Below are positions 1 through 64,000 of a DNA stretch of 64,000 bases, piece by piece. The notes under the pieces were generated by a model that saw nothing but the letters and a program-made list of their open reading frames with translations, ran no database searches and was not told where the DNA came from. A program made the translations under genes and the position numbers. The stretch is from a virus (taxonomy: Duplodnaviria; Heunggongvirae; Uroviricota; Caudoviricetes): positions 7,041 to 71,040 of IMG/VR virus record IMGVR_UViG_2713896899_000007, one strand, 5' to 3'. Numbering within the stretch: position 1 is the first letter of the stretch; each line of letters opens with the position of its first letter.

Positions 1-1448
1 TCCGACTCCATTCTGGCGGTATACAAAAGCCACAAACCAACTCGGTGAGCCTGGCCTCGGCTTGTACATCCAAATGCTACGACTTCTGTTTTACGCTCAC
101 CATAACGGCGCATTGCGTCCTGATCTTCAACGTACTCGATATTTTGCTTATAACCGTCCTCCTTGTTGTTGTAGGTTACGAGCGCAACGGATGGGCGATC
201 TTTACGCGCAGAACCTTTATAGGTAAACAGTCCATCTTTGACGTTGGAGTTGGTAAACATCATTACCGGATCTGATGGGCTATCCTGCATGATGTTAACC
301 ATGCCACCAGCCCAAAACACCATGCCGCGGAATGCACCGGCAATATCCTGAATTAATCGGTATGCGTCTTGTCGACTGGTGATCTGCGTATTGATTGCAA
401 AGCGTTTCTCTTTACCCCCAAAGCCATCATCGACCTCTTCGTCACAATATCGACCAATCTGGTAGAGCTGGCCGAGGTCAATCATGGATTCCGACACAAA
501 TTGCCCAAGACCATACCGAGTATTGGTAAGCAAATCGTAGAGAATCCACGCAGGGTTTGAAGAAGACAACAGCTTAAAAGTACCGTCCCATACGCCGACA
601 TAAGTATTGGTGTATTCGTTGTAGTTTGACGGTACTCGGATTTTGATACCGCGCACCAAATACGAACGGGAAGGCATTGTGCTACCAAACTGCTCTGAAT
701 TGACCTTCAAGCCAACAAGAGCAGAGTTAGGGTAGTTCATTGGCGTGTCGACAATCTCACCGATGGAATCAACCCATGTGTCGTTGTAGAGGTACTGGCT
801 ACTGTTATCATCTGTAAGACGAATTACCCTAACCTTGTATGCACGACCAGGCTTAGGCAGTTTCAGCTCATAGCTACGGTAATACACGCCGGTTTTCTTT
901 GCCGTTAGCGTGATATCAACGCTTTTCTCACCTTCTGCCACTACATCAGAAAATGTTGCGTCTCCGTTGGCGATCTGGAATTTGTACTTCACCGTAGTGC
1001 CGTTTGTATCGCCAGAGCTTTTATCAACGCTACGTAAAGAGGGGAATTTCATGATGACACGAACGCGATCAGCTTCATCGTTATCGATTGAAACCGTAAC
1101 GTCGTGTGTTTTTTTAAGCTGAATATTTACGGACTTAGGCGTTTCGACAAAATCAAAACCAGCCATTGGCGTCTGGTCTTGTGAGCCGTCACGAAAATCC
1201 CATGTAATACCGCTGAAGTTGGAAGAGCCATCTTCATTCAAGATCGGTAAATCGTCGATGAAGATCGACTTTGCGCCATTTACCAGGCCACCGATAACCC
1301 CCTCGCCAAGAAGGTCGAGGATGGCTGCCATAGCACGAGAATTGACAGTATCATCAGCTTCAACCGGTGTACGGCTGGAGCTTTTACTTTTCTTGCCACC
1401 AGCACCGGCAATAAGAAGCGGTAATTTTTTCTTCTTGAACTGTTCCAT
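1..1448 (-). CDS. Host-specificity / central tail fiber protein (lambda gpJ-like), N-terminal 482 codons; gene continues past window start
   Basis: ATG at 1446-1448 (minus); open frame to position 1, not in ORF track because it is truncated; translation MEQFKKKKLPLL...NYPNSALVGLKVNSEQFGS...FGCTSRGQAHRVGLW matches the conserved N-terminal region of lambda J as I recall it. Confidence 0.85.
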   Translation of the reverse strand, partial: MEQFKKKKLPLLIAGAGGKKSKSSSRTPVEADDTVNSRAMAAILDLLGEGVIGGLVNGAKSIFIDDLPILNEDGSSNFSGITWDFRDGSQDQTPMAGFDFVETPKSVNIQLKKTHDVTVSIDNDEADRVRVIMKFPSLRSVDKSSGDTNGTTVKYKFQIANGDATFSDVVAEGEKSVDITLTAKKTGVYYRSYELKLPKPGRAYKVRVIRLTDDNSSQYLYNDTWVDSIGEIVDTPMNYPNSALVGLKVNSEQFGSTMPSRSYLVRGIKIRVPSNYNEYTNTYVGVWDGTFKLLSSSNPAWILYDLLTNTRYGLGQFVSESMIDLGQLYQIGRYCDEEVDDGFGGKEKRFAINTQITSRQDAYRLIQDIAGAFRGMVFWAGGMVNIMQDSPSDPVMMFTNSNVKDGLFTYKGSARKDRPSVALVTYNNKEDGYKQNIEYVEDQDAMRRYGERKTEVVAFGCTSRGQAHRVGLWLLYTARMES

Positions 1449-1465
1449 GTCCAAAAAATCCTTGA

Positions 1466-2059
1466 TTACATAAGCTGGTCGATGGTGATAGAAGAACTCA
1501 CGACCTGTGAGCCAACTAAAATTTCCTCGCCATAGATAAGCTGTACAGGGTTCCCCTGGTTTGTTGTGTTTTGAGGTCCATCAAAGTAATAAGAGTTCGA
1601 GTTATCCGCCTGCCTCACACTTTCGTTAGTGGCTTGCGGAGATATGATTTGCGCTATACCGCCCATCATCAGTGACAAACCGAGAGGCGCAAGAGCGGGC
1701 AAGCCAAAAAAAGATGCCACCAATAAAGTGGCTCCAACAACCGTCTGAAACCACCCAAAAGCAGATCCGCCGCTTCCTCGCGGAACAGGGGTAATGCGAA
1801 TTTTGGCAATGTTTTCAGACTGCCCCATCATCTGATATTCACTCTCGTCCACAGACCACTTGTGGCCTTGTTTATTGGTGATCTGGATGTGGTATCTGTC
1901 ATAGGTTTTGATGTTGCGCTTCATCCATGCTTTAAACCCAGGCTTGTTGGCCTCAATTAAATCCAGAGCCTGTTTTGTATTGCGCACCTTTAGATGCCAG
2001 TGGCGGCCAAAATGTTTGGCCATAGGGCCGCCAAGCTGCACATGAACTAACTCAGACAC
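1466..2059 (-). CDS. Tail assembly protein (lambda gpI-like)
   Basis: 197-aa ORF between K-like and J-like genes; hydrophobic C-terminal half; assignment by synteny in a J-I-K-L-M block. Confidence 0.55.
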   Translation of the reverse strand: MSELVHVQLGGPMAKHFGRHWHLKVRNTKQALDLIEANKPGFKAWMKRNIKTYDRYHIQITNKQGHKWSVDESEYQMMGQSENIAKIRITPVPRGSGGSAFGWFQTVVGATLLVASFFGLPALAPLGLSLMMGGIAQIISPQATNESVRQADNSNSYYFDGPQNTTNQGNPVQLIYGEEILVGSQVVSSSITIDQLM

Positions 2060-2871
2060 GTCTCATCTCCCTTGAGCAAGTCTCTGTGACGCAAGTGATG
2101 CGTCGTATGTTTCTGATACATCCCGCCGTAATAAGCACGACAACTTAGGCGGTCGATCTGGTGATGAAGAATCATTCCATCGCCGATATAAACCGCGCAG
2201 TGGTCAGGCATTTTCCCGTATTGGATAAAGAAGATGTCCCCACGTTGAGGCTCTGTTCCGGGCGCAAGACGCACCAATCCCTCGTTACGGTAGTTCTGAT
2301 CGAGAATGTCGTTATCGCCGGTGTACCACGATGGAATATGCAGGTGTGCGTTCGGGTTTAGTTCGACGTTAAACTCACGCTTCAAATAGTCCCGACACAA
2401 CATCCAGCAATCGAATACGCCAAATACATACGGTCTGCCCAGGTATGGCATTTCGAAACCATCAGGTGTGATCACATTCATCTCGCTAAAATGGAAAGGG
2501 GCATCTCCCTCAACATTCTTGCGAATAGCCAGAATCATCCACGGAACTTCCGTCGCTTCGCAGCCTGCACGATCGGCATCAGATGCTTCTGCTGATTCAT
2601 CAGTATGTGAATGCCAGATTGCGATAACATCACCCGCATCCTCTGCCGCCATAATGTCGTCAACGTGCATTACAAAAGTGTTCTGCGGGTTCTCCGAAAC
2701 ATTCCGCGCTTCCATAAAGCGATATTTGTCGCCATTAGTTCTAACCAGAAAGCCACACGCTTCATTAGGGTAGCGATTTATGGCGCAGAGATAGATTTGC
2801 TGCATAACGTCAGAGCCAAGCTCAGGGATTGCTTTATTACCCATACCGCGTAGCTCCAATAAATCCGCCAA
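2047..2871 (-). CDS. Tail tip assembly protein (lambda gpK-like; MPN/JAMM plus NlpC/P60-like)
   Basis: Motifs EACGF, AIWHSHTDESAEASDADR and DHCAVYIGDGMILHH resemble lambda K; start may be the internal Met at 2805. Confidence 0.7.
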   Translation of the reverse strand: MADLLELRGMGNKAIPELGSDVMQQIYLCAINRYPNEACGFLVRTNGDKYRFMEARNVSENPQNTFVMHVDDIMAAEDAGDVIAIWHSHTDESAEASDADRAGCEATEVPWMILAIRKNVEGDAPFHFSEMNVITPDGFEMPYLGRPYVFGVFDCWMLCRDYLKREFNVELNPNAHLHIPSWYTGDNDILDQNYRNEGLVRLAPGTEPQRGDIFFIQYGKMPDHCAVYIGDGMILHHQIDRLSCRAYYGGMYQKHTTHHLRHRDLLKGDETCLS

Positions 2872-3568
2872 AATGGATCACACCGTCGGCAAAATAATTC
2901 CGACGCGCATTACAGGCGTCATAACGTTTTGTGCAGTAATCCGCACCAGACATAGACGTCTGCTGGTTATTTTTGTCGAAATATGGACCGGTATAGCCGC
3001 ATTCTGGCCCTCGGTATTTCCACGGGCAGGTGTTTTTAATGATCTGACGATACGGCAGTTGCACCCCCATCAAATCGAACACACTGGACAATTCAAACTC
3101 GACAACCTGATGAGTTTCGAGAGTTTTCTGTTCGATAAACCACATTTCATCCGGGAAATGTTGGTTTGGATCTGCTGTTGGGTTGCCGTCTTTAAAATTA
3201 ACGGCATCGAGGAAGCGAGCCAGCGTCATCTTGCGAATAATGCGGCAGCCAACAAGATCGTCGTTTGCCTGAACTTCCGCAGAGACGGTTCCGGCAAAGT
3301 TCGACACCTGAATTTTTGGACGTGGCAACGTTCCCTGGCCAGTTTTGTCAAAGCCTGATGCTTTGATTGGCCACGGCTCGTATGTCACTCCTTGCCAGAC
3401 GACCGGTTGCATCAGTTCGTTTGTTCCGGCATGGAAGAATAGCTTCCCCCCTGAAGTTGTGTTCGACATATCCAGTACGAACAACTCAATGAGTGCAGAG
3501 GGAGATAAGCTCTGAATATCAGCTTTAATTCCCATTGTTTCATCCTTGAAATAAGTAGGCGCTAACAT
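2837..3568 (-). CDS. Minor tail protein (lambda gpL-like)
   Basis: 243 aa; VVWQGVTYEPWPIKASGFD, ARFLDAVNF and TCPWKYRGPECGYTGP match conserved lambda L blocks. Confidence 0.8.
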   Translation of the reverse strand: MLAPTYFKDETMGIKADIQSLSPSALIELFVLDMSNTTSGGKLFFHAGTNELMQPVVWQGVTYEPWPIKASGFDKTGQGTLPRPKIQVSNFAGTVSAEVQANDDLVGCRIIRKMTLARFLDAVNFKDGNPTADPNQHFPDEMWFIEQKTLETHQVVEFELSSVFDLMGVQLPYRQIIKNTCPWKYRGPECGYTGPYFDKNNQQTSMSGADYCTKRYDACNARRNYFADGVIHFGGFIGATRYG

Positions 3569-3617
3569 CCTGTCAGCGCCACAATAATAGTAAATTAGTA
3601 CTTACTTATCCAGATAC

Positions 3618-3953
3618 TTAAGCCTCAAATACTTGTCTGAATGGAGCGGTTAATACTGCGTACCCTTGATATCGCTTGACCGTATGACTGTCGCATACAA
3701 CTACAATCCGTTTTCCTCTTGGATTAACCCAATAGAACGACTCAACACCTGCTCGCTCAGTCAGGAAGTCATCGATTGCATTAATTTCGTTGTATGATCT
3801 GGTAAAGGTTAACGACCATTCTTCTTTAATACGATTAAGACCTTGAGCCTGTCGCTGCTCGTAGTCATCACCAAAATTAAGTACCGTTACATTCGGTTTT
3901 ACGCTTTTTTCAGATTCGTAATCTGGATACCAATTAAACGTTTGTCTTTCCAT
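3618..3953 (-). CDS. Minor tail protein (lambda gpM-like)
   Basis: 111 aa; FGDDYEQRQAQGLN resembles lambda M FGDGYSQRAPAGLN; position between TMP and L. Confidence 0.7.
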   Translation of the reverse strand: MERQTFNWYPDYESEKSVKPNVTVLNFGDDYEQRQAQGLNRIKEEWSLTFTRSYNEINAIDDFLTERAGVESFYWVNPRGKRIVVVCDSHTVKRYQGYAVLTAPFRQVFEA

Positions 3954-3995
3954 CTCACATCCTTGTGAGACAGCCCCGACCGGGGCAGTCGATAG

Positions 3996-6900
3996 TTAGT
4001 TACGTTGAGTGTTTGGGTTGAGTGATCCGCCAGGGCGTTTTTCTTGAGCGATAGTCTCAAGTACGACGGCTTTCACCCGTTTAGCAGCATTGTTCCATAT
4101 GCTTTCTGTATCGCCGGATTCTGTCGTGCTACCGTCACTATGGACGTTGATCTCAATTGATACAGGAGAAAGAACATTTCCGCCTCCACTCATACCATCG
4201 GTACTGAGCGTTACAGGGATTGTTCGGCCATCAGGCAATGGAACATACGCCTCATTCATAGAACCTTCCCCAAACAACGCTAATTGAGGTGAGTTAGCAA
4301 TACCGCCTTTCTGGTATGCCCGGAGCGGGATCACGCCGTCTTTTCCGAATATTCCTCCATTTGCAAACTTCGGGATTGCAGGAATGCCTTTAGTTCCGTC
4401 AGCCACACTGCTAGTTGCGGTTTTAGCAGAGCTTGATGTCACACTGTCGAAACCACCACCTGCCCATACTGAAACCAACCCAGATGCAACTGTCGCGCCG
4501 AAATTCAACCACTTATTACCAGAGCCGGAAGCATTAGCTCCAAGCATTGCAAACGCGGCAGACAGAGCACCGGTAACAGAGCTGAGGTTCTGCATCGAGA
4601 AGATGGAATCCTTCACTGCTTTTGTCTCAGCATCTTTGGCTTCGGTGCTATCAAATAGCCCTGATACCCAGCTACCAATCGCATTTGTTGCTGTGCCAAT
4701 TGCGCTGGTGGTCTGCTGTGTCGTTTGCCCCAATCCAGTTACCGAACTGGACGTCTCCTTCGTGGCTTCTCCTACCGACTTGTCGCCGTTAACAGTGTTG
4801 CCCATTCGTACCCCTTGATTGGCAACGGCGGAAGCAACCCCGGTCAGCAAATTACCACTCTGTGAACTACCAGCTGCGGTGGTTCCCATCCCCAACATGT
4901 TCATTAGAGGCAGCGTGATCTGCGACTTCACGACCATATTGGTGATATCTTTCAAAATGGACTGAGACAGGCTGGAGAAGCTCATCTTCCCGTTAATAAC
5001 GAAATCAGTCAGGACATCAGTTAAGCCACTAAACAAATCAGTCCAGGTGCTTTCGATCTGCTCTGCCAGGTTTTCGTATTCCAGTGCCAACTTCTGCGTC
5101 GCAGTCCCCGTCTCTTTAATAAGCGCGGTATTGCCAGCAGCAATAAGTTGATTGATTTTCTTTGTATAAAGCGCCACGACTTTAGGATCAGACGCCTTAT
5201 CACGAAGTTCTATCAACGCTTTGAGATTGCGGTTGTAGGTGTCTTCGAAATCAGCAACTTTCTCTTCACGAGACGGCGTATAGCCAGCACTAATAATGGA
5301 ATCCGCCTCCGGTGCCCAAGTGGAGATCATCTGCTCAACATTGCGGCGATTAAACATCTCGCGATATTCAGGTGTCGCATTTTTGAGGTCCTCAAGACGT
5401 TTTTTCGCCTTGTCGATCATCTCTTGAGTGATGAACTCGTTAGGAACCGCATTAGCCAAATCTGTCAGCGATTTCGTTGTATCGCGAAGAGACTGATCAA
5501 ACGATACCGTAGCCTTAGAGCTTTCACCCATTTGCCCCATAAGCTGATCGGCTTTGTCCAGAGCCTTCTGGTATCCGGCTGCCAGTTTCTGTTGCGCTGC
5601 CTGTTCCTTCTTGGCCGCACGCTGCGAGGCGTTAGCTGATCGTTGGGCTGCTTTCTCGGCAGCTGCTGCATCCTGTTCACGAGCTTTAGTCAGTGCAGCA
5701 ATGGCTGCGGCACGCTCTTCATCGCTCATTTTCTCCAGAGAGCTGGCACTGGATGCTTTCTGCAAATTAAGCTGCGTCTTGAGTTGTTTAGGCCCAATAA
5801 TCGGCTTACCTTCGAAGTCCATCATCGGAGTGCCGTCAGGCAAAGTACGTTGATAAGTCGCAGAATCCATCTGGTTTCGCATATATTGCGCCAGCGCCTT
5901 CTGAGCTGCTTTATCAGTTGTACCTAACCCCAGAACAGTCCCCTGGTTTGACATTACGCCCTTACCAGTTTTGGCAGCGTTATCTCTCTCGAACTCTGCC
6001 TGAGTCAGTTCCTGAGCGACGACTTCCAAATTCTCCTGATAACCACGAATACTGCCTTGCAGTTTCTTGATCTGCTCGGTGTTTCCTTCCTTTTTCGCTT
6101 TTTCAAGCTGATCATTAAGAGTGGCTATTTGCCCCTCGACAGCATTCTTACGAGAAGAAAGTGAATCAACCAGTTTTTGCGCAGGCTCCAGATAGCTTTT
6201 GTTTACCGTTTCACGTAACGGTGCCAATAGTTTGTTCTTTTCGTCATCAGAAAGTGAATCGTCATCATTGATTTTTTGGATCTTCTCCAGAGCCTCTTGA
6301 CGAGCTTTAGCGAATGTTGCCGCAAAGTCTCTATTCTCTTCCCGTATTTTCTCTATCTGTGATTCTGCCGCATCTTTTGCAAGACGTTTGGCTACAGCAA
6401 TGTCTCCGCGTTCAATTGCCCCAGTAGTTTTATCGCGTTTCTTACGAAGGTCATTTAGCTCATTTTCTATACGCTTACGTTCATCCTGATTAATCTTTAC
6501 TGTAGTTCCGGCCATACCCGGCCCATAAACCACCTTTTCGCCAGATTTTAACTCTTGTTCCTTTTGCGTGATTTGTTGCTCAAGACGCGCTTTATACTCC
6601 GCCATCTGTGCACGTTTGGCCGCTGTCATCGCCTCTGGTATTTTCCTAATCTCGTCAACGACCTTTGAAGTTTCGCTGCGGAGCATGGTCATGTACGTGA
6701 TTAGGCCAGCAACAGCTACAGTGGCAACTGTAAATGCTGCCCCTATAGGGTTTGCTGCAATGAACGCCGTTAATCCAGCAAAAGCGCCTTTAAGCCCCGT
6801 AATCGCCCCACGGATGGCGAAAATAAGAGAGGGGATCGGAGCCAGCCCCATACGTGCCGCACGATTGAATCGAGTTACTGCTGTAGCGCCGAGGTTAAAT

Positions 6901-8582
6901 GGAGTCTGTATGGCGGTCGCCATCGTGGCAAAGGTGCTAACCATCTGGCTGCCAGCGCCAACTCCCCCCATGATCCCTGCTCGCATCAGTTTGAACGCAA
7001 CCATCGCGGCCACGACCTTACCGAGATTAATTACCAGCTCTTGGTTCTTTGCTAACCATTGAGCAAGCTGACGCAACCCATCGATTGCCGTCGTTAACCC
7101 CGAACCTAAAGAATTGGCAAACGAAATCCCTTCGGCGCTATTCATGATTGAAGCCAGTTCTTTCATCCCCTTTGATAGAGAATCCAGATATCCGGCCTGA
7201 CCAACTCGATCAGCAAATAACGTGAATGACGTCTGAAGTTGCGCCAGCGCACCTGTGTAGGTTTGCATCATGTCTTTCGCTGCGTTCTCGTTCTCCGCAC
7301 GCAGACCAACAAACATCAGAGACAACGCCTGCTTTGCCTCAACCGTACCGCTGGCAACGGCTTTAGTTAGTTCCCCCATAGTGATGCCTGCGGCGTCTGC
7401 CATTGCCTGCATCGCGTTAGGAACGGCTTCACCTAATTGCTGACGTAGCTCTTCCATTGACACGACGCCCTTACCGGACATCTGCTGAACGGCCACAGCC
7501 GCACGTTTCAACAGCTCACTATCACCACCAAAACGAGCAACGGAGTCCACCAGCGCCTTCAGAGAACCATCGGTTGGATCTAAGCCAGCAGAACGAAACT
7601 TCACGAAGGAGTCTGTTAACGCCTGCATCGCGAACGGCGCATTTTGAGCCATGTCTACGATGTACTTCATATCATCAGCGGCAGCCTGGCCAGGGTTGGA
7701 CTTCTCCTTATTCAACCCTCGAAGCATCACCCGCATACGTTCCATTTCGGCCGCAGCTTCAACAATAGGCTTCTGCCACCCAAACATGATGTCAGTAACC
7801 GTTCTGGCTGCATCTCCGATCTCGCCAAGCAGGAAAATGTTGCCACGAAGGCCAGAGAACATACCTCCTTCGTTATTTTTACCGCTGTGGCCAGAAGCGC
7901 CGCTACGCTGCCTGCTACCGCTACCACCATCGCCACTTCCAGATGTACGAACGCGTACCGGCTTGCTAATCAGTTGCTGACGTCCGATAACTTCGTCCAT
8001 CTGCTCACGAACCTTTTTCAGTCCCTCGGCAGCCTGACTCGTTGTGACACCCCAATTACTGAGTCGCTTCGTCGTGGTATTAAGGCGCGTATTCATGCCA
8101 CTCACGGACGCAGAGGCTTCTTTGACCTCCGTACCAAAGCGGCTTGCGCTTTTGCTTGCATAGGTCGCCCAATCAGAGAAATCATTTAGCTCTGATTGCA
8201 CTTTACGTAATGACGCGGTGAGTTTATCTACTGAAGAAGTTGTCGTATCGACGCGCTCAATCAGGGCTTTAAGACCAGAATTGAGGCTGGTGATGTTGCC
8301 ACGCATTTTACGCGTAGCATCTGAAGCAAGCTCAAAACCGGCAGCTACATCCTGTAGTTTATCTGCCGTAGAATCGAGCTTGCTTTCCAGAACGCCAATG
8401 ATACGGGCGACCGAACCCAAAGAGCGTTCAAAGGTTTGGATTTTTTGAGCAGGCTTTGTTACCTGCTCACCAAATCGAGTAAGCAGTTTCCCCGCACGAT
8501 CGATTGACGCTGTAAACTGTTTGTCTTCCAGCGACAGGATAAACTCTACGTTTTGTGACATTCCCTTGTCATCCTCTGCCAA
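3996..8582 (-). CDS. Tail tape measure protein
   Basis: 1528-aa ORF, long coiled-coil-rich centre, Gly/Ala/Ser-rich hydrophobic segments, directly upstream of the tail tip genes. Confidence 0.85.
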   Translation of the reverse strand: MAEDDKGMSQNVEFILSLEDKQFTASIDRAGKLLTRFGEQVTKPAQKIQTFERSLGSVARIIGVLESKLDSTADKLQDVAAGFELASDATRKMRGNITSLNSGLKALIERVDTTTSSVDKLTASLRKVQSELNDFSDWATYASKSASRFGTEVKEASASVSGMNTRLNTTTKRLSNWGVTTSQAAEGLKKVREQMDEVIGRQQLISKPVRVRTSGSGDGGSGSRQRSGASGHSGKNNEGGMFSGLRGNIFLLGEIGDAARTVTDIMFGWQKPIVEAAAEMERMRVMLRGLNKEKSNPGQAAADDMKYIVDMAQNAPFAMQALTDSFVKFRSAGLDPTDGSLKALVDSVARFGGDSELLKRAAVAVQQMSGKGVVSMEELRQQLGEAVPNAMQAMADAAGITMGELTKAVASGTVEAKQALSLMFVGLRAENENAAKDMMQTYTGALAQLQTSFTLFADRVGQAGYLDSLSKGMKELASIMNSAEGISFANSLGSGLTTAIDGLRQLAQWLAKNQELVINLGKVVAAMVAFKLMRAGIMGGVGAGSQMVSTFATMATAIQTPFNLGATAVTRFNRAARMGLAPIPSLIFAIRGAITGLKGAFAGLTAFIAANPIGAAFTVATVAVAGLITYMTMLRSETSKVVDEIRKIPEAMTAAKRAQMAEYKARLEQQITQKEQELKSGEKVVYGPGMAGTTVKINQDERKRIENELNDLRKKRDKTTGAIERGDIAVAKRLAKDAAESQIEKIREENRDFAATFAKARQEALEKIQKINDDDSLSDDEKNKLLAPLRETVNKSYLEPAQKLVDSLSSRKNAVEGQIATLNDQLEKAKKEGNTEQIKKLQGSIRGYQENLEVVAQELTQAEFERDNAAKTGKGVMSNQGTVLGLGTTDKAAQKALAQYMRNQMDSATYQRTLPDGTPMMDFEGKPIIGPKQLKTQLNLQKASSASSLEKMSDEERAAAIAALTKAREQDAAAAEKAAQRSANASQRAAKKEQAAQQKLAAGYQKALDKADQLMGQMGESSKATVSFDQSLRDTTKSLTDLANAVPNEFITQEMIDKAKKRLEDLKNATPEYREMFNRRNVEQMISTWAPEADSIISAGYTPSREEKVADFEDTYNRNLKALIELRDKASDPKVVALYTKKINQLIAAGNTALIKETGTATQKLALEYENLAEQIESTWTDLFSGLTDVLTDFVINGKMSFSSLSQSILKDITNMVVKSQITLPLMNMLGMGTTAAGSSQSGNLLTGVASAVANQGVRMGNTVNGDKSVGEATKETSSSVTGLGQTTQQTTSAIGTATNAIGSWVSGLFDSTEAKDAETKAVKDSIFSMQNLSSVTGALSAAFAMLGANASGSGNKWLNFGATVASGLVSVWAGGGFDSVTSSSAKTATSSVADGTKGIPAIPKFANGGIFGKDGVIPLRAYQKGGIANSPQLALFGEGSMNEAYVPLPDGRTIPVTLSTDGMSGGGNVLSPVSIEINVHSDGSTTESGDTESIWNNAAKRVKAVVLETIAQEKRPGGSLNPNTQRN

Positions 8583-8838
8583 ATATTTGCATCAGTTGCT
8601 CTTTGGCGTCAGGGTCTGCCTTATCCTGGCTTGGATCGTAGACTTTATCTGTTACGACTGGTCTTCCAATCCTGAGTTGCAAACCCTCCATGAACGCCTT
8701 CACAGCCTCGCCATCCGCCTGGGACGCACGGGCGACTTGTAAGTTGCGGACATCCTCTTCCGCACGCAGACGGTCTATATTGCGACTGAGCATCCAGAAC
8801 ATCGTGAGAGGTATGTTCAATAGCTCTAATGGCGACAC
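8569..8838 (-). CDS. Tail assembly chaperone extension segment (gpT-like, probable frameshift product)
   Basis: Short ORF in a different frame between the gpG-like chaperone and TMP, overlapping the TMP start; canonical position for a G/GT frameshift. Confidence 0.4.
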   Translation of the reverse strand: MSPLELLNIPLTMFWMLSRNIDRLRAEEDVRNLQVARASQADGEAVKAFMEGLQLRIGRPVVTDKVYDPSQDKADPDAKEQLMQIFGRG

Positions 8839-8918
8839 GGCGTAGTGAGCAACTACACGACTGAAATAGAATCCGAGATCTATTGAGACGGTCCTTGTCC
8901 CGGATTCATCACGGGAAA

Positions 8919-9236
8919 TTACTTTGCCCCTTCGCCAGCCGCTTTTTCGTTTTCTTCATCAATCACTTCCATAGCGAAGGTGAAGATCTGCTGGAGTTGC
9001 GGAACAGTCAGTTTTTCAAGAATTTCGTCAGGTACTGAAGGGATAACCTTACGAACCAGATCTGCATAAGCTGTCACTTGCTCAACAGGAGACATGTTCA
9101 TGAGATCTTTTCCTTCCATCTGCTTGATGGAAACGAACAGACCTACCGTCATTTCAACGATGGGATATTCCTGACCGCCAAATTTGATGCTTTTCTTCGG
9201 AGGCAGAATGGAATCTAGATCGAGTAATTTGGTCAT
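8919..9236 (-). CDS. Tail assembly chaperone (gpG-like)
   Basis: 105-aa acidic protein between major tail protein and TMP. Confidence 0.55.
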   Translation of the reverse strand: MTKLLDLDSILPPKKSIKFGGQEYPIVEMTVGLFVSIKQMEGKDLMNMSPVEQVTAYADLVRKVIPSVPDEILEKLTVPQLQQIFTFAMEVIDEENEKAAGEGAK

Positions 9237-9291
9237 TGGTTAAAATCCTTTTAAAAGAGAGGCCCATCCTGAGCCTCTGCTTAATTACTGA

Positions 9292-10074
9292 TTAATCTGC
9301 GGGGTTAATCGTTACTGACTTAGTTGCCTTCTTACCACCGCTATTGCTGGTGAAGGAGATATTTGTAGAACCCTGCGCCACACCACGTACCAGACCCGTT
9401 TGATCTACCGTGGCCTTTTCCTGGTCTTCGGATTCCCAAACACCGGTTTTGTCTGCGGCATCAGCTGGAGTGATTTCGGCTGTCAGTTGCACAGTTTCTC
9501 CAGCTTTTACGGTTGGAGATTCCGGTGAGATCGACACAGTTTTTACCGGTTTAGGGCCGCTCATTCTTCCCAGAACGCCTTCGTCATCAGGGTACGCACT
9601 GAACTGAACAGAGAACACACGAACATCATCAGACTGGTAAGTCATGGTGAAGTTACCTGCGGTCGCAGCTTTCGGGATAGTCAGAACGTAGTCGGTAGTG
9701 TCCTGCGGAGTCAGAACCAGCTCTTTGGCTACGTCGATCAGGTTGACACCCTGTGCGGAAGTGATGGTCACCGCATTGTCGTCTTCGTTCAGAGTAGACC
9801 CCGGCATCAGATCGACCATATTTTTCAACACAGACTCGGCCAGCGGCGCAGTAATGGTAATGTTACGACCCTGCACCAGCTCGGACATAATTGTCTGGCC
9901 GTGCTGGTCGACGGTGACTTTCAGCGTTTCAGTGGCTACTTCAACCTGAACACCACCTTTGGTGTAACCCAAATCCACACCACCAAACGACACCTTACAG
10001 GCACCAAGTTTGATGTTTTTTACATGGGTATTAGACATTGATGGAAAACTCCTTTTTCCGTTAATTCTACGCAT
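9292..10074 (-). CDS. Major tail tube protein with C-terminal Ig-like (Big_2) domain
   Basis: Position upstream of the chaperones; C-terminal segment PTVKAGETVQLTAEI...ATVDQTGLVRGVAQGSTNISF is a bacterial Ig-like fold as in lambda gpV C-terminus; likely start at internal Met 10038. Confidence 0.6.
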   Translation of the reverse strand: MRRINGKRSFPSMSNTHVKNIKLGACKVSFGGVDLGYTKGGVQVEVATETLKVTVDQHGQTIMSELVQGRNITITAPLAESVLKNMVDLMPGSTLNEDDNAVTITSAQGVNLIDVAKELVLTPQDTTDYVLTIPKAATAGNFTMTYQSDDVRVFSVQFSAYPDDEGVLGRMSGPKPVKTVSISPESPTVKAGETVQLTAEITPADAADKTGVWESEDQEKATVDQTGLVRGVAQGSTNISFTSNSGGKKATKSVTINPAD

Positions 10075-10112
10075 TCATTGCGCTAATGGTAAGTATATAC
10101 TTACCGATTAAC

Positions 10113-10469
10113 TTAATTCAATAAATAGCCAGCAAATTCAACAGGAATGCCTGCTTCTATTAATGCCCCATCATTTTTGGGATAAATGATTGGCATCGCC
10201 ATCGGTCGTACAAGTCGAAAATAAACACCACCAGATTCCGTTTCCTCTACTGGAAGCATCTCAATGATTTTATTGGCTTTCTCAACCGTCGTAGTGATTG
10301 ACGAACCACGCACAATGATTGTGAATGATTCGTGATAAAAGCCCTGTAGCTCATGATCGATGCTGATGCCGGTATTTGGGTTAATAAGCAGGACGCCAGA
10401 TTTCACATTGGCAGGCAAGTAGTGACAGAAAATGTCAGTCCCGACCGTGCCAATCTTTGCCTTCTGCAT
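10113..10469 (-). CDS. Hypothetical tail completion / terminator protein
   Basis: Track ORF 10113..10619 overlaps the upstream gene by 122 bp; internal Met (MQKAKIG) at 10469 removes the overlap; function by synteny only. Confidence 0.35.
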   Translation of the reverse strand: MQKAKIGTVGTDIFCHYLPANVKSGVLLINPNTGISIDHELQGFYHESFTIIVRGSSITTTVEKANKIIEMLPVEETESGGVYFRLVRPMAMPIIYPKNDGALIEAGIPVEFAGYLLN

Positions 10470-10497
10470 CAAACTTGCAAACGCTTCGATAAACACA

Positions 10498-10971
10498 TTA
10501 ACCTCTCGTAAAACCGGCTTTTCTGGCAGCCTCAAGAATCGCTTCTGAGAACTGCTTCTCGCTAATTTCCACCGCTCTTTCCAGAAAGTGTGGCCCAACA
10601 CGGGGTTTAACACCGGCAATTGGTGGGTTTGTCACGTTCTTCATTCGAGAAAGATAACCGAGTCGGTATTTACCCAGCTCCATGTACTTAGCATAGTCAC
10701 CTACTTCTACGCCCGGATGCCCCTGACGTGGTTTTGCTCCAGACACAGAAAGCTCAATACGCAGCCCTGAATAACCTTCTTTAATCACCCTGGCAAAGAT
10801 GGCTGTCTCCAGAGATCCGGTTTCCAGCGGGGCCATTGCACGGCTGAGACGCTCAACCAAACGCGCCAGCTTTTCCATGTCCCGAATAAGATATCGCTTA
10901 AATGCTTTCTGGCTGTTGTTGAGTCGATTCCCCGCACGTTTGAACTGATGCGCATCGTATTTCAGACCCAT
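10498..10971 (-). CDS. Hypothetical head-tail joining protein
   Basis: 157-aa ORF in the head-to-tail connector block; no motif recognised. Confidence 0.4.
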   Translation of the reverse strand: MGLKYDAHQFKRAGNRLNNSQKAFKRYLIRDMEKLARLVERLSRAMAPLETGSLETAIFARVIKEGYSGLRIELSVSGAKPRQGHPGVEVGDYAKYMELGKYRLGYLSRMKNVTNPPIAGVKPRVGPHFLERAVEISEKQFSEAILEAARKAGFTRG

Positions 10972-11402
10972 ATATTCGCCCCTACTTCAAGATGCCCTGG
11001 TCTTCCTCGTAGTCCCCAGCGGCGATGAACACTGGACACCTTTAATTTTTGACCTTCAAGGATCAGTACATCATCAAGTTGTACAGCCGCTCCCAAAGGG
11101 ACAACTAACACAGCATCAAACAGCTCCAGACTCGCCTTACCACGACTACCAGAGCTATCAGCACGAACTGACGATTTCTCATTACTCTGTTCGAACTTAA
11201 CCACGCCGACATTCGTCTTCCTGACGAATTGTAATTGCGCCTCACCGTAAACGTTCTTTGCGCCAAAGCGGTAGATCGCAATTTCTGTTTGCCATGAAAT
11301 ATTCATGCTCTCTCCCTGTTGTTGTCGGTCGCTCTCATTACTGGCCAAAAAACCTTTCGACCAAAAGTAAATAATGCGACTGGCGTTACGCACGGCGAAC
11401 AA
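10962..11402 (-). CDS. Hypothetical virion protein (head completion)
   Basis: 146-aa ORF in structural operon; synteny only. Confidence 0.4.
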   Translation of the reverse strand: MFAVRNASRIIYFWSKGFLASNESDRQQQGESMNISWQTEIAIYRFGAKNVYGEAQLQFVRKTNVGVVKFEQSNEKSSVRADSSGSRGKASLELFDAVLVVPLGAAVQLDDVLILEGQKLKVSSVHRRWGLRGRPGHLEVGANIWV

Positions 11403-12219
11403 TCATACGGTTGTTGATGTAACTGACCAGCAAGCGCCAGGTACTGCGAGCCACATGCACGTTTGCAGCTTTGCCGGTACGGTACATGTTGGTTGTTTCA
11501 CCGATGGACTCTGACAAAATGCCATCTTCTCGTGCTGCGGCAACATCATTGCCATTTGCGATCTCACACGCTTCGTTGACAACGGCAAGCATCAACGCTT
11601 CTTTGAAGTAGTCAGGGAACTCTTCAAACTTCTCCTGCGTCATCTTTTCCCAATCGACTAAATCATGCCGGTACGCTCCATCTGCTCCCCACGGAATGTC
11701 ATACACATTCAGCATATTTTGAGGGCGATCGTATCGGTCAAAGTCGATACGTAGAATTTTGCGGATTGAGAACGGTAAAGTTTTAATTCGTCTGGTAGCC
11801 TCAATGAGACGCTTGCGCATTAAGCCTTCACCATCCGACAGCAAAGTGTCCCCATTCAGCATATCGATCGCCTGCATTTGAGCATCAGCGACAGTTGCAA
11901 ACGACTGTTCTGGTATCGACAGTTCAAAACTATTCAGCAGAACATACATTTGCCGCTCTTCATGCGTCAGACCCGATGCAACAGCCTTCACAATGACGTA
12001 CCGCAGATCGCGTTCTTTCTCAGAGAGCTGGTTATATTCAGCCGACACGACAACCGGAATCGACATTTGACCGCTGGTAATTTCTAGCGGCTCGCCATCA
12101 ACGAGAATAGCCCCGGTGCTGTCCTTTACTGTGTAGGTGGCAGATTCGATATCCAGCACGTTGAAGGCAAATGAAAGAGAAACAGCTTCACCGCTACGAT
12201 ACGAGTCGATCTGCGCCAT
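11386..12219 (-). CDS. Hypothetical virion structural protein
   Basis: 277-aa ORF, tightly packed in structural operon. Confidence 0.4.
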   Translation of the reverse strand: MAQIDSYRSGEAVSLSFAFNVLDIESATYTVKDSTGAILVDGEPLEITSGQMSIPVVVSAEYNQLSEKERDLRYVIVKAVASGLTHEERQMYVLLNSFELSIPEQSFATVADAQMQAIDMLNGDTLLSDGEGLMRKRLIEATRRIKTLPFSIRKILRIDFDRYDRPQNMLNVYDIPWGADGAYRHDLVDWEKMTQEKFEEFPDYFKEALMLAVVNEACEIANGNDVAAAREDGILSESIGETTNMYRTGKAANVHVARSTWRLLVSYINNRMIVRRA

Positions 12220-12653
12220 TACTCACCGCCTTGTGCTTTCAGGATGCCTTCAATCATCTCGACAATTCCTTTCGCTTTGACACCAACCTGATTACCAATC
12301 ACACGTAGACCGGCAATGCCTTCATTGTCTGCAATTGACTCCAACTCTTCTCGTGTGAAAGTCTGGATCTGTTTGGCCGGTTCATCTGGTGTCCCACGTT
12401 TCATTGGCACAATGTCAGGTGCTGCTGGCTCGGTAATCAGGTCTGCGGTCAACTCGCCACGATCACTGTATGCGGCAGACGGAGAAACATTTTTGCCCTC
12501 GACTGTTGATGCTCGCATTGAGGCACAAATCCTTTGCTGATCGATAAAAGGCAACTCCGCTACGGACACCCCGTTCTCGAACTGAACGCCGCACAACATT
12601 CCCGAATAACCGGAAAATTGCGGTTCTAATAAAACAATTTTTGCTGGTTTCAT
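12219..12653 (-). CDS. Hypothetical virion protein
   Basis: 144-aa ORF; stop/start juxtaposed with neighbours. Confidence 0.4.
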   Translation of the reverse strand: MKPAKIVLLEPQFSGYSGMLCGVQFENGVSVAELPFIDQQRICASMRASTVEGKNVSPSAAYSDRGELTADLITEPAAPDIVPMKRGTPDEPAKQIQTFTREELESIADNEGIAGLRVIGNQVGVKAKGIVEMIEGILKAQGGE

Positions 12654-12697
12654 AACGCATTCTCTCTACATGGGCGGCTTTCGCCGCCCAATATTGA

Positions 12698-13618
12698 TTA
12701 TTCCTTTGCAGCAGTGACTTCTACGGTCGCTGTCGCTTTGTGGCTACCATCTTGGGTAGTAACCTCGATTGTGGCAGTACCAGCCGCAACGCCAGTTACA
12801 ACACCGGTTTCGCTATCCACCGTTGCAAATTCGGTATTTTTGGATTCCCAAGTAACGGTTTTATTTGTTGCTCCTGCCGGCTCGACATTTGCGGTCAGCT
12901 GAACAGTTTTGTTTGCCTCAACGGTTGTGCTATTTGGGTCGATTTCGACGCCGGTAACAGCCACAACAGGCGCAGTTACTTCCACCGTTGCAGTTGCCTT
13001 TTTGCTGCCATCTTGGGAAACGATCTCAATCGTCGCAGTGCCAACTTCTACACCAGTAACGTTCCCGCTCTGGTCTACCGTTGCCTTATCTTCATTTTTG
13101 GAAGACCAGGTAACAGTCTTATTCGTCGCATTTGACGGCTGAACATTCGCTTTCAGACTGACTGATTTCCCTTTCTCAACAGAGGTTGAGTCTGGCGTTA
13201 CCGTTACGGATTGAACGGCTACCGGATTTACGGTGACTTCCACTGAAGCGGAAAGCTGGGTTTCCTGATCAGTTGCAGTAATTTTTACTTTGCCTGGGGC
13301 TACGCCAGTTACTAATCCAGTGCCGTTAACGGTTGCAATTTGATCATTGGCTGACTTCCAGGTGAATGAACTGGCACTCTTACCCATACTAATACCTGCA
13401 CTAAGTTGAACAGTTTTCCCAACCAAAACTGATGGTGAAGCCGGAGTTATGTTTACGGATTGGGAGAGGGGAACCGCCTGCAAACAAGCAGATAGCTGAC
13501 TTTGTTGCCGCTCGGTTAAAGGTTCATCGGAGATAGAATTGGTAAATCCGGCACGGCACATATGCCCCGTAAAATCCGAAAATGCCTCTTCCGTAATCTT
13601 CATCTTTTGTTCTGGCAT
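12698..13618 (-). CDS. Ig-like (Big_2) tandem-domain protein, probable capsid decoration protein
   Basis: Three tandem about 90-aa repeats (e.g. KTVTWSSKNEDKATVDQSGNVTGVEVGTATIEIVSQDGSKKATATVEVTA); immediately downstream of major capsid gene. Confidence 0.65.
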   Translation of the reverse strand: MPEQKMKITEEAFSDFTGHMCRAGFTNSISDEPLTERQQSQLSACLQAVPLSQSVNITPASPSVLVGKTVQLSAGISMGKSASSFTWKSANDQIATVNGTGLVTGVAPGKVKITATDQETQLSASVEVTVNPVAVQSVTVTPDSTSVEKGKSVSLKANVQPSNATNKTVTWSSKNEDKATVDQSGNVTGVEVGTATIEIVSQDGSKKATATVEVTAPVVAVTGVEIDPNSTTVEANKTVQLTANVEPAGATNKTVTWESKNTEFATVDSETGVVTGVAAGTATIEVTTQDGSHKATATVEVTAAKE

Positions 13619-13691
13619 TTCTCGCTCCTACAAAAAGGGTGGGCGTATAGCCCACCCTTTAACATAGATAACTACCTATCTACTACACTGA

Positions 13692-14567
13692 TTAAATTTT
13701 TACATTGGTCAGTGCAGCGATAGCCTTATCGTGCTTATTCGCCAGAGAGCAGTACCACTTCACACGGGTACGTACTGCGTCTTTGTTCTGTACAGTACCA
13801 ATGTTTTCAACAACGATACCTGCGTTGTCGCCGCCATACAGACCAGTAACGCCGTTCTCTTCTGACAGATGCAGGCAGTAGATGCTTGCTTTGCCAGCAT
13901 CGGTCGGGATGAAGTCGTTGATGATGAACGGAACGCCGTTATGACACAGCATCGGACGACCGAAGTTCTCCATCATGATTTCAGACGGACCTACGTTTAC
14001 TGTACGCAGCAGCGCACGGTAAGCACGAAGGTGCTCTGAACGCATCATGATGCAGTCAGCACCAAGATCTTTCACCGCATCGACCAGTTCGTCGAACATA
14101 GAGAAAGTCATAGATGCACCGGCGATATCGATCTTCTGATCTGCGTGCATCAGGCGTGGAATGCCGTCAAACGCTTTGTTGTTGGTGCTGGAGTCACCCA
14201 AAATCAGATTGCGACGGAACGCACGAGCCAGACCTTTAACTTTCTGACGAACCTGAATAGCCAACTGGTTATTGGTGTCGGCCATAGTGGTCGCCAGGAA
14301 TTTATCAACGTCTACGTCACCAGCCAGAATACGCAGTTTCGCAACGCATTCTTCGAAGGTTGCTGCACCTTCCGGGATGGTGTCGTTAACGTCGATGAAG
14401 GTAGCTTCACTCAGCGTTTTTTCACGGTTGTACAGATATGCCTTTGAATTAATTTTCATAAAAGGCAGGATGGCAAACAGGTCATCGCGATCAATGATAG
14501 TTTCGATCACACCCTGTTCGAGTTCGTTGTTAGACAGCTTTTCAGCTTCTTCACGCAGTAATGGCAT
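13692..14567 (-). CDS. Major capsid protein (lambda gpE-like)
   Basis: 291 aa between scaffold-like and decoration genes; C-terminal GLYGGDNAGIVVENIGTVQNKDA resembles the lambda E C-terminal block. Confidence 0.6.
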   Translation of the reverse strand: MPLLREEAEKLSNNELEQGVIETIIDRDDLFAILPFMKINSKAYLYNREKTLSEATFIDVNDTIPEGAATFEECVAKLRILAGDVDVDKFLATTMADTNNQLAIQVRQKVKGLARAFRRNLILGDSSTNNKAFDGIPRLMHADQKIDIAGASMTFSMFDELVDAVKDLGADCIMMRSEHLRAYRALLRTVNVGPSEIMMENFGRPMLCHNGVPFIINDFIPTDAGKASIYCLHLSEENGVTGLYGGDNAGIVVENIGTVQNKDAVRTRVKWYCSLANKHDKAIAALTNVKI

Positions 14568-14592
14568 CTATCAATTCCCTTTGATTTAGATG

Positions 14593-15480
14593 TTACTTAA
14601 GTCCAATTTTCCCCAGACCGGAGGCCAACTTATCCATAGTCGACTTGTTCTTCGGTTGGGATATTGTGTAGGTCGATTTGGAATGTGAGCCTACACCCTG
14701 CTTGGCTTCGCTACGCATCAATGCGTCAGCTTCCGGATCTGCCCGCACAATGCGTTCAATCGCGGATTCAAACGGCAACGGCTTACCTTCACCGTCAACC
14801 AGAACAGCTCGTTCTTTATGACCTGCCGGTTTGTCATAACCCACTACGCTACCGTCTTCACCCACTTCAAAATGAGAACCGTAGATCACGCGGGCTTTTG
14901 CCGGAGTCATCAGAACTTTGTCACGTAGGAAGAGAGAGTTACTGAAGGAAGCGCCCACGGTCATCTCGACTAATTGAGATTTCAGTGATGCGTTTTCACT
15001 TTCCAGTGCTGCATAACGTTCGTCACGCTGTGCCAGCTCTGCCTGGTGTGCTTCGATCATCTGTTTTTTAACAGCATCGAACTCACCACGACGCTCCAGT
15101 TCAGCTTGCTCCGCCTCACGACGTGCGTTTTCTGCGGCCTGTTCAGCTTCTAAAAGCTGGCGAGCACGCGCCGGATCGATATCACCGTACTGAGCAAGCT
15201 GATCGGCCAATGTGCGCTCTTTCTCTTTGCGCTTCATGTTCTCCTTCAGCAGTTCAGCACCAGCTTTCTTGGTTTTACGAAGTTCGGCCAGTAACTCTTC
15301 CTGAGTCATGCCAGCGTATTCGTCATCGCCCTTCGGCTGCTCTTTTTGTTCACCCTGTTTGTCAGGATCTTGTGTACTCTGCTCATTATCAGCAGCTACA
15401 CCGCCAGCGCCTCCACGCTCATGCGCCTCAGCGACATCCATCAGACCACGACGGGCCAAAAGCATTTGCCACAGATTCAT
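14593..15480 (-). CDS. Scaffolding protein (putative)
   Basis: 295-aa highly charged, Ala/Glu/Gln-rich helical protein between portal and capsid genes. Confidence 0.45.
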   Translation of the reverse strand: MNLWQMLLARRGLMDVAEAHERGGAGGVAADNEQSTQDPDKQGEQKEQPKGDDEYAGMTQEELLAELRKTKKAGAELLKENMKRKEKERTLADQLAQYGDIDPARARQLLEAEQAAENARREAEQAELERRGEFDAVKKQMIEAHQAELAQRDERYAALESENASLKSQLVEMTVGASFSNSLFLRDKVLMTPAKARVIYGSHFEVGEDGSVVGYDKPAGHKERAVLVDGEGKPLPFESAIERIVRADPEADALMRSEAKQGVGSHSKSTYTISQPKNKSTMDKLASGLGKIGLK

Positions 15481-15501
15481 AAAAATTCCTTTTGTTACTT
15501 A

Positions 15502-17076
15502 TCACTCGTTCTCTTGAGTAGATGAGTCCCCATTCCCTCGGGGTTGATCTTGCCCGCTTTCTTGGGCTGCACCACGATCATAAGTAAGTGCTGACTTATT
15601 TTCAAGGGTATTTAGATCATTTTTTGGCGGAAAATTCAAGAGATCTTTATCAAATTCCTTTTTCATCGCCTCAGTAATGTTCGGGAAAATCTTCTCAATA
15701 AGCATTTCCATCTGGTGACGACGTACAGAGTCCGGTGCCTGAAGTAATGACAGTTTCTCGGCAACAGAAAATTCATCTGTAAGGCCACGAATATCGAAAC
15801 TTTCTGGATACGCTATTAAAGAGTGGTCTTCGTCCAGATCTACCCCCATCCATTTCGCAACCAGTAGCATGATTTGGCGTTCAGCCCTTTCCAGACGCTC
15901 TGCTTTTGTGACAAGCAAGCTATTTACACGCTGGAAGTCATACATTTTTGCGGCACCAGATGAGTTATCGATTCCCTGTGCGTTGTCCTGCTTCGTTCGC
16001 TCACCAGCTACACCAACTGAATGGTAGATTTCGTTAATCACCGTCTTAATCGTAGTGATGATCATCTGAGCTTGTTTCGGGTCTGGTGACAGATAAAACG
16101 GCTGGTTTCCACCTTCAGAATCGTAGGTGAAGACTCGCTTTGTGCCCATTTCAAGCACTTTAGTGTGGTTTTCATCACCAGGTAAAAGCGACTGTACCGG
16201 TATAGCCAACTGGCTAAATGTCTGATCCTGAATAATGGCATCAAGGTTTGACAGATAGTTTGCAACCGCACGATCAAGATAAGCGATATCATCGATCAAC
16301 GATGGGCTGAAATACGGTGATTCACTTTCTCCAATACAATCAACAGGAAACACAGGAACTACGCCGAGATTATGCTCACCGCTATCCTCTAAAATAACTT
16401 TTGCCTGACGGCGACCTGCTCCACCAGCGCCCTTCTTCACTTCCTCACGGAACAGATACCACTCGTTTTGTGTCCACAGACGATAACGTTGGTATTCCTG
16501 ACCTGTAGAAGTAAAAGGATCTGCGTCATCACGAGCGACTTCCACAATTAACGCCCACAACATATTCCCGTCGTCGTCCCATGCCACATCCAGCATTTGC
16601 TGAGGTGAAATCCAGTAGGCGTAGGCGCGAGCATCTTTCTTTTTCTCGTCAGCTACTGACTCAACATCACCACTCATCGTGCTATCGACAACAACCCATA
16701 TGCGACCGTAAATAGACGACTGCAAATCAATAGCGGCCATAAATGAGTCAATAGAGGCATTCTGGCGAGTCGCACGTTTCCAGAAATTGCGGATCTGCTC
16801 TGGTGCCTCTTCGATATTTCTATGAATGTCTTCTTTAAAGAGATATTTGTTGATGAGGTTTACCACCTCACGAGTGTGGTTGAAGCGATAAGCACGCTCA
16901 ACTCGCTCCTTAAACTCCTGATCTCCCTCTTTAAAGTAACGAAAGATATTGTCTGTAAACCAACCACGCCCGCCAGCGTAAGTGCTGGCGAGGAAGTCCC
17001 AATGTTCTTTTTTCTTTTCGTATTCCGGGTGGCGTCGCGCCACCAGATCCTTAATTTGTTTGTCGTTCAATTCCAT
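15502..17076 (-). CDS. Portal protein
   Basis: 524-aa ORF immediately downstream of large terminase. Confidence 0.6.
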   Translation of the reverse strand: MELNDKQIKDLVARRHPEYEKKKEHWDFLASTYAGGRGWFTDNIFRYFKEGDQEFKERVERAYRFNHTREVVNLINKYLFKEDIHRNIEEAPEQIRNFWKRATRQNASIDSFMAAIDLQSSIYGRIWVVVDSTMSGDVESVADEKKKDARAYAYWISPQQMLDVAWDDDGNMLWALIVEVARDDADPFTSTGQEYQRYRLWTQNEWYLFREEVKKGAGGAGRRQAKVILEDSGEHNLGVVPVFPVDCIGESESPYFSPSLIDDIAYLDRAVANYLSNLDAIIQDQTFSQLAIPVQSLLPGDENHTKVLEMGTKRVFTYDSEGGNQPFYLSPDPKQAQMIITTIKTVINEIYHSVGVAGERTKQDNAQGIDNSSGAAKMYDFQRVNSLLVTKAERLERAERQIMLLVAKWMGVDLDEDHSLIAYPESFDIRGLTDEFSVAEKLSLLQAPDSVRRHQMEMLIEKIFPNITEAMKKEFDKDLLNFPPKNDLNTLENKSALTYDRGAAQESGQDQPRGNGDSSTQENE

Positions 17077-17102
17077 TTGAATAACCTTAGATAATTACTT
17101 AC

Positions 17103-18359
17103 CTATCTAGAACCACCAAGAATAACACGGTTTTTGACTGGATACCTACGATGTACTGGATAGCCCAATGCGTCTGCACTATGCTCAATGCCACCTGTCT
17201 TATCCATATCTCGTGTTCCAGGCTTGTAGATGACTTTTTCCAGTGAATCAATCAAATGCTTGCACTTCGGATCGATATACAACCGGATATCTCCAGATGC
17301 GGTCATCAGCATTCGGTTAACAGCATTAACACGATCCGCAATTGGCGGGTGCTTTTTCGAATAATCGACACGTAAGAATCCCTTCTCTTTGAAAATGTCG
17401 ACGTCAGACTCCCCGCGAGCATGTTGGCGATAAGCACCTGCCGGATCTGGAAATACCGTTATCTGTGATTTCCAGCGCCAGAAGCGTCTCTCAAGCTCAT
17501 CACAAACCTCTGCCGTGTTAGAGGAAAAGAGCACCAATTCATCAATTGCCCATAGCTCACCATTTGGCTGAGGTTGCAAAATTACTGAAGACATCGGGTC
17601 AATGTTGAAGTCCTGCCCTACCCATATAGGCAACCGAGGGTTGAACTGAAGCGGTTTTACATGCACGTTACGATCGAACGGGTAGTAAACGCGCCCGGAC
17701 ATGTTCTCAAAGCTCGCCAGGTACTCCTGAGCGAACGATTTCGGGTCCATATCGTTCTTAGCAGCTTCAATTTCCGCCGTAGGTACAAACGGAGAATCGG
17801 CAGTTACAAACTGCCAGCTCTTCCACTGTCCCTTTCTTTGCAGCTCTACGTTCTGGCCTATAGTCCACAGTTTGTGAAATTCCGAGAAGCCTTTTGGCGT
17901 ACCAATGATCAGTGCACCGCCGCGTGTCGATGAAAGAGTAGGTCGTAACACCTTGTACCAGGTGTCAGCCTTCATATCCTGAAATTCATCAAGCACTACA
18001 AAATGCAACGCTACGCCGCGCAGAGTGTCAGGCTTATCAGCACCTTTGAGGGCGATCTCCGAACCGTTCTTCAACACGATTGTCATCGTGGTGTCGTTCT
18101 TTTTCCTAACCCACTTACGAGGCAGAACTTCCTGTAGATCGTCCCACAAAATCTGGCGAGCCATCTGGTAAGTAGGAGCGACATACCAGACTCTTTGCTT
18201 TTTTTCCTTTGCCGCCGCACGAATAATAGTGGAGATCGACAACCGGGATTTTCCCCAGCGTCGACCAGCACAAACAACTTTAAATCGATGCGGAGACTGG
18301 AAGACTTTCATCTGTCCAGAATGCAGTTGCACAAGACTGAGCGAGGACGGGATTGCCAT
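17103..18359 (-). CDS. Terminase large subunit
   Basis: Walker A-like VCAGRRWGKS, Walker B-like FVVLDEF, C-terminal nuclease-like region; follows small terminase. Confidence 0.8.
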   Translation of the reverse strand: MAIPSSLSLVQLHSGQMKVFQSPHRFKVVCAGRRWGKSRLSISTIIRAAAKEKKQRVWYVAPTYQMARQILWDDLQEVLPRKWVRKKNDTTMTIVLKNGSEIALKGADKPDTLRGVALHFVVLDEFQDMKADTWYKVLRPTLSSTRGGALIIGTPKGFSEFHKLWTIGQNVELQRKGQWKSWQFVTADSPFVPTAEIEAAKNDMDPKSFAQEYLASFENMSGRVYYPFDRNVHVKPLQFNPRLPIWVGQDFNIDPMSSVILQPQPNGELWAIDELVLFSSNTAEVCDELERRFWRWKSQITVFPDPAGAYRQHARGESDVDIFKEKGFLRVDYSKKHPPIADRVNAVNRMLMTASGDIRLYIDPKCKHLIDSLEKVIYKPGTRDMDKTGGIEHSADALGYPVHRRYPVKNRVILGGSR

Positions 18360-18991
18360 TATTCGTCCTCCCCTTCACTTCCATCATCTGTCGCATCAAA
18401 TTCGCTTAGAGCTTCTTCTTCCAACGTCTCAAGCAATTCGTCATCGATGATTTCAGGCTCGTCGTCTTCCTGACGTAATTTCGCCACCTGGGAAGGCGTA
18501 AGCTCACCAAATACCAGGTTCGGAATTTCTTCCTCGTCATTTTCAGCATGATCCATGCCCAATGCTTTGGACGAAACTTCAAAGCATTTTGCAAGGGTAT
18601 TACTGGCTCTCTGTAAGCTCTTGAGAGAATCCTCAATCGCCCCTAAAGGCTTACCATCACGTTTGGCCGTAGTGACTTCGACCATCACCATCTGCCCCAA
18701 CGCATACGCCCAGCCGTCATAACGTGTACGACGTTCTTCTATCTTTTCCGCACGGGCTTTAGCGCGAAGCTCTGCGTCAGATTTAAGAGACTCACGAACC
18801 ATCTTCCCAACAGAGTCCGCGCCTTTCTCTAATCCTCGCTTTTTGAAATGTCTGGAGAGTGTTTCACGACGAATGCCGTACTCTTCCTCCAGCTTTGAGA
18901 GTGTATATTCGCCTGACGTCCATTTGGCTTCAGCTTCGGCCCACTCCGCTGGTGTCAGGCGAGTTTTTACCTCGTCTTTTTCGACCGTCAT
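18359..18991 (-). CDS. Terminase small subunit (putative)
   Basis: 210 aa, N-terminal HTH-like segment, very acidic C-terminus, first gene of late operon; ATG at 18989-18991. Confidence 0.55.
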   Translation of the reverse strand: MTVEKDEVKTRLTPAEWAEAEAKWTSGEYTLSKLEEEYGIRRETLSRHFKKRGLEKGADSVGKMVRESLKSDAELRAKARAEKIEERRTRYDGWAYALGQMVMVEVTTAKRDGKPLGAIEDSLKSLQRASNTLAKCFEVSSKALGMDHAENDEEEIPNLVFGELTPSQVAKLRQEDDEPEIIDDELLETLEEEALSEFDATDDGSEGEDE

Positions 18992-19086
18992 AGATCCCTC
19001 TAAAACACACAGAGCGCGTCCATGCGCTCTAAAACAACTTGTTTACTGCGTATGCTAACCAACTTGTTTTCTGGGGTGTTTAATTA

Positions 19087-19185
19087 GGTCTGGGCATGTC
19101 TTACTAAGCCTGCTTCCGTATATATTTAATAAGTTACTTATTATTTATATATACGGAAGCAGGTCTTTAAATAAGCTCCCAGACC
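19087..19185. repeat. Long palindromic element, copy 1
   Basis: Inner 16-bp perfect inverted repeat CCTGCTTCCGTATATA (19109-19124 / 19148-19163) with 23-nt AT-rich loop; outer arms GGTCTGGG / CCCAGACC. Confidence 0.7.
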
Positions 19186-19187
19186 GA

Positions 19188-19454
19188 TTACATCACCAGT
19201 AACTTCGCTTTGGCTCGACCTAAAGTGGTTAACCCAAGAGTCCGGCGGTGATAGCGATTGTCACTGCGTTGGCGCGTATGCCCTTTCTCCACCAGCCCCT
19301 TTTTTATCAGAGCGCGAATTGAGAACTGAATACTTTGCTTGGTTGTCTTGTACGGCAAAACTTCAAGCAATTCGTCCAGATCAAGTAGATGACCTCGCTC
19401 ATAACCGAGATTGAGCGTTTTGATGATGTCCTTTTGTTTATCGGTTAACGTCAT
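19188..19454 (-). CDS. Small winged-helix-like DNA-binding protein (putative regulator)
   Basis: 88 aa, basic; predicted helix-turn-helix region. Confidence 0.35.
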   Translation of the reverse strand: MTLTDKQKDIIKTLNLGYERGHLLDLDELLEVLPYKTTKQSIQFSIRALIKKGLVEKGHTRQRSDNRYHRRTLGLTTLGRAKAKLLVM

Positions 19455-19463
19455 GGCAAATCC

Positions 19464-20354
19464 TTATGCCGGTAAAGCAATTTCTAACGGTTTATCCAAA
19501 GGTTGTTTGTCGAATGCCAGCAGTGGCAGCGTGTCAGGCAGTCGACGACCAAAGTCAGGGTTTCGATACACACCATACAACGGAGACGTAAAGCTCAGGT
19601 TGTGAATGTCCTTGAGCAGCTTCACAATGCTGGCCTCGTCCACCAGACTGTCGGCAATGTCCTGAATCGTCGTGCCACGATTCCGCCCAGCTTTTGCCAG
19701 GGAACTGTTCTTGTGGTAGTCCGCCACCAGATCACGCAGTGCACGGCGACGACGAGACTCGCTCATTGCGAACAACTCTTTGACGATCGCCTCGTTATCA
19801 CCCGGGTCAGAACGGAAATGGCGCTGGAATACACGCAGTGCACTTTCATAGCTCTTCGGTCGCTCAGGGCGGATGAACTTAAACCCCGCTTTCATGGCGA
19901 AGGGATTGTATTTGCTCATCGAGGACTGGATCTCAATGATTGGCCGGTCATGCATCCTGCTAACCAGGTTAATCATTCGATAAGAGACGCCTACGCCACG
20001 ATACTGAGTATCCACAACTGAGCGACTGATCACCGCAAAGTTGTTATTCACGTACCGACCCCAGTACTGGTTAGCCACGGTGGTATTAGTGGTTGGTTTC
20101 AACTTAGGAAACATGCGGTGGCGAGGTGCCAACAGTAGTTTCGGGTAAGCCATAACCACGACGCCCACCAGACGGTCATCAAGTTCGCAGCGATAGTAAG
20201 TTGGCGCGAAAGGTTTGCCGTCTGTTTTGTAGTGAAGCGACTTAAGAGCGTGCCAGTCCTCTACAGTTCCCTTTGTAACAGTCATTCGCTCCAGAAAGTC
20301 CAGATGACGCGGAAACTCTTCAGGGCGGTAGCGTTTAATGATGATGTCCGTCAT
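19464..20354 (-). CDS. GNAT-fold acetyltransferase-like protein with C-terminal extension
   Basis: GNAT motif A-like VVDTQYRGVGVSYRMINLV and motif B-like NPFAMKAGFKFI; 296 aa. Confidence 0.5.
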   Translation of the reverse strand: MTDIIIKRYRPEEFPRHLDFLERMTVTKGTVEDWHALKSLHYKTDGKPFAPTYYRCELDDRLVGVVVMAYPKLLLAPRHRMFPKLKPTTNTTVANQYWGRYVNNNFAVISRSVVDTQYRGVGVSYRMINLVSRMHDRPIIEIQSSMSKYNPFAMKAGFKFIRPERPKSYESALRVFQRHFRSDPGDNEAIVKELFAMSESRRRRALRDLVADYHKNSSLAKAGRNRGTTIQDIADSLVDEASIVKLLKDIHNLSFTSPLYGVYRNPDFGRRLPDTLPLLAFDKQPLDKPLEIALPA

Positions 20355-21016
20355 GAATGGACCTCATCGTGACTACCATTGTGATATTCCACCTTCACGC
20401 GTTCTTTGTAGTGCTTGGTGATCTGCATATCCGGGCGCAGCGCGTTCTTCAGGTCTTCGTGAGTCGTCGCCACCATTACCGTCGCACCAACCTTTCGAGC
20501 GGCACGCTGGAGGTTAGACGCCACAACCTGAGCGGTTACACGGTCGAGAACAGCGCCGAACTCGTCAGCAGCCCACACTTTAGCGTCTGACTCAATCAGT
20601 TTGGCAATCTTGAGACGATATTTCTGGCCGTCTGACATTTCAGAAGGCTTGCGAACAAACAGATATGCATCGTTCAGACCAGCCATAGATAACAACCCAA
20701 GCGCATCACTGGTCGTTTTGCCCAACTGATCGATGACGTTAACCTCATTATCGAAGGTAAAATCATCGATGGAGGCTACAGACAGCCCTTCATCCTTCAT
20801 CTGTCGTTGCAACTCGCGCAGCACAACGGATTTGCCGGAACCGGATTGGCCGGTGATGTACACCACATCGCCCTGCTTCACTTCCAGCTCCAGATTGTCG
20901 TAAAGCGTCCACTCTTTTTCGTCCAGGCCAAGCCCGAACGACTCAGCGATTTCCAATGTGCGCGTGGTTTTATTTACGCGTGTCTGAAACGATACGTTGA
21001 TGATGTATTTGCTCAT
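20351..21016 (-). CDS. Soluble ABC-type ATPase
   Basis: Walker A GQSGSGKS, ABC signature-like SDGQKYRL, Walker B VWAADEF, H-loop TTHE; no transmembrane domain; stop overlaps GNAT start. Confidence 0.65.
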   Translation of the reverse strand: MSKYIINVSFQTRVNKTTRTLEIAESFGLGLDEKEWTLYDNLELEVKQGDVVYITGQSGSGKSVVLRELQRQMKDEGLSVASIDDFTFDNEVNVIDQLGKTTSDALGLLSMAGLNDAYLFVRKPSEMSDGQKYRLKIAKLIESDAKVWAADEFGAVLDRVTAQVVASNLQRAARKVGATVMVATTHEDLKNALRPDMQITKHYKERVKVEYHNGSHDEVHS

Positions 21017-21681
21017 GCAGCCATCTCCCCGGAAGAGATCTTCTCCGCATATGCCACAAATGCGTCTACCCCGCTTTCTCCCGTCATTTCTTCCATGTGG
21101 GCAAGCAAATCACCAACAACAATGGCAGAGCCAGCAGGGAGCGTTTTAAAGCCCAATACGTCGACAACACGTACTTCTTCCGCTGCAACTTCACGACTGA
21201 TCTCGGTGTGTTCATCCTTCTGTCGTTTAGTTTCTTCGCCAAGATCGATAACTAGCGAGTCGGTGTCCATTTCTTCTGTCATACTGCCAACGAGAACATT
21301 CAACTCACGCTCTTCAAAGCCGAAAACCTCGATATCGTCCAGAACAAGCGACTCAAGCTCTTTCTGTAGCTTAATTGCATCGTAATCAATGCTGGCAAGT
21401 CGGTTATCTTCAAGGCGCTTCGCACGAACCTCGTCATCACTGAGATCATCGCGAACAATAACCGGTACGCGCTCAAGTCCAGCAAAAATTGCAGCCTCAC
21501 GGCGGCCGTGGCCAGTAATAATTACGTCGTTCTTATCGACCGTAATTGGCTGGTCAAATCCGCGCTTTTTAATGGCTGCGGCTAGATCTCGGATCTGCTG
21601 TTCATCATGCTTTTTGGCATTCATCTCATAGGGAATAAGATCTGCCGGGTCGCGATATACGATTTCAAACTTTTTGGTCAT
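21013..21681 (-). CDS. ParB/Srx-fold nuclease-domain protein 1
   Basis: ParB box-like ITGHGRREAAIFAGLERVPV; start set to ATG 21679-21681 (MTKKFEIVYR), which overlaps the stop of the upstream paralog. Confidence 0.6.
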   Translation of the reverse strand: MTKKFEIVYRDPADLIPYEMNAKKHDEQQIRDLAAAIKKRGFDQPITVDKNDVIITGHGRREAAIFAGLERVPVIVRDDLSDDEVRAKRLEDNRLASIDYDAIKLQKELESLVLDDIEVFGFEERELNVLVGSMTEEMDTDSLVIDLGEETKRQKDEHTEISREVAAEEVRVVDVLGFKTLPAGSAIVVGDLLAHMEEMTGESGVDAFVAYAEKISSGEMAA

Positions 21682-22361
21682 TACATACGCTCCTTGTAGT
21701 AGTCGACCAGCCACACCAGAGCCTCACCAGCGTTCTCCATTTCATTACCGGTGTTAATAGCCTGCTCTTTGATGATGTTTTTTATGGTTTCTGCAACACG
21801 ATCTGACGCATCGAAAGTTACTTTGAAGCGCATGGTCTGATGTTCCGCACCCACACGTTCGGTTTTCTCCCGTTTGTCGGTATCGACAGGCTCATCACTA
21901 CCACGAGACAACGCCTCCAGTGCTTCAAGGTCGATTGCCGCCTCTTTTGCTAAAACCATCGAGATTTCGTCGTCATACGGGGCGATTTCAGACAGTTGAT
22001 AGTCAAGTTCTGACTGAATTTCTTCAATGAAGCGTTGCAATGCGATTTGGTCGTCTTCACCGTATCGCTCGTTGTCCACCAGTGACATCTGTTTTGCCAC
22101 GACATCGCTAATTTTGCCCACAGAAAGCACCGGAACCGTTGAAATTCCTTGCTCAATAGCAGCACGCCAGCGATGTTCGCCGCCGAGGATTTCAAAAAAT
22201 CCATCTTCAAGTTCACGAGCCAAAATTGGCTTAAAAAAGCCCAATTTTTCGATAGAACCTTTCAGTTTTTCAAAATTCTGCGCACCAACCGAATTGGTGT
22301 TCCAGGTATTCGGGCGAAGGTTGGCAACATCAACCTGCAAAATCGTGATTTTTACATCCAT
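21681..22361 (-). CDS. ParB/Srx-fold nuclease-domain protein 2
   Basis: ILGGEHRWRAAIEQGISTVPVL ParB box; track start at 22379 is a GTG, the ATG at 22359-22361 is preferred. Confidence 0.55.
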   Translation of the reverse strand: MDVKITILQVDVANLRPNTWNTNSVGAQNFEKLKGSIEKLGFFKPILARELEDGFFEILGGEHRWRAAIEQGISTVPVLSVGKISDVVAKQMSLVDNERYGEDDQIALQRFIEEIQSELDYQLSEIAPYDDEISMVLAKEAAIDLEALEALSRGSDEPVDTDKREKTERVGAEHQTMRFKVTFDASDRVAETIKNIIKEQAINTGNEMENAGEALVWLVDYYKERM

Positions 22362-22443
22362 TTTATTGCTACAATCCACTAAGTAACTGCTTACTTATTA
22401 TAATAGCCAAATAACATACAAAAGGCACTAAGGAAAGAGGTTT

Positions 22444-24003
22444 ATGACTGTTCGGATTGTATCTAACGCAGTTAATGCGCTTATTTCTGGCGCAGATGAC
22501 AAGGTAAAGCAACTGGTGCAGCAAATGTTGAGCTACGAAGTCGAGACTGGCGACTGGAAGGGCACAAGCACGATGTTCAACTGGAGTAAAAACTCGTTCC
22601 CTGCTGGCTTTGCCAAGCCTGTAGCGGCGAACTTGAACAAGGCGGGCATCAAATGTGTTCATATCCGCAAAGACAAAGCCCCGGCGCTTGGTAAACCAAA
22701 TCCGGCGGTTAACCCATTCCCATACAATCCTGATTATGCGTATCAGGATCAGACTGTGGAAACACTGGTTCGAGAGGGAATGATGATTGCGCAGATCGCT
22801 ACTGGTGGCGGGAAATCTAACGTTGCCTGCAAAGCAGCTGCACGTATCGGTCGAATGACATTATTTTTAACAACCCGCTCTGTTCTGATGTTTCAAATGG
22901 CCGAAAACTTCCAGAGATCCATCGACTACCGCGCCGAAAATGGCGAACCGTGGTTAAAAGACCAAAAGGTTGGAGTCATTGGCTCGGGTGAGTTCCAGGT
23001 ATCACGACATATCAACGTCGCTACAGTTCAAACTCTTGCAAGTTTCCTCGAAGAACCACCACGCGATGCAACACCAGATAAGAAAAGCTACCACCTCAAA
23101 CGTCGGGAGTTGGTGAAACGCTTCCTTTCAAGTGTCTCTCTTCTTATTCTGGAAGAGGCGCATGAGTCTTCAGGCTCAAATTTCTATGACATCGCCAGAT
23201 TATGTGTGAACGCAGACTATCGTCTGGCGCTTACAGCCACGCCGTTCATGAAGGATTCGACGGAAGCCAACATGCGCCTGATGGCGGTGGCCGGGCGAAT
23301 TGAAATTAAAGTCACAGAAAAGTACCTGATTGATCGAGGCATTCTGGCAAAGCCGTACTTCCTTTATCATAAAGTTGCCTACAAACCAGACGAGGCCAGA
23401 ATCAAGGCAGAACTTGCCAACAAACACCTCAATTTTAGAGTAGGTATGAGTACTGCCTACCAAAAGGCTTATCAGTTGGGGATCGTGTATAATTTGGGAC
23501 GTAACGAGGCCATTGTTCGCGAAGCATTGCTCTATAAGCAACATTCTCTCAATTGTATGACTCTGGTTCGCCTTAAACGCCACGGGCAAATCCTGATGGA
23601 AATGATGAAAGAGTCCGGCCTTAGAGTTGACTTCATCTATGGGGAATCTAACCAGGCGACAAGGCAAGCAAAGCTGAACAGTTTAGCGTCTGGAGAAATA
23701 GATGTTTTAATAGGCTCGACTATTCTGGATGTCGGTGTTGATGTGCCAAGCGTTGGTGCGGTCATTCTTGCTGGTGGTGGGAAAGCAGAAGTTGAAATGA
23801 GGCAGCGTGTCGGTCGTGGCTTACGAGCCAAGAAGAATCAGGCAAACGTGTGTTTTATCACTGATTTCATTGACACTAGCAACAAATACCTGTTGTCTCA
23901 CTCTTATGAGCGAAAACACATCATCGACACCACACCTGGCTTTGCAGAAGGTGTATTGCCTATTGATGGCGCATTCGATTTTGGAGTTCTGAAACGAGAT
24001 TAG
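22444..24003 (+). CDS. Superfamily II DNA/RNA helicase
   Basis: Motif I ATGGGKS, motif II ILEEAHE, motif III TATP, motif VI QRVGRGLR. Confidence 0.8.
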   Translation: MTVRIVSNAVNALISGADDKVKQLVQQMLSYEVETGDWKGTSTMFNWSKNSFPAGFAKPVAANLNKAGIKCVHIRKDKAPALGKPNPAVNPFPYNPDYAYQDQTVETLVREGMMIAQIATGGGKSNVACKAAARIGRMTLFLTTRSVLMFQMAENFQRSIDYRAENGEPWLKDQKVGVIGSGEFQVSRHINVATVQTLASFLEEPPRDATPDKKSYHLKRRELVKRFLSSVSLLILEEAHESSGSNFYDIARLCVNADYRLALTATPFMKDSTEANMRLMAVAGRIEIKVTEKYLIDRGILAKPYFLYHKVAYKPDEARIKAELANKHLNFRVGMSTAYQKAYQLGIVYNLGRNEAIVREALLYKQHSLNCMTLVRLKRHGQILMEMMKESGLRVDFIYGESNQATRQAKLNSLASGEIDVLIGSTILDVGVDVPSVGAVILAGGGKAEVEMRQRVGRGLRAKKNQANVCFITDFIDTSNKYLLSHSYERKHIIDTTPGFAEGVLPIDGAFDFGVLKRD

Positions 24004-24005
24004 TT

Positions 24006-24284
24006 ATGAGCGAAAAGAAAACAACTTATTGCCAAGTGGCATTGTCTGATAAGGCCAATGAAAAACTTGGAAAATTTCAAATAAAACTCAAAGAGAAAAA
24101 AATCAAGATGTCTAAGGCTGAAGTTATCAATGCCATTCTGGAGACGATGACTATGGCTGAATTTGACAAAGTCACATCTGCCGTTGGGGTTTCCGCTAAG
24201 ACGCGTGAGAAAATCATGCGCATCTATGAAAACTCCAATATGACAAAAAAAGATCTAGAGGAAATACTGAGCAGGTTGCCGTAA
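24006..24284 (+). CDS. Hypothetical small protein (possible RHH-type DNA binder)
   Basis: 92 aa, starts 3 bp after helicase stop; Lys-rich. Confidence 0.4.
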   Translation: MSEKKTTYCQVALSDKANEKLGKFQIKLKEKKIKMSKAEVINAILETMTMAEFDKVTSAVGVSAKTREKIMRIYENSNMTKKDLEEILSRLP

Positions 24285-24316
24285 CATTTCATATTTACCC
24301 CCTATCAACTAATTCT

Positions 24317-24351
24317 ATGATGTGCTCACTTGTTAGAAAGGAGCACATCAT
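24317..24351 (+). promoter_or_regulatory. 11-bp perfect inverted repeat occluding RBS and start codon
   Basis: ATGATGTGCTC (24317-24327) pairs with GAGCACATCAT (24341-24351); AAGGAG RBS and the ATG at 24350 lie in loop and stem. Confidence 0.4.
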
Positions 24352-24916
24352 GAGTTGGTTAAAAGAATTATCATTTGTTGACACCACTGGCGCTAAGAAA
24401 AATCATTCTTTCTGGAAAGTCAGCGATCCTTCTGATTTTCTTGTTGGTGCTAATGCTGCTTTTGAATTGCTTAACTTTTATCAACGTTATCCTGAAATGA
24501 AACACAGTCCACTCCTGTACAGAATAACAAACGATATGAATAGGTCTGGTTTATTATCAAGTGAGTCAGCGAAAGGCTTTTTTAGCAAAATTACGCCACA
24601 CATATCATTCGATGCAGCAAACGAAATTGATTGTCTATCCACGAAACCTCAAGAACAATTATCTGTACCACCTGAGAAAAAACAAAGACGAATTGCCAGC
24701 ATTGAAAATATATCGAAAGAGCTTCGCACAACAACGTTGAGGCTGCTGAACTTTCTTACGCTACTTAATTGGATAGATGATCAAACATTGATTCCATCAA
24801 CCGATGCGTTGGATAACAGAGTACTTAGGCTGAACAAAAAATCGCAATTTGGTTTTGTGTTCACCAAAAAAGGTGAAGATTTAATCAAAAGAAAATATAG
24901 ATTATTGAATGATTAA
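24350..24916 (+). CDS. Hypothetical protein (AT-rich island)
   Basis: RBS AAGGAG 8 bp upstream of ATG 24350; track start 24317 lies inside an 11-bp inverted repeat. Confidence 0.45.
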   Translation: MSWLKELSFVDTTGAKKNHSFWKVSDPSDFLVGANAAFELLNFYQRYPEMKHSPLLYRITNDMNRSGLLSSESAKGFFSKITPHISFDAANEIDCLSTKPQEQLSVPPEKKQRRIASIENISKELRTTTLRLLNFLTLLNWIDDQTLIPSTDALDNRVLRLNKKSQFGFVFTKKGEDLIKRKYRLLND

Positions 24917-24923
24917 TAGTCTA

Positions 24924-24970
24924 CATGCAGGTGTATGAGAGCACCTGCATGTGATATTCATCACATTTTT
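24924..24970 (+). terminator. Hairpin(s) plus T-run after gene 24350..24916
   Basis: 10-bp stem CATGCAGGTG/CACCTGCATG followed by short stem GTGAT/ATCAC and T6. Confidence 0.4.
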
Positions 24971-25061
24971 TGAAGTACACACCTCCGGCTGAAAAAATTT
25001 CTTGATTGGCAGAACGATATTTGTAGGCTTTTCAATTGATAACTAAGGTCGGATACTGTAG

Positions 25062-25550
25062 ATGAGTATTTCCATAAACAAAATAATTAACTCTTTACGA
25101 CATAAAATATCACATGGAAAAGATGTTCTTTTTAAAGACAAATATTATCTATTCAACCTAGAGTTGTACAAATGCACAAAATTTTATATCACTCGGAACC
25201 GTAAATATTCAGCTTCAATCACAAAAGACATGAAGAAAATCTCTTCAGAAGAGTACTTCATATCACATATTTATATCTACCCATTTAAATTAGAACCATT
25301 AAATATAATTCTTCCAACAATAAAAGGGGTTGAACTTGAAGGTTATACTTTAAGCTCTAACTTTAATGATATGGGTGTACAAAAACCAGGGACAAGGTCA
25401 TACTACGCCTACAAAGTAAAATGCAATAACTACAACGCACTTAACATGCTAATCAGCAAACTTGAAACGGAGATAGTCGAAGGAAATCTAAATGATGATC
25501 ATGAAAAATTAGAACAAATAGAAAAACTTAGAAAGTGTGATGTTAAATAA
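25062..25550 (+). CDS. Hypothetical protein (AT-rich island)
   Basis: 162-aa ORF, very low GC, Lys/Asn/Ile-rich. Confidence 0.4.
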   Translation: MSISINKIINSLRHKISHGKDVLFKDKYYLFNLELYKCTKFYITRNRKYSASITKDMKKISSEEYFISHIYIYPFKLEPLNIILPTIKGVELEGYTLSSNFNDMGVQKPGTRSYYAYKVKCNNYNALNMLISKLETEIVEGNLNDDHEKLEQIEKLRKCDVK

Positions 25551-26165
25551 TTGGATTATCATGATATGAAAATGAAAATTTCGTTACTCCTTGCTTGTAT
25601 ATGCCTCCCGGCGTTTTCCGCCAACGCATTATCAGATTTCGTCTCTGACATGCAAAAAACGTACAGCATGTTTACCTCCGAAGACGTAGTAGAATACAAA
25701 TCACGAGGTCTGAATCAGCCAGTTTGGTTCAGATTCTCAGACAACGCAGAAGAAACAATACTTAATGGAGGAAAAGAAAGATTACGGTTGCAAATTAACG
25801 GGACCGCTGTACCAGAAAACGTTAATGTAAACTCTGACGAAGCCATGAAGCCATCTGGAATTGTTTTAGAAGTTCAAGACGGCACACTTTACTGTGATGA
25901 AATGGCTACAACAGGTTGCCAAGTAAACATTAGGGTTGGCAATGAAGAGCCTATCGTTACTTACGCCAAGGCTGAAGGGAATACAAGTGGAAAGGTATTG
26001 TTTATCGATGAAAATATCTCAAAACGTATCGTTCGTGACATACAGAAAACAGCTAACTCTAAATCCGTCGATAAAAAAATCTATGTTGAGGTTCCCTTCT
26101 TTGTCGTTGGTAACAAAGAATTTAAATTTGGGTTGCTGAAAACACCTCTAAGAGTATCAGAATGA
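25551..26165 (+). CDS. Secreted/periplasmic protein of unknown function
   Basis: Signal-peptide-like MKMKISLLLACICLPAFSANA (probable start 25566); two Cys in mature part. Confidence 0.5.
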   Translation: MDYHDMKMKISLLLACICLPAFSANALSDFVSDMQKTYSMFTSEDVVEYKSRGLNQPVWFRFSDNAEETILNGGKERLRLQINGTAVPENVNVNSDEAMKPSGIVLEVQDGTLYCDEMATTGCQVNIRVGNEEPIVTYAKAEGNTSGKVLFIDENISKRIVRDIQKTANSKSVDKKIYVEVPFFVVGNKEFKFGLLKTPLRVSE

Positions 26166-26686
26166 GAACATTGGACATCACCTACGGCATACCGGCTGAA
26201 GTCTGGCCGCGAGACTACGAACATGCTGAAAACATACTTATGTTCTGGCGGAAGAACAACATTCCTGTAAGAGTCACGCTTGAAGACGGTCAGGTGTTTT
26301 GCATGTACGTTCAGGGGACAATGCCTTCCCGCAATAAGCTAGATTTATGCCCGCTTCCATATGATAAAGAAAATCGTATAAGACTCCCACTTGAGCGCAT
26401 TAGCACAATTGAATCAGGTGTAATCGATGGCATTGCTCGCGAGTTCAAAGGTAGGCTAACAATACATCCAGACTATGTTGACAATCAGCCATCACGCCGT
26501 GACTTTTTTGCGATATGTCGCAAGGCTTATCAAAACGACCAATCTATAAGGGTCTACATGGCAGACGGTCGTGAAATTGAAGGGGTGTCAAGAGGCGTTG
26601 ATGCTTGCCAGGTCACTCTTAAGTTAGAAGACGGCAGAAAAATACTTGTTTTCTTCGATTGGGTTGAACGAATCCTTCCATTTTAA
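26162..26686 (+). CDS. Hypothetical protein with internal duplicated segment
   Basis: Repeated VRVTLEDGQVFCMYVQG / IRVYMADGREIEG / VTLKLEDGRKILVFF units; ATGA overlap with upstream gene. Confidence 0.45.
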   Translation: MRTLDITYGIPAEVWPRDYEHAENILMFWRKNNIPVRVTLEDGQVFCMYVQGTMPSRNKLDLCPLPYDKENRIRLPLERISTIESGVIDGIAREFKGRLTIHPDYVDNQPSRRDFFAICRKAYQNDQSIRVYMADGREIEGVSRGVDACQVTLKLEDGRKILVFFDWVERILPF

Positions 26687-26878
26687 ATCTATAAGGGTAA
26701 TAACCGGCTAAGCCCGGTTATTATTTTACATGCCATTCATTTAAAACTCTTTCAATGCCACTCTGTATAAATATATAAGGTTAAAGGCCCGAATTGATTA
26801 TTTATTTAGGGAACACCTTCGACGATCTCGCTTTTATTTCTAGGACTTTCACCCCTGCAAAAAATTTAAAAAAAACAC

Positions 26879-26906
26879 TTGCAATCTTTTTTCACGTATC
26901 GATAAT
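26879..26906 (+). promoter_or_regulatory. Sigma70-like promoter with A-tract UP-like element for AT-rich island genes
   Basis: -35 TTGCAA (26879-26884), 16-bp spacer, -10 GATAAT (26901-26906); A-rich tract 26859-26876. Confidence 0.5.
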
Positions 26907-26981
26907 TGAACTCGTCGAAAGCGAGCTGGCTAACGACAGTAAAAAATAAATTCATTTTAATTTTTCGTAAGGATGTCCATC

Positions 26982-27632
26982 ATGGCTAACATTATCATTT
27001 CTAAAAAATCCATCATTGAAGCTGCTTCCATTGTATCCGATGAACTGCGCGAAAAAGCAGATCTGGCAACTCAAACATATAACGAACATTATAAAAATGG
27101 TACGCACACTAAAGCAGACAAAGCAAATATGCAAGCTGCGACCACTAAACTTGCTTACTTCATCAACAACGTCGTAAACGCAGTAGAAGACGAAAAATTA
27201 TGCTCTGTTTTCTACTATGCGATTAAAGCAAGCAAACAAGCGCCAGAAGTATTTTTCCGTGATGCTATGACTAATAGTTATTCACTGGAAAAACTGGTTT
27301 ATCTGGTTAAATCCATTAAAGCTGGTAAATGCGTTTATTCCGTCGCTGATATGTCAGGATCTCGTGTATTCGCTTTAATCGATATGATTAACGACGAGAT
27401 CGACACGTTCACCAATGGCGCTGTTTTCGATTTAATGAATGAAGCTAAAAAAGCGTGCGAAATTAAATTGGACGCTGGCTATACTCAAGCCAACCAGTTG
27501 ATCAATCTTTGCGAACGTCTCGGACTTGTTGAAAAAGTCAAAGGAGCTGGGAGCGCCAAAGCTGGTACGCAGCAATATCGCTTCATTAAAAATGATTTCT
27601 ACAATTATTTAGCTGATGCTTTTAAAGCGTAA
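26982..27632 (+). CDS. Hypothetical protein (AT-rich island)
   Basis: RBS AAGGA 9 bp upstream of ATG 26982; preceded by sigma70-like promoter at 26879-26906. Confidence 0.5.
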   Translation: MANIIISKKSIIEAASIVSDELREKADLATQTYNEHYKNGTHTKADKANMQAATTKLAYFINNVVNAVEDEKLCSVFYYAIKASKQAPEVFFRDAMTNSYSLEKLVYLVKSIKAGKCVYSVADMSGSRVFALIDMINDEIDTFTNGAVFDLMNEAKKACEIKLDAGYTQANQLINLCERLGLVEKVKGAGSAKAGTQQYRFIKNDFYNYLADAFKA

Positions 27633-27644
27633 TTAATGAAATCA

Positions 27645-27663
27645 AGCGCCCACTATGGGCGCT
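27645..27663 (+). terminator. Hairpin AGCGCCCACTATGGGCGCT (internal attenuator-like)
   Basis: Same stem sequence as terminator at 28141; weak T-run. Confidence 0.35.
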
Positions 27664-27681
27664 TTAAAGGAGCTTTCAAAA

Positions 27682-27885
27682 ATGGTCAGCTATGACAAGA
27701 TCCGCGCGGAATATCGCGCAAAGTATCGCGCTTATAAACTGGAATTAATCGACGATTTGATCGCGCAACGCGACCAATTAAATTTTACGTTTTCTGATTT
27801 GCTTAACAGTAAACGAGATTGTAAGCGTAAGCGTGAATATTTACGTTTAAGCGCATTAATCGGAAAACTTCAAAATTCTATTTAA
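27682..27885 (+). CDS. Hypothetical small basic protein
   Basis: RBS AAGGAG at 27669-27674 then ATG 27682; track start 27655 lies inside a terminator hairpin. Confidence 0.4.
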   Translation: MVSYDKIRAEYRAKYRAYKLELIDDLIAQRDQLNFTFSDLLNSKRDCKRKREYLRLSALIGKLQNSI

Positions 27886-27905
27886 TTTTTTTAAGGAGCT
27901 TAATC

Positions 27906-28133
27906 ATGGTTATTTTCATCTCTGGCGTAAATATCAATAATCATACTCTTGTTTATGATATTGCTGGTTTAGCTGGATATGCTCTAAGTTCTGAAGTGGT
28001 TGATGAAACAACGTTTAAAATAAACATCAATGACGTAGAACATAGAGCGCGCGTAGGAATCAATGAAGCTGATGTTACTTTAATGCTTCAAGAATTTTTA
28101 AACGCTGGCTTTAATATTCACTTAGAAAAATAA
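27906..28133 (+). CDS. Hypothetical small protein
   Basis: RBS AAGGAG at 27890-27895, ATG 27906; followed by strong terminator. Confidence 0.4.
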   Translation: MVIFISGVNINNHTLVYDIAGLAGYALSSEVVDETTFKININDVEHRARVGINEADVTLMLQEFLNAGFNIHLEK

Positions 28134-28140
28134 AAACAAT

Positions 28141-28165
28141 AGCGCCCACTATGGGCGCTTTTTTC
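28141..28165 (+). terminator. Rho-independent terminator closing the AT-rich island
   Basis: AGCGCCCACTATGGGCGCT followed by TTTTT. Confidence 0.7.
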
Positions 28166-28187
28166 GTTTACAATACACCCACCATAA

Positions 28188-28210
28188 CGCGCCAATAATG
28201 GCGCTTTTTT
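28188..28210 (+). terminator. Second stacked rho-independent terminator
   Basis: GCGCCAATAATGGCGC followed by TTTTTT. Confidence 0.65.
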
Positions 28211-28623
28211 ATTGTCTTTAACTCACTCCAACAACATAAAAATAAGCGCCAAAATAACGCCATAGACGCGCTTTTATATCCTTGTCAGTACATACCCATT
28301 ACTTAACACATTAACGCGCTTAAAATGCGTTATATTGCGCTATAACGTATGGCTAATCATTAATTTTTATTCTTGCTATGTGATCCGCGTTTAATTGTCG
28401 GCGCGGATCGGCATTTTGTTTTGTTCCGTATCCGCTCGCGTATTATGTGCGCGTGATTTTTCACATAATCACACCACTTAATCACGTATGTGATTATGCT
28501 ACGAAAGAAATCTGGATGTCTCAGGCGACGAAAGTCATCATAATTTTCCCCGCTCACCTGTCCGACAACCGCTGGTTGGATTCCACCAGCTTCCCGATGT
28601 TTTTTCTACATAAAGGCGAATGC

Positions 28624-28745
28624 AGCCGTTTCCCGAAAAAATCCTGGCCGTTTCCCGTCGGCTCATGAATGCGTTCCTTGCCGTTTCTGAAAATTTCCCT
28701 GCGGCAGCTGGTGGCTATAGAGAAAGGGCCGTTTCTGGCCCTCTT
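28624..28745. repeat. Array of GCCGTTTCCC/GCCGTTTCT repeats (4 copies) plus CCCTGCGGC-TATAGAGAAA box
   Basis: GCAGCCGTTTCCCGAAAAAATCC, GGCCGTTTCCCGTCGG, TGCCGTTTCTGAAAAT, GGGCCGTTTCTGGCCC. Confidence 0.6.
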
Positions 28746-28750
28746 CTCAG

Positions 28751-29233
28751 TTACACGCCATCAAGGATGTGGATGCGGTTGCTTGCGTATACATTCAGCA
28801 TAAAGTTAGCGCAAAACAGTTTCCATGTATCAACGCCAGCGGTATACGTAATGTTTTTGCATTTAATTGCATTGTTGGCGATCTGCGTAGCCAGTGATAT
28901 GGCTTCATGGTCAGTAAAGCCGTATGACGTTTGGGTCTTCATCCAGACAGAAATCTGCGTAGCGAACTCAATCAGCTTGGACTGGCAGAATCGCCCGGAG
29001 CGCACCGGAAAGACGAACGTTCCGAATCCAGAATTTACCACATACGCTTTCTCAAATACCCGAGAGTAACGACGATTGCCAATGATGTCGCGTGCAATAA
29101 TGCATTTTTCTTGTTCTGACAGTTCTACCGTCTCATTGTGACGCCAGGCACCAAGTACTCGTTTTTCAATGTCAGAGAACGTTACAGCGATATTGCCATG
29201 TGCGGGTGCGTTTACAGTAGCGATAAAATTCAT
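28751..29233 (-). CDS. Hypothetical early protein
   Basis: 160-aa ORF preceded by conserved leader motif at 29253-29275. Confidence 0.45.
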   Translation of the reverse strand: MNFIATVNAPAHGNIAVTFSDIEKRVLGAWRHNETVELSEQEKCIIARDIIGNRRYSRVFEKAYVVNSGFGTFVFPVRSGRFCQSKLIEFATQISVWMKTQTSYGFTDHEAISLATQIANNAIKCKNITYTAGVDTWKLFCANFMLNVYASNRIHILDGV

Positions 29234-29438
29234 GATTAATTCCTTATCGTAAATAACAAATTGTTTTCTTGTTGGCGTTAATTATCGTTGTACGAATAAG
29301 GCGTCAAAGTGGAAAGTTGCGGTAGCCGGACGGGAACAGGTGGGTTTGTCGGTTGCCTGGAGGTAAGAGGTTGGTGTTTTTAGCCTGCGGGGAACAGGAT
29401 GGTCATTTAAGGCCACCAGCGTTAACTGGTGGCGTTTG

Positions 29439-30137
29439 TCATGCTGGAATCATATCTAATTGAAAAGATTCCATTATATATGTTGGTTCATCGATGTAGT
29501 CCTTCAGCCTATTGTCAAATGACTCAAGCGGATTGTATGGCGGATGATGCCGCTCCGAGTATTCATTTAAAAGATGCCCCATTATCAGTTCGATACCCAT
29601 CTCTACTCCTGAAACTCCGAACCATACATTGTGCGTTAGTTGCTGGGCGTCTGTATCCAGTACGCGAACGCCATCAACAAGATTTATTAGATTCCTGTGG
29701 TTTTCGTGTACTGTAACCTCTCCGCTGGTTAAGTCTATTTCAGCGAGAAAATATGGTCTTTTGCTTCCGTCGGACTTTTTGAAATGACCGTCATAAGCGA
29801 TAGCAAACCACGCTTTACTAAAGTCCTTGTTGGCGTAAGTGGTGCACATACAACTAGGATAATCATCAATGTTAAACCAATCAGGAAACGGATCATCTTT
29901 AGACGAGCCAGCAAAATCATCAGCTAGTTCGTAGCTAATGTCTGGGTTGTACTTGCTGACAAAATCATCTACATCCTCTACATCCTCAACACCTTTCCAA
30001 ACTTTACATCTCTCCGACCAAAAGAATCTCGCAATATCCGAAATGACTGGGAAACGTTTTTCAATTGAATTTATCAACTCTGCATGTTCTTTAAGAGATT
30101 TACGCTTGTTGATAAGCTTCTGAAGATGCGTACTCAT
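29439..30137 (-). CDS. Hypothetical early protein
   Basis: 232-aa ORF; conserved promoter motif plus GATAAT at 30150-30211 upstream. Confidence 0.45.
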   Translation of the reverse strand: MSTHLQKLINKRKSLKEHAELINSIEKRFPVISDIARFFWSERCKVWKGVEDVEDVDDFVSKYNPDISYELADDFAGSSKDDPFPDWFNIDDYPSCMCTTYANKDFSKAWFAIAYDGHFKKSDGSKRPYFLAEIDLTSGEVTVHENHRNLINLVDGVRVLDTDAQQLTHNVWFGVSGVEMGIELIMGHLLNEYSERHHPPYNPLESFDNRLKDYIDEPTYIMESFQLDMIPA

Positions 30138-30188
30138 TTTTAATTCCTCGTTTGTTTTTGATGTGATAATTATCGCAGTCAGATTAAG

Positions 30189-30211
30189 GCAGAAAACAAA
30201 TTGTTATCGGG
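30189..30211 (-). promoter_or_regulatory. Early promoter/operator motif instance
   Basis: GCAGAAAACAAATTGTTATCGGG, with GATAAT-like hexamer downstream in the transcription direction. Confidence 0.45.
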
Positions 30212-30251
30212 CATAAGAAAATGGCGCGGTTTACGCGCCATTTAAAGAGGA

Positions 30252-30647
30252 TTAAGCGAATACGCTTTCAGGGATTAAGGTGTCAGCAGGAATGCCGGAG
30301 GTAATACGCAGACCGTACTGACCAATCCAGGTGGTGCTGGTGTTCAGGCTGGAGGTGAATACGGAATTAACCATATTCATCATGGTTTCAAACACCTCTT
30401 CATCAACCTGGCGGAAGTAGTTCTCGATTTTCAGCAGCAGCGGGTCAGTTGCATCGAGAATGGACTGGTATTGCGTCGCGTACTCGCCGCCGGAGGCATC
30501 ACCTTTACGCACGATCGTACTGGCCTGTACTTCGGCACCAGTTTCGGTGTTGTACGTAACAACGGTGATTTTTGCCACATTCTTACCTTCGGCGGTTTCA
30601 GAGGCATAGTAAACATCAACTGTCAGTTTTTCGCGTTTAACGGTCAT
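30252..30647 (-). CDS. Hypothetical early protein
   Basis: 131-aa ORF following terminator 30712-30739. Confidence 0.45.
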   Translation of the reverse strand: MTVKREKLTVDVYYASETAEGKNVAKITVVTYNTETGAEVQASTIVRKGDASGGEYATQYQSILDATDPLLLKIENYFRQVDEEVFETMMNMVNSVFTSSLNTSTTWIGQYGLRITSGIPADTLIPESVFA

Positions 30648-30711
30648 TTCACTCTCCGTAGTGTCTTGGTTATTTTTCTATTTTATAGCCGTAAGTATGT
30701 ACTTACAATAC

Positions 30712-30739
30712 AAAAAAGCCCCGTAAGGATGGCGGGGCT
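30712..30739 (-). terminator. Rho-independent terminator after gene 30774..31085
   Basis: minus-strand GCCCCGCCATCCTTACGGGGC followed by U6. Confidence 0.6.
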
Positions 30740-30773
30740 GTCGTACTGTCGACTAATTACCACTTGCACATTA

Positions 30774-31085
30774 TCAGGCTATTGCCATCACTGATGCTCT
30801 CTGAATTTCTTGTTGGGCCACGCGGTTAACTTCCATCAAAGCCAGTTCGAGCTGATGTTCCGGCCACATTCTTTGAAATGCCACCCAGCCTTTTCCACGC
30901 TGGCGACGAACATTCATTACATAACGAGTAAAGGTGTTTTTATCGAAAGACACCGCTGTTTCACGGAACAGACGAATAGAGGTTCCATTGGCAACGATGT
31001 CCAGCAAAGTTAATTGAGCAACTAGCGCAGGCTTCTCTTTTCGCTTCTGGTCTTTGTCCAGACCAAGAACCAATGATTTTTTCAT
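30774..31085 (-). CDS. Hypothetical early protein
   Basis: Start moved to ATG 31083-31085 (MKKSLVL) so the gene follows leader motif 31095-31120 and an ACGGAG RBS. Confidence 0.4.
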   Translation of the reverse strand: MKKSLVLGLDKDQKRKEKPALVAQLTLLDIVANGTSIRLFRETAVSFDKNTFTRYVMNVRRQRGKGWVAFQRMWPEHQLELALMEVNRVAQQEIQRASVMAIA

Positions 31086-31238
31086 CACAACTCCGTAAAC
31101 AACTTGTTTTCTCAATGGCGTAAATAATACCAGTAAGAAAACGGCTACAAAGCATAATGATCAGGTGCATGATCGATATGCAGGTTCCTCCCTGCGGCTA
31201 TAGAGAAATTAAGCCAGCATTGCTGGCTTTGGTTGAGG

Positions 31239-31568
31239 TTACGCGAATACTTCAAGAAACTCCTGAACGTCCCAATGCTGGACAAGGTGAAGATAGACCT
31301 TAGAAATCACGTCATTCTCGCTATCGCATGTGAAGTAGTACTTCTGGCTGCGGTTGTATGTGTCCACACAAAATTCGCTCATATCCATAAAGTCAGCATC
31401 TTCTCCCATGTCGCAAATCATCAAAGCAGGTGCGTCATCACGAGTCATCAGCTCAAGCACCCACCGCGAATTGATCAGAGTGGAAGACCAACCTTCCAGC
31501 TCACAGAACTGGTCAAACTCTTTTTGAGTCAATTTCTTAATTTGGTTGATGTCGATATGTGCAAACAT
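31239..31568 (-). CDS. Hypothetical early protein
   Basis: Start set to ATG 31566-31568 (MFAHID) with AAGGA RBS; the track start ATG lies inside the promoter motif. Confidence 0.4.
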   Translation of the reverse strand: MFAHIDINQIKKLTQKEFDQFCELEGWSSTLINSRWVLELMTRDDAPALMICDMGEDADFMDMSEFCVDTYNRSQKYYFTCDSENDVISKVYLHLVQHWDVQEFLEVFA

Positions 31569-31580
31569 AAAGCAATCCTT

Positions 31581-31614
31581 AAACAACATGTTTTCTTATT
31601 GGTGTTATTATCGC
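31581..31614 (-). promoter_or_regulatory. Early promoter/leader motif instance
   Basis: minus-strand GCGATAATAACACCAATAAGAAAACATGTTGTTT then AAGGA RBS. Confidence 0.45.
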
Positions 31615-31926
31615 AATAACGCACAGGCGAAAAAGGATTTTATTCCGGTGAATGTGGTTTTGGCAGTGAGTTTTCAGGTTCAGTACCGAGTACACTTTTT
31701 ACATTATTCTGATTTAGTGGCCGAAGATGGCTGGTGGGCAGAATAATCCTCTCCCCGAAAACCTACTGAAATCGATTGTGACCCGCTGGCTGTCTGGCAC
31801 AATTACGCTGTAGCTGGGCATTCAGAGGGAATCCAGCGGTAAGTTCGCCTGCACGTGAGCGCCTCTCTTCTTACCGCACATTACAGGTGGGTAGCCGCAA
31901 CTCTCCCTCACGCTATACCGGTACGC

Positions 31927-32060
31927 CACCGTTCCTGAACCGGCATCGAGCCTTTTCCCGAAATCCACACAGGCAACTCTACCGTTTCCCTGAAAATCCC
32001 CAGCCGTTCCCCGAAGGCAACCCAGCCGTTTCTGTAGCGGGATGCAGCCTTTCCCTGTAT
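31927..32060. repeat. Second array of CCGTTTCCC-type repeats (6 copies)
   Basis: ACCGTTCCTGAA, GCCTTTTCCCGAAATCC, ACCGTTTCCCTGAAAATCC, AGCCGTTCCCCGAAGG, AGCCGTTTCTG, AGCCTTTCCCTG. Confidence 0.6.
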
Positions 32061-32169
32061 GGACCGAAGGCTGACCGTAGGGGTGTTACGGGGGATAAAA
32101 TCAGGAGTTGAATAAATACGAAAAAGGAGGCGACACCCCTACTTCCCTCTCCACTTATACATACCAGGC

Positions 32170-32950
32170 TTCTTCGCTATACATGTTGTGTTTTCTTCGT
32201 GTTTTATCTGTCTCAACCTCTCTATAGGCGTTAATGCTCACTCCTACCAGAACGTTCTATACGGCGACTATTTCTGTTGGTGGATTAGGTGTGTTGTTTT
32301 CTCTGTCGGTGTATGTGGTTTCGTTCGTTTTGCGGTGGTTCTTCTATGGGGTGTTCTCGTCGTTTTGGTGATTGTTCTTCTCCGTATATGGAGTAATGGC
32401 AGGTGGGCGATTGCTTTCGTTATTGTGTTTGAGTTGTTTGTCTGGAGTGTGTGAAAGGCTTTTGTAGTTATTCGTGTATTGGGTAATGGCGTTTCCCGTG
32501 ATTGTTATGTTTCGTGTCTTTTGGGATTGAGAGAAACCTTGCGGTTACAGGCTTCGTTGGGGTTTCAGTGATTCTGGTGTTTCTTCGCTGTTTGGGGAAT
32601 GGCGTGTCGTGGGTATCGCGCGTGTGAATGTTTTCGGATTGCCTGTGAAAGTTAGGTTGGTTATCCGGTAGCCTGGGAAGAAGAGGTGGGTCTTTTCGGT
32701 AGCCTGCCATAAAGAGGTTGGTTGTTTTTGGGAATGGCATGTGTGTTATTTAGTTGTTTTGTTATGCCTGAAAATAAGTTGTTTATATGGTTGTGTAACG
32801 CAACGGGAGCGATTTTGAGCGTGTGTTTTTGTTGGTAGTGTGTTGAGTCGTCTGTGGTGAAAATTGGACGCTGTGGAGCTGTCTGCTGCGTAGGATTACG
32901 GGTATAAGAAGTGATGTGTGAAAACGTCAATTTTTTAGACCAAATCGGGA
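32170..32950. other. ORF-poor, strongly G+T-skewed repeat-rich region (candidate origin, centromere-like site or noncoding RNA locus)
   Basis: Top strand about 80-85 percent G+T in spot counts; at least 10 same-orientation GTTGTTTT(C) half-sites; four GGnAATGGC repeats at about 100-bp spacing (about 32395, 32485, 32598, 32730); only low-complexity ORFs. Confidence 0.5.
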
Positions 32951-33136
32951 GAAAGCGTTGATGTTTCGTTGATCTGTTATTTAGTTGTTTTCTTATTGGT
33001 ATAAACAACTGTAACCTATTGATATTTAAGGATGTGATTGCAGGCATGGAAGGGGAGTAGTGGCGATCAACGGATTCTTATAGAAAAGAATCAAATTGTG
33101 ACCGCCATTATCAACGGTTTGAATATGTTTGCAGAT

Positions 33137-33445
33137 TTACCAGTTCCAGCACTCAAGCCCTTCAACGACCGGCGCACCACAATCAAAATGTACAGAGTCA
33201 AAGCCTACATCAAGTACTTTCTGAATGTTAGCAATCGCGCCTTCGGATATACCATATCGACGCAAGTCGTCTTTCCAGACATCATCCTGTAACCCGGCGT
33301 GGACAATACAACCGCCATCAATTTGTGAAACCCAATCCAGCTCATTGCTTGCGATCATGAATCGGCGAGCATCTTCCTCTGATGTATGAGATGAACTGAT
33401 CAATGCCACCTGGTAGGCTTGGGTAATGTTCAACATTTCAACCAC
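33137..33445 (-). CDS. Hypothetical early protein
   Basis: 102-aa ORF; upstream both motif variants and a GATAAT hexamer (33448-33510). Confidence 0.4.
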   Translation of the reverse strand: MVEMLNITQAYQVALISSSHTSEEDARRFMIASNELDWVSQIDGGCIVHAGLQDDVWKDDLRRYGISEGAIANIQKVLDVGFDSVHFDCGAPVVEGLECWNW

Positions 33446-33496
33446 TCCAAAACAAGTTGTTTTCTTATGTGGCTTATTATCTCTAACAACAAAAGG

Positions 33497-33636
33497 CAGA
33501 AAACAAATTGTTTTAGGTACTGTGTAAATCAGAAGGGATTGTGTCTATATGAAAATGCCCGGCGTGTTGCCGGGCATTGCGAAGAGAGGTTGTTTAATTA
33601 CTTAACCTGGTGGCCAGGTTTAGCACCGGCATCCGG
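33497..33636. repeat. metG 3'-end repeat copy 1 (promoter motif + terminator + last 13 codons of metG)
   Basis: 140 bp, about 88 percent identical to 34367-34506; carries [12 protein letters not shown]-stop in frame. Confidence 0.8.
33554..33578 (-). terminator. Terminator hairpin within metG-end repeat copy 1 (serves the degenerate HD gene)
   Basis: AATGCCCGGC...GCCGGGCATT stem with U-run on minus strand. Confidence 0.5.
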
Positions 33637-34327
33637 CTGCAGGATGGGAGGTTACGTTCGCGCTATGTTGATATTCTGATTGACGCCATTTGTGCCAAAT
33701 CATCTCCTTATAGGATTCATATTGCGTTCGGTACTCTGGCTTCAAGTCAGATATGCCTTTATTCACTACCGCTCGTACGTTTACTAATAATTCGTGCTCA
33801 ATGCCTTTACTCTCTAAATATTCTACAACACCAGCATCGGGGCCAATTGCCCTGCCGTTAAAGACCATTTCCAGCATAAGCTCTGTTTCAGCAAAATAGA
33901 TAGGTGAGGAACCAGGTGCACACAGCTTAATAGCAGTAAGATTGTCCAACAGGTCGGCCAATTTAATCATTCGCGTCTGCATATCCAACGTCTTTTGCAA
34001 TTCGCGAACATTAATAATGAATCTCGCAAGACTATCGCCGTCGTCTGGTTTGGCAACGTTTGCCAGCGCCAGTACCATCTCAGCTACACGATTCCCGAAA
34101 TACTCGCGTACCATTTCGATAGTGATATGGGTATCTTCAATAACACCATGTAATAATGCAGCAGCCTGCATTTCGACAGTGCCTCCGTGCCAAGCAACAA
34201 TCTCACGCACAGAAACTGGGTGTGTAACGTAGTCTTCCCCCGTATATCTACGCTTCTTACCTACACCACCATACACTCCAACGGCAAACATATGAGCTTT
34301 ATCAACAATCGACATAATTTGCTCCAT
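33620..34327 (-). CDS. RelA/SpoT-type HD hydrolase paralog with substituted catalytic residues (probable pseudo-enzyme)
   Basis: About 65-70 percent identical to the hydrolase at 42687..43328, but AH-GQ became VY-GK and both HD became HG (WHGG, LLHGVIEDT); C-terminus runs into the duplicated metG 3' fragment in another frame. Confidence 0.6.
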   Translation of the reverse strand: MEQIMSIVDKAHMFAVGVYGGVGKKRRYTGEDYVTHPVSVREIVAWHGGTVEMQAAALLHGVIEDTHITIEMVREYFGNRVAEMVLALANVAKPDDGDSLARFIINVRELQKTLDMQTRMIKLADLLDNLTAIKLCAPGSSPIYFAETELMLEMVFNGRAIGPDAGVVEYLESKGIEHELLVNVRAVVNKGISDLKPEYRTQYESYKEMIWHKWRQSEYQHSANVTSHPAAGCRC

Positions 34328-34366
34328 TATTTTGTTAATACTGTTACTCTAACTGATAATAGAACG

Positions 34367-34506
34367 CAGAAAACAAATTGTTTTAGGGGCTGAGTAAATC
34401 AGAAGGGATTGCGTCTATATGAAAATGCCCAGCAATACGCTGGGCATTGTGAAGAATGGTTGTTTAGTTACTTAACTTGGTGGCCTGGTTTAGCACCAGC
34501 ATCCGG
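34367..34506. repeat. metG 3'-end repeat copy 2 (authentic metG terminus and terminator)
   Basis: Direct repeat of 33497-33636, offset 870 bp. Confidence 0.8.
34420..34448 (-). terminator. metG rho-independent terminator (within repeat copy 2)
   Basis: AATGCCCAGC...GCTGGGCATT stem followed by UUUU on minus strand, 20 bp after metG stop. Confidence 0.6.
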
Positions 34507-36501
34507 GCTTAACAGGAAGATATCTTTCCCGCCGGGGCCAGCAGCCATCACCATGCCTTCGGAGATACCGAAGCGCATTTTACGCGGAGCCAGGTTAGCC
34601 ACCATAATTGTGTGACGACCAATCAGTGCCTGTGGGTCTGGATAAGCAGAACGGATGCCTGAGAAGACATTACGCTTTTCACCACCGAGATCCAGTGTCA
34701 GGCGCAACAGTTTGTCAGAACCTTCAACAAACTCCGCGTTTTCAATCAGCGCCACACGCAGGTCAACTTTGGCGAAGTCGTCAAAGGTGATGGTTTCCTG
34801 AATCGGGTCGTCAGCCAGTGGGCCAGTAACTGGCGCGGCAGTAGCTTTCACTTCTTCTTTGGATGCTTCCACCAGTGCTTCCACCTGTTTCATATCGATA
34901 CGGTTATACAGTGCCTTGAACGGATTCACTTTATGGCCCAGCAGCGGTTGCTGGATACCATCCCAGGTCAGTTCTGTATTCAGGAATGCTTCTGCACGTT
35001 CAGTCAGTTTCGGCAGTACCGGTTTCAGATACGTCATCAGCACGCGGAACAGGTTAATGCCCATAGAGCAAATCGCCTGCAGATCTGCATCGCGACCTTC
35101 CTGCTTCGCCACCACCCACGGAGCCTGTTCATCGACATAGCGGTTAGCCAGGTCAGCCAATGCCATGATTTCACGGATAGCTTTACCAAATTCGCGGCTT
35201 TCCCATGCTTCGCCAATCACTTCAGCGGCATCAGTAAAGGTTTTGTACAGTTGCGGGTCAGCCAGTTCGCTTGCCAGCACGCCGTCAAAACGCTTGTTGA
35301 TAAAGCCTGCATTACGGGAGGCCAGGTTAACCACTTTGTTAACAATATCGGCATTCACTCGCTGAACGAAATCCTCCAGGTTGAGATCGATATCATCAAT
35401 GCGCGAAGAGAGTTTCGCAGTGTAGTAGTAACGCAGGCTGTCAGCGTCAAAATGATTCAGCCAGGTGCTGGCTTTAATAAAGGTGCCGCGAGACTTGGAC
35501 ATCTTCGCACCGTTCACCGTCACATAGCCATGAACAAACAGGTTGGTCGGCTTGCGGAAGTTGCTGCCTTCCAGCATGGCAGGCCAGAACAGACTGTGGA
35601 AGTAAACGATATCTTTACCGATGAAGTGGTACAGCTCGGCGGTGGAGTCTTTCTTCCAGTATTCATCGAAGCTGGTGGTATCGCCGCGCTTGTCGCACAG
35701 ATTCTTGAAGGAACCCATGTAGCCAATCGGTGCGTCCAGCCAGACGTAGAAATATTTACCCGGCGCGTTCGGAATTTCAAAACCGAAGTAAGGTGCGTCG
35801 CGGGAGATATCCCACTGTTGCAGACCAGATTCAAACCACTCCTGCATTTTGTTTGCCACCTGCTCCTGCAACGCACCGCTGCGGGTCCATGCCTGCAACA
35901 TTTCGCTGAAAGAGGGCAGATCAAAGAAGAAGTGTTCAGAATCACGCATTACCGGGGTAGCACCAGAAACCACCGATTTCGGCTCGATCAGTTCAGTCGG
36001 GCTGTAGGTCGCGCCACAAACTTCACAGTTATCGCCGTATTGATCTGGCGCTTTACATTTCGGGCAGGTGCCTTTCACAAAACGATCCGGCAGGAACATG
36101 CCTTTTTCCGGGTCGTACAACTGAGAGATAGTGCGGTTTTTAATAAAACCGTTCTCTTTCAGGCGAGTATAAATAAGCTCAGACAGCTGGCGGTTCTCTT
36201 CGCTGTGCGTCGAGTGATAGTTGTCATAGCTGATGTTAAAGCCTGCGAAATCAGTCTGGTGTTCCTGACTCATTTCGCCAATCATCTGCTCCGGTGTGAT
36301 ACCAAGTTGCTGTGCTTTCAGCATGATCGGCGTACCGTGGGCATCGTCGGCACAGATGAAATTAACCTCGTGGCCGCGCATTCGCTGGTAACGAACCCAG
36401 ACATCAGCCTGGATGTGCTCCAGCATATGGCCGAGGTGGATTGAGCCGTTAGCGTACGGCAGCGCGCACGTCACCAGAATTTTCTTCGCGACTTGGGTCA
36501 T
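34468..36501 (-). CDS. metG: Methionine--tRNA ligase
   Basis: 677 aa from ATG 36499-36501 ([26 protein letters not shown]...KMSKS...[10 protein letters not shown]); near-identical to E. coli MetG over full length as I recall it; the track ORF is extended upstream. Confidence 0.95.
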
Positions 36502-36658
36502 AGTAGGCATTACTTCTTTGTAGTGAAAAGGGGCTTGATAGTAACAAAATGGCCTTATGTCTGCCATGTGATAACAGCATTTCTCATAAATGATTAAATG
36601 TCGTAGCTGGAGTACACTACAAGGCGACAATTGCGCAAATTAAAATAAAGGAGACGGG

Positions 36659-37759
36659 ATGAGCGAGTCCAAATCGCCGGATGCCCTGAGAGCAATGGTA
36701 GCCGGTACGCTGGCTAATTTTCAGCACCCAACCCTGAAACACAACCTGACTACGCTTAAAGCGTTACACCATGTTGCGTTGATGGATGACACACTGCATG
36801 TCGAACTAATCATGCCTTTCGTGTGGAATAAGCCTTTTGAAGACCTGAAAGAGCAATGTAGTGGTGATCTGCTCCGTATCACTGGCGCAAAGGCTATTGA
36901 CTGGAAGCTGTCGTACAACATTGCCACGCTTAAGCGCGTCAAAAACCAACCAGGCATTAATGGTGTTAAGAATATTATCGCCGTAAGCTCAGGCAAGGGC
37001 GGTGTAGGCAAATCGTCCACAGCAGTAAACTTGGCACTGGCGTTGGCTGCTGAAGGTGCGAAAGTTGGTATTTTGGATGCCGATATCTACGGGCCATCAA
37101 TACCAACCATGCTGGGCGCGGAAAACCAACGTCCAACCTCACCGGACGGTACTCACATGGCACCTATCATGTCTCATGGCCTGGCAACCAATTCAATTGG
37201 CTATCTGGTCACCGACGACAATGCAATGGTGTGGCGTGGACCGATGGCCAGCAAGGCGCTGATGCAGATGTTGCAGGAAACACTGTGGCCTGATCTGGAC
37301 TATCTCGTTCTCGATATGCCGCCGGGCACTGGTGATATTCAGTTGACGCTGGCGCAGAACATTCCTGTAACTGGTGCGGTTGTGGTAACTACGCCGCAAG
37401 ACATCGCGCTGATCGATGCGAAGAAAGGCATTGTGATGTTCGAAAAAGTCGAAGTGCCAGTACTGGGTATCGTTGAAAACATGAGTGTGCATATTTGCAG
37501 TAACTGCGGTCATCACGAGCCAATTTTTGGCACCGGTGGCGCACAGAAACTGGCCGAGAAATACAACACGCAGTTGTTAGGCCAAATGCCACTTCATATC
37601 TCTCTTCGTGAAGATCTGGATAACGGAACACCAACCGTTATTAGTCGTCCAGATAGTGAATTTACGGCTATTTATCGTGACCTCGCAGATCGCGTTGCTG
37701 CCCAAATGTATTGGCAAGGTGAAGTAATACCTGGCGAAATCGCATTCCGCGCAGTGTGA
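36659..37759 (+). CDS. apbC: Fe-S cluster carrier ATPase Mrp/ApbC
   Basis: 366 aa, SGKGGVGKS P-loop, CxxC motif; near-identical to E. coli Mrp; divergent from metG as in Escherichia chromosomes. Confidence 0.95.
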   Translation: MSESKSPDALRAMVAGTLANFQHPTLKHNLTTLKALHHVALMDDTLHVELIMPFVWNKPFEDLKEQCSGDLLRITGAKAIDWKLSYNIATLKRVKNQPGINGVKNIIAVSSGKGGVGKSSTAVNLALALAAEGAKVGILDADIYGPSIPTMLGAENQRPTSPDGTHMAPIMSHGLATNSIGYLVTDDNAMVWRGPMASKALMQMLQETLWPDLDYLVLDMPPGTGDIQLTLAQNIPVTGAVVVTTPQDIALIDAKKGIVMFEKVEVPVLGIVENMSVHICSNCGHHEPIFGTGGAQKLAEKYNTQLLGQMPLHISLREDLDNGTPTVISRPDSEFTAIYRDLADRVAAQMYWQGEVIPGEIAFRAV

Positions 37760-37764
37760 TAAAA

Positions 37765-37785
37765 AGGTGGTGCATTGCACCACCT
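37765..37785. terminator. Bidirectional hairpin between apbC and the UmuD'-like gene
   Basis: Perfect 9-bp stem AGGTGGTGC/GCACCACCT with 3-nt loop; A5 tract on plus side gives U5 for the minus-strand transcript. Confidence 0.55.
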
Positions 37786-37796
37786 AAACAGTTCTC

Positions 37797-38186
37797 CTAC
37801 ATCACAGGACAATCATCAAACTCGCCACTTCTTGCGTCGTTGATAATGTGAGTGATCACACCAAACACGGCATTGCTGCCCGTGCATCCATCGTCATCCT
37901 TTGGCAATGCTTCCTTCTTACCAGTTCTTAAATCCTCCAGATGCTGACGTGGATACTTCCGGTATCTTTTTACGCGATATTCCCCATCCAGAGCGCATAC
38001 AAGCAGAGAACCATCAACCGGGGTAAGTGAGGAATCGACCACCAGCAATGCGCCCTGCAATATTCCCTCACGATGATGGCTGTCAGCCGCTCTCATGAAG
38101 TAGGTCGCTGAAGGATGTCTAATTATCTGCTGATCAAGAGAAATACGGCTCTCAGCATAATCCGCCGCAGGAGAAGGGAAGCCCAT
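37797..38186 (-). CDS. UmuD'-like S24 peptidase (begins at the position equivalent to the UmuD Cys24-Gly25 cleavage site)
   Basis: MGFPSPAADY... aligns with UmuD from Gly25; Ser (AADS) and Lys (RVKR) of the catalytic dyad retained; in-frame stop 5 codons upstream of ATG; LexA box 20 bp upstream. Confidence 0.75.
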   Translation of the reverse strand: MGFPSPAADYAESRISLDQQIIRHPSATYFMRAADSHHREGILQGALLVVDSSLTPVDGSLLVCALDGEYRVKRYRKYPRQHLEDLRTGKKEALPKDDDGCTGSNAVFGVITHIINDARSGEFDDCPVM

Positions 38187-38202
38187 AGCGTTTTGCCCTC
38201 AA

Positions 38203-38222
38203 TACTGTTCATTTATACAGTA
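38203..38222 (-). promoter_or_regulatory. LexA operator (SOS box) upstream of UmuD'-like gene
   Basis: TACTGTTCATTTATACAGTA = CTGT-N8-ACAG palindrome, 16/20 match to E. coli LexA consensus; about 20 bp upstream of ATG 38186. Confidence 0.75.
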
Positions 38223-38358
38223 TACATGAAAGAAGCTCACTCAGTGCAACTGATCGGTACATAGCACCAGACAAAGGAACATTATTTTCTCGAACAAGAA
38301 AAGGTAGAAAACAAATTGTTTAAGGCCACAGCTAGTGGCCTTAATGGAGAAGGGATGC

Positions 38359-38922
38359 TTATTGGCTATGGCTAAAAATCAAATGAGACACTTCATTTGG
38401 TTGTAGCTCGTCAAGATCCGGGGCCACAAAACCTTTTCCGAAAGACTTCACAAGTGATTCACCTGCCGCATCATTGTCACCTATTACGCGAAAGTCATAC
38501 GGCAGCATTGCCAGTTGACGACGTAATCCTGCTGAGAAAGTCGAACCTAACAGCGCCCACGAATTTCCGCCCGCGTTGTGCACTGCTGCACTTTTAAAAA
38601 TCGACTCAGTTATCCATATCGGTCCATCTTTTAAAGGAAGATAGGTTCCCCATAGTAGCTGTCTGCCGTGCGCACGTGTGAAATACCGGGCCATCTTCGG
38701 ATTGCTATGCTGCTTAGGAGCGCCTGGTCTGTATGTCTGATACCCGGCCAACATCCCATCAAACCTGTATAGAGGGAATGTAACAACTCCTTCGCTTTCA
38801 TCGATCCACTGTCTATATGGATGCACATCATGGCGGTAGTTACGAGTTAGCAAATGAGCTTCCAGCTTTCCAAATTTAGTCATAACTTCGCATCCCTCAT
38901 AACACTTCCCATTTATCACCAT
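38359..38922 (-). CDS. Toprim-domain protein (primase C-terminal-like)
   Basis: DxDxAG-type Toprim motif VIGDNDAAGE and upstream ITES acidic motif. Confidence 0.5.
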   Translation of the reverse strand: MVINGKCYEGCEVMTKFGKLEAHLLTRNYRHDVHPYRQWIDESEGVVTFPLYRFDGMLAGYQTYRPGAPKQHSNPKMARYFTRAHGRQLLWGTYLPLKDGPIWITESIFKSAAVHNAGGNSWALLGSTFSAGLRRQLAMLPYDFRVIGDNDAAGESLVKSFGKGFVAPDLDELQPNEVSHLIFSHSQ

Positions 38923-39751
38923 ATTTCTCCATAGCTCTTAGCCAATAAACATGGCCACTAGGCATAGTGATGTGAGGCTCGCCAAACTCTTCTCCATGCA
39001 CATCAAAGATGTCCCCAACAGAGAATTGGGGGATTTCTGTGCCGTTTTCACCTATATGCGTAATTCGTATACGTTTCGGTTGAGATTCGCCCCCTTTGAG
39101 CGAGTTGTTCACGGCTCTTGCAATCTTCTCCCGCAATTGCTGCGTTCCGTGATACGTAACCGCAATATCCCTCAACTCGTTCACCAGTTCTCGAATCTGG
39201 TGATCTTTAAGCTCATTATTTGAGTGATTGGCAACAACTCTGGTTAATTCACCCTTGTCTTTTGCTCTTACGTATGCAGCTCTTGTGCATTCGACCCATG
39301 TATTACCGCCTACATTAACTTCGTAGATTAGGCTGGACTTATCTGTCAATTCGGAACAAATACGGGCCGTGGTCTGGCAACTAGAGCATTCGCAGTTATC
39401 GCGGAAACCGTGGTCTACTGGCTTCGGTTTCACATCATCAACTTTTTCTACCCTATTGGAATTTAAATACTTCGAAGCCTTGCTATGCCAATCGCTGGTT
39501 TTAGGATCTTGTCCATCCATCAAACGCCAGGCTTCAGCGATTAACTCATAACTAGTGACTGTAGCTTCCTGAGCATCACCAATAAGTCGTGTAATCTCTC
39601 TTTCAAGCCGACCGCCTAACTCCGTTTTAGTGCAATGTTCTGACCAATCGCCAGCCTCAAGAAGCGCGAGAATGTTTAAAATATCGTCCAATAGAACGGT
39701 AGTATTTTCGACTTCCTTCTGAAGCTCTCCGGCTGCTGATTTATGCGTCAT
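38897..39751 (-). CDS. Zinc-binding protein, possible primase N-terminal module
   Basis: Cys cluster DNCECSSCQTTARIC; overlaps the Toprim ORF by 26 bp in another frame. Confidence 0.35.
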   Translation of the reverse strand: MTHKSAAGELQKEVENTTVLLDDILNILALLEAGDWSEHCTKTELGGRLEREITRLIGDAQEATVTSYELIAEAWRLMDGQDPKTSDWHSKASKYLNSNRVEKVDDVKPKPVDHGFRDNCECSSCQTTARICSELTDKSSLIYEVNVGGNTWVECTRAAYVRAKDKGELTRVVANHSNNELKDHQIRELVNELRDIAVTYHGTQQLREKIARAVNNSLKGGESQPKRIRITHIGENGTEIPQFSVGDIFDVHGEEFGEPHITMPSGHVYWLRAMEKYGDKWEVL

Positions 39752-40002
39752 TCATCATCCTCATCACAGGTTGAGAGTAGTGGGTTAGTCATTCGTCCTA
39801 CTTGAGTGGCGTAGCCACGCCGACAGAGATTGCGCAGCACACTGTATATTTCGAACATCTCGGTTCGTTCATCGCCAACATCAAGCTCAGATGCCATAGC
39901 GTGGCATTCAGCCGCGAGAGCCGATATTTTCTGAAATAACTCTGCTTTATTCACTGTTCGACTCCTGCGGCGGTTCTGGTAGTGGCATCCAGTGTGTGAC
40001 AT
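39748..40002 (-). CDS. Hypothetical small protein
   Basis: 84-aa ORF in tightly packed minus-strand early operon. Confidence 0.3.
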   Translation of the reverse strand: MSHTGCHYQNRRRSRTVNKAELFQKISALAAECHAMASELDVGDERTEMFEIYSVLRNLCRRGYATQVGRMTNPLLSTCDEDDE

Positions 40003-40246
40003 TGCTAATCAGACCATATTCATTAGTTTGAGGATGATTGCCGTTATCGTCTCCGTATTTAAGACTCTCCATAAAGCCATAATGCCTATCACCATTAACG
40101 CTCACAAAGCCGTAATAAGCAGGTATAACGCCGATCTCACACGTAACCAGCAAAGGAAAACTAGTTCTCCAATTTAGCTCGCCGATTACAGGCATCTGCT
40201 CACTACAGCTTATCCAACCATCAGGAGTAACCGGATAGTTGCGCAT
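39947..40246 (-). CDS. Hypothetical small protein
   Basis: 99-aa ORF, overlapping neighbours. Confidence 0.3.
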   Translation of the reverse strand: MRNYPVTPDGWISCSEQMPVIGELNWRTSFPLLVTCEIGVIPAYYGFVSVNGDRHYGFMESLKYGDDNGNHPQTNEYGLISNVTHWMPLPEPPQESNSE

Positions 40247-40596
40247 TGCGACCTTAAATGCCTCATTTTCAGATTATTGAACTGACGCCCGTTTAGAGGG
40301 CCATGTTCTGTCAACATGTTGTGTAATTTCCATGCCGCGTCGTTAACTTCGTTGGATGATCTGGGAGGCAACTTGCAAGTTTGGCTTACAGGTTCTGCAC
40401 TATCAGCTTCGCGCCGCTTCTGTAGCTCTGCTGCCATCGCTCTCACGACTTCAACTGGTGCCCTTGCAGCAAACTCTATGTTGGTGATCAGCTCATTAAG
40501 ATATTGCTCGCCTGGATACTGTTTCTTATCGGTTATAGTAGTCATATCACTCTCCTTTTCCCTGAAGCATAGCGGCACGGCAGGCGTTCCATCCAT
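40210..40596 (-). CDS. Hypothetical protein
   Basis: 128-aa ORF in early operon. Confidence 0.35.
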   Translation of the reverse strand: MDGTPAVPLCFREKESDMTTITDKKQYPGEQYLNELITNIEFAARAPVEVVRAMAAELQKRREADSAEPVSQTCKLPPRSSNEVNDAAWKLHNMLTEHGPLNGRQFNNLKMRHLRSQCATIRLLLMVG

Positions 40597-40969
40597 CTGC
40601 GTAACAATCTCTGTGCGTCTTGAAATTTGTCACCGCTCTTGGTACATCCTTTACATCTATTTCATCAGGCACAATCGGCGCTGGAGGGGCTGCGTAGACC
40701 TCAATAACTCCATTATCAATAGGCCACTCCCCATCCTTGATGTAGTCACTTGTGCCGTCAACTTGCTGTTCTGCAATGTGGAATGCACCTATTGGTTTTG
40801 CTTCCAGCGAGGCCAGTGCAATTCGTGCCAGTTTTAGATCTCGTTCAACCATCTCAATAACAACTTTGCAGTCCGCACCTTCTTTACTAACACGTCCTTT
40901 CAAGTCTTCCAGATAACTAACGCTTTCGCGTGCATGGGAGATTAACTGTTCTTTGGTTAAGGTGGTCAT
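40547..40969 (-). CDS. Hypothetical protein
   Basis: 140-aa ORF in early operon. Confidence 0.35.
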   Translation of the reverse strand: MTTLTKEQLISHARESVSYLEDLKGRVSKEGADCKVVIEMVERDLKLARIALASLEAKPIGAFHIAEQQVDGTSDYIKDGEWPIDNGVIEVYAAPPAPIVPDEIDVKDVPRAVTNFKTHRDCYADGWNACRAAMLQGKGE

Positions 40970-41154
40970 TAGGCAGCTCTCTCAACAACAAGCAATTCGT
41001 CGTAGTCATAATCAGTTTCGGAACCATCCGTACCGAACAGAGTCACTTTGTCATCTTCCATCCAAAAAGATTTAACCGCACATTGTTGACCTTTAGATGT
41101 TATGAGCACATCACCAGGGATTACGTCTTCAGCGCGAACTTCTAGTGTTCTCAT
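40969..41154 (-). CDS. Hypothetical small protein
   Basis: 61-aa ORF with start/stop juxtaposed to neighbours. Confidence 0.3.
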   Translation of the reverse strand: MRTLEVRAEDVIPGDVLITSKGQQCAVKSFWMEDDKVTLFGTDGSETDYDYDELLVVERAA

Positions 41155-41696
41155 CGTGCTGACCCCTCTTTGGTTAAAATGCCTGCTGCAATGCTGTTTA
41201 TGATGCTGTCAGTGCATGGAGTAGAAAGCTGGGCATCTCCAGCAATTTTCATGACTTCGACATCCGCATATCGAATACCGAGGTGTATCAGACCTGCTAT
41301 ACCTGACTTAAGTCGAACATTTTCCATAAACAGATCCTTTTCCCGCTGTTTAACGGTCTCCAGCTCAACACGCAGTTTCTCAAGCGTTAGGGCCATCTCT
41401 ACGTTCTCCTGCTCAAGACGTCGGATGTGTTGCTGTCTTTTATCCATTTCGTCCAGCAGTGCAATCACATCGGGATCACTATCATCAACTACTGTTACGC
41501 GTGATTTTTCATAATGTTCGTCTGCAAAAGTACGCCCTATCTTAAAATATCCGTCATCACCCTCACCGGAACAGGCATAAACAACATGTGCTCCAGATAT
41601 GCGCTGTATTGACATTTCCTCGCCACAAACAGAGCATTTAGGCGCTGGTTTTGGTGAATAACGTTCACGTAACGTCAGGTAGTAAATCTCGCTCAC
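41151..41696 (-). CDS. Hypothetical zinc-ribbon / coiled-coil protein
   Basis: CSVCGEEM...YACSG zinc-ribbon-like N-terminus, central coiled coil. Confidence 0.4.
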   Translation of the reverse strand: MSEIYYLTLRERYSPKPAPKCSVCGEEMSIQRISGAHVVYACSGEGDDGYFKIGRTFADEHYEKSRVTVVDDSDPDVIALLDEMDKRQQHIRRLEQENVEMALTLEKLRVELETVKQREKDLFMENVRLKSGIAGLIHLGIRYADVEVMKIAGDAQLSTPCTDSIINSIAAGILTKEGSAR

Positions 41697-42148
41697 TGTT
41701 TATTTCCTTTGCGAAGATCAGCGGCGAAGGCTACTGCGTGATCATGATGTTCAAGTGTGTATGCACACTCAGCAAACATCTCCACGCCCTGCGCACGTAC
41801 TTCAGCCAGAAAAGCATCGGTGGCTGGAGTCTCCGTTAATTCGCTAACCCAATTATCTCCGTGTTCCTCGGCACACATCGCATCGAATGCTCGCTCAGAT
41901 TCTTTCAGGGCTGCATTCTCCGCCGCTAATGCGTCTCTCTGCGCCCGCAACTTCTCAATTTCGGCAGCCATGTAGTAACCAACCATAGCGAAAGTGGCGA
42001 AAGGGTAGTCCGAATCATCAGGAGATACGGAGGCCATTAGCAGACCATCGTGCATGTTCTGGCTTCCATCAGTGATAGATACCGCATAAGAATCGCTGGT
42101 TTCCCGCTTATACAATACGACGACCGGGTTCTTGATTTTCTCTCTCAT
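41693..42148 (-). CDS. Hypothetical protein
   Basis: 151-aa ORF, Ala/Glu-rich helical. Confidence 0.4.
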   Translation of the reverse strand: MREKIKNPVVVLYKRETSDSYAVSITDGSQNMHDGLLMASVSPDDSDYPFATFAMVGYYMAAEIEKLRAQRDALAAENAALKESERAFDAMCAEEHGDNWVSELTETPATDAFLAEVRAQGVEMFAECAYTLEHHDHAVAFAADLRKGNKQ

Positions 42149-42702
42149 TACGATGCCTCTAACTTGTCTAACTCTTTCAGCCCTTCACGTACCGCGTTCA
42201 CAATGCGTTCCAGATACTGGTATTTCGGGTTTGGTACCGTTGGCCAGTCGGCATACCACGGATCATCACCAAAGAGATTCAGTAGTTTGTTACCGACGCC
42301 GAAACAGCAGCAGCTTTCTTTTACGTCATCGGCGTTTTCCGCCTCGTCCCACATTTCGCGAGCCAGTACGGCGTCTATTTCTCTCTCTCTTCGTAACTTT
42401 ATGATTTCTGACTTCACGAAAAGCAGATTTGCATCGTTGTCATCGTCGACCGTGCTTCGCAGTTGAGGGTCGAAATAGCCGATTAGATACTCGTTGCTGA
42501 CCCGCTTAATGAACGTCTGCACATCATCACCGCCCATAGCAAACCAAGCCGCAGTCCACGCTTTTCCGTAGCAGGTGATGGTGATTCTTCCCTTACCAGG
42601 TTCGTAGTTTTCAATCATCACTCGAACCGGATCGAGGCGTTCCAGATCCGTCAGCACAAAGGAAAGAACATCTATTTTTTCGATCTTCATGCAGCCTCCC
42701 AC
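42148..42702 (-). CDS. Hypothetical protein
   Basis: 184-aa ORF; probable start at internal Met (MKIEKIDV). Confidence 0.4.
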   Translation of the reverse strand: MGGCMKIEKIDVLSFVLTDLERLDPVRVMIENYEPGKGRITITCYGKAWTAAWFAMGGDDVQTFIKRVSNEYLIGYFDPQLRSTVDDDNDANLLFVKSEIIKLRREREIDAVLAREMWDEAENADDVKESCCCFGVGNKLLNLFGDDPWYADWPTVPNPKYQYLERIVNAVREGLKELDKLEAS

Positions 42703-43328
42703 GCGCTCCAGATCAGCGATTTGTGTTTTTCATAACGTTTGATGTGTACCGGTTTCAGAAGCGCAATACCTTCAGTGACTTTCGCCATTGCGCTTAATAA
42801 CAACGGGTGTTCTATACCTATCCTCTCCATGTACTCGACAACATCAGCGTTGGCACCAATCTCCTTCCCGTTAAAAAGTACGTCCAGCATCAGCTCTTTC
42901 TCTGCAAGGTAGATAGCTGAAAACTCAGGATCGCGACTCACGATAGAAGAGGTATTGTCGAGCAGGTCAGCCAGCTTGATCATGCGCGTCTGCATGTCGA
43001 GATTTTGCTCCAGCTCCCGGACATTGATGATGAAACGCTGTATTCGATTGCCGTCTTCTGGCCTTGCGATGTTGGTCAGAGCCTGAACCATTTCAGCTAC
43101 GCGCTCACCGAAGTGATCACGAACCATCTCTATGGTTACATTGGTGTCTTCGACCACATCATGCAGAAGCGCCGCGATTTGCATCTCCACGGTTCCGTCA
43201 TGCAATGCAACAATCTCTCGGACAGCAACCGGGTGGTTGATGTAGTCTTCGCCGGTATATTTTCTTTTCTGACCAACGCCACCATGAGCGCCAGCGGCGA
43301 ACATATGTGCTTCGGAAATACTAGACAT
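42687..43328 (-). CDS. Small alarmone hydrolase (RelA/SpoT-type HD-domain (p)ppGpp/(p)ppApp hydrolase)
   Basis: Complete RSH hydrolase motifs AHGGVGQKRKYTGEDYINHP, ALHDG, LLHDVVEDT; single-domain 213 aa. Confidence 0.7.
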   Translation of the reverse strand: MSSISEAHMFAAGAHGGVGQKRKYTGEDYINHPVAVREIVALHDGTVEMQIAALLHDVVEDTNVTIEMVRDHFGERVAEMVQALTNIARPEDGNRIQRFIINVRELEQNLDMQTRMIKLADLLDNTSSIVSRDPEFSAIYLAEKELMLDVLFNGKEIGANADVVEYMERIGIEHPLLLSAMAKVTEGIALLKPVHIKRYEKHKSLIWSAWEAA

Positions 43329-43447
43329 TCTTAACTCCGTTGTTTTCTAGTTGTGGTTATTTTCACAAATAAGAAAAGGTAGAAAACAATTTATTTAAGG
43401 CCACAACTTATGGCCTTTATTTATTCATGCAGAAGAATTTGTAGCGT

Positions 43448-43828
43448 CTAATTGCCGGATAAAATGGGGTGAGGTGCTTGCCAGTAGGCTCCACCGTTCC
43501 ATGTGAACCCCATGCGAATAAGAGTGTTTATTGCGGCTTTGGTAGACTCCGATTCGACACTGGCTTTTCGAAACTCTTGAACCTCTTTCGCCAACTTGTA
43601 TGTAATTGTGCAGGGTACGATTGCAGCCCAGCCTTTCTCATGACTGTTAATGACCATCTGGATGTGACCATCCAGAATAGGTTGATCAGGCATGTTATTG
43701 AAAACGTCTGCCTGTTTTTGAATGTGAAGAAAAAGCCTTGCCAGCTCCATTTGCTCACTACGAGACAAGGGATTATCAAGAGGGCTTTTTGCAAAAGCGG
43801 CTATACGCTGTGCGTCAATGCCAAACAT
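43448..43828 (-). CDS. Hypothetical protein
   Basis: 126-aa ORF. Confidence 0.4.
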   Translation of the reverse strand: MFGIDAQRIAAFAKSPLDNPLSRSEQMELARLFLHIQKQADVFNNMPDQPILDGHIQMVINSHEKGWAAIVPCTITYKLAKEVQEFRKASVESESTKAAINTLIRMGFTWNGGAYWQAPHPILSGN

Positions 43829-44532
43829 CAGCGCACCTCACCATCTTTATGGCTGGAGTTAACTTCCGCCATTAAATGTCTGACGTAATCGACAAGAGAG
43901 CCACCTGGTGGAATCTGGCATTCCTCAACTAACTGGAAGTAGATATCCGCTGCATTACGTGTATTGCTACCCGCGCATATTCTTTCTTCCCGAAGTGCAT
44001 GAAGCTCGTTGACCAAACGGTCACACTCTCCGTTACGCTGATCCACAACGGCCTCAAGCTCTGCGACGCGTTCACCTGGCGTCTTACCTTCTTTGCGTTG
44101 GATGGTAACGACGAAATCGCCAATTGCAGGGACGTTGTAATCCAGCTCAAGGTAGTTTTTGGCACCGCTGCGGACGAACTCACCCGCGAACATGGTGGCG
44201 AACATCGCAGAGGCCACTTCGCCGTTGAAAAGTGACTCCAGATCTAACGGAGTCCCGGCAGCAATAGCCTCTTTTGCTGTATCCATTGCATCCATGAACC
44301 GATCAAACTCACTAGCGCGCTTTTCCAGGTCTTTCCATTGCTCGCTCCAACGTTTGGCAACGAAGTCTATGAATGTTTTCGCGGATTCATCAAAATTCCC
44401 CTCAAACTTAACGATGCCTTTATCAATAATGATCTGGCCTACCGCATCCTCTGCATAACCTTTCAATGTAAACTTGAAAGGAAAATCAGAATGGCCTGTG
44501 ACGTTAAAATGCTCTAACTGGAGGTCGTTCAT
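43828..44532 (-). CDS. Hypothetical protein
   Basis: 234-aa ORF. Confidence 0.4.
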   Translation of the reverse strand: MNDLQLEHFNVTGHSDFPFKFTLKGYAEDAVGQIIIDKGIVKFEGNFDESAKTFIDFVAKRWSEQWKDLEKRASEFDRFMDAMDTAKEAIAAGTPLDLESLFNGEVASAMFATMFAGEFVRSGAKNYLELDYNVPAIGDFVVTIQRKEGKTPGERVAELEAVVDQRNGECDRLVNELHALREERICAGSNTRNAADIYFQLVEECQIPPGGSLVDYVRHLMAEVNSSHKDGEVR

Positions 44533-44593
44533 GTGTTTTTCTCTTATCGTTTAGTTACTACATTCTTACACAAATTAAGTAAGTATTTACCTA

Positions 44594-46279
44594 TCATTTA
44601 ACGCGTTTGAAAACGTATACGCTGACTGTGATCCCTGTGTCTTCAAACTCGTTGGTAAACGACTTCCCTCTGGCATAAACGTAATTATCCATCGTCATCC
44701 AGTCCAGTATTGGCGCAGTGCCCGGCAATACTGCTACAAGACGCCCGCCGACTTTCAGATGCCCCAGCGCAGCCATCGTGTGCTCTCTATGACGACCAAG
44801 CGAGTACGGCGGGTTCATAACGATTTTGTCGAACTGATAACCTGCGTTGTCCTCAGACCACTTTATGAAGTCGCAGCAAATCGTGTTCGTATACCCTTTT
44901 CCACGCAGGATATCAGCGAAGAGAGGTGCGATTTCTATGCAGGTAACATCTTCCAGATCGGCGTTAATATAGGCCAGAAGATCCCCACGTCCGGCTTGAG
45001 GCTCCAGCAGCTTCTCACCAGGCTTCAATTCAGTGGCTCTGGCAACGTACTCAGCAATCAAGCGTGGGGTAGGGTAGAACTGGTGTGATTTTGTATCCGG
45101 TATTAAACCGGTAGCCACAATCGTATTTAGCGTATGGCCGATGTCATACGGGAACTGCCAGTGCTTTTTCTCCTGCACGCCGCCAATGAAGCTCAGTGTG
45201 CGCTCAAGCTCTTCCACCTGCGACTTCTGGAGAGCTGAATCAGAGAAGTACCATACGCCTTTGTCTTTGCTCAATCGCCCGTCACGAAGCGCAGTGCGAA
45301 CCGGCACGGAGATCGTCTTCTGGATTAACCCGAACTGCTTTGGTGCCCGTGTTTTTGGCGCAGTGCGGCATGGCGCGGGGATTGCAGCAGGCATACTGTA
45401 AGCCAGCACCTCATTCAACTTCCAGGCCACGTCAGGATGTATTTCAAAGTGAACGTTGCCGTTCTTGAACATCTTCACGCGCATCAGATTTCCATCGACG
45501 TTCATCCAGTCACCGGTCTGGCAGTCGTTTGCCCGATACGCAGCTGATAGCACCTCAGCAGTGCGGTTGATGGTAATAAATTCTTTGTGCGCGAAGAAAT
45601 GAAGCAAGACACGCAGATCGTCGATGTAGTCCTCTTTGCGATAGTTCACGCTAACGCTGTCCCGCCAGAAATCAGAAATGCAGTCAGCGATTATCAGCCG
45701 CTCGCTGAAACCGTTTGTCTTATTCGTCTTGTGCGCAGGACTCAGCGCCTTAAACAAGCCATACACGCGCTCAGAGAGATATTTGTGCCTGTCATTCAGC
45801 AAATTAAGCATCGTGGGTATGACCGTTTCTGCTTTGAACTCCGGTACACCAACGAACTCTTTAACCTTCATCTGGTAGCCGGTTCTGTCAGTTTTGATGA
45901 CTTCCTGTTTGCCCTCTATAAACTGCTCGCGCCACTCATCTCGACGGGAAGCTGGCATGATCAGCAAAACGTTAGTCATGTCCGTGACCTTCCTCCAGTA
46001 CTCGGCCCAAATATTCTGTTTCACCCATTCCAGATCGACTTTATCCAACCAACCTCGATTTAAACGCGAGCGATCTTCATCTGGTCGATGGTTTAGTCGC
46101 AGCAGGCGATTAATCATGTTGTGGCGTTCGTCGCCATAAACGAAGTCGTGTACCTGATACATGAAGGCGATCTCTTTCTCGCACTCGGCCACGATTTCGT
46201 GGATGACATTCATTTCCTGACGATAGTCGATAGCCGTGTTTGAGCTGGCATCGTCGATGATGGAAAGGGCTGTATTCAT
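44594..46279 (-). CDS. Large protein with C-terminal gamma-class N6-adenine DNA methyltransferase domain
   Basis: FYPTP motif, AdoMet motif I LLEPQAGRGDLL, catalytic motif IV NPPY in the C-terminal 180 aa; about 380-aa N-terminal region of unknown function. Confidence 0.6.
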   Translation of the reverse strand: MNTALSIIDDASSNTAIDYRQEMNVIHEIVAECEKEIAFMYQVHDFVYGDERHNMINRLLRLNHRPDEDRSRLNRGWLDKVDLEWVKQNIWAEYWRKVTDMTNVLLIMPASRRDEWREQFIEGKQEVIKTDRTGYQMKVKEFVGVPEFKAETVIPTMLNLLNDRHKYLSERVYGLFKALSPAHKTNKTNGFSERLIIADCISDFWRDSVSVNYRKEDYIDDLRVLLHFFAHKEFITINRTAEVLSAAYRANDCQTGDWMNVDGNLMRVKMFKNGNVHFEIHPDVAWKLNEVLAYSMPAAIPAPCRTAPKTRAPKQFGLIQKTISVPVRTALRDGRLSKDKGVWYFSDSALQKSQVEELERTLSFIGGVQEKKHWQFPYDIGHTLNTIVATGLIPDTKSHQFYPTPRLIAEYVARATELKPGEKLLEPQAGRGDLLAYINADLEDVTCIEIAPLFADILRGKGYTNTICCDFIKWSEDNAGYQFDKIVMNPPYSLGRHREHTMAALGHLKVGGRLVAVLPGTAPILDWMTMDNYVYARGKSFTNEFEDTGITVSVYVFKRVK

Positions 46280-46292
46280 AATTACACCATTA

Positions 46293-46326
46293 AATAATTT
46301 GTTTTCTTATTGGTGTAATTATCGCA
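46293..46326 (-). promoter_or_regulatory. Early promoter/leader motif instance upstream of methyltransferase gene
   Basis: minus-strand GCGATAATTACACCAATAAGAAAACAAATTATTT, near-identical to 31581-31614. Confidence 0.45.
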
Positions 46327-46420
46327 AACTTGAAAAGGCATAAAAGCTGCATTCATAGGCGTTACAGCAGATTTAAGGCGTAAAAATGGGGGCTTTCGCC
46401 CCCTGTCGACTGGTGCAGTA

Positions 46421-46987
46421 TTAGAGTGCGTATTGCGTTTTGTGCGGCTGCTTATTCAAGTCATGGCGATGCGTGAGCTCCCGCATCATGTCTTCAAGGC
46501 GACTCTTTGTGTCGTCGAGCTGGTCGGCCATTGCACCTAAAAGCTGGCGAACGGCCATCGGATTGTCGCTGTTTAGTGATGGCATTTTATAACCTGCTTT
46601 AGAAGACATAAGGTTAATTGCAGACATCAACATCGTTAGAGAGGATTTAAGCCCGGCAATTTCACGATCTTTGCTGGCAATAATCGTCTCACTTTTGTTA
46701 CCGTCATGAGTTCCTTGAGTCTCGCTCACCATATCCAAAGTCGCTTGCAACTTATCGGCTCTCTCTTTTTCAGCAAGGTAATGAACGCCGAAATGATGTG
46801 CTAAAGCTACAACCTGAGTTGGTTCTTCAAAGGTGGAATTAAAATTAAGTACTGTAAACAGTCTCTCAAATATGGAAACGTCTTCTGTTCCCCGAACAAT
46901 GCCTAACATTTTGACAAGTTCATTAGCATCCATTTCTTCGAATAGGGCGTTTTGTTCATCAGCTATTGCTTTGCATTTCTCGCACAT
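46421..46987 (-). CDS. Hypothetical early protein
   Basis: 188-aa ORF with conserved leader (motif 47003-47028, AAGGAAAACAC before ATG). Confidence 0.4.
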   Translation of the reverse strand: MCEKCKAIADEQNALFEEMDANELVKMLGIVRGTEDVSIFERLFTVLNFNSTFEEPTQVVALAHHFGVHYLAEKERADKLQATLDMVSETQGTHDGNKSETIIASKDREIAGLKSSLTMLMSAINLMSSKAGYKMPSLNSDNPMAVRQLLGAMADQLDDTKSRLEDMMRELTHRHDLNKQPHKTQYAL

Positions 46988-47002
46988 GTGTTTTCCTTAA
47001 TG

Positions 47003-47028
47003 CTTAAACAAGTTGTTTTCTTATTGGC
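47003..47028 (-). promoter_or_regulatory. Early promoter/leader motif instance
   Basis: CTTAAACAAGTTGTTTTCTTATTGGC, followed in the gene direction by AAGGAAAACAC-ATG. Confidence 0.45.
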
Positions 47029-47284
47029 TTTATTGTGATGTGGCATATAAGGGGAGCAAGCTAAACGTAAAGGTGCAAACTCTCTATTTTGGTCAACGAA
47101 ACACAAGGGCCATTTGGCCCTTGTCATTAACACTTTGCTTTACGGACTAGCGGATAGGCGAAGTAGATCGCCAAACCAATGAGGACGCCATCAGAAATGA
47201 CAGACATCATCTTTCCCGTAAAATCCACCAACACCGCCATCACCAGAAGAGCAATGACGGTCACAAGCCGGAATCTCTCAAGCA

Positions 47285-47710
47285 TTAGAGATAAGCATCC
47301 AGTGACAACTGAAGCGCCTGGGCGATCTTTTTCAGTGCCTGCTCTTCTTGTTCACCAATGCCGTCCTGGTCGGCAATATCAAGGCACAGACACAGAACAT
47401 CGACCGCCTCTGGAGTGCCCGCAATATCAGCCAGCTCACGCATAGCCTGTGCATTAGCGGAACGAGGGGACGCTTCGTAACGAGCACGGATATTGGCGCT
47501 CATTTGGGCAATCTCACCAGCAAACGGAGAAAACGCAGGCAGAGCTGCAATTGTCTTCTCAAGAATGGCAATTTCTTTTGCGTCACATGTGCCGTCGGCA
47601 TAGGAGATCATGTACGCGCCCCACACGGTGGCCTCAACCGCATCACGGTTCTCCATTTTTTTGACTTCGATAACTGCTTTACGAGTTTTCTTTTTGAAGA
47701 AACCTAACAT
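47285..47710 (-). CDS. TerB-like domain protein (putative)
   Basis: 141 aa; helical with YADGTCDAKEIAILE and DQDGIGEQEEQALKKIA segments typical of TerB-fold proteins; conserved leader upstream. Confidence 0.35.
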   Translation of the reverse strand: MLGFFKKKTRKAVIEVKKMENRDAVEATVWGAYMISYADGTCDAKEIAILEKTIAALPAFSPFAGEIAQMSANIRARYEASPRSANAQAMRELADIAGTPEAVDVLCLCLDIADQDGIGEQEEQALKKIAQALQLSLDAYL

Positions 47711-47765
47711 GTGTTTTCCTTTTGTTATTTGTCAAAACAAGTTGTTTTCTAGTTAAATAAATTGC

Positions 47766-47996
47766 TTACGCAAAGACGGTCAATGCATATGCACTAACAA
47801 CCGTCAGAAGTAACCAAGTACCGAACCGACTGGAAAAATAAAAATCCCAACTACACGAGCCAAGGTCATGCCAGCCTGAAACTGGAGATCGCCAGAGCAA
47901 ACAAGTTTTATAATGTTCGATACCCAACCGGCGGCCATGAGGGCCAGAATTGCCAGCCAAATTTTTCCAAAGTGATTTGAAAACCAGTTCATACAA
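47766..47996 (-). CDS. Small membrane protein (putative)
   Basis: 76 aa with two hydrophobic stretches. Confidence 0.3.
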   Translation of the reverse strand: MYELVFKSLWKNLAGNSGPHGRRLGIEHYKTCLLWRSPVSGWHDLGSCSWDFYFSSRFGTWLLLTVVSAYALTVFA

Positions 47997-48001
47997 CCGC
48001 C

Positions 48002-48496
48002 TTAGTCACAGCATGATCCTGAGTAACTGGATGAATTTGAGGTATCGCATCCACCGCCATCCCATCCAGAGTGACAGGACGCTCCACTGGAGTGGTGGTA
48101 ATTGTCGTCGACGAAGGTGTGGTGATGGATGAATCCGGCATCAAAAGGCTCTGACCGGCTGGAACTGCTACCGTCGCCAGTGAAACTATAATGAGAACGT
48201 AGGCCATTGGTTTCAGCCTCTTTCTTTGAAAATTTTCCATTCGAACTGTCCTTGTTGTTTTTCTCCTTCACTAAAGGCCGTGCATTTTTCGCTTCGCGTG
48301 AAGAACCAGAGGCAACAATCGCCCCCACGTTCGCAACAACTGACGCTTGATTATCTAAACGTTCATTCAGCAACCGAACGGTAGTCTCTAGTTCATCAAG
48401 ACGTGACATAACACGACCGCTAAATAATTCGGCCAAAATTTGACGTAAAGAACGAGGACGTTTAGTTGCAGAAGTGAAATAGGTTTGACGTGCCAT
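48002..48496 (-). CDS. Hypothetical protein (alternative: embedded secreted peptide 47989..48240 is the real product)
   Basis: 164-aa ORF whose C-terminal half is low complexity; a second ORF in another frame has a convincing signal peptide MAYVLIIVSLATVAVPAG. Confidence 0.3.
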   Translation of the reverse strand: MARQTYFTSATKRPRSLRQILAELFSGRVMSRLDELETTVRLLNERLDNQASVVANVGAIVASGSSREAKNARPLVKEKNNKDSSNGKFSKKEAETNGLRSHYSFTGDGSSSSRSEPFDAGFIHHHTFVDDNYHHSSGASCHSGWDGGGCDTSNSSSYSGSCCD

Positions 48497-48644
48497 GTGG
48501 ACTCCATCCAGTGTCAGAAAGAGTTGCGGCTGGCGATTGCCAGCCGCCTTTCTCGTTCCATCCTGGAACTGTGTCTTACCGACACATTGTCATCCTGACG
48601 CCGATAAGATACATGATTTAAAATAATAGGTAAATACTTACTTA

Positions 48645-49289
48645 CTAATTGTTATAAACAAAACCAATATCTTTCTTGTGAGGCATATCTGCTGCTGAAA
48701 AAGCTGCGATCTTCGCGAGTCGATCACATATTTCATTTTCACGATGCCCGGCGTGACCTTTAACCCACTTCCAGCGAACATTATGTCGACTTGCGGCCTC
48801 ATCCAGACGCTTCCACAGATCAACATTCTTTACCGGTTTTTTGTCAGAAGTCATCCATCCATTGCGTTTCCACCATTTCATCCACTGTGTCATGCCGTTT
48901 TTCAGATACTGGCTATCAGAGTGCAAAATAACGTTGCATGGATATTTCAAACGCTCCAGCCCGATAAGTGCCCCCATCATCTCCATGCGGTTATTGGTGG
49001 TGCTATGAAAACCATCTGAGAACTCGCGTTCCTCACCACGATACTGGAGAACTATACCGTAACCGCCCGGGCCACCCGGATTTTTAAGGCAAGAGCCATC
49101 ACTGAAGATTTTCACGGTTTTAAGCTGGGGATTGAACTCTACGACAGGCGTTGTGGGATTGGTGCGGGGAGAATTTTTGTTTTTGTCTTTTTTGCGAGTT
49201 TTTGCTTGCGATCGGGCTGGTGTCTTCGACGTCATATAAACTCCTGAATCAAGCGCCGCGCCGATTTTTTTCCTCGCGCGTGCGCACAC
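48645..49289 (-). CDS. rnhA: Ribonuclease HI with basic N-terminal extension
   Basis: [27 protein letters not shown]...[16 protein letters not shown]...HSDSQY...[18 protein letters not shown] matches RNase HI catalytic core; about 45-aa Lys/Thr/Pro-rich N-terminal extension. Confidence 0.8.
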
Positions 49290-49817
49290 GCGTGCGTGTA
49301 ATAATTATTAAAATAAACAAATTACTTCCCAGTACAGGTTTTTATAAACCTGAACTGAACGAACGAAGTGAGTGAAGTTCACCTCGAACGAAGTGAGAGG
49401 TTGTCTTTTCAGGTAATACTCTCCCAGGGAGGTGAGTATAAAATTCCTCACCAACCTGGTCGTTTCATAACCTGAAAAGCTATGGTCTAAGTCTACTGCC
49501 AGCTTAGACTTGGGAAGTTATGGATGACAGCACCCCAGAACCGAGATCTTCCCACACTTTATGAAGGGGAGTACTGGATTCAACCTCTCGAAACACCCCA
49601 GACTCGACAATCATAAAGTGACCCTTGTCTCTGCTCACTTTGGTTCCCCCTTCCCCGACACCTAAACGGCACCGGTTCTACGCTGGTAGTGAGCTTTTTT
49701 AAACCTGACGCCAGTGACGCTTACCCCCACCCATCAGGTCGAGTCTCCAGTCTATGACTGGAAACTATCAGATCTTAGCACTTACAATTCATCTTATGAA
49801 TAGTTTGTACTTATCTA

Positions 49818-50048
49818 TCATTTCGATTGATTATTTTCTCGACCATGTAGTTGAACATTCAAGGCAAACACCTCGTTGATCAACTCACCTAAAAGCTGTT
49901 CAACAAGTTCGCGATGCTCCCCAAGATGCAAGCACTTAATTGCCCATTCGTACAAGTTGAAAGCCTGCTCGCGATCTTTCATCATTTCACGAGCCTTAGC
50001 CAGAAAATCGCTCTCTACGAGCGCAACAACATTGGTCGGGTATGACAT
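49818..50048 (-). CDS. Hypothetical small protein
   Basis: 76-aa ORF. Confidence 0.35.
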   Translation of the reverse strand: MSYPTNVVALVESDFLAKAREMMKDREQAFNLYEWAIKCLHLGEHRELVEQLLGELINEVFALNVQLHGRENNQSK

Positions 50049-50130
50049 GTTAGTTTTCCTTAAAGTGGTTCATAAAATCGATTTTAAAGCGTCTGAGAAG
50101 GGGTTCTAGTGGATTCTGTAGTGGTGTTCA

Positions 50131-50210
50131 GGTCTGGGAGTCTCTGATACAAAACAGCCTGCTTCCGTATATTAATAATTAATATGTAGTTATTTATATA
50201 CAGAAGCAGG
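50131..50210. repeat. Long palindromic element, copy 2
   Basis: GGTCTGGG then CCTGCTTCCGTATAT (50158-50172) / ATATACAGAAGCAGG (50196-50210), one mismatch, AT-rich loop. Confidence 0.65.
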
Positions 50211-50233
50211 TTAATTACACTCGCCAGAACAAA

Positions 50234-50827
50234 CTAAGCAGCCTTCTTTGATGGTCTTTTTTTCCTGACCACATTCGCAGGATCATACCCTCCCAGACTT
50301 TTCATTACGTCCAAAGGGATCTTGCTTATAGAGTGCCCAGCGTCCTGACAGAATCCTCGAAAAACAACGAGCATACTGCCACCGGGGTTGATGTTTACTT
50401 CTACCTGACCCAAATTGACGTCAGGCTCGACAAACGCTACGCGGCCACCAGACAGAATAATCGTCTCATTCGCATACTCTGTTGCACGCTCATACCACTT
50501 TGTATCGAGGGATTGAGGAATTAGCATCACTGTTGTAACTCCGCGAGCCTGCTCACGTATAGCAGCATCAATCCAGGGGGAGATTTTGGAGTAGGGTGGA
50601 TTGAGGAAGGCAATTGTACCTGGCTGTCCCCATTCAGATTTCAAAGCATCGCGCTCAACGCCTATGAAATTAGGCAGCTTTGCATTGTCCTTGTTGCAGG
50701 CAACGTCAACATCAAATGTCACTCCAAGATAACGTTGAATGGCAGAAAACAGCCAATCAGGTGTTCTCCAGAGGTCACGAAGAGAGTTGTCGCGCTTTCG
50801 CTGTTTGATTTTTTCGGCTGCAATCAT
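50234..50827 (-). CDS. Phage-type DNA N6-adenine methyltransferase (Dam family)
   Basis: LWRTPDWLF, FLNPPYS catalytic motif, 197 aa. Confidence 0.65.
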   Translation of the reverse strand: MIAAEKIKQRKRDNSLRDLWRTPDWLFSAIQRYLGVTFDVDVACNKDNAKLPNFIGVERDALKSEWGQPGTIAFLNPPYSKISPWIDAAIREQARGVTTVMLIPQSLDTKWYERATEYANETIILSGGRVAFVEPDVNLGQVEVNINPGGSMLVVFRGFCQDAGHSISKIPLDVMKSLGGYDPANVVRKKRPSKKAA

Positions 50828-51009
50828 CTTCTTTCTCGATAGGTAAGTGATTACCTATTTTTGCATTTGATTTTATGTATGGCAATCAAATAAAACACGC
50901 CAGAAATGCGAACAAGAAGCTCTCTGGCGCGTTTTTGTGGTGCTGGGTATGGGTTAGCTTACCCAGCACTATAAAGCTCTCTATGGGCTTTATTTTCAGT
51001 AGGGGAACG

Positions 51010-51819
51010 TCATCCAATAGTGTACTCCGCGACAAACTTCTTAACGATCGGTGATTCTTCGTTCAATGTTAGATTTCCACCGTCTCTAACAGCAATTCCT
51101 GTAGCTGGAAATACAGCCATCATTTGCCCAGCCTGAGTTGACGCAGTGTTAAGCGGATACGGTTTTTCTGGATTGCTCATTAAAGCAATCTTAATACTAT
51201 TACTTGTAGCCTTCCTTTCTGTGAGAAGGTGTCTCATGGAAATTACCGTGTAAACACTAATATCTGGACCTCCGCTAAACCAATTAAGAAGGTTTAATAT
51301 CTTATCCTTTGCTTTGACAGGCGCGTTTTCGTAAGCGTCTAAGAAAATATCTTTTTCTAAGCCTGCTTTATTGAAAAACGAATCATCTTTATCACTTAAA
51401 GTAAAACGAGGACCTCTTGCAGTACGAGCTTTTTTATTTGTATTGCTATCATTTGACTGTTGAACTTTTAATTCATCATTAACCTCAACACAATCTTCAA
51501 CCTCAATAAATCCCAATTGTTCTGGCTCGTTTTCGGCAGCTTCACCACTTTCAGTGTTAATTACGTTTATAGGCTCATGCGCTAACTCCAACTCATTTAA
51601 AGCGGAGCTGAAATCACCTGCTTTTTCTTCATTGAACAGTTCTTCGGCAACATCATCAGAACTCATGGCTACGCCAGCATCGAGGCCTAGAAGCAGATCG
51701 TCAATATCATCAGTATTCTCAACCTGTGCAGCTTTTTTTACCGGTTCATCAAGTGATTGCAACATAGCTGTCAGTTCGTCCAGATCATCATTTGTCATTA
51801 CATTTTCAACCGAACTCAT
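51010..51819 (-). CDS. Acidic protein of unknown function
   Basis: N-terminal about 120 aa with very high Asp/Glu content; C-terminal basic/hydrophobic domain. Confidence 0.4.
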   Translation of the reverse strand: MSSVENVMTNDDLDELTAMLQSLDEPVKKAAQVENTDDIDDLLLGLDAGVAMSSDDVAEELFNEEKAGDFSSALNELELAHEPINVINTESGEAAENEPEQLGFIEVEDCVEVNDELKVQQSNDSNTNKKARTARGPRFTLSDKDDSFFNKAGLEKDIFLDAYENAPVKAKDKILNLLNWFSGGPDISVYTVISMRHLLTERKATSNSIKIALMSNPEKPYPLNTASTQAGQMMAVFPATGIAVRDGGNLTLNEESPIVKKFVAEYTIG

Positions 51820-51979
51820 GTAAGTCTCCTTCTGTTTGGTTACATTTGCGTTTCGATGGCTACATTTTGACTAAACCTATCAGGCGGAAAAGTATTAAAT
51901 ACAGGCAGGAAATGATTGAAAGGCGACTGTTCTTTAAAAGAAAGCCTACTTTAAACTCTCTTTAAAGTAGGCTTTTGCT

Positions 51980-52537
51980 TTACACAATTTCAGAGGGTAA
52001 TTTAAAAAATCCGTACTTATTACGTGCCTTAAAGAAGCATTGCATCATTAAGTTTGTGTCATATAAGGCACTATGTGCTTTGGCATGATCGTATATAAAG
52101 CCAAGAGAGAAGGCCAACTCTTCAAGGCGGGGACGTTTACCGTCTTCTGTGGCCCACAATCCCGATAACATAGTATCTATAACAGGAACGTCTGGCAGTC
52201 TTACTCCATACCCTGAAAACTCGTGTCGAATAAATGGTATATCAAACGCTTCACCGTTATGAGCAATCCACGCACTACATGCCCCCATATAAGCGCCAAT
52301 TTCGCTGGCATGATTTGACAACAAAGGTTCAGCTGCGAGCTGTTCCAATGAAATGCCATGAACGGCTTGAGCTTTCGGATCTATGTTTCTGCGAGGGTTA
52401 AAACGCATCTCCAGACTATCAATATGTCTCTGTGTCTCCAGTTCATAGCGGGTAATTGCGATTTCAATAATTTTATGACCAGCAAGGAAATCCAGTCCCG
52501 TAGACTCGATATCGATGCCTGCAACAATCGTTGTCAT
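51980..52537 (-). CDS. DEDDh 3'-5' exonuclease (DnaQ-like)
   Basis: Exo I AGIDIESTG, Exo II HNGEAFDIPFI, Exo III HSALYDT. Confidence 0.7.
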   Translation of the reverse strand: MTTIVAGIDIESTGLDFLAGHKIIEIAITRYELETQRHIDSLEMRFNPRRNIDPKAQAVHGISLEQLAAEPLLSNHASEIGAYMGACSAWIAHNGEAFDIPFIRHEFSGYGVRLPDVPVIDTMLSGLWATEDGKRPRLEELAFSLGFIYDHAKAHSALYDTNLMMQCFFKARNKYGFFKLPSEIV

Positions 52538-52546
52538 CAGAACTCC

Positions 52547-52966
52547 TTACAACTTCTTAGCGCCCTTAAGTAGTGCGCTACGTACAAATTGAGCCGCTTT
52601 TTTCAAAGTTTCTTCACTGGTTTCACAGACAATCGGATCTTTCCACTTACCTGACGCAGTGTTGAGAATATTGATTTGGTTGCTATCCAGACAAACAGAG
52701 ATATAAAGCACCGTGCCACCAGCCAGCATCAAATGCATAGGAAACAGAGGCTTTTTACTGTCTTCACTGAACTGAGACATGGCGATGTTAATGGCTTCAC
52801 CTACTTGTGCGCCAACAAGCCCCTGCGCAGTTTCGAATATGGCACGAATAGCCAGACGAGCCTCTCGATCGGTCATAAGCGACCGGGAATGTTCGTCCGC
52901 TACACGAATCAAAGCCTCTGTTGTTTTCCGATCCAGTTCATCTTCAAGCAACATTTCACTAAACAT
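52547..52966 (-). CDS. Hypothetical protein
   Basis: 139-aa ORF. Confidence 0.4.
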   Translation of the reverse strand: MFSEMLLEDELDRKTTEALIRVADEHSRSLMTDREARLAIRAIFETAQGLVGAQVGEAINIAMSQFSEDSKKPLFPMHLMLAGGTVLYISVCLDSNQINILNTASGKWKDPIVCETSEETLKKAAQFVRSALLKGAKKL

Positions 52967-53027
52967 TTTTTATCCTTAACCCATTTTGAGAGTTTTATTG
53001 TCGCAATGTCGAAGAGGCGAACAATTT

Positions 53028-53672
53028 CTAATGAACGGTTACTCGGCCACAGAACCGGTTTTCTATCTTTTCTACAGCGTTATCTAGCATTCTCATCACT
53101 GATCTGGCTCTTGCTTCAACCGTGCGATATCGGTTGGAAACGACGAAGGTTTGCAGATCTCCCCTTTGCGGATGCAGGTGAATTTTTGTCAGTTCCCCGC
53201 ACATCAACGCATCAATACGAGCGACATACAGACGGTCTAATGATGCTCGTTGTGATCGCAAGTAATCTCGCTCTGAGAGAGCGACTCCCGGGCGTAAGCC
53301 AGCAATGGCGTTAAAGTTTGAAATAGCAGTTTTGTGGCAAAACTTTTCGATATCGAGGGCTAACTCAATACACCGATCTTCATTTGTATGGCCGACCAAA
53401 TCCAACGTGTAGGCCATAACATCAGCAGGTGTGCGATCGATAACAAAGCCTTCAACACCACGCGTAAGTAGCTCTATATGCTTTGCTATTTCCATTTGAA
53501 TCTGAAGCCGCTCATATAGAGGCATAGACTCACCTACTCGAACACCGAGGCGGCTCATCAAACTTCCGACACCAGCATCCACGTAAGGGATTCCGTAATG
53601 TTTGTCGATATATTTAGCCAGGGTTGTTTTCCCACTGCCCTGAGCACCAGTGATCCCAATCCGGTAATCCAT
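53028..53672 (-). CDS. P-loop nucleotide kinase (deoxynucleoside monophosphate kinase-like)
   Basis: Walker A GITGAQGSGKTT at N-terminus; 214 aa; sits in nucleotide-metabolism block. Confidence 0.5.
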   Translation of the reverse strand: MDYRIGITGAQGSGKTTLAKYIDKHYGIPYVDAGVGSLMSRLGVRVGESMPLYERLQIQMEIAKHIELLTRGVEGFVIDRTPADVMAYTLDLVGHTNEDRCIELALDIEKFCHKTAISNFNAIAGLRPGVALSERDYLRSQRASLDRLYVARIDALMCGELTKIHLHPQRGDLQTFVVSNRYRTVEARARSVMRMLDNAVEKIENRFCGRVTVH

Positions 53673-54148
53673 TACGACCTTCTGTATACGATCTGCGAAA
53701 AGCCAGGCTCTTCCTCGCTGGCTCGTTGGGTATAAGCTGTTTCAACAGGCACAAAGCCTAAGTTACGCATCATGCTTGCCGGGAAGAATGCATCGGCGTT
53801 TGGTACATCAACGCCGATGTGGGAGAGCCAAATCTCTTCAACATGCGGCATGAATAGCGAGTAAATTTGTTCCCCGCCAATCACCCACACAGGCTCTGGT
53901 AATCGCAACACATCATCCACACCAGCAGGGTAGAATCCATTTGGTACAAAGCCATGAGAGCGCGTCAAAACGAGGTTATGACGCTCTGGAAGAGGGCGTT
54001 TGAGACTTTCCATCGTTTTACGCCCCATAACGACAGTGGCGTTTTTGGTGAGTCTCTTAAATAGCTTCAGATCGGTAGAACAACGCCAGGGCAGTTCGTT
54101 CGCTATGCCGATCTCATAGTTACGGCCAACAGCAGCTATCATCTTCAT
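53672..54148 (-). CDS. folA: Dihydrofolate reductase
   Basis: MIAAVGRNYEIG...LPWR...VVMGRKT...VIGGEQIY pattern typical of DHFR; 158 aa. Confidence 0.85.
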   Translation of the reverse strand: MKMIAAVGRNYEIGIANELPWRCSTDLKLFKRLTKNATVVMGRKTMESLKRPLPERHNLVLTRSHGFVPNGFYPAGVDDVLRLPEPVWVIGGEQIYSLFMPHVEEIWLSHIGVDVPNADAFFPASMMRNLGFVPVETAYTQRASEEEPGFSQIVYRRS

Positions 54149-54558
54149 TTGCTCACCTCATAGATGACCGGTCTATGATGAGAGTCAGCTAAAGCGGCAC
54201 GGAGTCGAGGATCGTGCACCAGCGCAGCGATAAGCAGATCGCCTTTATGCTCCGCTAATGTGCGCTTAATATGCTTCTCATAACTGGTGCCATTCGGTAC
54301 AAGATGAAGCCAGTCGTAATCAACGCCAAAATCTTTCAGCCATCGTTTAGTGGGCGCTTCAAGAGTTTCAGAGCGGCTACTGATAAGCACCACTTCAGCC
54401 CCTGAGCGAGCAAAACCACGCAACATACGGCTGGTGGGGAAAATGAGTTCATCACCGGCAATGAGCTGGCCTGCATCCGCGTCAGATACAGATTTACGAT
54501 GGCTGGTATTTGCCAGCACACCTTCAATTTCGCATAAGACATACATACCTCTTGCCAT
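54145..54558 (-). CDS. Hypothetical protein (possible HAD-like phosphatase)
   Basis: Start set to internal Met 54558 to avoid a 47-bp overlap with thyA; no canonical DxD motif seen. Confidence 0.35.
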   Translation of the reverse strand: MARGMYVLCEIEGVLANTSHRKSVSDADAGQLIAGDELIFPTSRMLRGFARSGAEVVLISSRSETLEAPTKRWLKDFGVDYDWLHLVPNGTSYEKHIKRTLAEHKGDLLIAALVHDPRLRAALADSHHRPVIYEVSK

Positions 54559-54559
54559 A

Positions 54560-55690
54560 TCACACCGCCACTGGAACCTTGATCCACGGTAGAGGGTCAT
54601 AGCCAAGAATCAGAATATCGTCCCATTTGAAATCATCCAGCTCAGACCATTCATGAGGGAAAATAACGACCGGATCTGAATGCTCTGGAGCCTGTCGTTT
54701 CATTAGCTCACACACACTTTCCATGTGGTTATTGTATAAATGCACGTCAAAGCCAAAATGCACAAATGCACCGGCCATGTGACCCGTAATCTTCGCGAGA
54801 AAATGAGTGAGAATGCCATAGCCAGCAATATTGAATGGCATACCAACAAAAGTGTCTACGCTACGCTGTACGAGGCAGGAGTTGAGGATGCGTTTGGGGA
54901 TTCCAAGTTCATCCAGTTCAGTTTCAGTAACACTGCCGTCCATCTCCAGATCGTATAGCATCTTGGTGTAGATAGACTCGTAACCGAGGCGACTGTGTTG
55001 AAGACCAATGTCTGTTGCCATCGTTAAACGAGTTTCAAAATCAAGCTCACGACTCCACAAAGAGAAGGCAAAGTGGCAAGGTGGCAGTTTCATATCCTCA
55101 AGCTCGCCTACGTTCCATGCGTTAAGCATGATGCGACGATCGGTAGGGTTCGTGCGCAGTGTATCGACAATACGCTGTAGCTGATCGATTTCACGGGACA
55201 GCACTACGCGATCTTCACTGATACCCAGGTATCCCTCGACTTTGTACCCGCGTTCACGGAAAGTATCGATCTTGCTCAGATATTCACTATGGCTCACGAT
55301 GCGGGTATCTTCCCATCGACGCCACTGCTTACCGTAAACCGGCCCCAAATCGCCATTCTCATCGGCCCATGCATCCCAAATTTTAACGCCGTTATCCTTG
55401 AGAAATTGGATGTTGCCCGTGCCTTTCAGATACCACTCAAGTTCGACAAGTAGTGGCTTAAGATTTACCGCCTTTCCAGAAATAAGCGGCACAGTCCCAC
55501 CAGTAAGCATGTAGTAAGAGGGAACGTAGCAGGTGCTTAAAGTACCAGTGCCTGTGCGATCATCAGCCTGCACGCCGCTTTTAAGCACCGTCTCAATAAC
55601 TTTTGCATACGATGCGTTTGTTACCTGACCGTTCGTATGCTCACGATTCAAAAGGAGTGACACAAAAACCTCACAAAGATAAGTAACCAC
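54560..55690 (-). CDS. thyA: Thymidylate synthase with two large insertions
   Basis: DRTGTGTLS, DENGDLGPVYGKQWR, catalytic PPCH, FNIAGY, HLYNNH, GYDPLPWIKVPVAV all aligned to ThyA; about 35-aa and 50-aa insertions relative to E. coli ThyA. Confidence 0.8.
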   Translation of the reverse strand: MVTYLCEVFVSLLLNREHTNGQVTNASYAKVIETVLKSGVQADDRTGTGTLSTCYVPSYYMLTGGTVPLISGKAVNLKPLLVELEWYLKGTGNIQFLKDNGVKIWDAWADENGDLGPVYGKQWRRWEDTRIVSHSEYLSKIDTFRERGYKVEGYLGISEDRVVLSREIDQLQRIVDTLRTNPTDRRIMLNAWNVGELEDMKLPPCHFAFSLWSRELDFETRLTMATDIGLQHSRLGYESIYTKMLYDLEMDGSVTETELDELGIPKRILNSCLVQRSVDTFVGMPFNIAGYGILTHFLAKITGHMAGAFVHFGFDVHLYNNHMESVCELMKRQAPEHSDPVVIFPHEWSELDDFKWDDILILGYDPLPWIKVPVAV

Positions 55691-55834
55691 TTATTCATTG
55701 CGTGAGTTTACATTCATTGAGAGAACAAGACCAGACAGATAAAAAAATGGTGGCCATAGGCCACCAAAAACGAATAGTTGTTTCAGAAATTTAACGCGCC
55801 AACGCAATATACACAGATAGATAACTACCTACAA

Positions 55835-56704
55835 TTATTTTTTGATCATTCCGTACATTGCTGAGGCTTTAGCTTGCTCAACAAAGGAGGATAAATCGAC
55901 ATCACTATAGGTTGGAGACTTCAGAATCTTTCCATCGGAAATTCGAAAACCGATCATCTTATCGGTGCCATCAGCATGGCGAAATCCCAGGTCAGAAGAG
56001 TCGTATTTGCAGTTGGCCACAGCATGGCGACGCTCTTCGGCATCTGCAGGCCATAATTTTGTCATGTTGGACCGATGAATTTCGCCAACCAGCTCGACGA
56101 CATTGATACCGAGGAAATCAGCCAGTCGATAGGTCATCATGCACGCCACATAGATTTTGTTCATTACACGGCGCAGTTCCTGAATCAGCTCAGAATCCTT
56201 AACAGTCTTGTTCTCAAGTTTATCTGCCAGCTCTTCGAGCATACATGACGCCTCACGAGCTTCCTGAAATGGCATTGCCATATCATCGAAAACAGTGTTA
56301 CCAGGCACAAAAATTGTCTGCATAAAGCGATCAATGCTCTGTTCCTGCGTGTAATAGGTCATGCCGGTAGAAATACCACCTTTGATGGCGACCATCGTAC
56401 CAACACCAACGTATAAAAAGTCGGCCATTGCATCCAGCAGTTGCTCAATATCCCCATTCATTGCGGCTGGAATACCTTCCACTACAGCTTCTTCATGAAT
56501 CAGGCTTGCACGGAGACGAAGCAGCTCTGGTGTCGGCATAACGCGTCTCGGATGCTGGAAGAGTTCATGAAACTGATCGACCATCTTGTAAATACTTTCA
56601 GTGGCTACACCATGGCCTTCATGCAACTCATATGGTTCTGGCTTAAATCCAATGAGTCGATCGGTGGCAAGTTTCAGGTGGTCAGTCAGTTTGGTAAAGT
56701 TCAT
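55835..56704 (-). CDS. Hypothetical protein
   Basis: 289-aa ORF between thyA and nrdB. Confidence 0.4.
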   Translation of the reverse strand: MNFTKLTDHLKLATDRLIGFKPEPYELHEGHGVATESIYKMVDQFHELFQHPRRVMPTPELLRLRASLIHEEAVVEGIPAAMNGDIEQLLDAMADFLYVGVGTMVAIKGGISTGMTYYTQEQSIDRFMQTIFVPGNTVFDDMAMPFQEAREASCMLEELADKLENKTVKDSELIQELRRVMNKIYVACMMTYRLADFLGINVVELVGEIHRSNMTKLWPADAEERRHAVANCKYDSSDLGFRHADGTDKMIGFRISDGKILKSPTYSDVDLSSFVEQAKASAMYGMIKK

Positions 56705-56781
56705 GCTAGTTTTGTTCCTTCTTAATTCTTGTGATCCATTGTGGCCCAGCGTTGCCAGGCCACATAATGCTTTGTATCGGT

Positions 56782-57924
56782 TTACAGGTCTGCAAACTGG
56801 CTTAGAGAAGCCTTATCCACAGTAGAATCGATCTGACCTACCAGATATGTGCTTTGCTCTGCCTCTTGTGGTGCAATTTGCAGTGTGTCGGTTAACAACC
56901 ACTTGTTCATCCAGACCAGCGGATCGGTGGTAACCTCTGGAAATAAAGCCTTCAGGCCAAGACGATTCATAGCCAGATTGGTGCGGTATTTTACATAGGT
57001 CTTCAGAATATCCGCGTTTAAACCAATCATCGAACCGTCTTTGAAGAGATAGTCTGCCCAGTTCATTTCTTGTTCGGCGACTGATTTCATGGTGTCGTAA
57101 ATGACGTTTTCTTCATCAGCAGCAATCTCTTTCCACAATAAACCTTCGCGACCGGTACGCATGAAGCGGATCATGCGTTCAGTTCCTTCGCAATGCAGAG
57201 CTTCATCACGGGCAATAAAGCGCATAATTTTGGTGTTACCCTCAAGCAACTTCCGTTCGCCAAAGGCAAACGTACATGCAAAACTTACATAGAAACGGAT
57301 CGCCTCAAGCGCATTAATGGACACCAACGTGCGGAAAAGCTGACGGTGCAAAGGGTATGGCTCCCAGCCATATTCATTTACGTACAGACGTTCAAACTCC
57401 TTCTCACCTAACGACTGGCGCTCGCAGGTCATCCCATAAAGCCTGTCATATTCAGCAGAGATACTGATCGCTCGGTTGATGATTTCTTCATCCGTAACAA
57501 TACCGTCAAAAACAATGCTCGGATCGTCCACCATGCCACGAATAATGTGGGTGTAGCTGCGGCTATGGATAGTCTCAGAGAAAGACCATGTTTCAACCCA
57601 CGTTTCCAGTTCAGGAATAGAGATAAGCGGCAGCAACGTTGCATTTGGGCTACGTCCCTGAACTGAATCGAGTAACGTTTGATAACGGAGATTGCTCAGA
57701 AAAATGTGACGTTCGTGGTCCCGCAGCTTCGTGTTGAAGTCGATACGATCGCTCGAAATATCAACTTCTTCCGGCCGCCAGAAGAAAGACAATTGACGTT
57801 CAATCAACTTTTCAAAATCACGGTATTTTTGCTGATCGTAACGTGCCACGTTGACAGATTGTCCGAGGAACATAGGCTCTTTGGTTGCATCATTAGCACC
57901 CAAACGGAACGTTGAATATGACAT
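56782..57924 (-). CDS. nrdB: Ribonucleotide reductase class Ia beta subunit
   Basis: [34 protein letters not shown]...FFWRPEEVD closely parallels E. coli NrdB; start set to ATG 57922-57924. Confidence 0.9.
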
Positions 57925-57950
57925 GTGTTTTTCCTTTTGCTTTTTGATGT

Positions 57951-57976
57951 GTTTAAACAAGTTGTTATCTTATTTG
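57951..57976 (-). promoter_or_regulatory. Early promoter/leader motif instance upstream of nrdB
   Basis: GTTTAAACAAGTTGTTATCTTATTTG, followed by AAGGAAAAACAC-ATG. Confidence 0.45.
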
Positions 57977-58029
57977 TTTAAACAAGGCTTACAAATCAAA
58001 GAGAAGGTGGGGATATACCCCACCATATG

Positions 58030-60345
58030 TCAGATTTTGCAGGCTCCGTCGCACTCATCTTCTGGCTCGACGGCAACAGCTTGCGTAAGTGGATTCTTCG
58101 GTTCGTCGTCATCACGCTTTCCTGCCCCATCTCTGGTGTTGTGGTAGTAAAGCGTTTTAACTCCCATCTTGTAGGCGAGAAGCAAATCTGACAGTAGCGT
58201 CATCATTGGGACTTTATCGCCTTCAAAGCGAGAAGGGTCATAGTTGGTATTGGCTGAAATAGCCTGGTCAAAGAACTTCTGGATGATCGCCACCTTTGTC
58301 AGATAGCCGCGGTTGTCCGGCATATCCCACAGGTATTCATACTGTTCCTTCAGTTTTTCAAACTCAGGCACGACCATCTTAACGATGCCGTCCTTAGAAG
58401 ATTTCACCGACACCGGTCCACGAGGCGGTTCGATGCCGTTGGTGGAATTAGTGATCTGGCTGGAAGTCTCGCATGGCATTTGTGCCGTCAGTGTGGAGTT
58501 GCGAAGACCGTATTTTGCAATACGTTCACGCAGTTCTTCCCACGGCATCTTTAACTCAAAGTTGGTTTCGCCACTTTCGTCTAATGAAGAACGGTAATGG
58601 TCGATCGGCAACTGACCAATTGCGTACTTGGTCTGCTCAAACCAGTCACACTCACCTTTTGCTTCAGCAAGTCGGCAGCTGGCATCAAGAAGGTAATACT
58701 GGATAGCTTCGAACGTTTCATGCACCAGTTTATTGCCAGCGGTATCAGAATAACGAACGCCATTCTTTGCCAGGTAATAAGCAAAGTTGGTTACACCGAT
58801 TCCCAGGCTACGACGAGCTTTGGCAGGCACTTCAGCTGCCTCCATCGGATAGTCTTGATAATCCAGTAACGAATCCAGTGCAGCAACGGCATAGAACGCC
58901 ACCTCTTTAAGAGACTCCAGTGAACGGATGGCTCCGAGGTTAAAAGCAGATAGAGTACACAACGCGATCTCACCGTTCGGGTCGTCGGTAAATGTCAGTG
59001 GACGGGTGGGTAGGGTGATCTCCATACACAGGTTTGACTGGCGGACAGGTGCAAGAGCAGGAATGAAAGCGCCATGCTCGTTAATATGATCGACGTTCGC
59101 AATATAAATTCGGCCCGTGGACGCTCGTTCCTGCATCAGAGATGAGAACAGCTCAATGGCAGGTACTGACTTCTTGCGAATTGAATCATCGGCTTCGTAT
59201 TTATGGTACAGCTTTTCAAACAGATCCTGGTCTGTGAAGAAGGCTTCGTACATATCAGGCACATCATGCGGGCTGAACAGAGTGATGTTCTCGCTTCTGA
59301 CGAGTCGACGGTACATTAGACGGTTACTCATGACGCCGTAATCAAGATGGCGAACGCGGTTTTCATCAATACCACGGTTATTTTTCACCACCAGCAGACT
59401 TTCAACTTCAAGATGCCAGATCGGGTAAAACGCTGTTGCTGCGCCACCACGAACACCACCTTGCGAACAAGATTTAACAGCAGTCTGGAAATGCTTCAGG
59501 AATGGAATAACTCCGGTATGGGTGGCTTCACCATTGCGGATCTCGCTGCCAAGCGCACGGATACGGCCAAAACCAATACCAATTCCAGCACGACGTGAAA
59601 CGTAGTCGATAATTGCGGCTGAAGCTGCACTAATACCTTTCAGACTATCGCCAGACTCAATCAGCACACAACTGGAGAACTGACGGGTTGGAGTACGGAC
59701 GCCGGCCATGATTGGTGTGGGCAGAGACAGTTTGAACGTACTTGTAATGTCATAGAAACCTTTGACCATCTCCATACGTGTTTTGCCCGCGCAGTCGTCT
59801 TCCCAATTCTGGAACAGACACATGCCAACCAGCATATAGATATGTTGCGGACCTTCGTGAATCTCACCAGTAACACGGTTTTGTACGAGATATTTGCTTT
59901 GCAGCTGCACCGTAGCCGCATAGCCAAAAAGATCGTCACGTTTAGGCTTAATGTAATTGCCGAGTTCTTCGATCTCTTCAAACGAATAATGTGTCAGCAA
60001 ATCCTTGTCATAAACGCCCTTGTTAACGTTCTTGACAATGTGTTGGTAGAAGTTCGGATAGTCGTAACGACCGAAGGCATCTTTGCGGATTTTAAAAATG
60101 TTCAGGCGGGCAGCCACCTGTGAGTAATTTGGTGCTTCTGGTGAGATCAAATCAGCGGCAGATTTAACCAAAGCCTCATGCAACTGGCTGGTGGTCATCC
60201 CATCAAAAATGCTGGCCACAGCTCCCATTGCTACAGCGGATGCGCTTACGCCACGAATGCCTTCTACGCCATACATTACGACGCGGTTGTATTTTTCTTC
60301 GGATAACGGCTCTGTTTGGCCGTTACGTTTTACGATGCTTATCAT
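58030..60345 (-). CDS. nrdA: Ribonucleotide reductase class Ia alpha subunit
   Basis: 771 aa; conserved blocks LPTPIMAGVRTPTRQFSSCVLIE, NLCMEI, C-terminal GACKI. Confidence 0.9.
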   Translation of the reverse strand: MISIVKRNGQTEPLSEEKYNRVVMYGVEGIRGVSASAVAMGAVASIFDGMTTSQLHEALVKSAADLISPEAPNYSQVAARLNIFKIRKDAFGRYDYPNFYQHIVKNVNKGVYDKDLLTHYSFEEIEELGNYIKPKRDDLFGYAATVQLQSKYLVQNRVTGEIHEGPQHIYMLVGMCLFQNWEDDCAGKTRMEMVKGFYDITSTFKLSLPTPIMAGVRTPTRQFSSCVLIESGDSLKGISAASAAIIDYVSRRAGIGIGFGRIRALGSEIRNGEATHTGVIPFLKHFQTAVKSCSQGGVRGGAATAFYPIWHLEVESLLVVKNNRGIDENRVRHLDYGVMSNRLMYRRLVRSENITLFSPHDVPDMYEAFFTDQDLFEKLYHKYEADDSIRKKSVPAIELFSSLMQERASTGRIYIANVDHINEHGAFIPALAPVRQSNLCMEITLPTRPLTFTDDPNGEIALCTLSAFNLGAIRSLESLKEVAFYAVAALDSLLDYQDYPMEAAEVPAKARRSLGIGVTNFAYYLAKNGVRYSDTAGNKLVHETFEAIQYYLLDASCRLAEAKGECDWFEQTKYAIGQLPIDHYRSSLDESGETNFELKMPWEELRERIAKYGLRNSTLTAQMPCETSSQITNSTNGIEPPRGPVSVKSSKDGIVKMVVPEFEKLKEQYEYLWDMPDNRGYLTKVAIIQKFFDQAISANTNYDPSRFEGDKVPMMTLLSDLLLAYKMGVKTLYYHNTRDGAGKRDDDEPKNPLTQAVAVEPEDECDGACKI

Positions 60346-60418
60346 GTATCACCAAATAAAGAGGGCCACTAAATATAGTGGCCCATGTTAATAGATAAGC
60401 ACTTACCTATCAATGAAA

Positions 60419-60988
60419 TCAAATGAGAGACTTAAGAACATCGCGCACCTGGCGGAACTGATCCGTTTGCATACCGGTATGGATGGCAGCCACCGCATCA
60501 GCCAAATGTTCGTTTTTGTTCACGAGAACATCCTGTCCAGATTGCTTACGACGCAGCCACGGTGCTTTAGGGTGTTTTTTCGTAGCCCACTGGATAATCT
60601 CTTCTTTCGATGTAGTAAGTTTATTGCCGACAAAATGCTTAATTTCGTTTGGAGTAACCTGGATCAATGGCTTATCCACACACGCAAGTACACCGATACA
60701 AATACCGTAAGACGTCTGCGAACGAGAGTTTTGGCTCCCAACCGGTAGCTCACAAAAAACCATATTTGCCTTATCAATGATTGGCTTCGCAACACGCCAT
60801 ATTTCACTGGCCCGGCGCAGATCGTCACTGTTCACACGAACGGTCTTTTTGTTACTCCCCGCTTTAGTCTCAACAAGAGTAAGGCCGTTAATCTCAAGTT
60901 CGTCCGTCTCAAGGTCTAAAGTGCCCACAGCAAGCCCAAAGTTGCTCATTGAGGGATCAACACCAACTACGCTGATTTTTTTACTCAT
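60419..60988 (-). CDS. RuvC-like Holliday junction resolvase (putative)
   Basis: N-terminal VVGVDPSMSNFGLAV and C-terminal EHLADAVAAIH resemble RuvC-fold catalytic motifs. Confidence 0.55.
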   Translation of the reverse strand: MSKKISVVGVDPSMSNFGLAVGTLDLETDELEINGLTLVETKAGSNKKTVRVNSDDLRRASEIWRVAKPIIDKANMVFCELPVGSQNSRSQTSYGICIGVLACVDKPLIQVTPNEIKHFVGNKLTTSKEEIIQWATKKHPKAPWLRRKQSGQDVLVNKNEHLADAVAAIHTGMQTDQFRQVRDVLKSLI

Positions 60989-60997
60989 ATAGTCTCC

Positions 60998-61741
60998 TTA
61001 CCATGTTCCCCATATAGGGTTTTCCAATAATCTCGCCTCCAACGAATTGGCTACTATTGCCGTTTGCAACGTTGGTTGGGGATAGTTTGTAAAACCTGAA
61101 TACTCATTTTCCTGCGTGACAAGTTTATCTGCGGCATGTTTAACGCCACTTGCTATGAAATGACGCATGATACCCAACAGCCTCCGACTGTCTGCACTAT
61201 CGTTTGCTAAAACATGAGGGAGCTGAAGTTCGATTTCTACCATTTCTCCATACTTACCAATAAACTGTAGTTTGTCCGCACTGTACTTTTTATCCCTCCT
61301 TTGGATAAGGAAATCAGTAAAAGCATCACCTGGCGATGCCAAACTATCCACCCGCTTATTGGCAAGTCGAATAAGGTTCGTGAAAGCCATACAGTGATGC
61401 GCCCCCATTCCCCCAAAGAACCCTTCGCTATTAATGTTAAGATCTTCAGTTTCATGGGATGCAATAAACCCAGGCCCGACGTTGGGAAGATATCCCCCCT
61501 CAACAAAAGGATTAATCAGGATCGGCGCAATACATCCAGGTGGTAGTGATTTCAAACTTTGCATCAATGGTGTCTCGGATATTAGACCAAGCAACGCGGC
61601 GAATTGTACTCCGTCAATATTGTTGCTGCCCCACAGAATACGTGGAGCCGCACCATTGGAAGTATGCCCATTGATCAGTTTTATCGACTGCATCACTGCA
61701 AATACCTGCAAAAACTGCGAGCGGCTTAATTTAAACGACAT
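60998..61741 (-). CDS. Hypothetical protein (possible partner of SbcC-like ATPase)
   Basis: 247-aa ORF immediately downstream of the SbcC-like gene; no Mre11/SbcD phosphoesterase motifs seen. Confidence 0.35.
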   Translation of the reverse strand: MSFKLSRSQFLQVFAVMQSIKLINGHTSNGAAPRILWGSNNIDGVQFAALLGLISETPLMQSLKSLPPGCIAPILINPFVEGGYLPNVGPGFIASHETEDLNINSEGFFGGMGAHHCMAFTNLIRLANKRVDSLASPGDAFTDFLIQRRDKKYSADKLQFIGKYGEMVEIELQLPHVLANDSADSRRLLGIMRHFIASGVKHAADKLVTQENEYSGFTNYPQPTLQTAIVANSLEARLLENPIWGTW

Positions 61742-63647
61742 AGCTGCGCCCCTCTTTAACTTCCAGCGTAATAGTTTCCCGGAACCATGACTTCATCTCT
61801 TTATGGGAGATAATCAGCACAGTACCTCGCTCGCGAGCTTTGGACTCCAGAATACCCATGAGGCGTTCAAGACCGGCTGTATCGAGTGCATCGTCAATTT
61901 CGTCGCCGATAAACAAATCGATGTTTTTACTCGCCCGGTTACTAACCAGATCCTGCAATGCCAAAGAACACGCAATGCGAACCTTCCGCTTCTCACCACC
62001 AGAGAGGGTCTGGAACGACTTACTTGAACCTTTCTTCTGCACACTAATGTTGAATTTGTCGCGATACTCACCTTTTTTAGTGACATCCATCGTCGACCAC
62101 TCAGCAGTAATATTCCCGTCAGACAACGTATTGAGATACTCAGCTGTACGTGTATTCAGGAAAGGCGTAACAGACGTCAAAATATGAGAACGCCCCCCGG
62201 CAGGAGAGTAGACCTGACGAGCTTTTTCCAATAGCAACGTTTGTTCCTGAATAGCCTTCAACTCATCTTTTAAGGACTTGAAGGTAGACTTACTGGATGC
62301 CAGGTTATCTTCGTGTCTGGCGATAAGTGCAATAAACGGATTAACCTCTTTTGAGATACGATCTACCTCTGCACGAGCACGAGTAACAAGAGACTCAATA
62401 GCAACAACCTCCTTCTCACGATGACGCAAAGATGAGAGTTGTTTAGTAAGCTCCTCAATCCGGGCAATGATAGCCGTTACATCAGGTGTCGTTTTAACAA
62501 GGGCAGACTCAATGCTTAACGCTTTCTCAAGATTCGTTTTGTGTTTAGCCATTGCCTCTGCAAGTGTCTTCGCCTGACCAATTTCCTGACGTGCTTGTTC
62601 AATGAAATTCTCCTTCACCGTTGATAGATCTTCTTCGCAGTAGGCTTTGCCACAAGTAGGGCATGGCGATCCCACTTTAGTGCCAACCTCTTCTGCTTTA
62701 GTCTTAAAATTGCGCGCGCGGCTCATTGCATCAGCCTGACTATTTTCTGTAGCTTTGATGCTTGCCCGAATATCAGTTATCGCACCACGCACTTTGAGCA
62801 ACTTGGCGTCATGTTCTTCTTTTGAGGCTAACTTTTTGCGCTCACTTTCGATTGCCTTCTCGGTATCACGGATCTGTTCGGGAAGAGTGCGGATCTCAAG
62901 TTCAACTTCCGTTAACTCAACTTCGGCACTTGCCAGCCCAGCCAAGGCATCGTCATAACGTTTAGAACGCTCTTGTTCCCATGATTCAGAGGAGGCTTTC
63001 GCGGACTCAATTTCTGACTGTGTTGCCTCAATGGTCGAGATTGTCGACTCCAATTTGGTTTTAACCACATCCATACGTGCGGCAGCTGCATTAGCTCGCT
63101 CACGAGCAATAGCGTAGGCGCGTGTCAGTCTGTCAACGCCAGCGGCTTCTTCTACGATGGTTTTGAGGTTTTTGTCGGACATTCCAGGTAAATCTGGCAT
63201 AGCTTCTTGGCTCGCATAGATGGAAGCCATGAAAACCTCTTTAGATGCACCGATCAGACGCTCGACGAACTCCTGCGTCAGCGCATCTTTGCCTTTCGTC
63301 ATATCGCCATCTTCACCACGAACGATAAGACGATTTTTGAACTCTTTGTGTTTACGGTGACGAATGATCGCATATCTCTTGCCTTCATCCTCGATGGTTA
63401 CTGCAACACGACAGTTCTTTTCATGGTCGGTAGACAACACATCGTCACCCTTCACACTATGAGCTGTTTCGCCATAAAGACACCACATCAGGCTATTCAT
63501 TAGAGTTGACTTTCCAGAGCCATTACTTGATGCGGAACTATCATCACTATTAACGCCCTGAATTAGCACTAAACCACGCTGATCTAACTCGACCTCCGCG
63601 CTGGCGATAGCCATAAAATTCTCAACCTGGAGCTTTAAAAACTTCAT
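61731..63647 (-). CDS. SbcC/Rad50-like recombination ATPase
   Basis: N-terminal Walker A NGSGKST, long coiled coil with CPTC zinc-hook-like motif, C-terminal signature SGGEKRK and Walker B LFIGDEIDDALD. Confidence 0.75.
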   Translation of the reverse strand: MKFLKLQVENFMAIASAEVELDQRGLVLIQGVNSDDSSASSNGSGKSTLMNSLMWCLYGETAHSVKGDDVLSTDHEKNCRVAVTIEDEGKRYAIIRHRKHKEFKNRLIVRGEDGDMTKGKDALTQEFVERLIGASKEVFMASIYASQEAMPDLPGMSDKNLKTIVEEAAGVDRLTRAYAIARERANAAAARMDVVKTKLESTISTIEATQSEIESAKASSESWEQERSKRYDDALAGLASAEVELTEVELEIRTLPEQIRDTEKAIESERKKLASKEEHDAKLLKVRGAITDIRASIKATENSQADAMSRARNFKTKAEEVGTKVGSPCPTCGKAYCEEDLSTVKENFIEQARQEIGQAKTLAEAMAKHKTNLEKALSIESALVKTTPDVTAIIARIEELTKQLSSLRHREKEVVAIESLVTRARAEVDRISKEVNPFIALIARHEDNLASSKSTFKSLKDELKAIQEQTLLLEKARQVYSPAGGRSHILTSVTPFLNTRTAEYLNTLSDGNITAEWSTMDVTKKGEYRDKFNISVQKKGSSKSFQTLSGGEKRKVRIACSLALQDLVSNRASKNIDLFIGDEIDDALDTAGLERLMGILESKARERGTVLIISHKEMKSWFRETITLEVKEGRSYVV

Positions 63648-63922
63648 ATAACACCTTTGATACCGTGTGTTAGCTTTTGACCTTCTTTCAATCTGAACTC
63701 CGTATGCGCCGGGAAGGATCTGCGTCTCAATACGCCTTTTCTTGTTAACCTTCCAAGATAAAACGCTACGGGATTTCCTTGTGGCGGGTAGGGCTTGTGA
63801 AACATCACCGTCTGGCCTCGTTCAAGTCTTTTCATCGTGATGGCAAAGTCTCGAAAGCTCCCATAACGACTTTGCCTCACACAGCCTCCGAACTCTCCGC
63901 TTCGGTGAGGATTTCCTGACAC
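63644..63922 (-). CDS. Hypothetical small basic protein
   Basis: 92-aa ORF overlapping the SbcC-like start by 4 bp. Confidence 0.3.
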   Translation of the reverse strand: MSGNPHRSGEFGGCVRQSRYGSFRDFAITMKRLERGQTVMFHKPYPPQGNPVAFYLGRLTRKGVLRRRSFPAHTEFRLKEGQKLTHGIKGVI

Positions 63923-64000
63923 AAAATGGATTTGCCCCTATATTTCCAGACACCTGTTATCACTTAACCCATTACTGGCCTGCTGCCGCAGATATTCCCG

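Follow-up and report, generated by a model that had tools for sequence, protein, structure and literature searches.

A humD gene with a predicted LexA-controlled promoter and no umuC partner on an SSU5-like Escherichia coli phage-plasmid

The closest described relative of the gene analysed here is humD of bacteriophage P1. P1 HumD was the subject of a 1999 paper by McLenigan et al. (J Bacteriol 181:7005). In the GenBank record of P1 (AF234173), the HumD product (AAQ14181) is described as 'DNA repair; functionally complements E. coli UmuD''. The record also places, 19 nt upstream of the start, a 'LexA binding site in the regulatory region of lxr and humD'. A published account states that P1 HumD functionally replaces UmuD' (PMC7092418). 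The humD family has been known since 1999 and is represented by a curated NCBIfam model; the exact protein described below has already been annotated, both in RefSeq and in the published genome of a phage-plasmid.

Here, we analysed a 64-kb stretch of viral DNA, referred to as the window, which carries a gene of this family. Judged from its sequence, the gene is an orthologue of P1 humD, predicted to encode a pre-cleaved UmuD'-type Pol V subunit. The original prediction of a pre-processed UmuD' analogue was borne out by the NCBIfam HumD equivalog model NF051876, which matched residues 1–129 of 129 and scored 219.8 bits, its cutoff being 120. The description fits the known P1 gene humD, and the prediction, though accurate, is a rediscovery. 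The model for UmuD proper (NF007621) scored 87 bits, under its cutoff of 110, and the N-terminal arm is absent. The protein further matched Peptidase_S24 in Pfam and the 'UmuD-like' PHROG 811 (2.7e-54), and its best solved-structure match was UmuD' (1UMU, E=6.7e-23), in which residue 1 of the chain (Gly25) falls on Gly2 of the window protein. The identical RefSeq protein, WP_000506720.1, goes by two names, 'HumD family translesion DNA polymerase' and 'S24 family peptidase'. A structure model computed with AlphaFold2 from 96 aligned HumD sequences, all at least 67% identical, reached a mean pLDDT of 41.5 and a pTM of 0.31 and was not used; the low confidence is probably due to the shallow alignment.

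With a probability of roughly 0.85, we read humD as a self-contained SOS-regulated cassette, made up of promoter, LexA operator, gene and terminator, whose product would join host UmuC as a Pol V-like translesion polymerase without RecA cleavage. The family assignment, the truncated start, the LexA box with its conservation among relatives, the lack of umuC and the selection on the coding sequence were observed, and the substitution for UmuD' is carried over from the P1 literature by analogy. We infer LexA binding, the promoter position, the interaction with UmuC and a benefit to the element. The coordinates of the features at the locus are collected in Table 1.

Table 1. Features of the humD locus in the window
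Feature	Position	Strand	Remarks
humD coding sequence	37797..38186	(-)	ATG-initiated ORF, 129 aa + stop
Codons of the family-specific C-terminal tail	37800..37841	(-)	aa 116-129, NDARSGEFDDCPVM; from alignments; UmuD is without the tail
Shine-Dalgarno sequence GAGGG	38196..38200	(-)	9 nt before the humD ATG; P1 counterpart GAGGT
In-frame TGA	38199..38201	(-)	Five codons 5' of the humD ATG
LexA (SOS) box TACTGTATAAATGAACAGTA	38203..38222	Read on minus strand	16 nt before the humD ATG
Probable -10 hexamer TATACT	38219..38224	(-)	Overlaps the first 4 nt of the LexA box; read by eye
Possible, weak -35 hexamer TTGCAC	38244..38249	(-)	19 nt upstream of the -10; common to the window and P1
Intrinsic terminator-like hairpin with T-run	37765..37785	(-)	Just past the humD stop codon
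Terminator-like hairpin	38320..38344	(-)	Separates the humD promoter region from the toprim gene upstream

The start of the protein is a feature that sets HumD apart from full-length UmuD. The 129-residue product begins with MGFPSPAADYAESR, and its translation reads MGFPSPAADYAESRISLDQQIIRHPSATYFMRAADSHHREG...SGEFDDCPVM. In a tblastn comparison, residues 25–139 of E. coli K-12 UmuD aligned with positions 38183..37830 at 42% identity. The original prediction had placed the start at the UmuD autocleavage point, and both this alignment and that with 1UMU support it, as M-GFPSPAADY aligns from UmuD residue 25. Met1-Gly2 of HumD is aligned to Gly25 of UmuD, and the protein has neither the N-terminal arm nor the Cys24-Gly25 cleavage site. 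An upstream in-frame start encoding a full-length UmuD, named at the outset as the case against this interpretation, is absent: on reading the sequence, no ATG, GTG or TTG was found between the in-frame TGA and the humD ATG. Given the position of this stop, only five codons ahead, a longer, full-length UmuD is excluded at the locus, and a mis-called start was ruled out.

The same start recurs throughout the family. A survey of a 5.8-billion-protein collection returned 561 clusters at E ≤ 1e-5, and the best 120 representatives were analysed. These were mostly 126–130 residues long and came from Escherichia, Citrobacter, Klebsiella, Enterobacter, Salmonella, Kluyvera and Trabulsiella; many of them already carry the name HumD. 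The M-GFPSPA start at residue 2 was present in 105 of these 120. A few database entries of 148–167 residues retain GFPSPA internally and look like upstream start calls.

The predicted near-consensus SOS box upstream of the gene was likewise found, and its 20-mer is identical (20/20) to the LexA site annotated in P1; three extra bases separate the box from the ribosome-binding site in P1 relative to the window. The arms of the box, TACTGT and ACAGTA, are perfect, and the three bases at which it departs from the palindromic consensus lie in the A/T spacer between them. No other site in the 64-kb window comes within three mismatches of the LexA consensus, and none occurred in 100 dinucleotide-preserving shuffles. 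A CTGT-N8-ACAG sequence at 30956-30971 was also considered as a LexA box and dismissed: its centre is GC-rich, and two matches to this loose pattern are within chance, a number reached in 14 of 100 shuffles. No sigma-70 promoter was called upstream of humD by a consensus scan, because the spacer between the hand-picked -35 and -10 hexamers measures 19 nt. The terminator-like hairpins on both sides make humD look like an independent transcription unit.

The position of the box is retained even where the surrounding DNA has changed. In the sibling SSU5-like plasmids pECAZ155_2 and pEND_Eco14033-3, the humD-apbC arrangement is the same and the upstream DNA is not alignable with the window. Their LexA boxes, TACTGTATGTGTATACAGTA and TACTGTATGTACATACAGTG, are different near-consensus sequences, each located at -36 to -17 and each overlapped by TATACT. 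In these SSU5-like plasmids, the entire region 5' of humD, the toprim gene included, has been swapped for unrelated DNA with the LexA box offset unchanged. We also compared eight stand-alone phage homologues (the window, P1, phiKO2, N15, HK140, HK639, Aeromonas pAEv1818 and Hafnia yong1), and a CTG-N10-CAG box was located within 120 nt upstream in seven of them. The evidence for LexA control of humD is as strong as sequence alone allows, and LexA would be expected to bind here.

Comparison of the DNA with P1 provides insight into the age of the gene. Homology extends only from about TTGCAC (-63) to the stop codon. Within the coding sequence, 59 of 390 nucleotides differ, giving a dS of 0.87, a dN of 0.042 and a dN/dS of 0.048; humD is under strong purifying selection. 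The restricted stretch of shared DNA and the high dS indicate that the window carries an old, separately evolving copy. The operator is unchanged between the two despite the long divergence of the coding sequences. The cassette was found in 660 PLSDB plasmids, in two identity bands, and humD moves as a discrete unit of about 450 bp on P1-like and SSU5-like phage-plasmids.

These observations bear on the idea that humD is decaying cargo, a 5'-truncated remnant of a full-length umuD left by a broken umuDC operon. Phages with a full-length umuD do exist (ENT39118 and Oslo), with umuC directly downstream, and the GDSM protease motif of the window protein has degenerated, as such a history would allow. 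The low dN/dS against P1 at so high a dS speaks against decay, as do the shared M-GFPSPA start across Escherichia, Citrobacter, Klebsiella, Enterobacter and Salmonella, the presence of a dedicated ribosome-binding site, LexA box and terminator, and the distribution of the cassette over hundreds of plasmids. We consider this reading extremely improbable; selection and conservation of the start effectively refute it.

The original prediction also held that HumD keeps the Ser/Lys dyad. Both residues are present, Ser36 (codon 38081-38079) aligned to UmuD Ser60 and Lys73 (codon 37970-37968) aligned to UmuD Lys97, but the dyad is not a requirement of the family. Among 103 size-matched close relatives, serine occupies the Ser60 position in 59, threonine in 42 and alanine in 2, and lysine is found at the Lys97 position in 101. 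The GDSM motif reads A-DSHH in the window protein, and its flanking G, D and M are not conserved among the 103 members. More distant phage members show Q/R, Y/R or T/M in place of the pair. From these alignments, retention of the dyad appears not to be obligatory in the HumD family, and the nucleophile is seemingly unconstrained for catalysis. The variation between S, T and A fits a protein with no further need of self-cleavage.

The retained Ser36 and Lys73, and the near-constant lysine among close relatives, could suggest that HumD is still an active S24 protease or a repressor-like protein, able to cut in trans such targets as host UmuD, LexA or a phage repressor. The substitutions at the nucleophile position, which extend to Q or Y in distant relatives, and the loss of the G-D and M of GDSM argue otherwise. 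The LexA model TIGR00498 scored 27 bits against a cutoff of 111, and no DNA-binding domain of LexA- or CI-type repressors was found; the 129 residues correspond to the S24 domain alone. A proteolytic role is therefore regarded as highly unlikely, and the reading of HumD as a ready-made partner of host UmuC is carried forward.

The gene had been predicted to be phage-borne, and the surrounding DNA agrees with this. A 901-bp segment around humD is 98–99.9% identical to a set of 107–113 kb E. coli plasmids, and collinearity extends over the whole window when it is compared with pECOPRAWN_FPGL2, a plasmid of 110 kb (94–99% identity, 58.4 of 64 kb covered). Genes for tail, tape-measure, capsid, portal and terminase proteins occur on this plasmid alongside those for RepB and ParB. 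HumD of the window is 100% identical to the protein of Escherichia phage Cyrano/pLF82. From the collinearity and this identity, the carrier is assigned to the SSU5-like E. coli phage-plasmids of the Cyrano/pLF82 and p09EL50 type. Cyrano is pLF82, described as an SSU5-like phage-plasmid forming siphovirus virions (PMC9928086).

A divergent pair of metG (methionyl-tRNA synthetase) and apbC/mrp genes, at 34468-37759 of the window, adjoins humD. These genes had suggested a chromosomal origin of the window, which was rejected on account of the collinearity with 108–110 kb phage-plasmids. At the nucleotide level, the phage-plasmid pair is ~90% identical to metG-apbC of the E. coli chromosome, with homology stopping at the apbC stop codon. 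Positions 33400-38000 are 100% identical to NZ_CP048306.1, and a match covering at least 80% of this stretch, which contains the metG-apbC arrangement, was present in 171 of 5426 complete E. coli genomes (about 3%). A literature search found no paper mentioning both metG and SSU5, and the occurrence of the pair beside humD on a plasmid may be a new observation.

Two further regions of the window vary. The 2.3-kb segment at 24351-26683 is absent from pECOPRAWN_FPGL2 and contains four small plus-strand ORFs of 199, 162, 204 and 174 aa, one with a signal-peptide-like N-terminus; it is probably a variable moron region. The segment at 39704-41177 lies beside DUF551-type genes, and within it 39704-40682 and 40971-41177 are not covered by the sibling plasmid, the counterpart of which consists of two DUF551 pseudogenes.

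Since UmuC is the partner with which HumD would act, we searched for it on the element. When E. coli UmuC served as a tblastn query on the window and on the complete sibling plasmid, no homologue was found, the best match having an E-value of 6.8 over 23 residues. The annotation of the sibling plasmid lists 130 features, and no Y-family polymerase is among them. The segments of the window not covered by pECOPRAWN_FPGL2 hold only ORFs of 204 aa or fewer. The claim that the gene has no umuC-like partner was upheld accordingly, and humD is a stand-alone gene without umuC in its operon.

The sibling phage-plasmid (NZ_JBVFKQ010000002.1, 48900-98000; partly window 47000-64000) encodes its own RecA, DnaE (Pol III alpha), DnaB-like helicase and primase. 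It also carries genes for an ATP-dependent ligase, NrdAB, thymidylate synthase, DfrA51 (a trimethoprim-resistant DHFR), RNase HI and hdeAB, as well as four tRNA genes; no tRNA genes were found in the 64-kb window. The presence of humD together with a phage RecA and DnaE may be of functional relevance.

The C-terminal end of HumD is the second region that distinguishes the family. Within the tail, E122 and D124 are invariant, and conservation is 90% or higher at F123, D125, C126, P127 and V128. Across the HumD protein, conservation is greatest in two segments, the N-terminal MGFPSPA and the C-terminal INDAR..EFDDCPVM. The near-invariant tail, NDAR..EFDDCPV ending in M, I or L at the carboxyl terminus, is missing in E. 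coli UmuD and in full-length phage UmuD. As this conserved tail has no counterpart in UmuD', HumD may act beyond simple UmuD' mimicry. The sequence EFDDCPVM loosely resembles the C-terminal tip of E. coli SSB, DFDDDIPF, a likeness that we treat as a lead and not as a result. We think it doubtful, on present evidence, that the tail is a docking peptide for pockets that bind SSB, or for the RecA or DnaE encoded by the element itself, which would be a phage-specific, undescribed function. If it were, the tail could drive the recruitment of HumD, or its competition, at stalled forks.

The products of umuD are known to interact with Pol III subunits and RecA filaments. HumD could accordingly be chiefly a modulator, tuning the SOS checkpoint, recombination or replication by forming a heterodimer with host UmuD, by binding the RecA filament or by contacting the replisome; it might then work with the element's own RecA and DnaE homologues. 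The replication and recombination genes of the complete sibling plasmid, namely those for RecA, DnaE, DnaB-like helicase, primase and ligase, and the acidic tail that UmuD lacks, with its loose resemblance to the SSB tip, are in keeping with such a role. The other most conserved segment, however, is the UmuD' N-terminal arm GFPSPAADY, which is required for UmuD' function, and for the P1 orthologue, functional replacement of UmuD' in mutagenesis has been reported. A chiefly modulatory role is unlikely in our judgement, and we return to HumD as a UmuD' substitute.

Under the UmuD'-substitute reading, the proposed mechanism is modelled on the account established for P1 HumD and would proceed as follows. 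In the undamaged cell, host LexA would sit on the box overlapping the -10 hexamer and keep humD off. Upon DNA damage, RecA* would inactivate LexA, and HumD would be made. As the protein starts at the equivalent of UmuD Gly25, self-cleavage mediated by RecA* would not be needed. HumD could then dimerise at once and assemble with host SOS-induced UmuC, RecA and ATP into a translesion polymerase of the Pol V type. The expected outcome would be earlier or stronger lesion bypass and mutagenesis, with damaged phage-plasmid DNA being replicated too. A point against this reading is that complementation by P1 HumD was reportedly efficient only from a high-copy plasmid.

The result mostly confirms textbook knowledge, namely that temperate phages and phage-plasmids of enterobacteria carry an SOS-controlled, pre-activated UmuD' able to use host UmuC. 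A pre-activated HumD would remove the delay that RecA cleavage imposes on error-prone synthesis. This is of modest relevance for stress-induced mutagenesis in E. coli lineages with multi-copy SSU5-like or P1-like phage-plasmids. The present analysis makes small additions, namely the spread of the ~450 bp cassette, the LexA box position kept across non-homologous upstream DNA and the C-terminal tail, the last of which may be a new observation.

Relative to the known systems, the window protein shares the S24 fold sequence with E. coli UmuD and UmuD' (PDB 1UMU, 1AY9 and 1I4V), and the alignment to UmuD proposed with the original prediction gave 42–44% identity from Gly25 onward. In both, the Ser and Lys residues are present and the gene appears, from its upstream sequence, to be controlled by a LexA box. 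HumD differs from E. coli UmuD in being without the 24-residue N-terminal arm, in lying outside a umuC operon and in having an additional conserved C-terminal tail of 12 residues.

The homologues of other phages (N15 gp26, phiKO2 gp23 and the UmuD-like proteins of HK140 and HK639) are 64–72% identical to the window protein. They share its pre-truncated form, beginning with M/V-GFPSPA, and have a C-terminal EFDD-P tail. Most have a LexA box upstream, and none is accompanied by umuC. They differ in having Thr at the nucleophile position, where the window protein has Ser. Their genes are located at a tail-fibre/partition or integrase junction, often beside a dinI homologue, which is absent beside humD of the window. 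In phiKO2 (L007 1181-1884), the UmuD'-like gene and a dinI homologue are divergent, with one annotated lexA site between them, and in HK140 (L009 910-1890), a dinI homologue likewise accompanies the stand-alone UmuD'-like gene.

P1 HumD is the nearest of these systems. It has 129 residues, as in the window, with 91–92% amino acid identity and the same M-GFPSPAADY start; the C-terminal tails are alike, and neither gene has a cognate umuC. The two differ in their carrier, a siphovirus-type SSU5-like phage-plasmid for humD of the window as against P1, and in their neighbours, which are a toprim gene upstream and a convergent apbC-metG pair downstream in the window, and a divergent lxr and a downstream phd-doc in P1.

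What the first reader, a model, noticed from the sequence alone, without database searches (positions are those of the whole stretch)
44594..46279. N6-adenine methyltransferase domain fused to a 380-aa domain of unknown function, in addition to a separate Dam
The C-terminal 180 aa has the FYPTP, motif I and NPPY signatures of a gamma-class adenine methyltransferase; the N-terminal two thirds has no recognisable motif. A Dam-family enzyme is also encoded at 50234-50827. Two adenine methyltransferases plus a GNAT-like protein hint at more than simple Dam methylation.
Basis: partly seen in the sequence, partly recalled or inferred. Interest (0 to 1): 0.4.

Follow-up and report, generated by a model that had tools for sequence, protein, structure and literature searches.

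The report
Orphan adenine methyltransferase fused to DUF4942
This gene of an SSU5-like phage-plasmid encodes a catalogued but never characterised protein: a complete copy of a self-standing phage protein family of unknown function (DUF4942) joined to a minimal adenine DNA methyltransferase, most likely used to hide the element's DNA from host restriction enzymes.

Summary
ORF 44594-46279 (-) encodes 561 aa with FYPTP (401-405), EPQAGRG (426-432) and NPPY (489-492). A PF05869 Dam-family enzyme lies at 50234-50827. The window is an SSU5-like phage-plasmid (98.9% to Escherichia phage CMS-2020a). The gene is the ortholog of SSU5_095 and matches PHROG 6263 full length, so the family is catalogued but uncharacterised.

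No recurrent restriction-enzyme family appeared among the neighbours of the roughly 33 homolog loci surveyed; other orphan methyltransferases recur. The likeliest role is self-protective adenine methylation. What DUF4942 does is unknown. No GNAT was detected in the ORFs I scanned, and nothing indicates hypermodification.

The parts
44594..46279 (-). Complete CDS, 561 aa plus stop: DUF4942-methyltransferase fusion protein, ortholog of SSU5_095 / CYRAN_90
   Evidence: (PHROG 6263, 1e-299, full length)
45365..46279 (-). DUF4942 module, aa 1-305. It comprises a helical N-terminal part (aa 20-120), a clade-specific beta-hairpin insertion (aa 121-140) and the DUF4942 core. It is homologous over aa ~25-303 to whole self-standing DUF4942 proteins of 245-290 aa.
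   Evidence: secondary structure; aa 121-140 are 81% gaps in the family; hhalign 99.87%, E 9.5e-32, 236 columns
45722..45742 (-). Family-invariant loop motif S-x-x-H-x-T-N (SPAHKTN, aa 180-186). K-T-N is also kept in self-standing DUF4942 proteins (YKTN).
   Evidence: 131/131 representatives; S180, H183, T185, N186 at 100% of 139
45434..45499 (-). Conserved beta-beta-alpha stretch of the DUF4942 core, VDGN...FKNGNVHFEIHP (aa 261-282). D262 is 99% conserved, G274 97% and H277 100%; N289 (100%) follows in the next helix.
45095..45364 (-). Variable linker domain, aa 306-395: a small alpha/beta domain and, with aa 1-120, one of the two most variable parts, 84-130 aa long across the family. It travels with the methyltransferase core in natural chimeras and in PHROG 9133. 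It is the best candidate for a specificity determinant.
   Evidence: (phrog_9133 matches aa 328-560)
44597..45094 (-). Minimal Rossmann amino-methyltransferase core, aa 396-561. Motifs: X FYPTP 401-405, I EPQAGRG 426-432, II E449, III D470-F471, IV NPPY 489-492, conserved H500 and F545. There is no C-terminal recognition domain.
46278..46322 (-). Perfect 12-bp inverted repeat ATAATTACACCA (46311-46322) / TGGTGTAATTAT (46278-46289) with a 21-nt spacer. It covers the GGTG Shine-Dalgarno sequence and the first two bases of the ATG. It could be a translational hairpin or an operator. It is conserved only in the closest relatives.
   Evidence: -13.9 kcal/mol, z -2.2; Cyrano keeps it with one compensatory A:T to G:C change; degenerate in SSU5, pHCM2 and Klebsiella elements
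46388..46403 (-). Terminator-like GC hairpin GGGGGCGAAAGCCCCC followed by a T-run, between the upstream gene (46421-46987) and this gene. It suggests the gene has its own transcription start.
   Evidence: the hairpin is also present in SSU5
50234..50827 (-). Second, unrelated orphan adenine methyltransferase, 197 aa, PF05869 Dam / TIGR01712 phage N6A methyltransferase, NPPY at aa 76

Best explanation
The gene encodes an orphan methyltransferase typical of mobile elements, built from two separable modules. Module 1 (aa 1-305) is a full-length copy of the self-standing DUF4942 protein family. Module 2 (aa 306-561) is a variable ~90-aa alpha/beta linker domain followed by a minimal ~165-aa gamma-order NPPY Rossmann core. 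Shown: the core has all SAM-binding and catalytic motifs of N6-adenine (amino) methyltransferases. It resembles DNA adenine methyltransferases (M.TaqI, CamA, M.BseCI) and the methyltransferase cores embedded in DarB-like anti-restriction giants and in a 187-aa protein of IncF leading regions. The fusion is the family norm. No restriction-enzyme family recurs among the neighbours surveyed, and other orphan methyltransferases often do. Inferred: the protein methylates adenine N6 in the phage-plasmid's own DNA, during plasmid maintenance and/or lytic replication, so that progeny or the resident plasmid escape host restriction. The variable linker, not DUF4942, is the likeliest carrier of whatever sequence preference exists. 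DUF4942 is a conserved accessory module (DNA handling, recruitment, or a second activity) and not a conventional target-recognition domain. Rough probabilities: active amino-methyltransferase 0.85; substrate is DNA adenine 0.75; biological role is restriction evasion 0.55; DUF4942 is not the sequence-specificity domain 0.65.

For: Relatives of the core: the DarB-like anti-restriction protein of Serratia phage Parlo (33.6% over 119 aa, E 9e-9; CDS 11,295 nt); giant-protein PHROGs 15406, 11358 and 10691; and a 187-aa IncF leading-region methyltransferase lying between an anti-restriction gene (upstream) and ssb/psiB (downstream) (31% id, E 2e-15).

Fusion is the norm: 610 clusters at 50% identity hit the N-module, and most of the 150 listed are 500-590 aa. 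NPP[YFW] is present in 128/131 full-length representatives and in 73/75 genomic ORFs.

Orphan status and context: SSU5, Cyrano, IncHI2, phiPSA1 and two lambdoid prophages carry it in early or accessory regions beside Dam, N6_N4 or C5 methyltransferases. In a census of 150 neighbouring ORFs from about 33 loci, the most frequent families were PAPS reductase/DndC-like, methyltransferases, integrases and replication genes, and no restriction-enzyme family appeared among the 25 most frequent families of Pfam or PADLOC.

Module boundary: hhalign of the N-module against self-standing DUF4942 proteins gives 99.87%, E 9.5e-32, covering aa ~25-303 against their whole length. The natural chimera P0044 is 92.5% identical to the window in aa 1-305 but 50% in 306-561, where it is 99.6% identical to Klebsiella-type P0080.

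Literature: orphan methyltransferases of phages and plasmid leading regions protect incoming DNA (PMC11541004, PMC7736820).
Confidence: 0.6

Rival explanations
1. DUF4942 is the enzyme's target-recognition and DNA-binding domain, placed N-terminally instead of C-terminally. On this reading the protein is simply a permuted Type II orphan methyltransferase with one defined recognition sequence.
Against: Recognition domains vary with specificity, yet the DUF4942 core is as conserved as the catalytic core and has ten residues at 100% identity in 139 divergent homologs. The whole module is homologous to self-standing 245-290 aa proteins, and the four genomic places inspected have no methyltransferase gene beside them. 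Natural recombination swaps aa 306-561 as a unit onto an unchanged DUF4942 module. The S-subunit matches cover ~88 residues at rmsd 7-8 A among hundreds of generic helical hits.
Confidence: 0.2
2. It is a low-specificity enzyme coupled to single strands or to replication, working like M.EcoGIX/M.BceJIII. It would methylate many adenines on DNA exposed during plasmid or phage replication, with DUF4942 recruiting it to the replisome or to single-stranded DNA.
For: The minimal core also occurs alone (187 aa) in IncF leading regions, between an anti-restriction gene and ssb/psiB, the same neighbourhood as M.EcoGIX (PMC7736820, PMC12672017). Homologs sit next to SSB, DnaT, DnaC-like and replication genes in prophages. 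Strong conservation of DUF4942 fits a conserved protein partner better than variable DNA sequences.
Against: M.EcoGIX is a beta-class DPPY enzyme (PMC7736820). Its gene ends, taken from the published primers, are absent from the window and from the IncF locus. There is therefore no homology-based transfer of its properties. No evidence bears on strand preference.
Confidence: 0.15
3. It is a bifunctional 'mini-polyvalent' protein. DUF4942 would be an independent effector (an anti-defence protein or a second enzyme) that has been fused to a methyltransferase, as in DarB-like giants where several counter-defence activities share one chain.
For: DUF4942 exists on its own in phage early regions and, according to annotation, in CP4-like islands next to KlcA, RadC and toxin-antitoxin genes (PMC6980539). 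The self-standing and fused families share a constellation of conserved residues, including polar ones (T185, N186, D221, H277, N289), which suggests a binding or active site. The core is related to those of DarB-like anti-restriction proteins.
Against: No fold or sequence similarity to any enzyme or known anti-defence protein was found. Invariant residues could be structural. The pI is not acidic as in DNA mimics.
Confidence: 0.2
4. It is an RNA (rRNA or tRNA) adenine methyltransferase used to modify host translation.
Against: Sequence profiles favour DNA enzymes: M.TaqI 4e-4, PacII and EcoR124 M, PADLOC MTase_II 2e-10, and PHROG 'DNA methyltransferase' families. Identity is highest to M.TaqI and CamA (25-27%). 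The gene repeatedly sits with other DNA methyltransferases.
Confidence: 0.07
5. It is part of a restriction-modification system or a Type IIG/IIL fusion, with DUF4942 as the nuclease.
For: There is a weak PADLOC REase_MTase_IIG hit (0.0011), confined to the methyltransferase core. Some phage records label homologs 'RE endonuclease'.
Against: No nuclease fold or motif was detected. No restriction-enzyme family appears among the frequent neighbours. There is no C-terminal recognition domain as in MmeI-type enzymes.
Confidence: 0.02

Closest known systems
SSU5_095 / CYRAN_90 / pHCM2 'YdiA'-type proteins (PHROG 6263; NCBI 'DUF4942 domain-containing protein')
   Same: Orthologs: 89.8-98.9% nucleotide identity, same length, same genomic position in SSU5-like phage-plasmids. 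The closest protein cluster is 99% identical and has 1384 member sequences.
   Different: Nothing of substance. These are database annotations only; I found no experimental work on them.
Gamma-class N6-adenine DNA methyltransferases (M.TaqI, M.BseCI, CamA)
   Different: Those enzymes carry a large C-terminal DNA-recognition domain. This protein has none, and instead has 395 N-terminal residues unrelated to any of them.
Self-standing DUF4942 proteins (Pfam PF13708 core type; e.g. the 251-aa protein of Pseudoalteromonas phage PS_L5; PHROG 38825)
   Same: Homologous over their whole length to aa ~25-303 (hhalign E 9.5e-32). They share W95, P146, F176, K-T-N, D-L, G-N-x-H and N289.
   Different: They have no methyltransferase domain, and none is encoded next to them in the four places inspected. 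They match the Pfam model far better (158.6 bits) than the window protein does (74 bits).
M.EcoGIX / M.BceJIII, plasmid leading-region single-strand-specific SAY methyltransferases (PMC7736820)
   Same: Orphan m6A enzymes of mobile elements with a demonstrated anti-restriction role, and a useful functional analogy. A relative of this protein's core occupies the equivalent place in IncF leading regions.
   Different: Beta class with DPPY, and a different protein. They have no DUF4942.
DarB-like / polyvalent anti-restriction proteins (P1 DarB type; Serratia phage Parlo CPT_Parlo_081)
   Same: They contain a methyltransferase core related to aa ~399-522 (33.6% id, E 9e-9; giant PHROGs).
   Different: They are thousands of residues long and, from my own knowledge of P1 DarB, carry a helicase domain and are packaged into the virion. 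This protein has 561 aa and two modules.
PF05869 phage Dam family (the second gene, 50234-50827)
   Same: Both are orphan NPPY adenine methyltransferases of the same element.
   Different: They are unrelated in sequence and motif layout: 197 aa, with NPPY near the N-terminal third.

Membership tests
Gamma-class N6-adenine DNA methyltransferase | Linear order of motifs: X, I-III (SAM binding), then IV-VIII (catalytic) | tested here: met
   FYPTP 401-405, EPQAGRG 426-432, E449, D470-F471, NPPY 489-492, F545
Gamma-class N6-adenine DNA methyltransferase | (D/N)PP(Y/F) catalytic tetrapeptide on a class I Rossmann fold | tested here: met
Gamma-class N6-adenine DNA methyltransferase | Target-recognition domain C-terminal to the catalytic region | tested here: not met
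   The protein ends 69 aa after NPPY, inside the Rossmann fold. The extra mass is N-terminal.
Gamma-class N6-adenine DNA methyltransferase | Transfers methyl to N6 of adenine in DNA | not testable with these tools
   Requires a methylome or an enzyme assay
Pfam DUF4942 (PF13708) | Score above the family's gathering threshold | tested here: met
   74 bits against 25, aa 140-295. Profile-profile match to self-standing members E 9.5e-32.
PHROG 6263 ('DNA methyltransferase') | Full-length match to the family profile | tested here: met
   1e-299, aa 1-561 against profile positions 1-548 of 548
Orphan (solitary) methyltransferase of a mobile element | No cognate restriction endonuclease encoded nearby, here or in homolog loci | tested here: met
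   Window and Cyrano/SSU5 neighbours. Six other contexts. Census of 150 neighbour ORFs with no restriction-enzyme family among the 25 most frequent.
M.EcoGIX / M.BceJIII single-strand-specific plasmid methyltransferases | Beta-class layout with DPPY; sequence homology to M.EcoGIX | tested here: not met
   Gamma order and NPPY here. DPPY and beta class are stated in PMC7736820. The gene ends of M.EcoGIX, taken from published primers, were not found.
M.EcoGIX / M.BceJIII single-strand-specific plasmid methyltransferases | Preference for single-stranded DNA and a degenerate motif | not testable with these tools
   Biochemical property
DarB-like polyvalent anti-restriction protein | Giant multidomain chain joining a methyltransferase to a helicase and other effector domains | tested here: not met
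   561 aa; the only Pfam hit above threshold is DUF4942. Only the methyltransferase core is shared.
Type IIG/IIL restriction-modification fusion (MmeI-like) | N-terminal nuclease domain and C-terminal recognition domain | tested here: not met
   No nuclease fold or motif in aa 1-395 and no C-terminal domain
Type I HsdM subunit | HsdM_N domain and adjacent hsdS/hsdR genes | tested here: not met
   No HsdM_N hit. No S or R genes nearby.
PF05869 phage Dam family (gene 50234-50827) | Score above the Pfam and TIGR01712 thresholds | tested here: met
   132 bits against 28.1; 113.9 against 97.05
PF05869 phage Dam family (gene 50234-50827) | GATC specificity | not testable with these tools
   GATC is not depleted in the window (277 observed, 246 expected), which neither supports nor contradicts it

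The most novel reading that the evidence does not exclude
DUF4942 is an autonomous, widespread effector module of mobile elements, either a counter-defence protein or a second enzymatic or ligand-binding activity built around the invariant T-N / D / G-N-x-H / N constellation. On this reading the protein is a compact two-activity counter-restriction factor. One example would be methylation of the element's DNA combined with neutralising the methylation-dependent or other host nucleases that such methylation provokes. It would be a miniature of the DarB-type polyvalent proteins.
Probability: 0.2. Interest if true: 0.6.

Novelty: new member of a known kind. Interest (0 to 1): 0.35.

Why it matters
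SSU5-group phage-plasmids were found in about 17% of S. Typhi and 18% of S. sonnei surveillance genomes. [quoted passage not shown] This gene and the neighbouring Dam-family gene are plausible unrecognised anti-restriction equipment of these elements. Full-length homologs sit on IncHI2 resistance plasmids and in many proteobacterial prophages.

The family is large: 610 clusters at 50% identity. Pfam detects no methyltransferase in it, so its methyltransferase nature goes unreported in routine annotation. Its N-terminal module is a conserved protein family with no fold neighbour in PDB and no known function.

One cheap experiment, expression followed by methylome sequencing with truncations, would assign a specificity. 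It would also show whether DUF4942 is needed for methylation.

Tried and rejected

2. Equating the enzyme, or its 187-aa IncF relative, with M.EcoGIX. Rejected: M.EcoGIX is DPPY and beta class, and its gene ends are absent.

3. A split version, with a self-standing DUF4942 followed by a separate methyltransferase gene. Neighbours of four self-standing genes have no NPP[YF] or motif I and no Pfam methyltransferase.

4. A conserved regulatory hairpin over the start codon. It is perfect in the window and in Cyrano, with one compensatory pair, but degenerate in SSU5, pHCM2 and Klebsiella relatives. It was therefore kept only as a side note.

5. Finding the 'GNAT-like protein'. No Pfam acetyltransferase hit in the 26 window ORFs scanned.

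6. Reaching CP4-island DUF4942 genes in E. coli chromosomes through a klcA DNA search. It returned almost only plasmids, so the CP4 context rests on PMC6980539 alone.

7. Literature on DUF4942, and on SSU5 or pHCM2 methylation: nothing functional.

8. Charge as a clue, whether DNA mimic or DNA binder: pI values are near neutral and uninformative.

Full report
WHAT IS THERE. The window is part of an SSU5-like phage-plasmid. The 1686-nt stretch is 98.9% identical to Escherichia phage CMS-2020a, 98.4% to phage Cyrano and 89.8% to Salmonella phage SSU5. Nearly identical genes lie on ~105-117 kb IncFIB 'plasmids', including pHCM2 of S. Typhi.

ORF 44594-46279 (-) encodes 561 aa. In Cyrano it is CYRAN_90, 'DUF4942 domain-containing protein'; in SSU5 it is SSU5_095, 'DNA methyltransferase'. 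It matches PHROG 6263 over its full length at 1e-299. The nearest protein cluster is 99% identical and has 1384 member sequences. The sequence is therefore catalogued. I found no paper on its function.

THE OBSERVATION. FYPTP (aa 401-405), EPQAGRG (426-432) and NPPY (489-492) are present in gamma order. No Pfam methyltransferase model reaches threshold; the best is N6_Mtase at 18.4 bits against 20.4. Three other lines support the assignment:
- a 26-sequence profile hits M.TaqI at E 4e-4, plus PacII and EcoR124 M subunits;
- PADLOC Type II methyltransferase models hit at 2e-10;

E426, G430, E449, D470-F471, N489, P491, H500 and F545 are 97-100% conserved in 139 homologs taken from 50%-identity clusters.

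The second enzyme at 50234-50827 is a bona fide PF05869/TIGR01712 phage Dam-family protein.

ANATOMY. Secondary structure, conservation and comparisons define four parts:
- aa 1-120: helical and variable;
- aa 121-305: the DUF4942 core (Pfam hit at aa 140-295), with a clade-specific hairpin insertion at aa 121-140;
- aa 306-395: a small alpha/beta domain, as variable as aa 1-120, 84-130 aa long across the family;
- aa 396-561: a minimal Rossmann core with no C-terminal recognition domain.

THE N-TERMINAL PART IS A WHOLE PROTEIN FAMILY, NOT A RECOGNITION DOMAIN.

Self-standing relatives exist. A tblastn hit in Pseudoalteromonas phage PS_L5 led to a 251-aa protein that matches Pfam DUF4942 much better than the window protein does (158.6 against 74 bits). 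Its relatives are all 199-289 aa (47 of 48 are 243-289 aa) and carry DUF4942 only.

The homology is end to end. Profile-profile comparison of the N-terminal alignment with this family gives 99.87% probability, E 9.5e-32, over 236 columns. It covers aa ~25-303 of the window protein and essentially the whole length of the small proteins.

The small proteins work without a linked methyltransferase. They sit in phage early regions among small ORFs, and no methyltransferase gene lies beside them in the four places inspected. A published annotation also places a DUF4942 protein in the CP4-like SRL island, near KlcA, RadC and YeeU/YeeV (PMC6980539).

Nature uses the same boundary. Protein P0044 is 92.5% identical to the window protein in aa 1-305 and only 50% in aa 306-561, where it is 99.6% identical to the Klebsiella-type P0080. 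PHROG 9133 (profile length 1259) matches aa 328-560, that is, linker plus core without DUF4942. The core alone exists as a 187-aa protein in IncF leading regions.

The conservation pattern does not fit a recognition domain. Recognition domains vary with specificity. Here the DUF4942 core is as conserved as the catalytic core (35-45% against 38-43% in the most distant homologs). The linker falls to 21-32% and aa 1-120 to 17-26%. W95, L179, S180, H183, T185, N186, W258, H277, N289 and L292 are identical in all 139 sequences. Several of these (W95, K-T-N, D-L, G-N-x-H, N289) are shared with the self-standing family.

No known fold matches:
- PDB sequence profile: nothing;
- BFVD: only weak uncharacterised phage proteins.

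DISTRIBUTION AND CONTEXT. The N-module hits 610 clusters at 50% identity, and most of the 150 listed are 500-590 aa. Of 131 full-length representatives, 128 carry NPP[YFW] and all 131 carry S-x-x-H-x-T-N.

Genomic copies occur in Gamma-, Beta- and some Alphaproteobacteria. Of 75 target ORFs, 73 have the methyltransferase motif.

Contexts inspected:
- SSU5-type early/accessory region;
- IncHI2 plasmids, beside a Dam-family methyltransferase;
- lambdoid prophage early-right operons, beside N6_N4 and C5 methyltransferases;
- phage phiPSA1, beside another methyltransferase, an exonuclease and SSB.

A census of 150 neighbouring ORFs from about 33 non-redundant loci gave these most frequent families: PAPS reductase/DndC-like (4), N6_N4_Mtase (3), integrase (3), DnaT (3), IstB-like (3) and C5 methylase (2). 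Dam, PsiA, SSB and RusA occurred once each. No restriction-enzyme family appeared among the 25 most frequent families in either Pfam or PADLOC. The enzyme is thus an orphan that travels with other orphans. The pairing with a Dam-family gene in this window is the rule rather than a sign of an elaborate pathway.

MECHANISM. Shown: an intact NPPY amino-methyltransferase core of the DNA-adenine type; a modular build; orphan status; residence in mobile elements. Also shown is relatedness of the core to those of DarB-like anti-restriction proteins. The match is 33.6% over 119 aa (E 9e-9) within the 11,295-nt CPT_Parlo_081 gene.

Inferred: the protein methylates adenines of the element's own DNA and thereby lowers its sensitivity to host restriction. 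This role is demonstrated for other phage and plasmid orphan methyltransferases (PMC11541004; PMC7736820).

The variable linker is my candidate for whatever sequence preference exists. The two C-module alleles among SSU5-like elements, only 50% identical, may differ in specificity.

What DUF4942 contributes is open. It could be a conserved DNA-handling or recruitment module, or an independent activity. I give the overall reading 0.6. The rivals are: DUF4942 as a permuted recognition domain (0.2), an M.EcoGIX-like enzyme coupled to single strands (0.15), a bifunctional effector (0.2), an RNA methyltransferase (0.07), and a restriction-modification fusion (0.02). These overlap and need not sum to one.

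COMPARISON WITH THE KNOWN. By sequence the protein is a member of PHROG 6263 and of Pfam DUF4942. Its core meets the motif-order and fold criteria of gamma-class N6-adenine methyltransferases but fails the C-terminal recognition-domain criterion. It is not of the M.EcoGIX family, which is beta class with DPPY; that gene's ends are absent here. It may still work in a similar way. It shares only the core with DarB-like proteins.

VERDICT. The feature is real and correctly described, and it belongs to a catalogued but uncharacterised family. The new point is that the 'domain of unknown function' is a complete, autonomous, highly conserved protein module with no PDB fold neighbour, joined at a recombination-prone junction to a minimal methyltransferase unit. 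Nothing supports a GNAT-linked hypermodification. Interest is moderate at 0.35: not surprising in kind, but a large, clinically widespread family whose function could be settled by one simple experiment.

Noticed in passing
window 19464-22379 (-), with 22444-24003 (+): Four overlapping co-oriented ORFs: two ParB_N proteins (232 and 233 aa), an ABC-type ATPase (221 aa), and a 296-aa ORF with no Pfam hit. Phage Cyrano's annotators labelled the last one as an ATPase fused to a predicted acetyltransferase domain. The cluster is divergent from a 519-aa ResIII/DEAD helicase.
   Followed up: partly
window 46278-46322 (-): A perfect 12-bp inverted repeat with a 21-nt spacer covers the Shine-Dalgarno sequence and the start of the gene's ATG (RNA fold -13.9 kcal/mol, z -2.2). 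Cyrano keeps it through one compensatory change. SSU5, pHCM2 and Klebsiella relatives have only a 5-bp core.
   Followed up: yes
L004 7914-8477 (IncF plasmid pH2332-166): A 187-aa 'class I SAM-dependent methyltransferase' with FVTP / EPSAGTG / NPPF lies in the leading region, downstream of an anti-restriction gene and DUF3560 and upstream of ssb/psiB. It is 31% identical to the window protein's core. It differs from the characterised M.EcoGIX, and I found no experimental work on it. Hits of this kind account for most of the 4571 plasmid records found.
   Followed up: partly
P0044 / P0045 against window and P0080 (protein level): Natural chimeras among SSU5-like elements: an E. coli/Salmonella-type DUF4942 module joined to a Klebsiella-type linker-plus-methyltransferase module. 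The crossover lies in the conserved HPDVAWKLNEVLA...AIP stretch around aa 300-306.
   Followed up: yes
L016-L048 (homolog loci in bacterial genomes): PAPS-reductase/DndC-like genes are the most frequent Pfam and PADLOC family among neighbours of DUF4942-methyltransferase genes (4 of 150 neighbour ORFs, about 33 loci). The window's Dam-family protein also weakly hits a PHROG annotated as PAPS reductase.
   Followed up: no
L003 (IncHI2A plasmid p28945-2) 6351-10635: The IncHI2 homolog (31% identity, full length) sits next to a Dam-family methyltransferase and a 387-aa 'DNA-binding protein', close to a RepB-family (RepHI-type) replication gene. This repeats the pairing with a second adenine methyltransferase seen in the window.
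   Followed up: no
window 42687-43328, 47285-47710, 48645-49289, 34468-36630: Accessory genes typical of SSU5-like elements: an HD-domain phosphohydrolase, a TerB-like protein, RNase H and a methionyl-tRNA synthetase, plus Ead/Ea22-like genes flanking the methyltransferase.
   Followed up: no
whole window: Tetranucleotide counts: CTAG at 0.12 of expectation and TATA at 0.41. GATC is not depleted (1.13).
   Followed up: no

Follow-up and report, generated by a model that had tools for sequence, protein, structure and literature searches.

Thymidylate synthases (TS) of the ThyA family are obligate homodimers with shared active sites, and the arginines equivalent to R176 and R177 of the protein described here act across the dimer interface. 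A C-terminal P-V-A-(I/V) tail closes the active site for hydride transfer. Insert-bearing TS include that of L. casei, with a 50-aa insert in the small domain that lies upstream of Tyr94 and not after W101; human TS, with inserts of 12 and 8 aa; and T4 Td. TS oxidizes folate and hence needs dihydrofolate reductase (DHFR), whereas dUMP hydroxymethylase does not (PMC4528723).

The DNA analyzed here, referred to as the window, is a 64,000-nucleotide stretch of the Caudoviricetes record IMGVR_UViG_2713896899_000007. It encodes a ThyA homolog with two large insertions. We consider it very likely that this protein is a bona fide folate-dependent ThyA (EC 2.1.1.45) in the nucleotide-supply operon of a phage-plasmid and that the inserts form an accessory surface module.

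At the DNA level the window thyA is 98% identical to the genes of Escherichia phages CMS-2020a, PhiR41_1, and Cyrano and 78% identical to that of SSU5, and a 100% identical gene is carried by the 110-kb E. coli plasmid NZ_CP048306.1. The gene was found in 230 of 5426 complete E. coli genomes, in which 232 of its 234 locations are plasmids. The plasmid location of the gene, together with the phage matches, indicates that the window represents an SSU5-like phage-plasmid. SSU5 carries ParA- and ParB-like partition genes. Orthologs are present in SSU5-like phage-plasmids of Salmonella, Klebsiella, Enterobacter, Raoultella, Providencia, Morganella, and Xenorhabdus. Existing annotations of SSU5, PhiR41_1, and more than 200 E. 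coli plasmids already name the gene product thymidylate synthase. The Cyrano record labels its ortholog ThyX, which is the wrong family.

The longest open reading frame for the gene, from the six-frame list, spans 54560..55690 on the minus strand and encodes 376 aa from the furthest upstream GTG. However, the true start is the GTG at 55663, codon 10 of that frame, because indels immediately upstream of codon 10 break the frame in the alignment with SSU5 and PhiR41_1, a GAGG ribosome-binding site read from the sequence (55669..55672, minus strand) lies 5 nt upstream of this GTG, and a start codon is kept in the relatives (codon 10 is GTG, TTG, or ATG across the window, SSU5, and PhiR41_1). The GAGG is also kept in SSU5 and PhiR41_1, with spacing indels just downstream of it. 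The corrected coding sequence (54560..55663, minus strand) encodes 367 aa plus a TGA stop, and a matching 1104-nt coding sequence is annotated by GenBank, RefSeq, and PGAP in SSU5, PhiR41_1, and E. coli plasmids. The N-terminal extension (residues 1-17; 55613..55663, minus strand) is about 15 aa longer than in E. coli ThyA, with 18 residues ahead of the conserved Tyr compared with 3 in the 264-aa ThyAs of a 113-sequence alignment. Thus, the extension of about 25 residues described in an earlier reading of the sequence alone resulted from taking the longest open reading frame. In the AlphaFold2 (AF2) model, residues 1 to 4 have pLDDT values below 50 and residues 11 to 29 form one helix, so that helix A is longer by about half of the extension and the chain is disordered at its very start. 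The extension is the least constrained region of the protein (pN of 0.235 versus SSU5).

Several lines of evidence identify the protein as a TS. It matched the Pfam family Thymidylat_synt (PF00303; E = 2.8e-79, 266.4 bits versus a cutoff of 24.3) and passed the NCBIfam thymidylate synthase equivalog model TIGR03284 (221.8 bits versus a cutoff of 108.35). The lineage-specific NF0024xx and NF010393 models were not passed, as expected given the inserts. The best PHROG was phrog_160, thymidylate synthase, matched in one continuous stretch (8e-96), and phmmer against PDB sequences recovered E. coli ThyA structures at E of about 1e-61. Identity to E. coli ThyA is about 45% over aligned columns. The sequence-only reading had stated that all of the ThyA catalytic blocks are present, and the conserved residues in the alignment confirm this. 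With the E. coli equivalents in parentheses, they are R36 (R21), E74 (E58), W96 (W80), W99 (W83), Y110 (Y94), R176/R177 (R126/R127), C196/H197 (C146/H147), Q266/R267/S268/D270 (Q165/R166/S167/D169), N278 (N177), H308/Y310 (H207/Y209), and a C-terminal PVAV (PVAI). The catalytic Cys196-His197 pair is encoded by TGCCAC at 55073..55078 (minus strand), and C196/H197, E74, Y110, D270, H308, and Y310 are invariant columns of the alignment. All four dUMP-phosphate arginines (R21, R126', R127', and R166) are present as R36, R176, R177, and R267, and the folate side is represented by W96 and W99 together with a C-terminal VPVAV. The uracil-specifying residues N278 and H197 are also present; dCMP hydroxymethylase has Asp at the E. 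coli 177 position. The positions of H147 and N177 are reported to separate TS from cytosine-modifying homologs (PMC8670742).

The AF2 monomer model has a pLDDT of 95.2 and a pTM of 0.93, and the TM score for superposition of the model core on E. coli TS is 0.94, normalized to the target (Foldseek, E = 2.7e-32). These results suggest that the window ThyA is almost certainly an ordinary, functional TS. A search of the literature found no enzyme assay or nucleoside analysis for this protein or for any other ThyA with both inserts. The SSU5-like clade diverges at core positions that are usually conserved and noncatalytic (for example, QFY to SLW and WTGGD to HFGFD), and therefore these enzymes may have altered kinetics or regulation.

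The genes surrounding thyA form a string of nucleotide metabolism functions on one strand, in the order nrdA, nrdB, MazG-like gene, hairpin, thyA, HAD-like gene, DHFR gene, P-loop kinase gene, small protein gene, and DnaQ-like exonuclease gene. The class Ia ribonucleotide reductase genes nrdA (58030-60345, minus strand) and nrdB (56782 to ~57924, minus strand) were assigned by syntenic annotation in SSU5 and PhiR41_1. A MazG-like nucleotide pyrophosphohydrolase of 289 aa (55835..56704, minus strand) matched PF01503 (1.3e-8) and phrog_671 (1.1e-47), with a weak match to DR2231. Between this gene and thyA, a consensus scan located a putative terminator-like hairpin (55748..55766, minus strand) with an 8-bp stem containing 6 G-C pairs followed by a T-run, which is kept in SSU5 and PhiR41_1. 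Downstream, a HAD-like small protein of 137 aa (54145..54558, minus strand; phrog_5387) matched Pnkp1 (4xrp, 1.9e-5) and scored below the cutoff for PF25109 HAD_PNKP (23.1 bits). Its gene starts 1 nt after the thyA stop and shares an ATGA overlap with the DHFR gene (53672..54148, minus strand; PF00186, 1.6e-34), which in turn shares a TAATG overlap with the gene for a P-loop kinase-like protein of 214 aa (53028..53672, minus strand). From the 1-nt spacer and the two overlaps, thyA, the HAD-like gene, the DHFR gene, and the kinase gene are predicted to be translationally coupled. The kinase-like protein matched AAA_28 (2e-9) and the thymidylate kinases of phrog_2107 (2.9e-10), and tblastn with it recovered only phage genes annotated as AAA_28 or thymidylate kinase; it is possibly a deoxynucleoside monophosphate (dNMP) or thymidylate kinase. 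The window DHFR is 91% identical to that of SSU5, which is DfrA51. The dfrA51 gene is experimentally active and confers trimethoprim resistance (PMC12217456).

In the pathway that we propose, Cys196 would attack C6 of dUMP, and the methylene group of 5,10-CH2-THF would be transferred to C5 and reduced by the cofactor hydride to yield dTMP and dihydrofolate. The co-translated DHFR would then recycle the dihydrofolate. Ribonucleotide reductase, the MazG-like pyrophosphohydrolase, and the P-loop kinase would plausibly supply dUMP and pass dTMP onward.

TS homologs of phages are sometimes hydroxymethylases, and it is conceivable that the window protein acts on dUMP or dCMP as a hydroxymethylase, supplying a modified-base pathway, with inserts that reshape the active site. 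The P-loop kinase encoded two genes downstream of thyA might be taken as a sign of such a pathway, as 5-hmdU DNA kinases are P-loop kinases (PMC8989533). However, Asn278 and His197 are the residues for uracil specificity and TS-type chemistry, the PVAV tail is kept, the TS equivalog cutoff is passed, and thyA is coupled to a gene for DHFR, which hydroxymethylases do not need. That 230 complete E. coli genomes maintain the element as a plasmid also speaks against this explanation, which we regard as very improbable. The proposal made in the sequence-only reading that the adjacent DHFR argues for genuine dTMP synthesis is instead supported by the predicted coupling of the DHFR gene, the specificity residues, the TS tail, and the equivalog threshold.

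A 5-hmdU hypermodification pathway was specifically considered and rejected. A tblastn search with the P-loop kinase matched only 29 phage records (E ≤ 1e-4), several of them annotated as thymidylate kinase and none from the hypermodifying phages ViI, M6, SP10, phiW-14, and PaMx11, and companion genes for an aGPT-Pplase, dCMP deaminase, dTTPase, or glycosyltransferase are not annotated anywhere in SSU5, as judged from annotation only.

The two insertions interrupt an otherwise canonical ThyA. The phmmer match to E. coli ThyA falls into three blocks, in which residues 27-127, 165-212, and 270-376 of the longest open reading frame align with E. coli residues 3-102, 106-153, and 160-264. Insert sizes were counted between flanking markers on the 113-sequence alignment. 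The W101-D110 interval has 42 residues in the window ThyA versus 8 in canonical 264-aa ThyAs (+34), and the H147-Q165 interval has 68 residues versus 17 (+51). These counts agree with the sizes of about 35 aa after the KQWR block and about 50 aa after the catalytic Cys-His that had been estimated from the sequence alone. Insert 1 comprises residues 118-159 (EDTRIV...SREI; 55187..55312, minus strand), a net gain of 34 aa between E. coli W101 and D110, in what is presumably the same loop as the 8-aa insert of human TS. Insert 2 comprises residues 207-257 (LDFETRL...GIPK; 54893..55045, minus strand). It adds 51 aa between E. coli D156 and G157, where the beta-hairpin that begins with the catalytic Cys makes its turn.

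Both inserts are predicted by AF2 with a pLDDT above 93. Insert 1 consists of a strand (117-124), two helices (125-130 and 132-137), and two further strands (141-146 and 152-159), and would thus form a small beta/alpha unit. Insert 2 consists of three helices (209-225, 231-242, and 247-253) and would form an acidic three-helix unit on the catalytic hairpin (197-206 and 258-270), at its distal tip; the other end of this hairpin bears Cys196/His197 and Arg267/Ser268. Judged by strand geometry, insert 2 would be attached about 30 Å away from the catalytic Cys. From this position at the far tip, insert 2 follows Cys-His in the sequence without being placed in the active site. The suggestion that insertions near the active site alter the use of substrate or cofactor therefore finds no support in the model, in which insert 2 leaves the far tip of a 10-residue beta-hairpin.

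Most likely, the two inserts together constitute an accessory surface module, with the TS core and its chemistry unchanged. The packing of the module and its distance from the active site were inferred from secondary-structure topology, whereas the co-occurrence of the inserts and their confident folding were shown. No match contained either insert in Foldseek searches of PDB structures, in which all matches covered the core only (TMq of about 0.65 to 0.71). When searched alone against Pfam (E ≤ 10), insert 1 had only a subthreshold match to Sedlin_N (16 bits versus a cutoff of 23.1), which we treated as chance, and insert 2 alone matched nothing in Pfam (E ≤ 10) or among PDB sequences. No paper on the two ThyA inserts was found in the literature.

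In the comparison with SSU5, insert 1 had a pN of 0.021, insert 2 of 0.131, and the core of 0.058, and pS was between 0.5 and 0.9; pN and pS are reported rather than omega because synonymous sites are near saturation between the window and SSU5. These values point to purifying selection on both inserts. Insert 2 has a net charge of -7 in the window ThyA and is acidic throughout the subfamily of ThyAs with both inserts (mean of -3.7), which argues against binding of nucleic acid. In 51 ThyAs with both inserts, R212 and P256 of insert 2 are invariant, and conservation is 90% for R258 and 84% for D251. A specific function of the module is suggested by the strong constraint that acts on insert 1 and by the invariance of the Arg in insert 2.

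Group I introns are classically found in the thyA and td genes of phages, which raises the question of whether the inserts might be remnants of a mobile element (an intron, a mini-intein, or a fragment of a homing endonuclease) or noncoding read-through. An intron or intein was to be recognized by ribozyme structure or by splicing blocks in an insertion of at least about 130 aa, and the inserts are 34 and 51 aa long. Known group I introns and inteins are longer than the 102 and 153 nt of the inserts. An Rfam scan of positions 53000-57000 gave no match even at E ≤ 1, and there is no significant similarity of either insert to Pfam families or of insert 2 to PDB sequences. The inserts are in frame in all homologs, appear to be under purifying selection as protein, and are predicted to fold with confidence. 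These observations leave such an origin scarcely credible.

The inserts, although real, are a common trait of phage ThyA, jumbo phages included. We assigned a ThyA to a two-insert subfamily if it has at least 11 aa after E. coli W101 and at least 28 aa in the 154-158 hairpin and keeps R212 and P256. The window ThyA, with gains of 34 and 51 aa and both residues present, belongs to this subfamily, which is defined in this analysis rather than by a curated model. The NF010393 model (PRK13821, 323 aa) was considered as a description of the family and rejected, because the query and ten homologs with both inserts scored far below its 576-bit cutoff, which indicates a different lineage. Among the 113 ThyAs aligned, 51 carry an insert 2 longer than 25 aa, and all 51 also carry insert 1; insert 1 can stand alone.

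Beyond SSU5-like phage-plasmids, the next-best phage matches were to jumbo phages, including SPN3US and its relatives, CR5, and many Erwinia jumbo phages. Their ThyAs matched in a single tblastn piece over 95 to 98% of the query with 37 to 41% identity, and explicit alignment of SPN3US gp229 and CR5 gp107 placed both insertions at the identical two sites. Many clusters of 315- to 480-aa ThyAs, among the best 150 matches to representatives at 50% identity, span both inserts in one stretch. Two metagenomic members with both inserts were looked up, and both are on phage-like contigs, one of them 356 kb long. In BFVD, TS models of jumbo phages (201phi2-1, Yoloswag, and A0A1C3NFC4) gave TMq values of 0.79 to 0.87 versus 0.68 for insert-less TS, from which it follows that the inserts superpose too. 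Thus, the alternative named in the sequence-only reading, that the insertions are common in phage ThyA, is borne out, because the same sites are occupied in SPN3US, CR5, and dozens of metagenomic phage ThyA clusters. A widespread ThyA subfamily, carried mostly by phages, appears to be characterized by the two inserts and the short N-terminal extension. In a neighbor-joining tree of 264 core columns, computed without support values, the SSU5-like clade was monophyletic and the other ThyAs with both inserts were interleaved with insert-less ones. The insert motifs shared across the subfamily favor a single origin. DHFR adjacency was considered as a general correlate of the inserts and rejected, because it is absent in SPN3US and CR5.

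One possibility for the function of the module is that it serves as an interface, either in a cross-subunit contact of the TS dimer or in docking DHFR, ribonucleotide reductase, or the kinase in a dNTP-synthesizing complex, with TS catalysis kept. The residue just before insert 2 (Y153 in E. coli and Y202 in human TS) is at the monomer-monomer interface, and it has been proposed that the T4 dNTP synthetase complex is contacted through the insertions of T4 TS. An interface would be consistent with the finding that insert 2 never occurred without insert 1 in the 113 sequences, with a pN of insert 1 below that of the core, with the high pLDDT of both inserts, and with the conservation of R212, P256, R258, and D251 and the consistently acidic character of insert 2 across 51 diverse members. 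However, such conservation could merely reflect the folding needs of the module, and the inserts of SPN3US and CR5 occur without an adjacent DHFR gene, so that docking specific to DHFR would not be general. We therefore consider a functional interface a tentative explanation and, on balance, an unlikely one. The broader proposal, that this acidic module of about 90 residues with Arg212, Pro256, Asp251, and Arg258 is a dedicated interface common to phage-plasmids and jumbo phages, is slightly more doubtful still. If it were true, the module would clamp the TS dimer or dock TS to the nucleotide metabolism enzymes of the phage, and it would give phage TS a property that cellular TS lacks, such as channeling, stability, or escape from a host factor.

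The preferred interpretation, a folate-dependent TS with an accessory surface module, makes the product of the locus an ordinary enzyme of dTMP synthesis, in line with its existing annotation in public records. The functional role of the insert module is the only part of the finding with novelty. TS is highly conserved and well studied, yet a large phage-borne subfamily has a conserved module that is in no solved structure. If the module is a device for interaction or stabilization, it could inform how phages organize nucleotide synthesis. The neighboring DHFR is of practical interest as a dfrA51-type determinant of trimethoprim resistance.

Compared with E. coli ThyA (264 aa; 2TSC and 1TYS), the window protein has the same fold, the same tail motif, and the same catalytic, dUMP-binding, and folate-binding residues among those checked, and it is longer by 34 aa after W101, by 51 aa between D156 and G157, and by about 15 aa at the N terminus. 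None of the solved TS structures that were matched has an insertion in the 154-158 hairpin, unlike the window ThyA. However, the TS of L. casei, human, and T4 provide a precedent for a core that tolerates lineage-specific surface insertions with the same chemistry. The dUMP and dCMP hydroxymethylases (SPO1 gp29 and T4 gp42) belong to the same superfamily and use the same Cys-dependent activation of the pyrimidine, but in their reaction the exocyclic methylene is hydrated rather than reduced, and they have no need for DHFR. The residues and the tail specific to TS are retained in the window protein. The gp42 of Acj9 matched the window model with a TMq of only 0.44 and 12% identity.

The closest relatives, SSU5 gp081 and the proteins of PhiR41_1, Cyrano, CMS-2020a, and Klebsiella phage-plasmids, have 77 to 99% protein identity and share the length, the inserts, and the operon. 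The SSU5-like records call the protein thymidylate synthase and leave the inserts uncommented, and there is no substantive difference between these proteins and the window ThyA. The ThyAs of the jumbo phages (SPN3US gp229 and CR5 gp107), in which no DHFR gene adjoins thyA, unlike in the window, have somewhat shorter inserts, and the 201phi2-1 type (457 to 471 aa) adds further insertions. SPN3US gp229 and CR5 gp107 share with the window ThyA the motif D-x-x-V...G-Y in insert 1 and the motif S-R-E-(L/M)-x4-R ... L-D-x3-I-P-x-R in insert 2.

Among 51 diverse two-insert ThyAs, the thymidylate synthases that carry both insertions, Arg212 and Pro256 of insert 2 (residues 207 to 257; window 54893-55045, minus strand) were invariant, Asp251 and Arg258 were highly conserved, and the acidic character of the insert was consistent. 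These four residues are obvious candidates for mutagenesis. The GenBank entry for Escherichia phage Cyrano labels its orthologue (OV696614.1, 72630-73730) "ThyX Thymidylate synthase." This label is a mis-annotation, as the family is ThyA (PF00303).

The interval separating thyA from the MazG-like gene holds a hairpin rich in G+C with a T-run after it (55748-55766, minus strand), and the hairpin is kept in Salmonella phage SSU5 and Escherichia phage PhiR41_1. Because the conserved hairpin and T-run stand ahead of thyA, this gene may begin a transcription unit of its own. A search of that strand for a sigma-70-like promoter gave none. The upstream gene (55835-56704, minus strand) encodes a 289-aa MazG-like pyrophosphohydrolase. 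Two distinct stretches of it, residues 51-104 and residues 184-217, weakly match the MazG-like protein DR2231, which suggests an all-alpha NTP-pyrophosphatase that is tandem or internally duplicated. This protein is possibly the supplier of dUMP.

The HAD-like protein (137 aa; 54145-54558, minus strand) matched the phosphatase domain of the polynucleotide kinase-phosphatase Pnkp1 (4xrp; 1.9e-5). Its gene is linked by translational coupling to the DHFR gene and, on the far side of DHFR, to the gene for a P-loop kinase-like protein (214 aa; 53028-53672, minus strand). The HAD-like and P-loop kinase-like proteins could work together as a nucleotidase and a dNMP kinase, or they could be the two halves of a split PNKP-like system. 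No homologue of the P-loop kinase-like protein was found in known thymidine-hypermodifying phages.

Elsewhere, a low-GC island (24000-28000; GC of 0.36-0.39 versus ca. 0.47 in the rest of the window) is transcribed against most of the window and probably represents accessory cargo of the phage-plasmid. It encodes a FljA-like "repressor of phase-1 flagellin" (26162-26686, plus strand; PF03614, 5e-81), and the other open reading frames around it in the island lacked Pfam matches.

The DHFR gene (53672-54148, minus strand) neighbours thyA. The SSU5 DHFR recently received the name dfrA51 and was shown to make E. coli less susceptible to trimethoprim, with a raised MIC (PMC12217456). The window DHFR is 91% identical to it, and the phage-plasmid therefore probably carries a trimethoprim resistance determinant.
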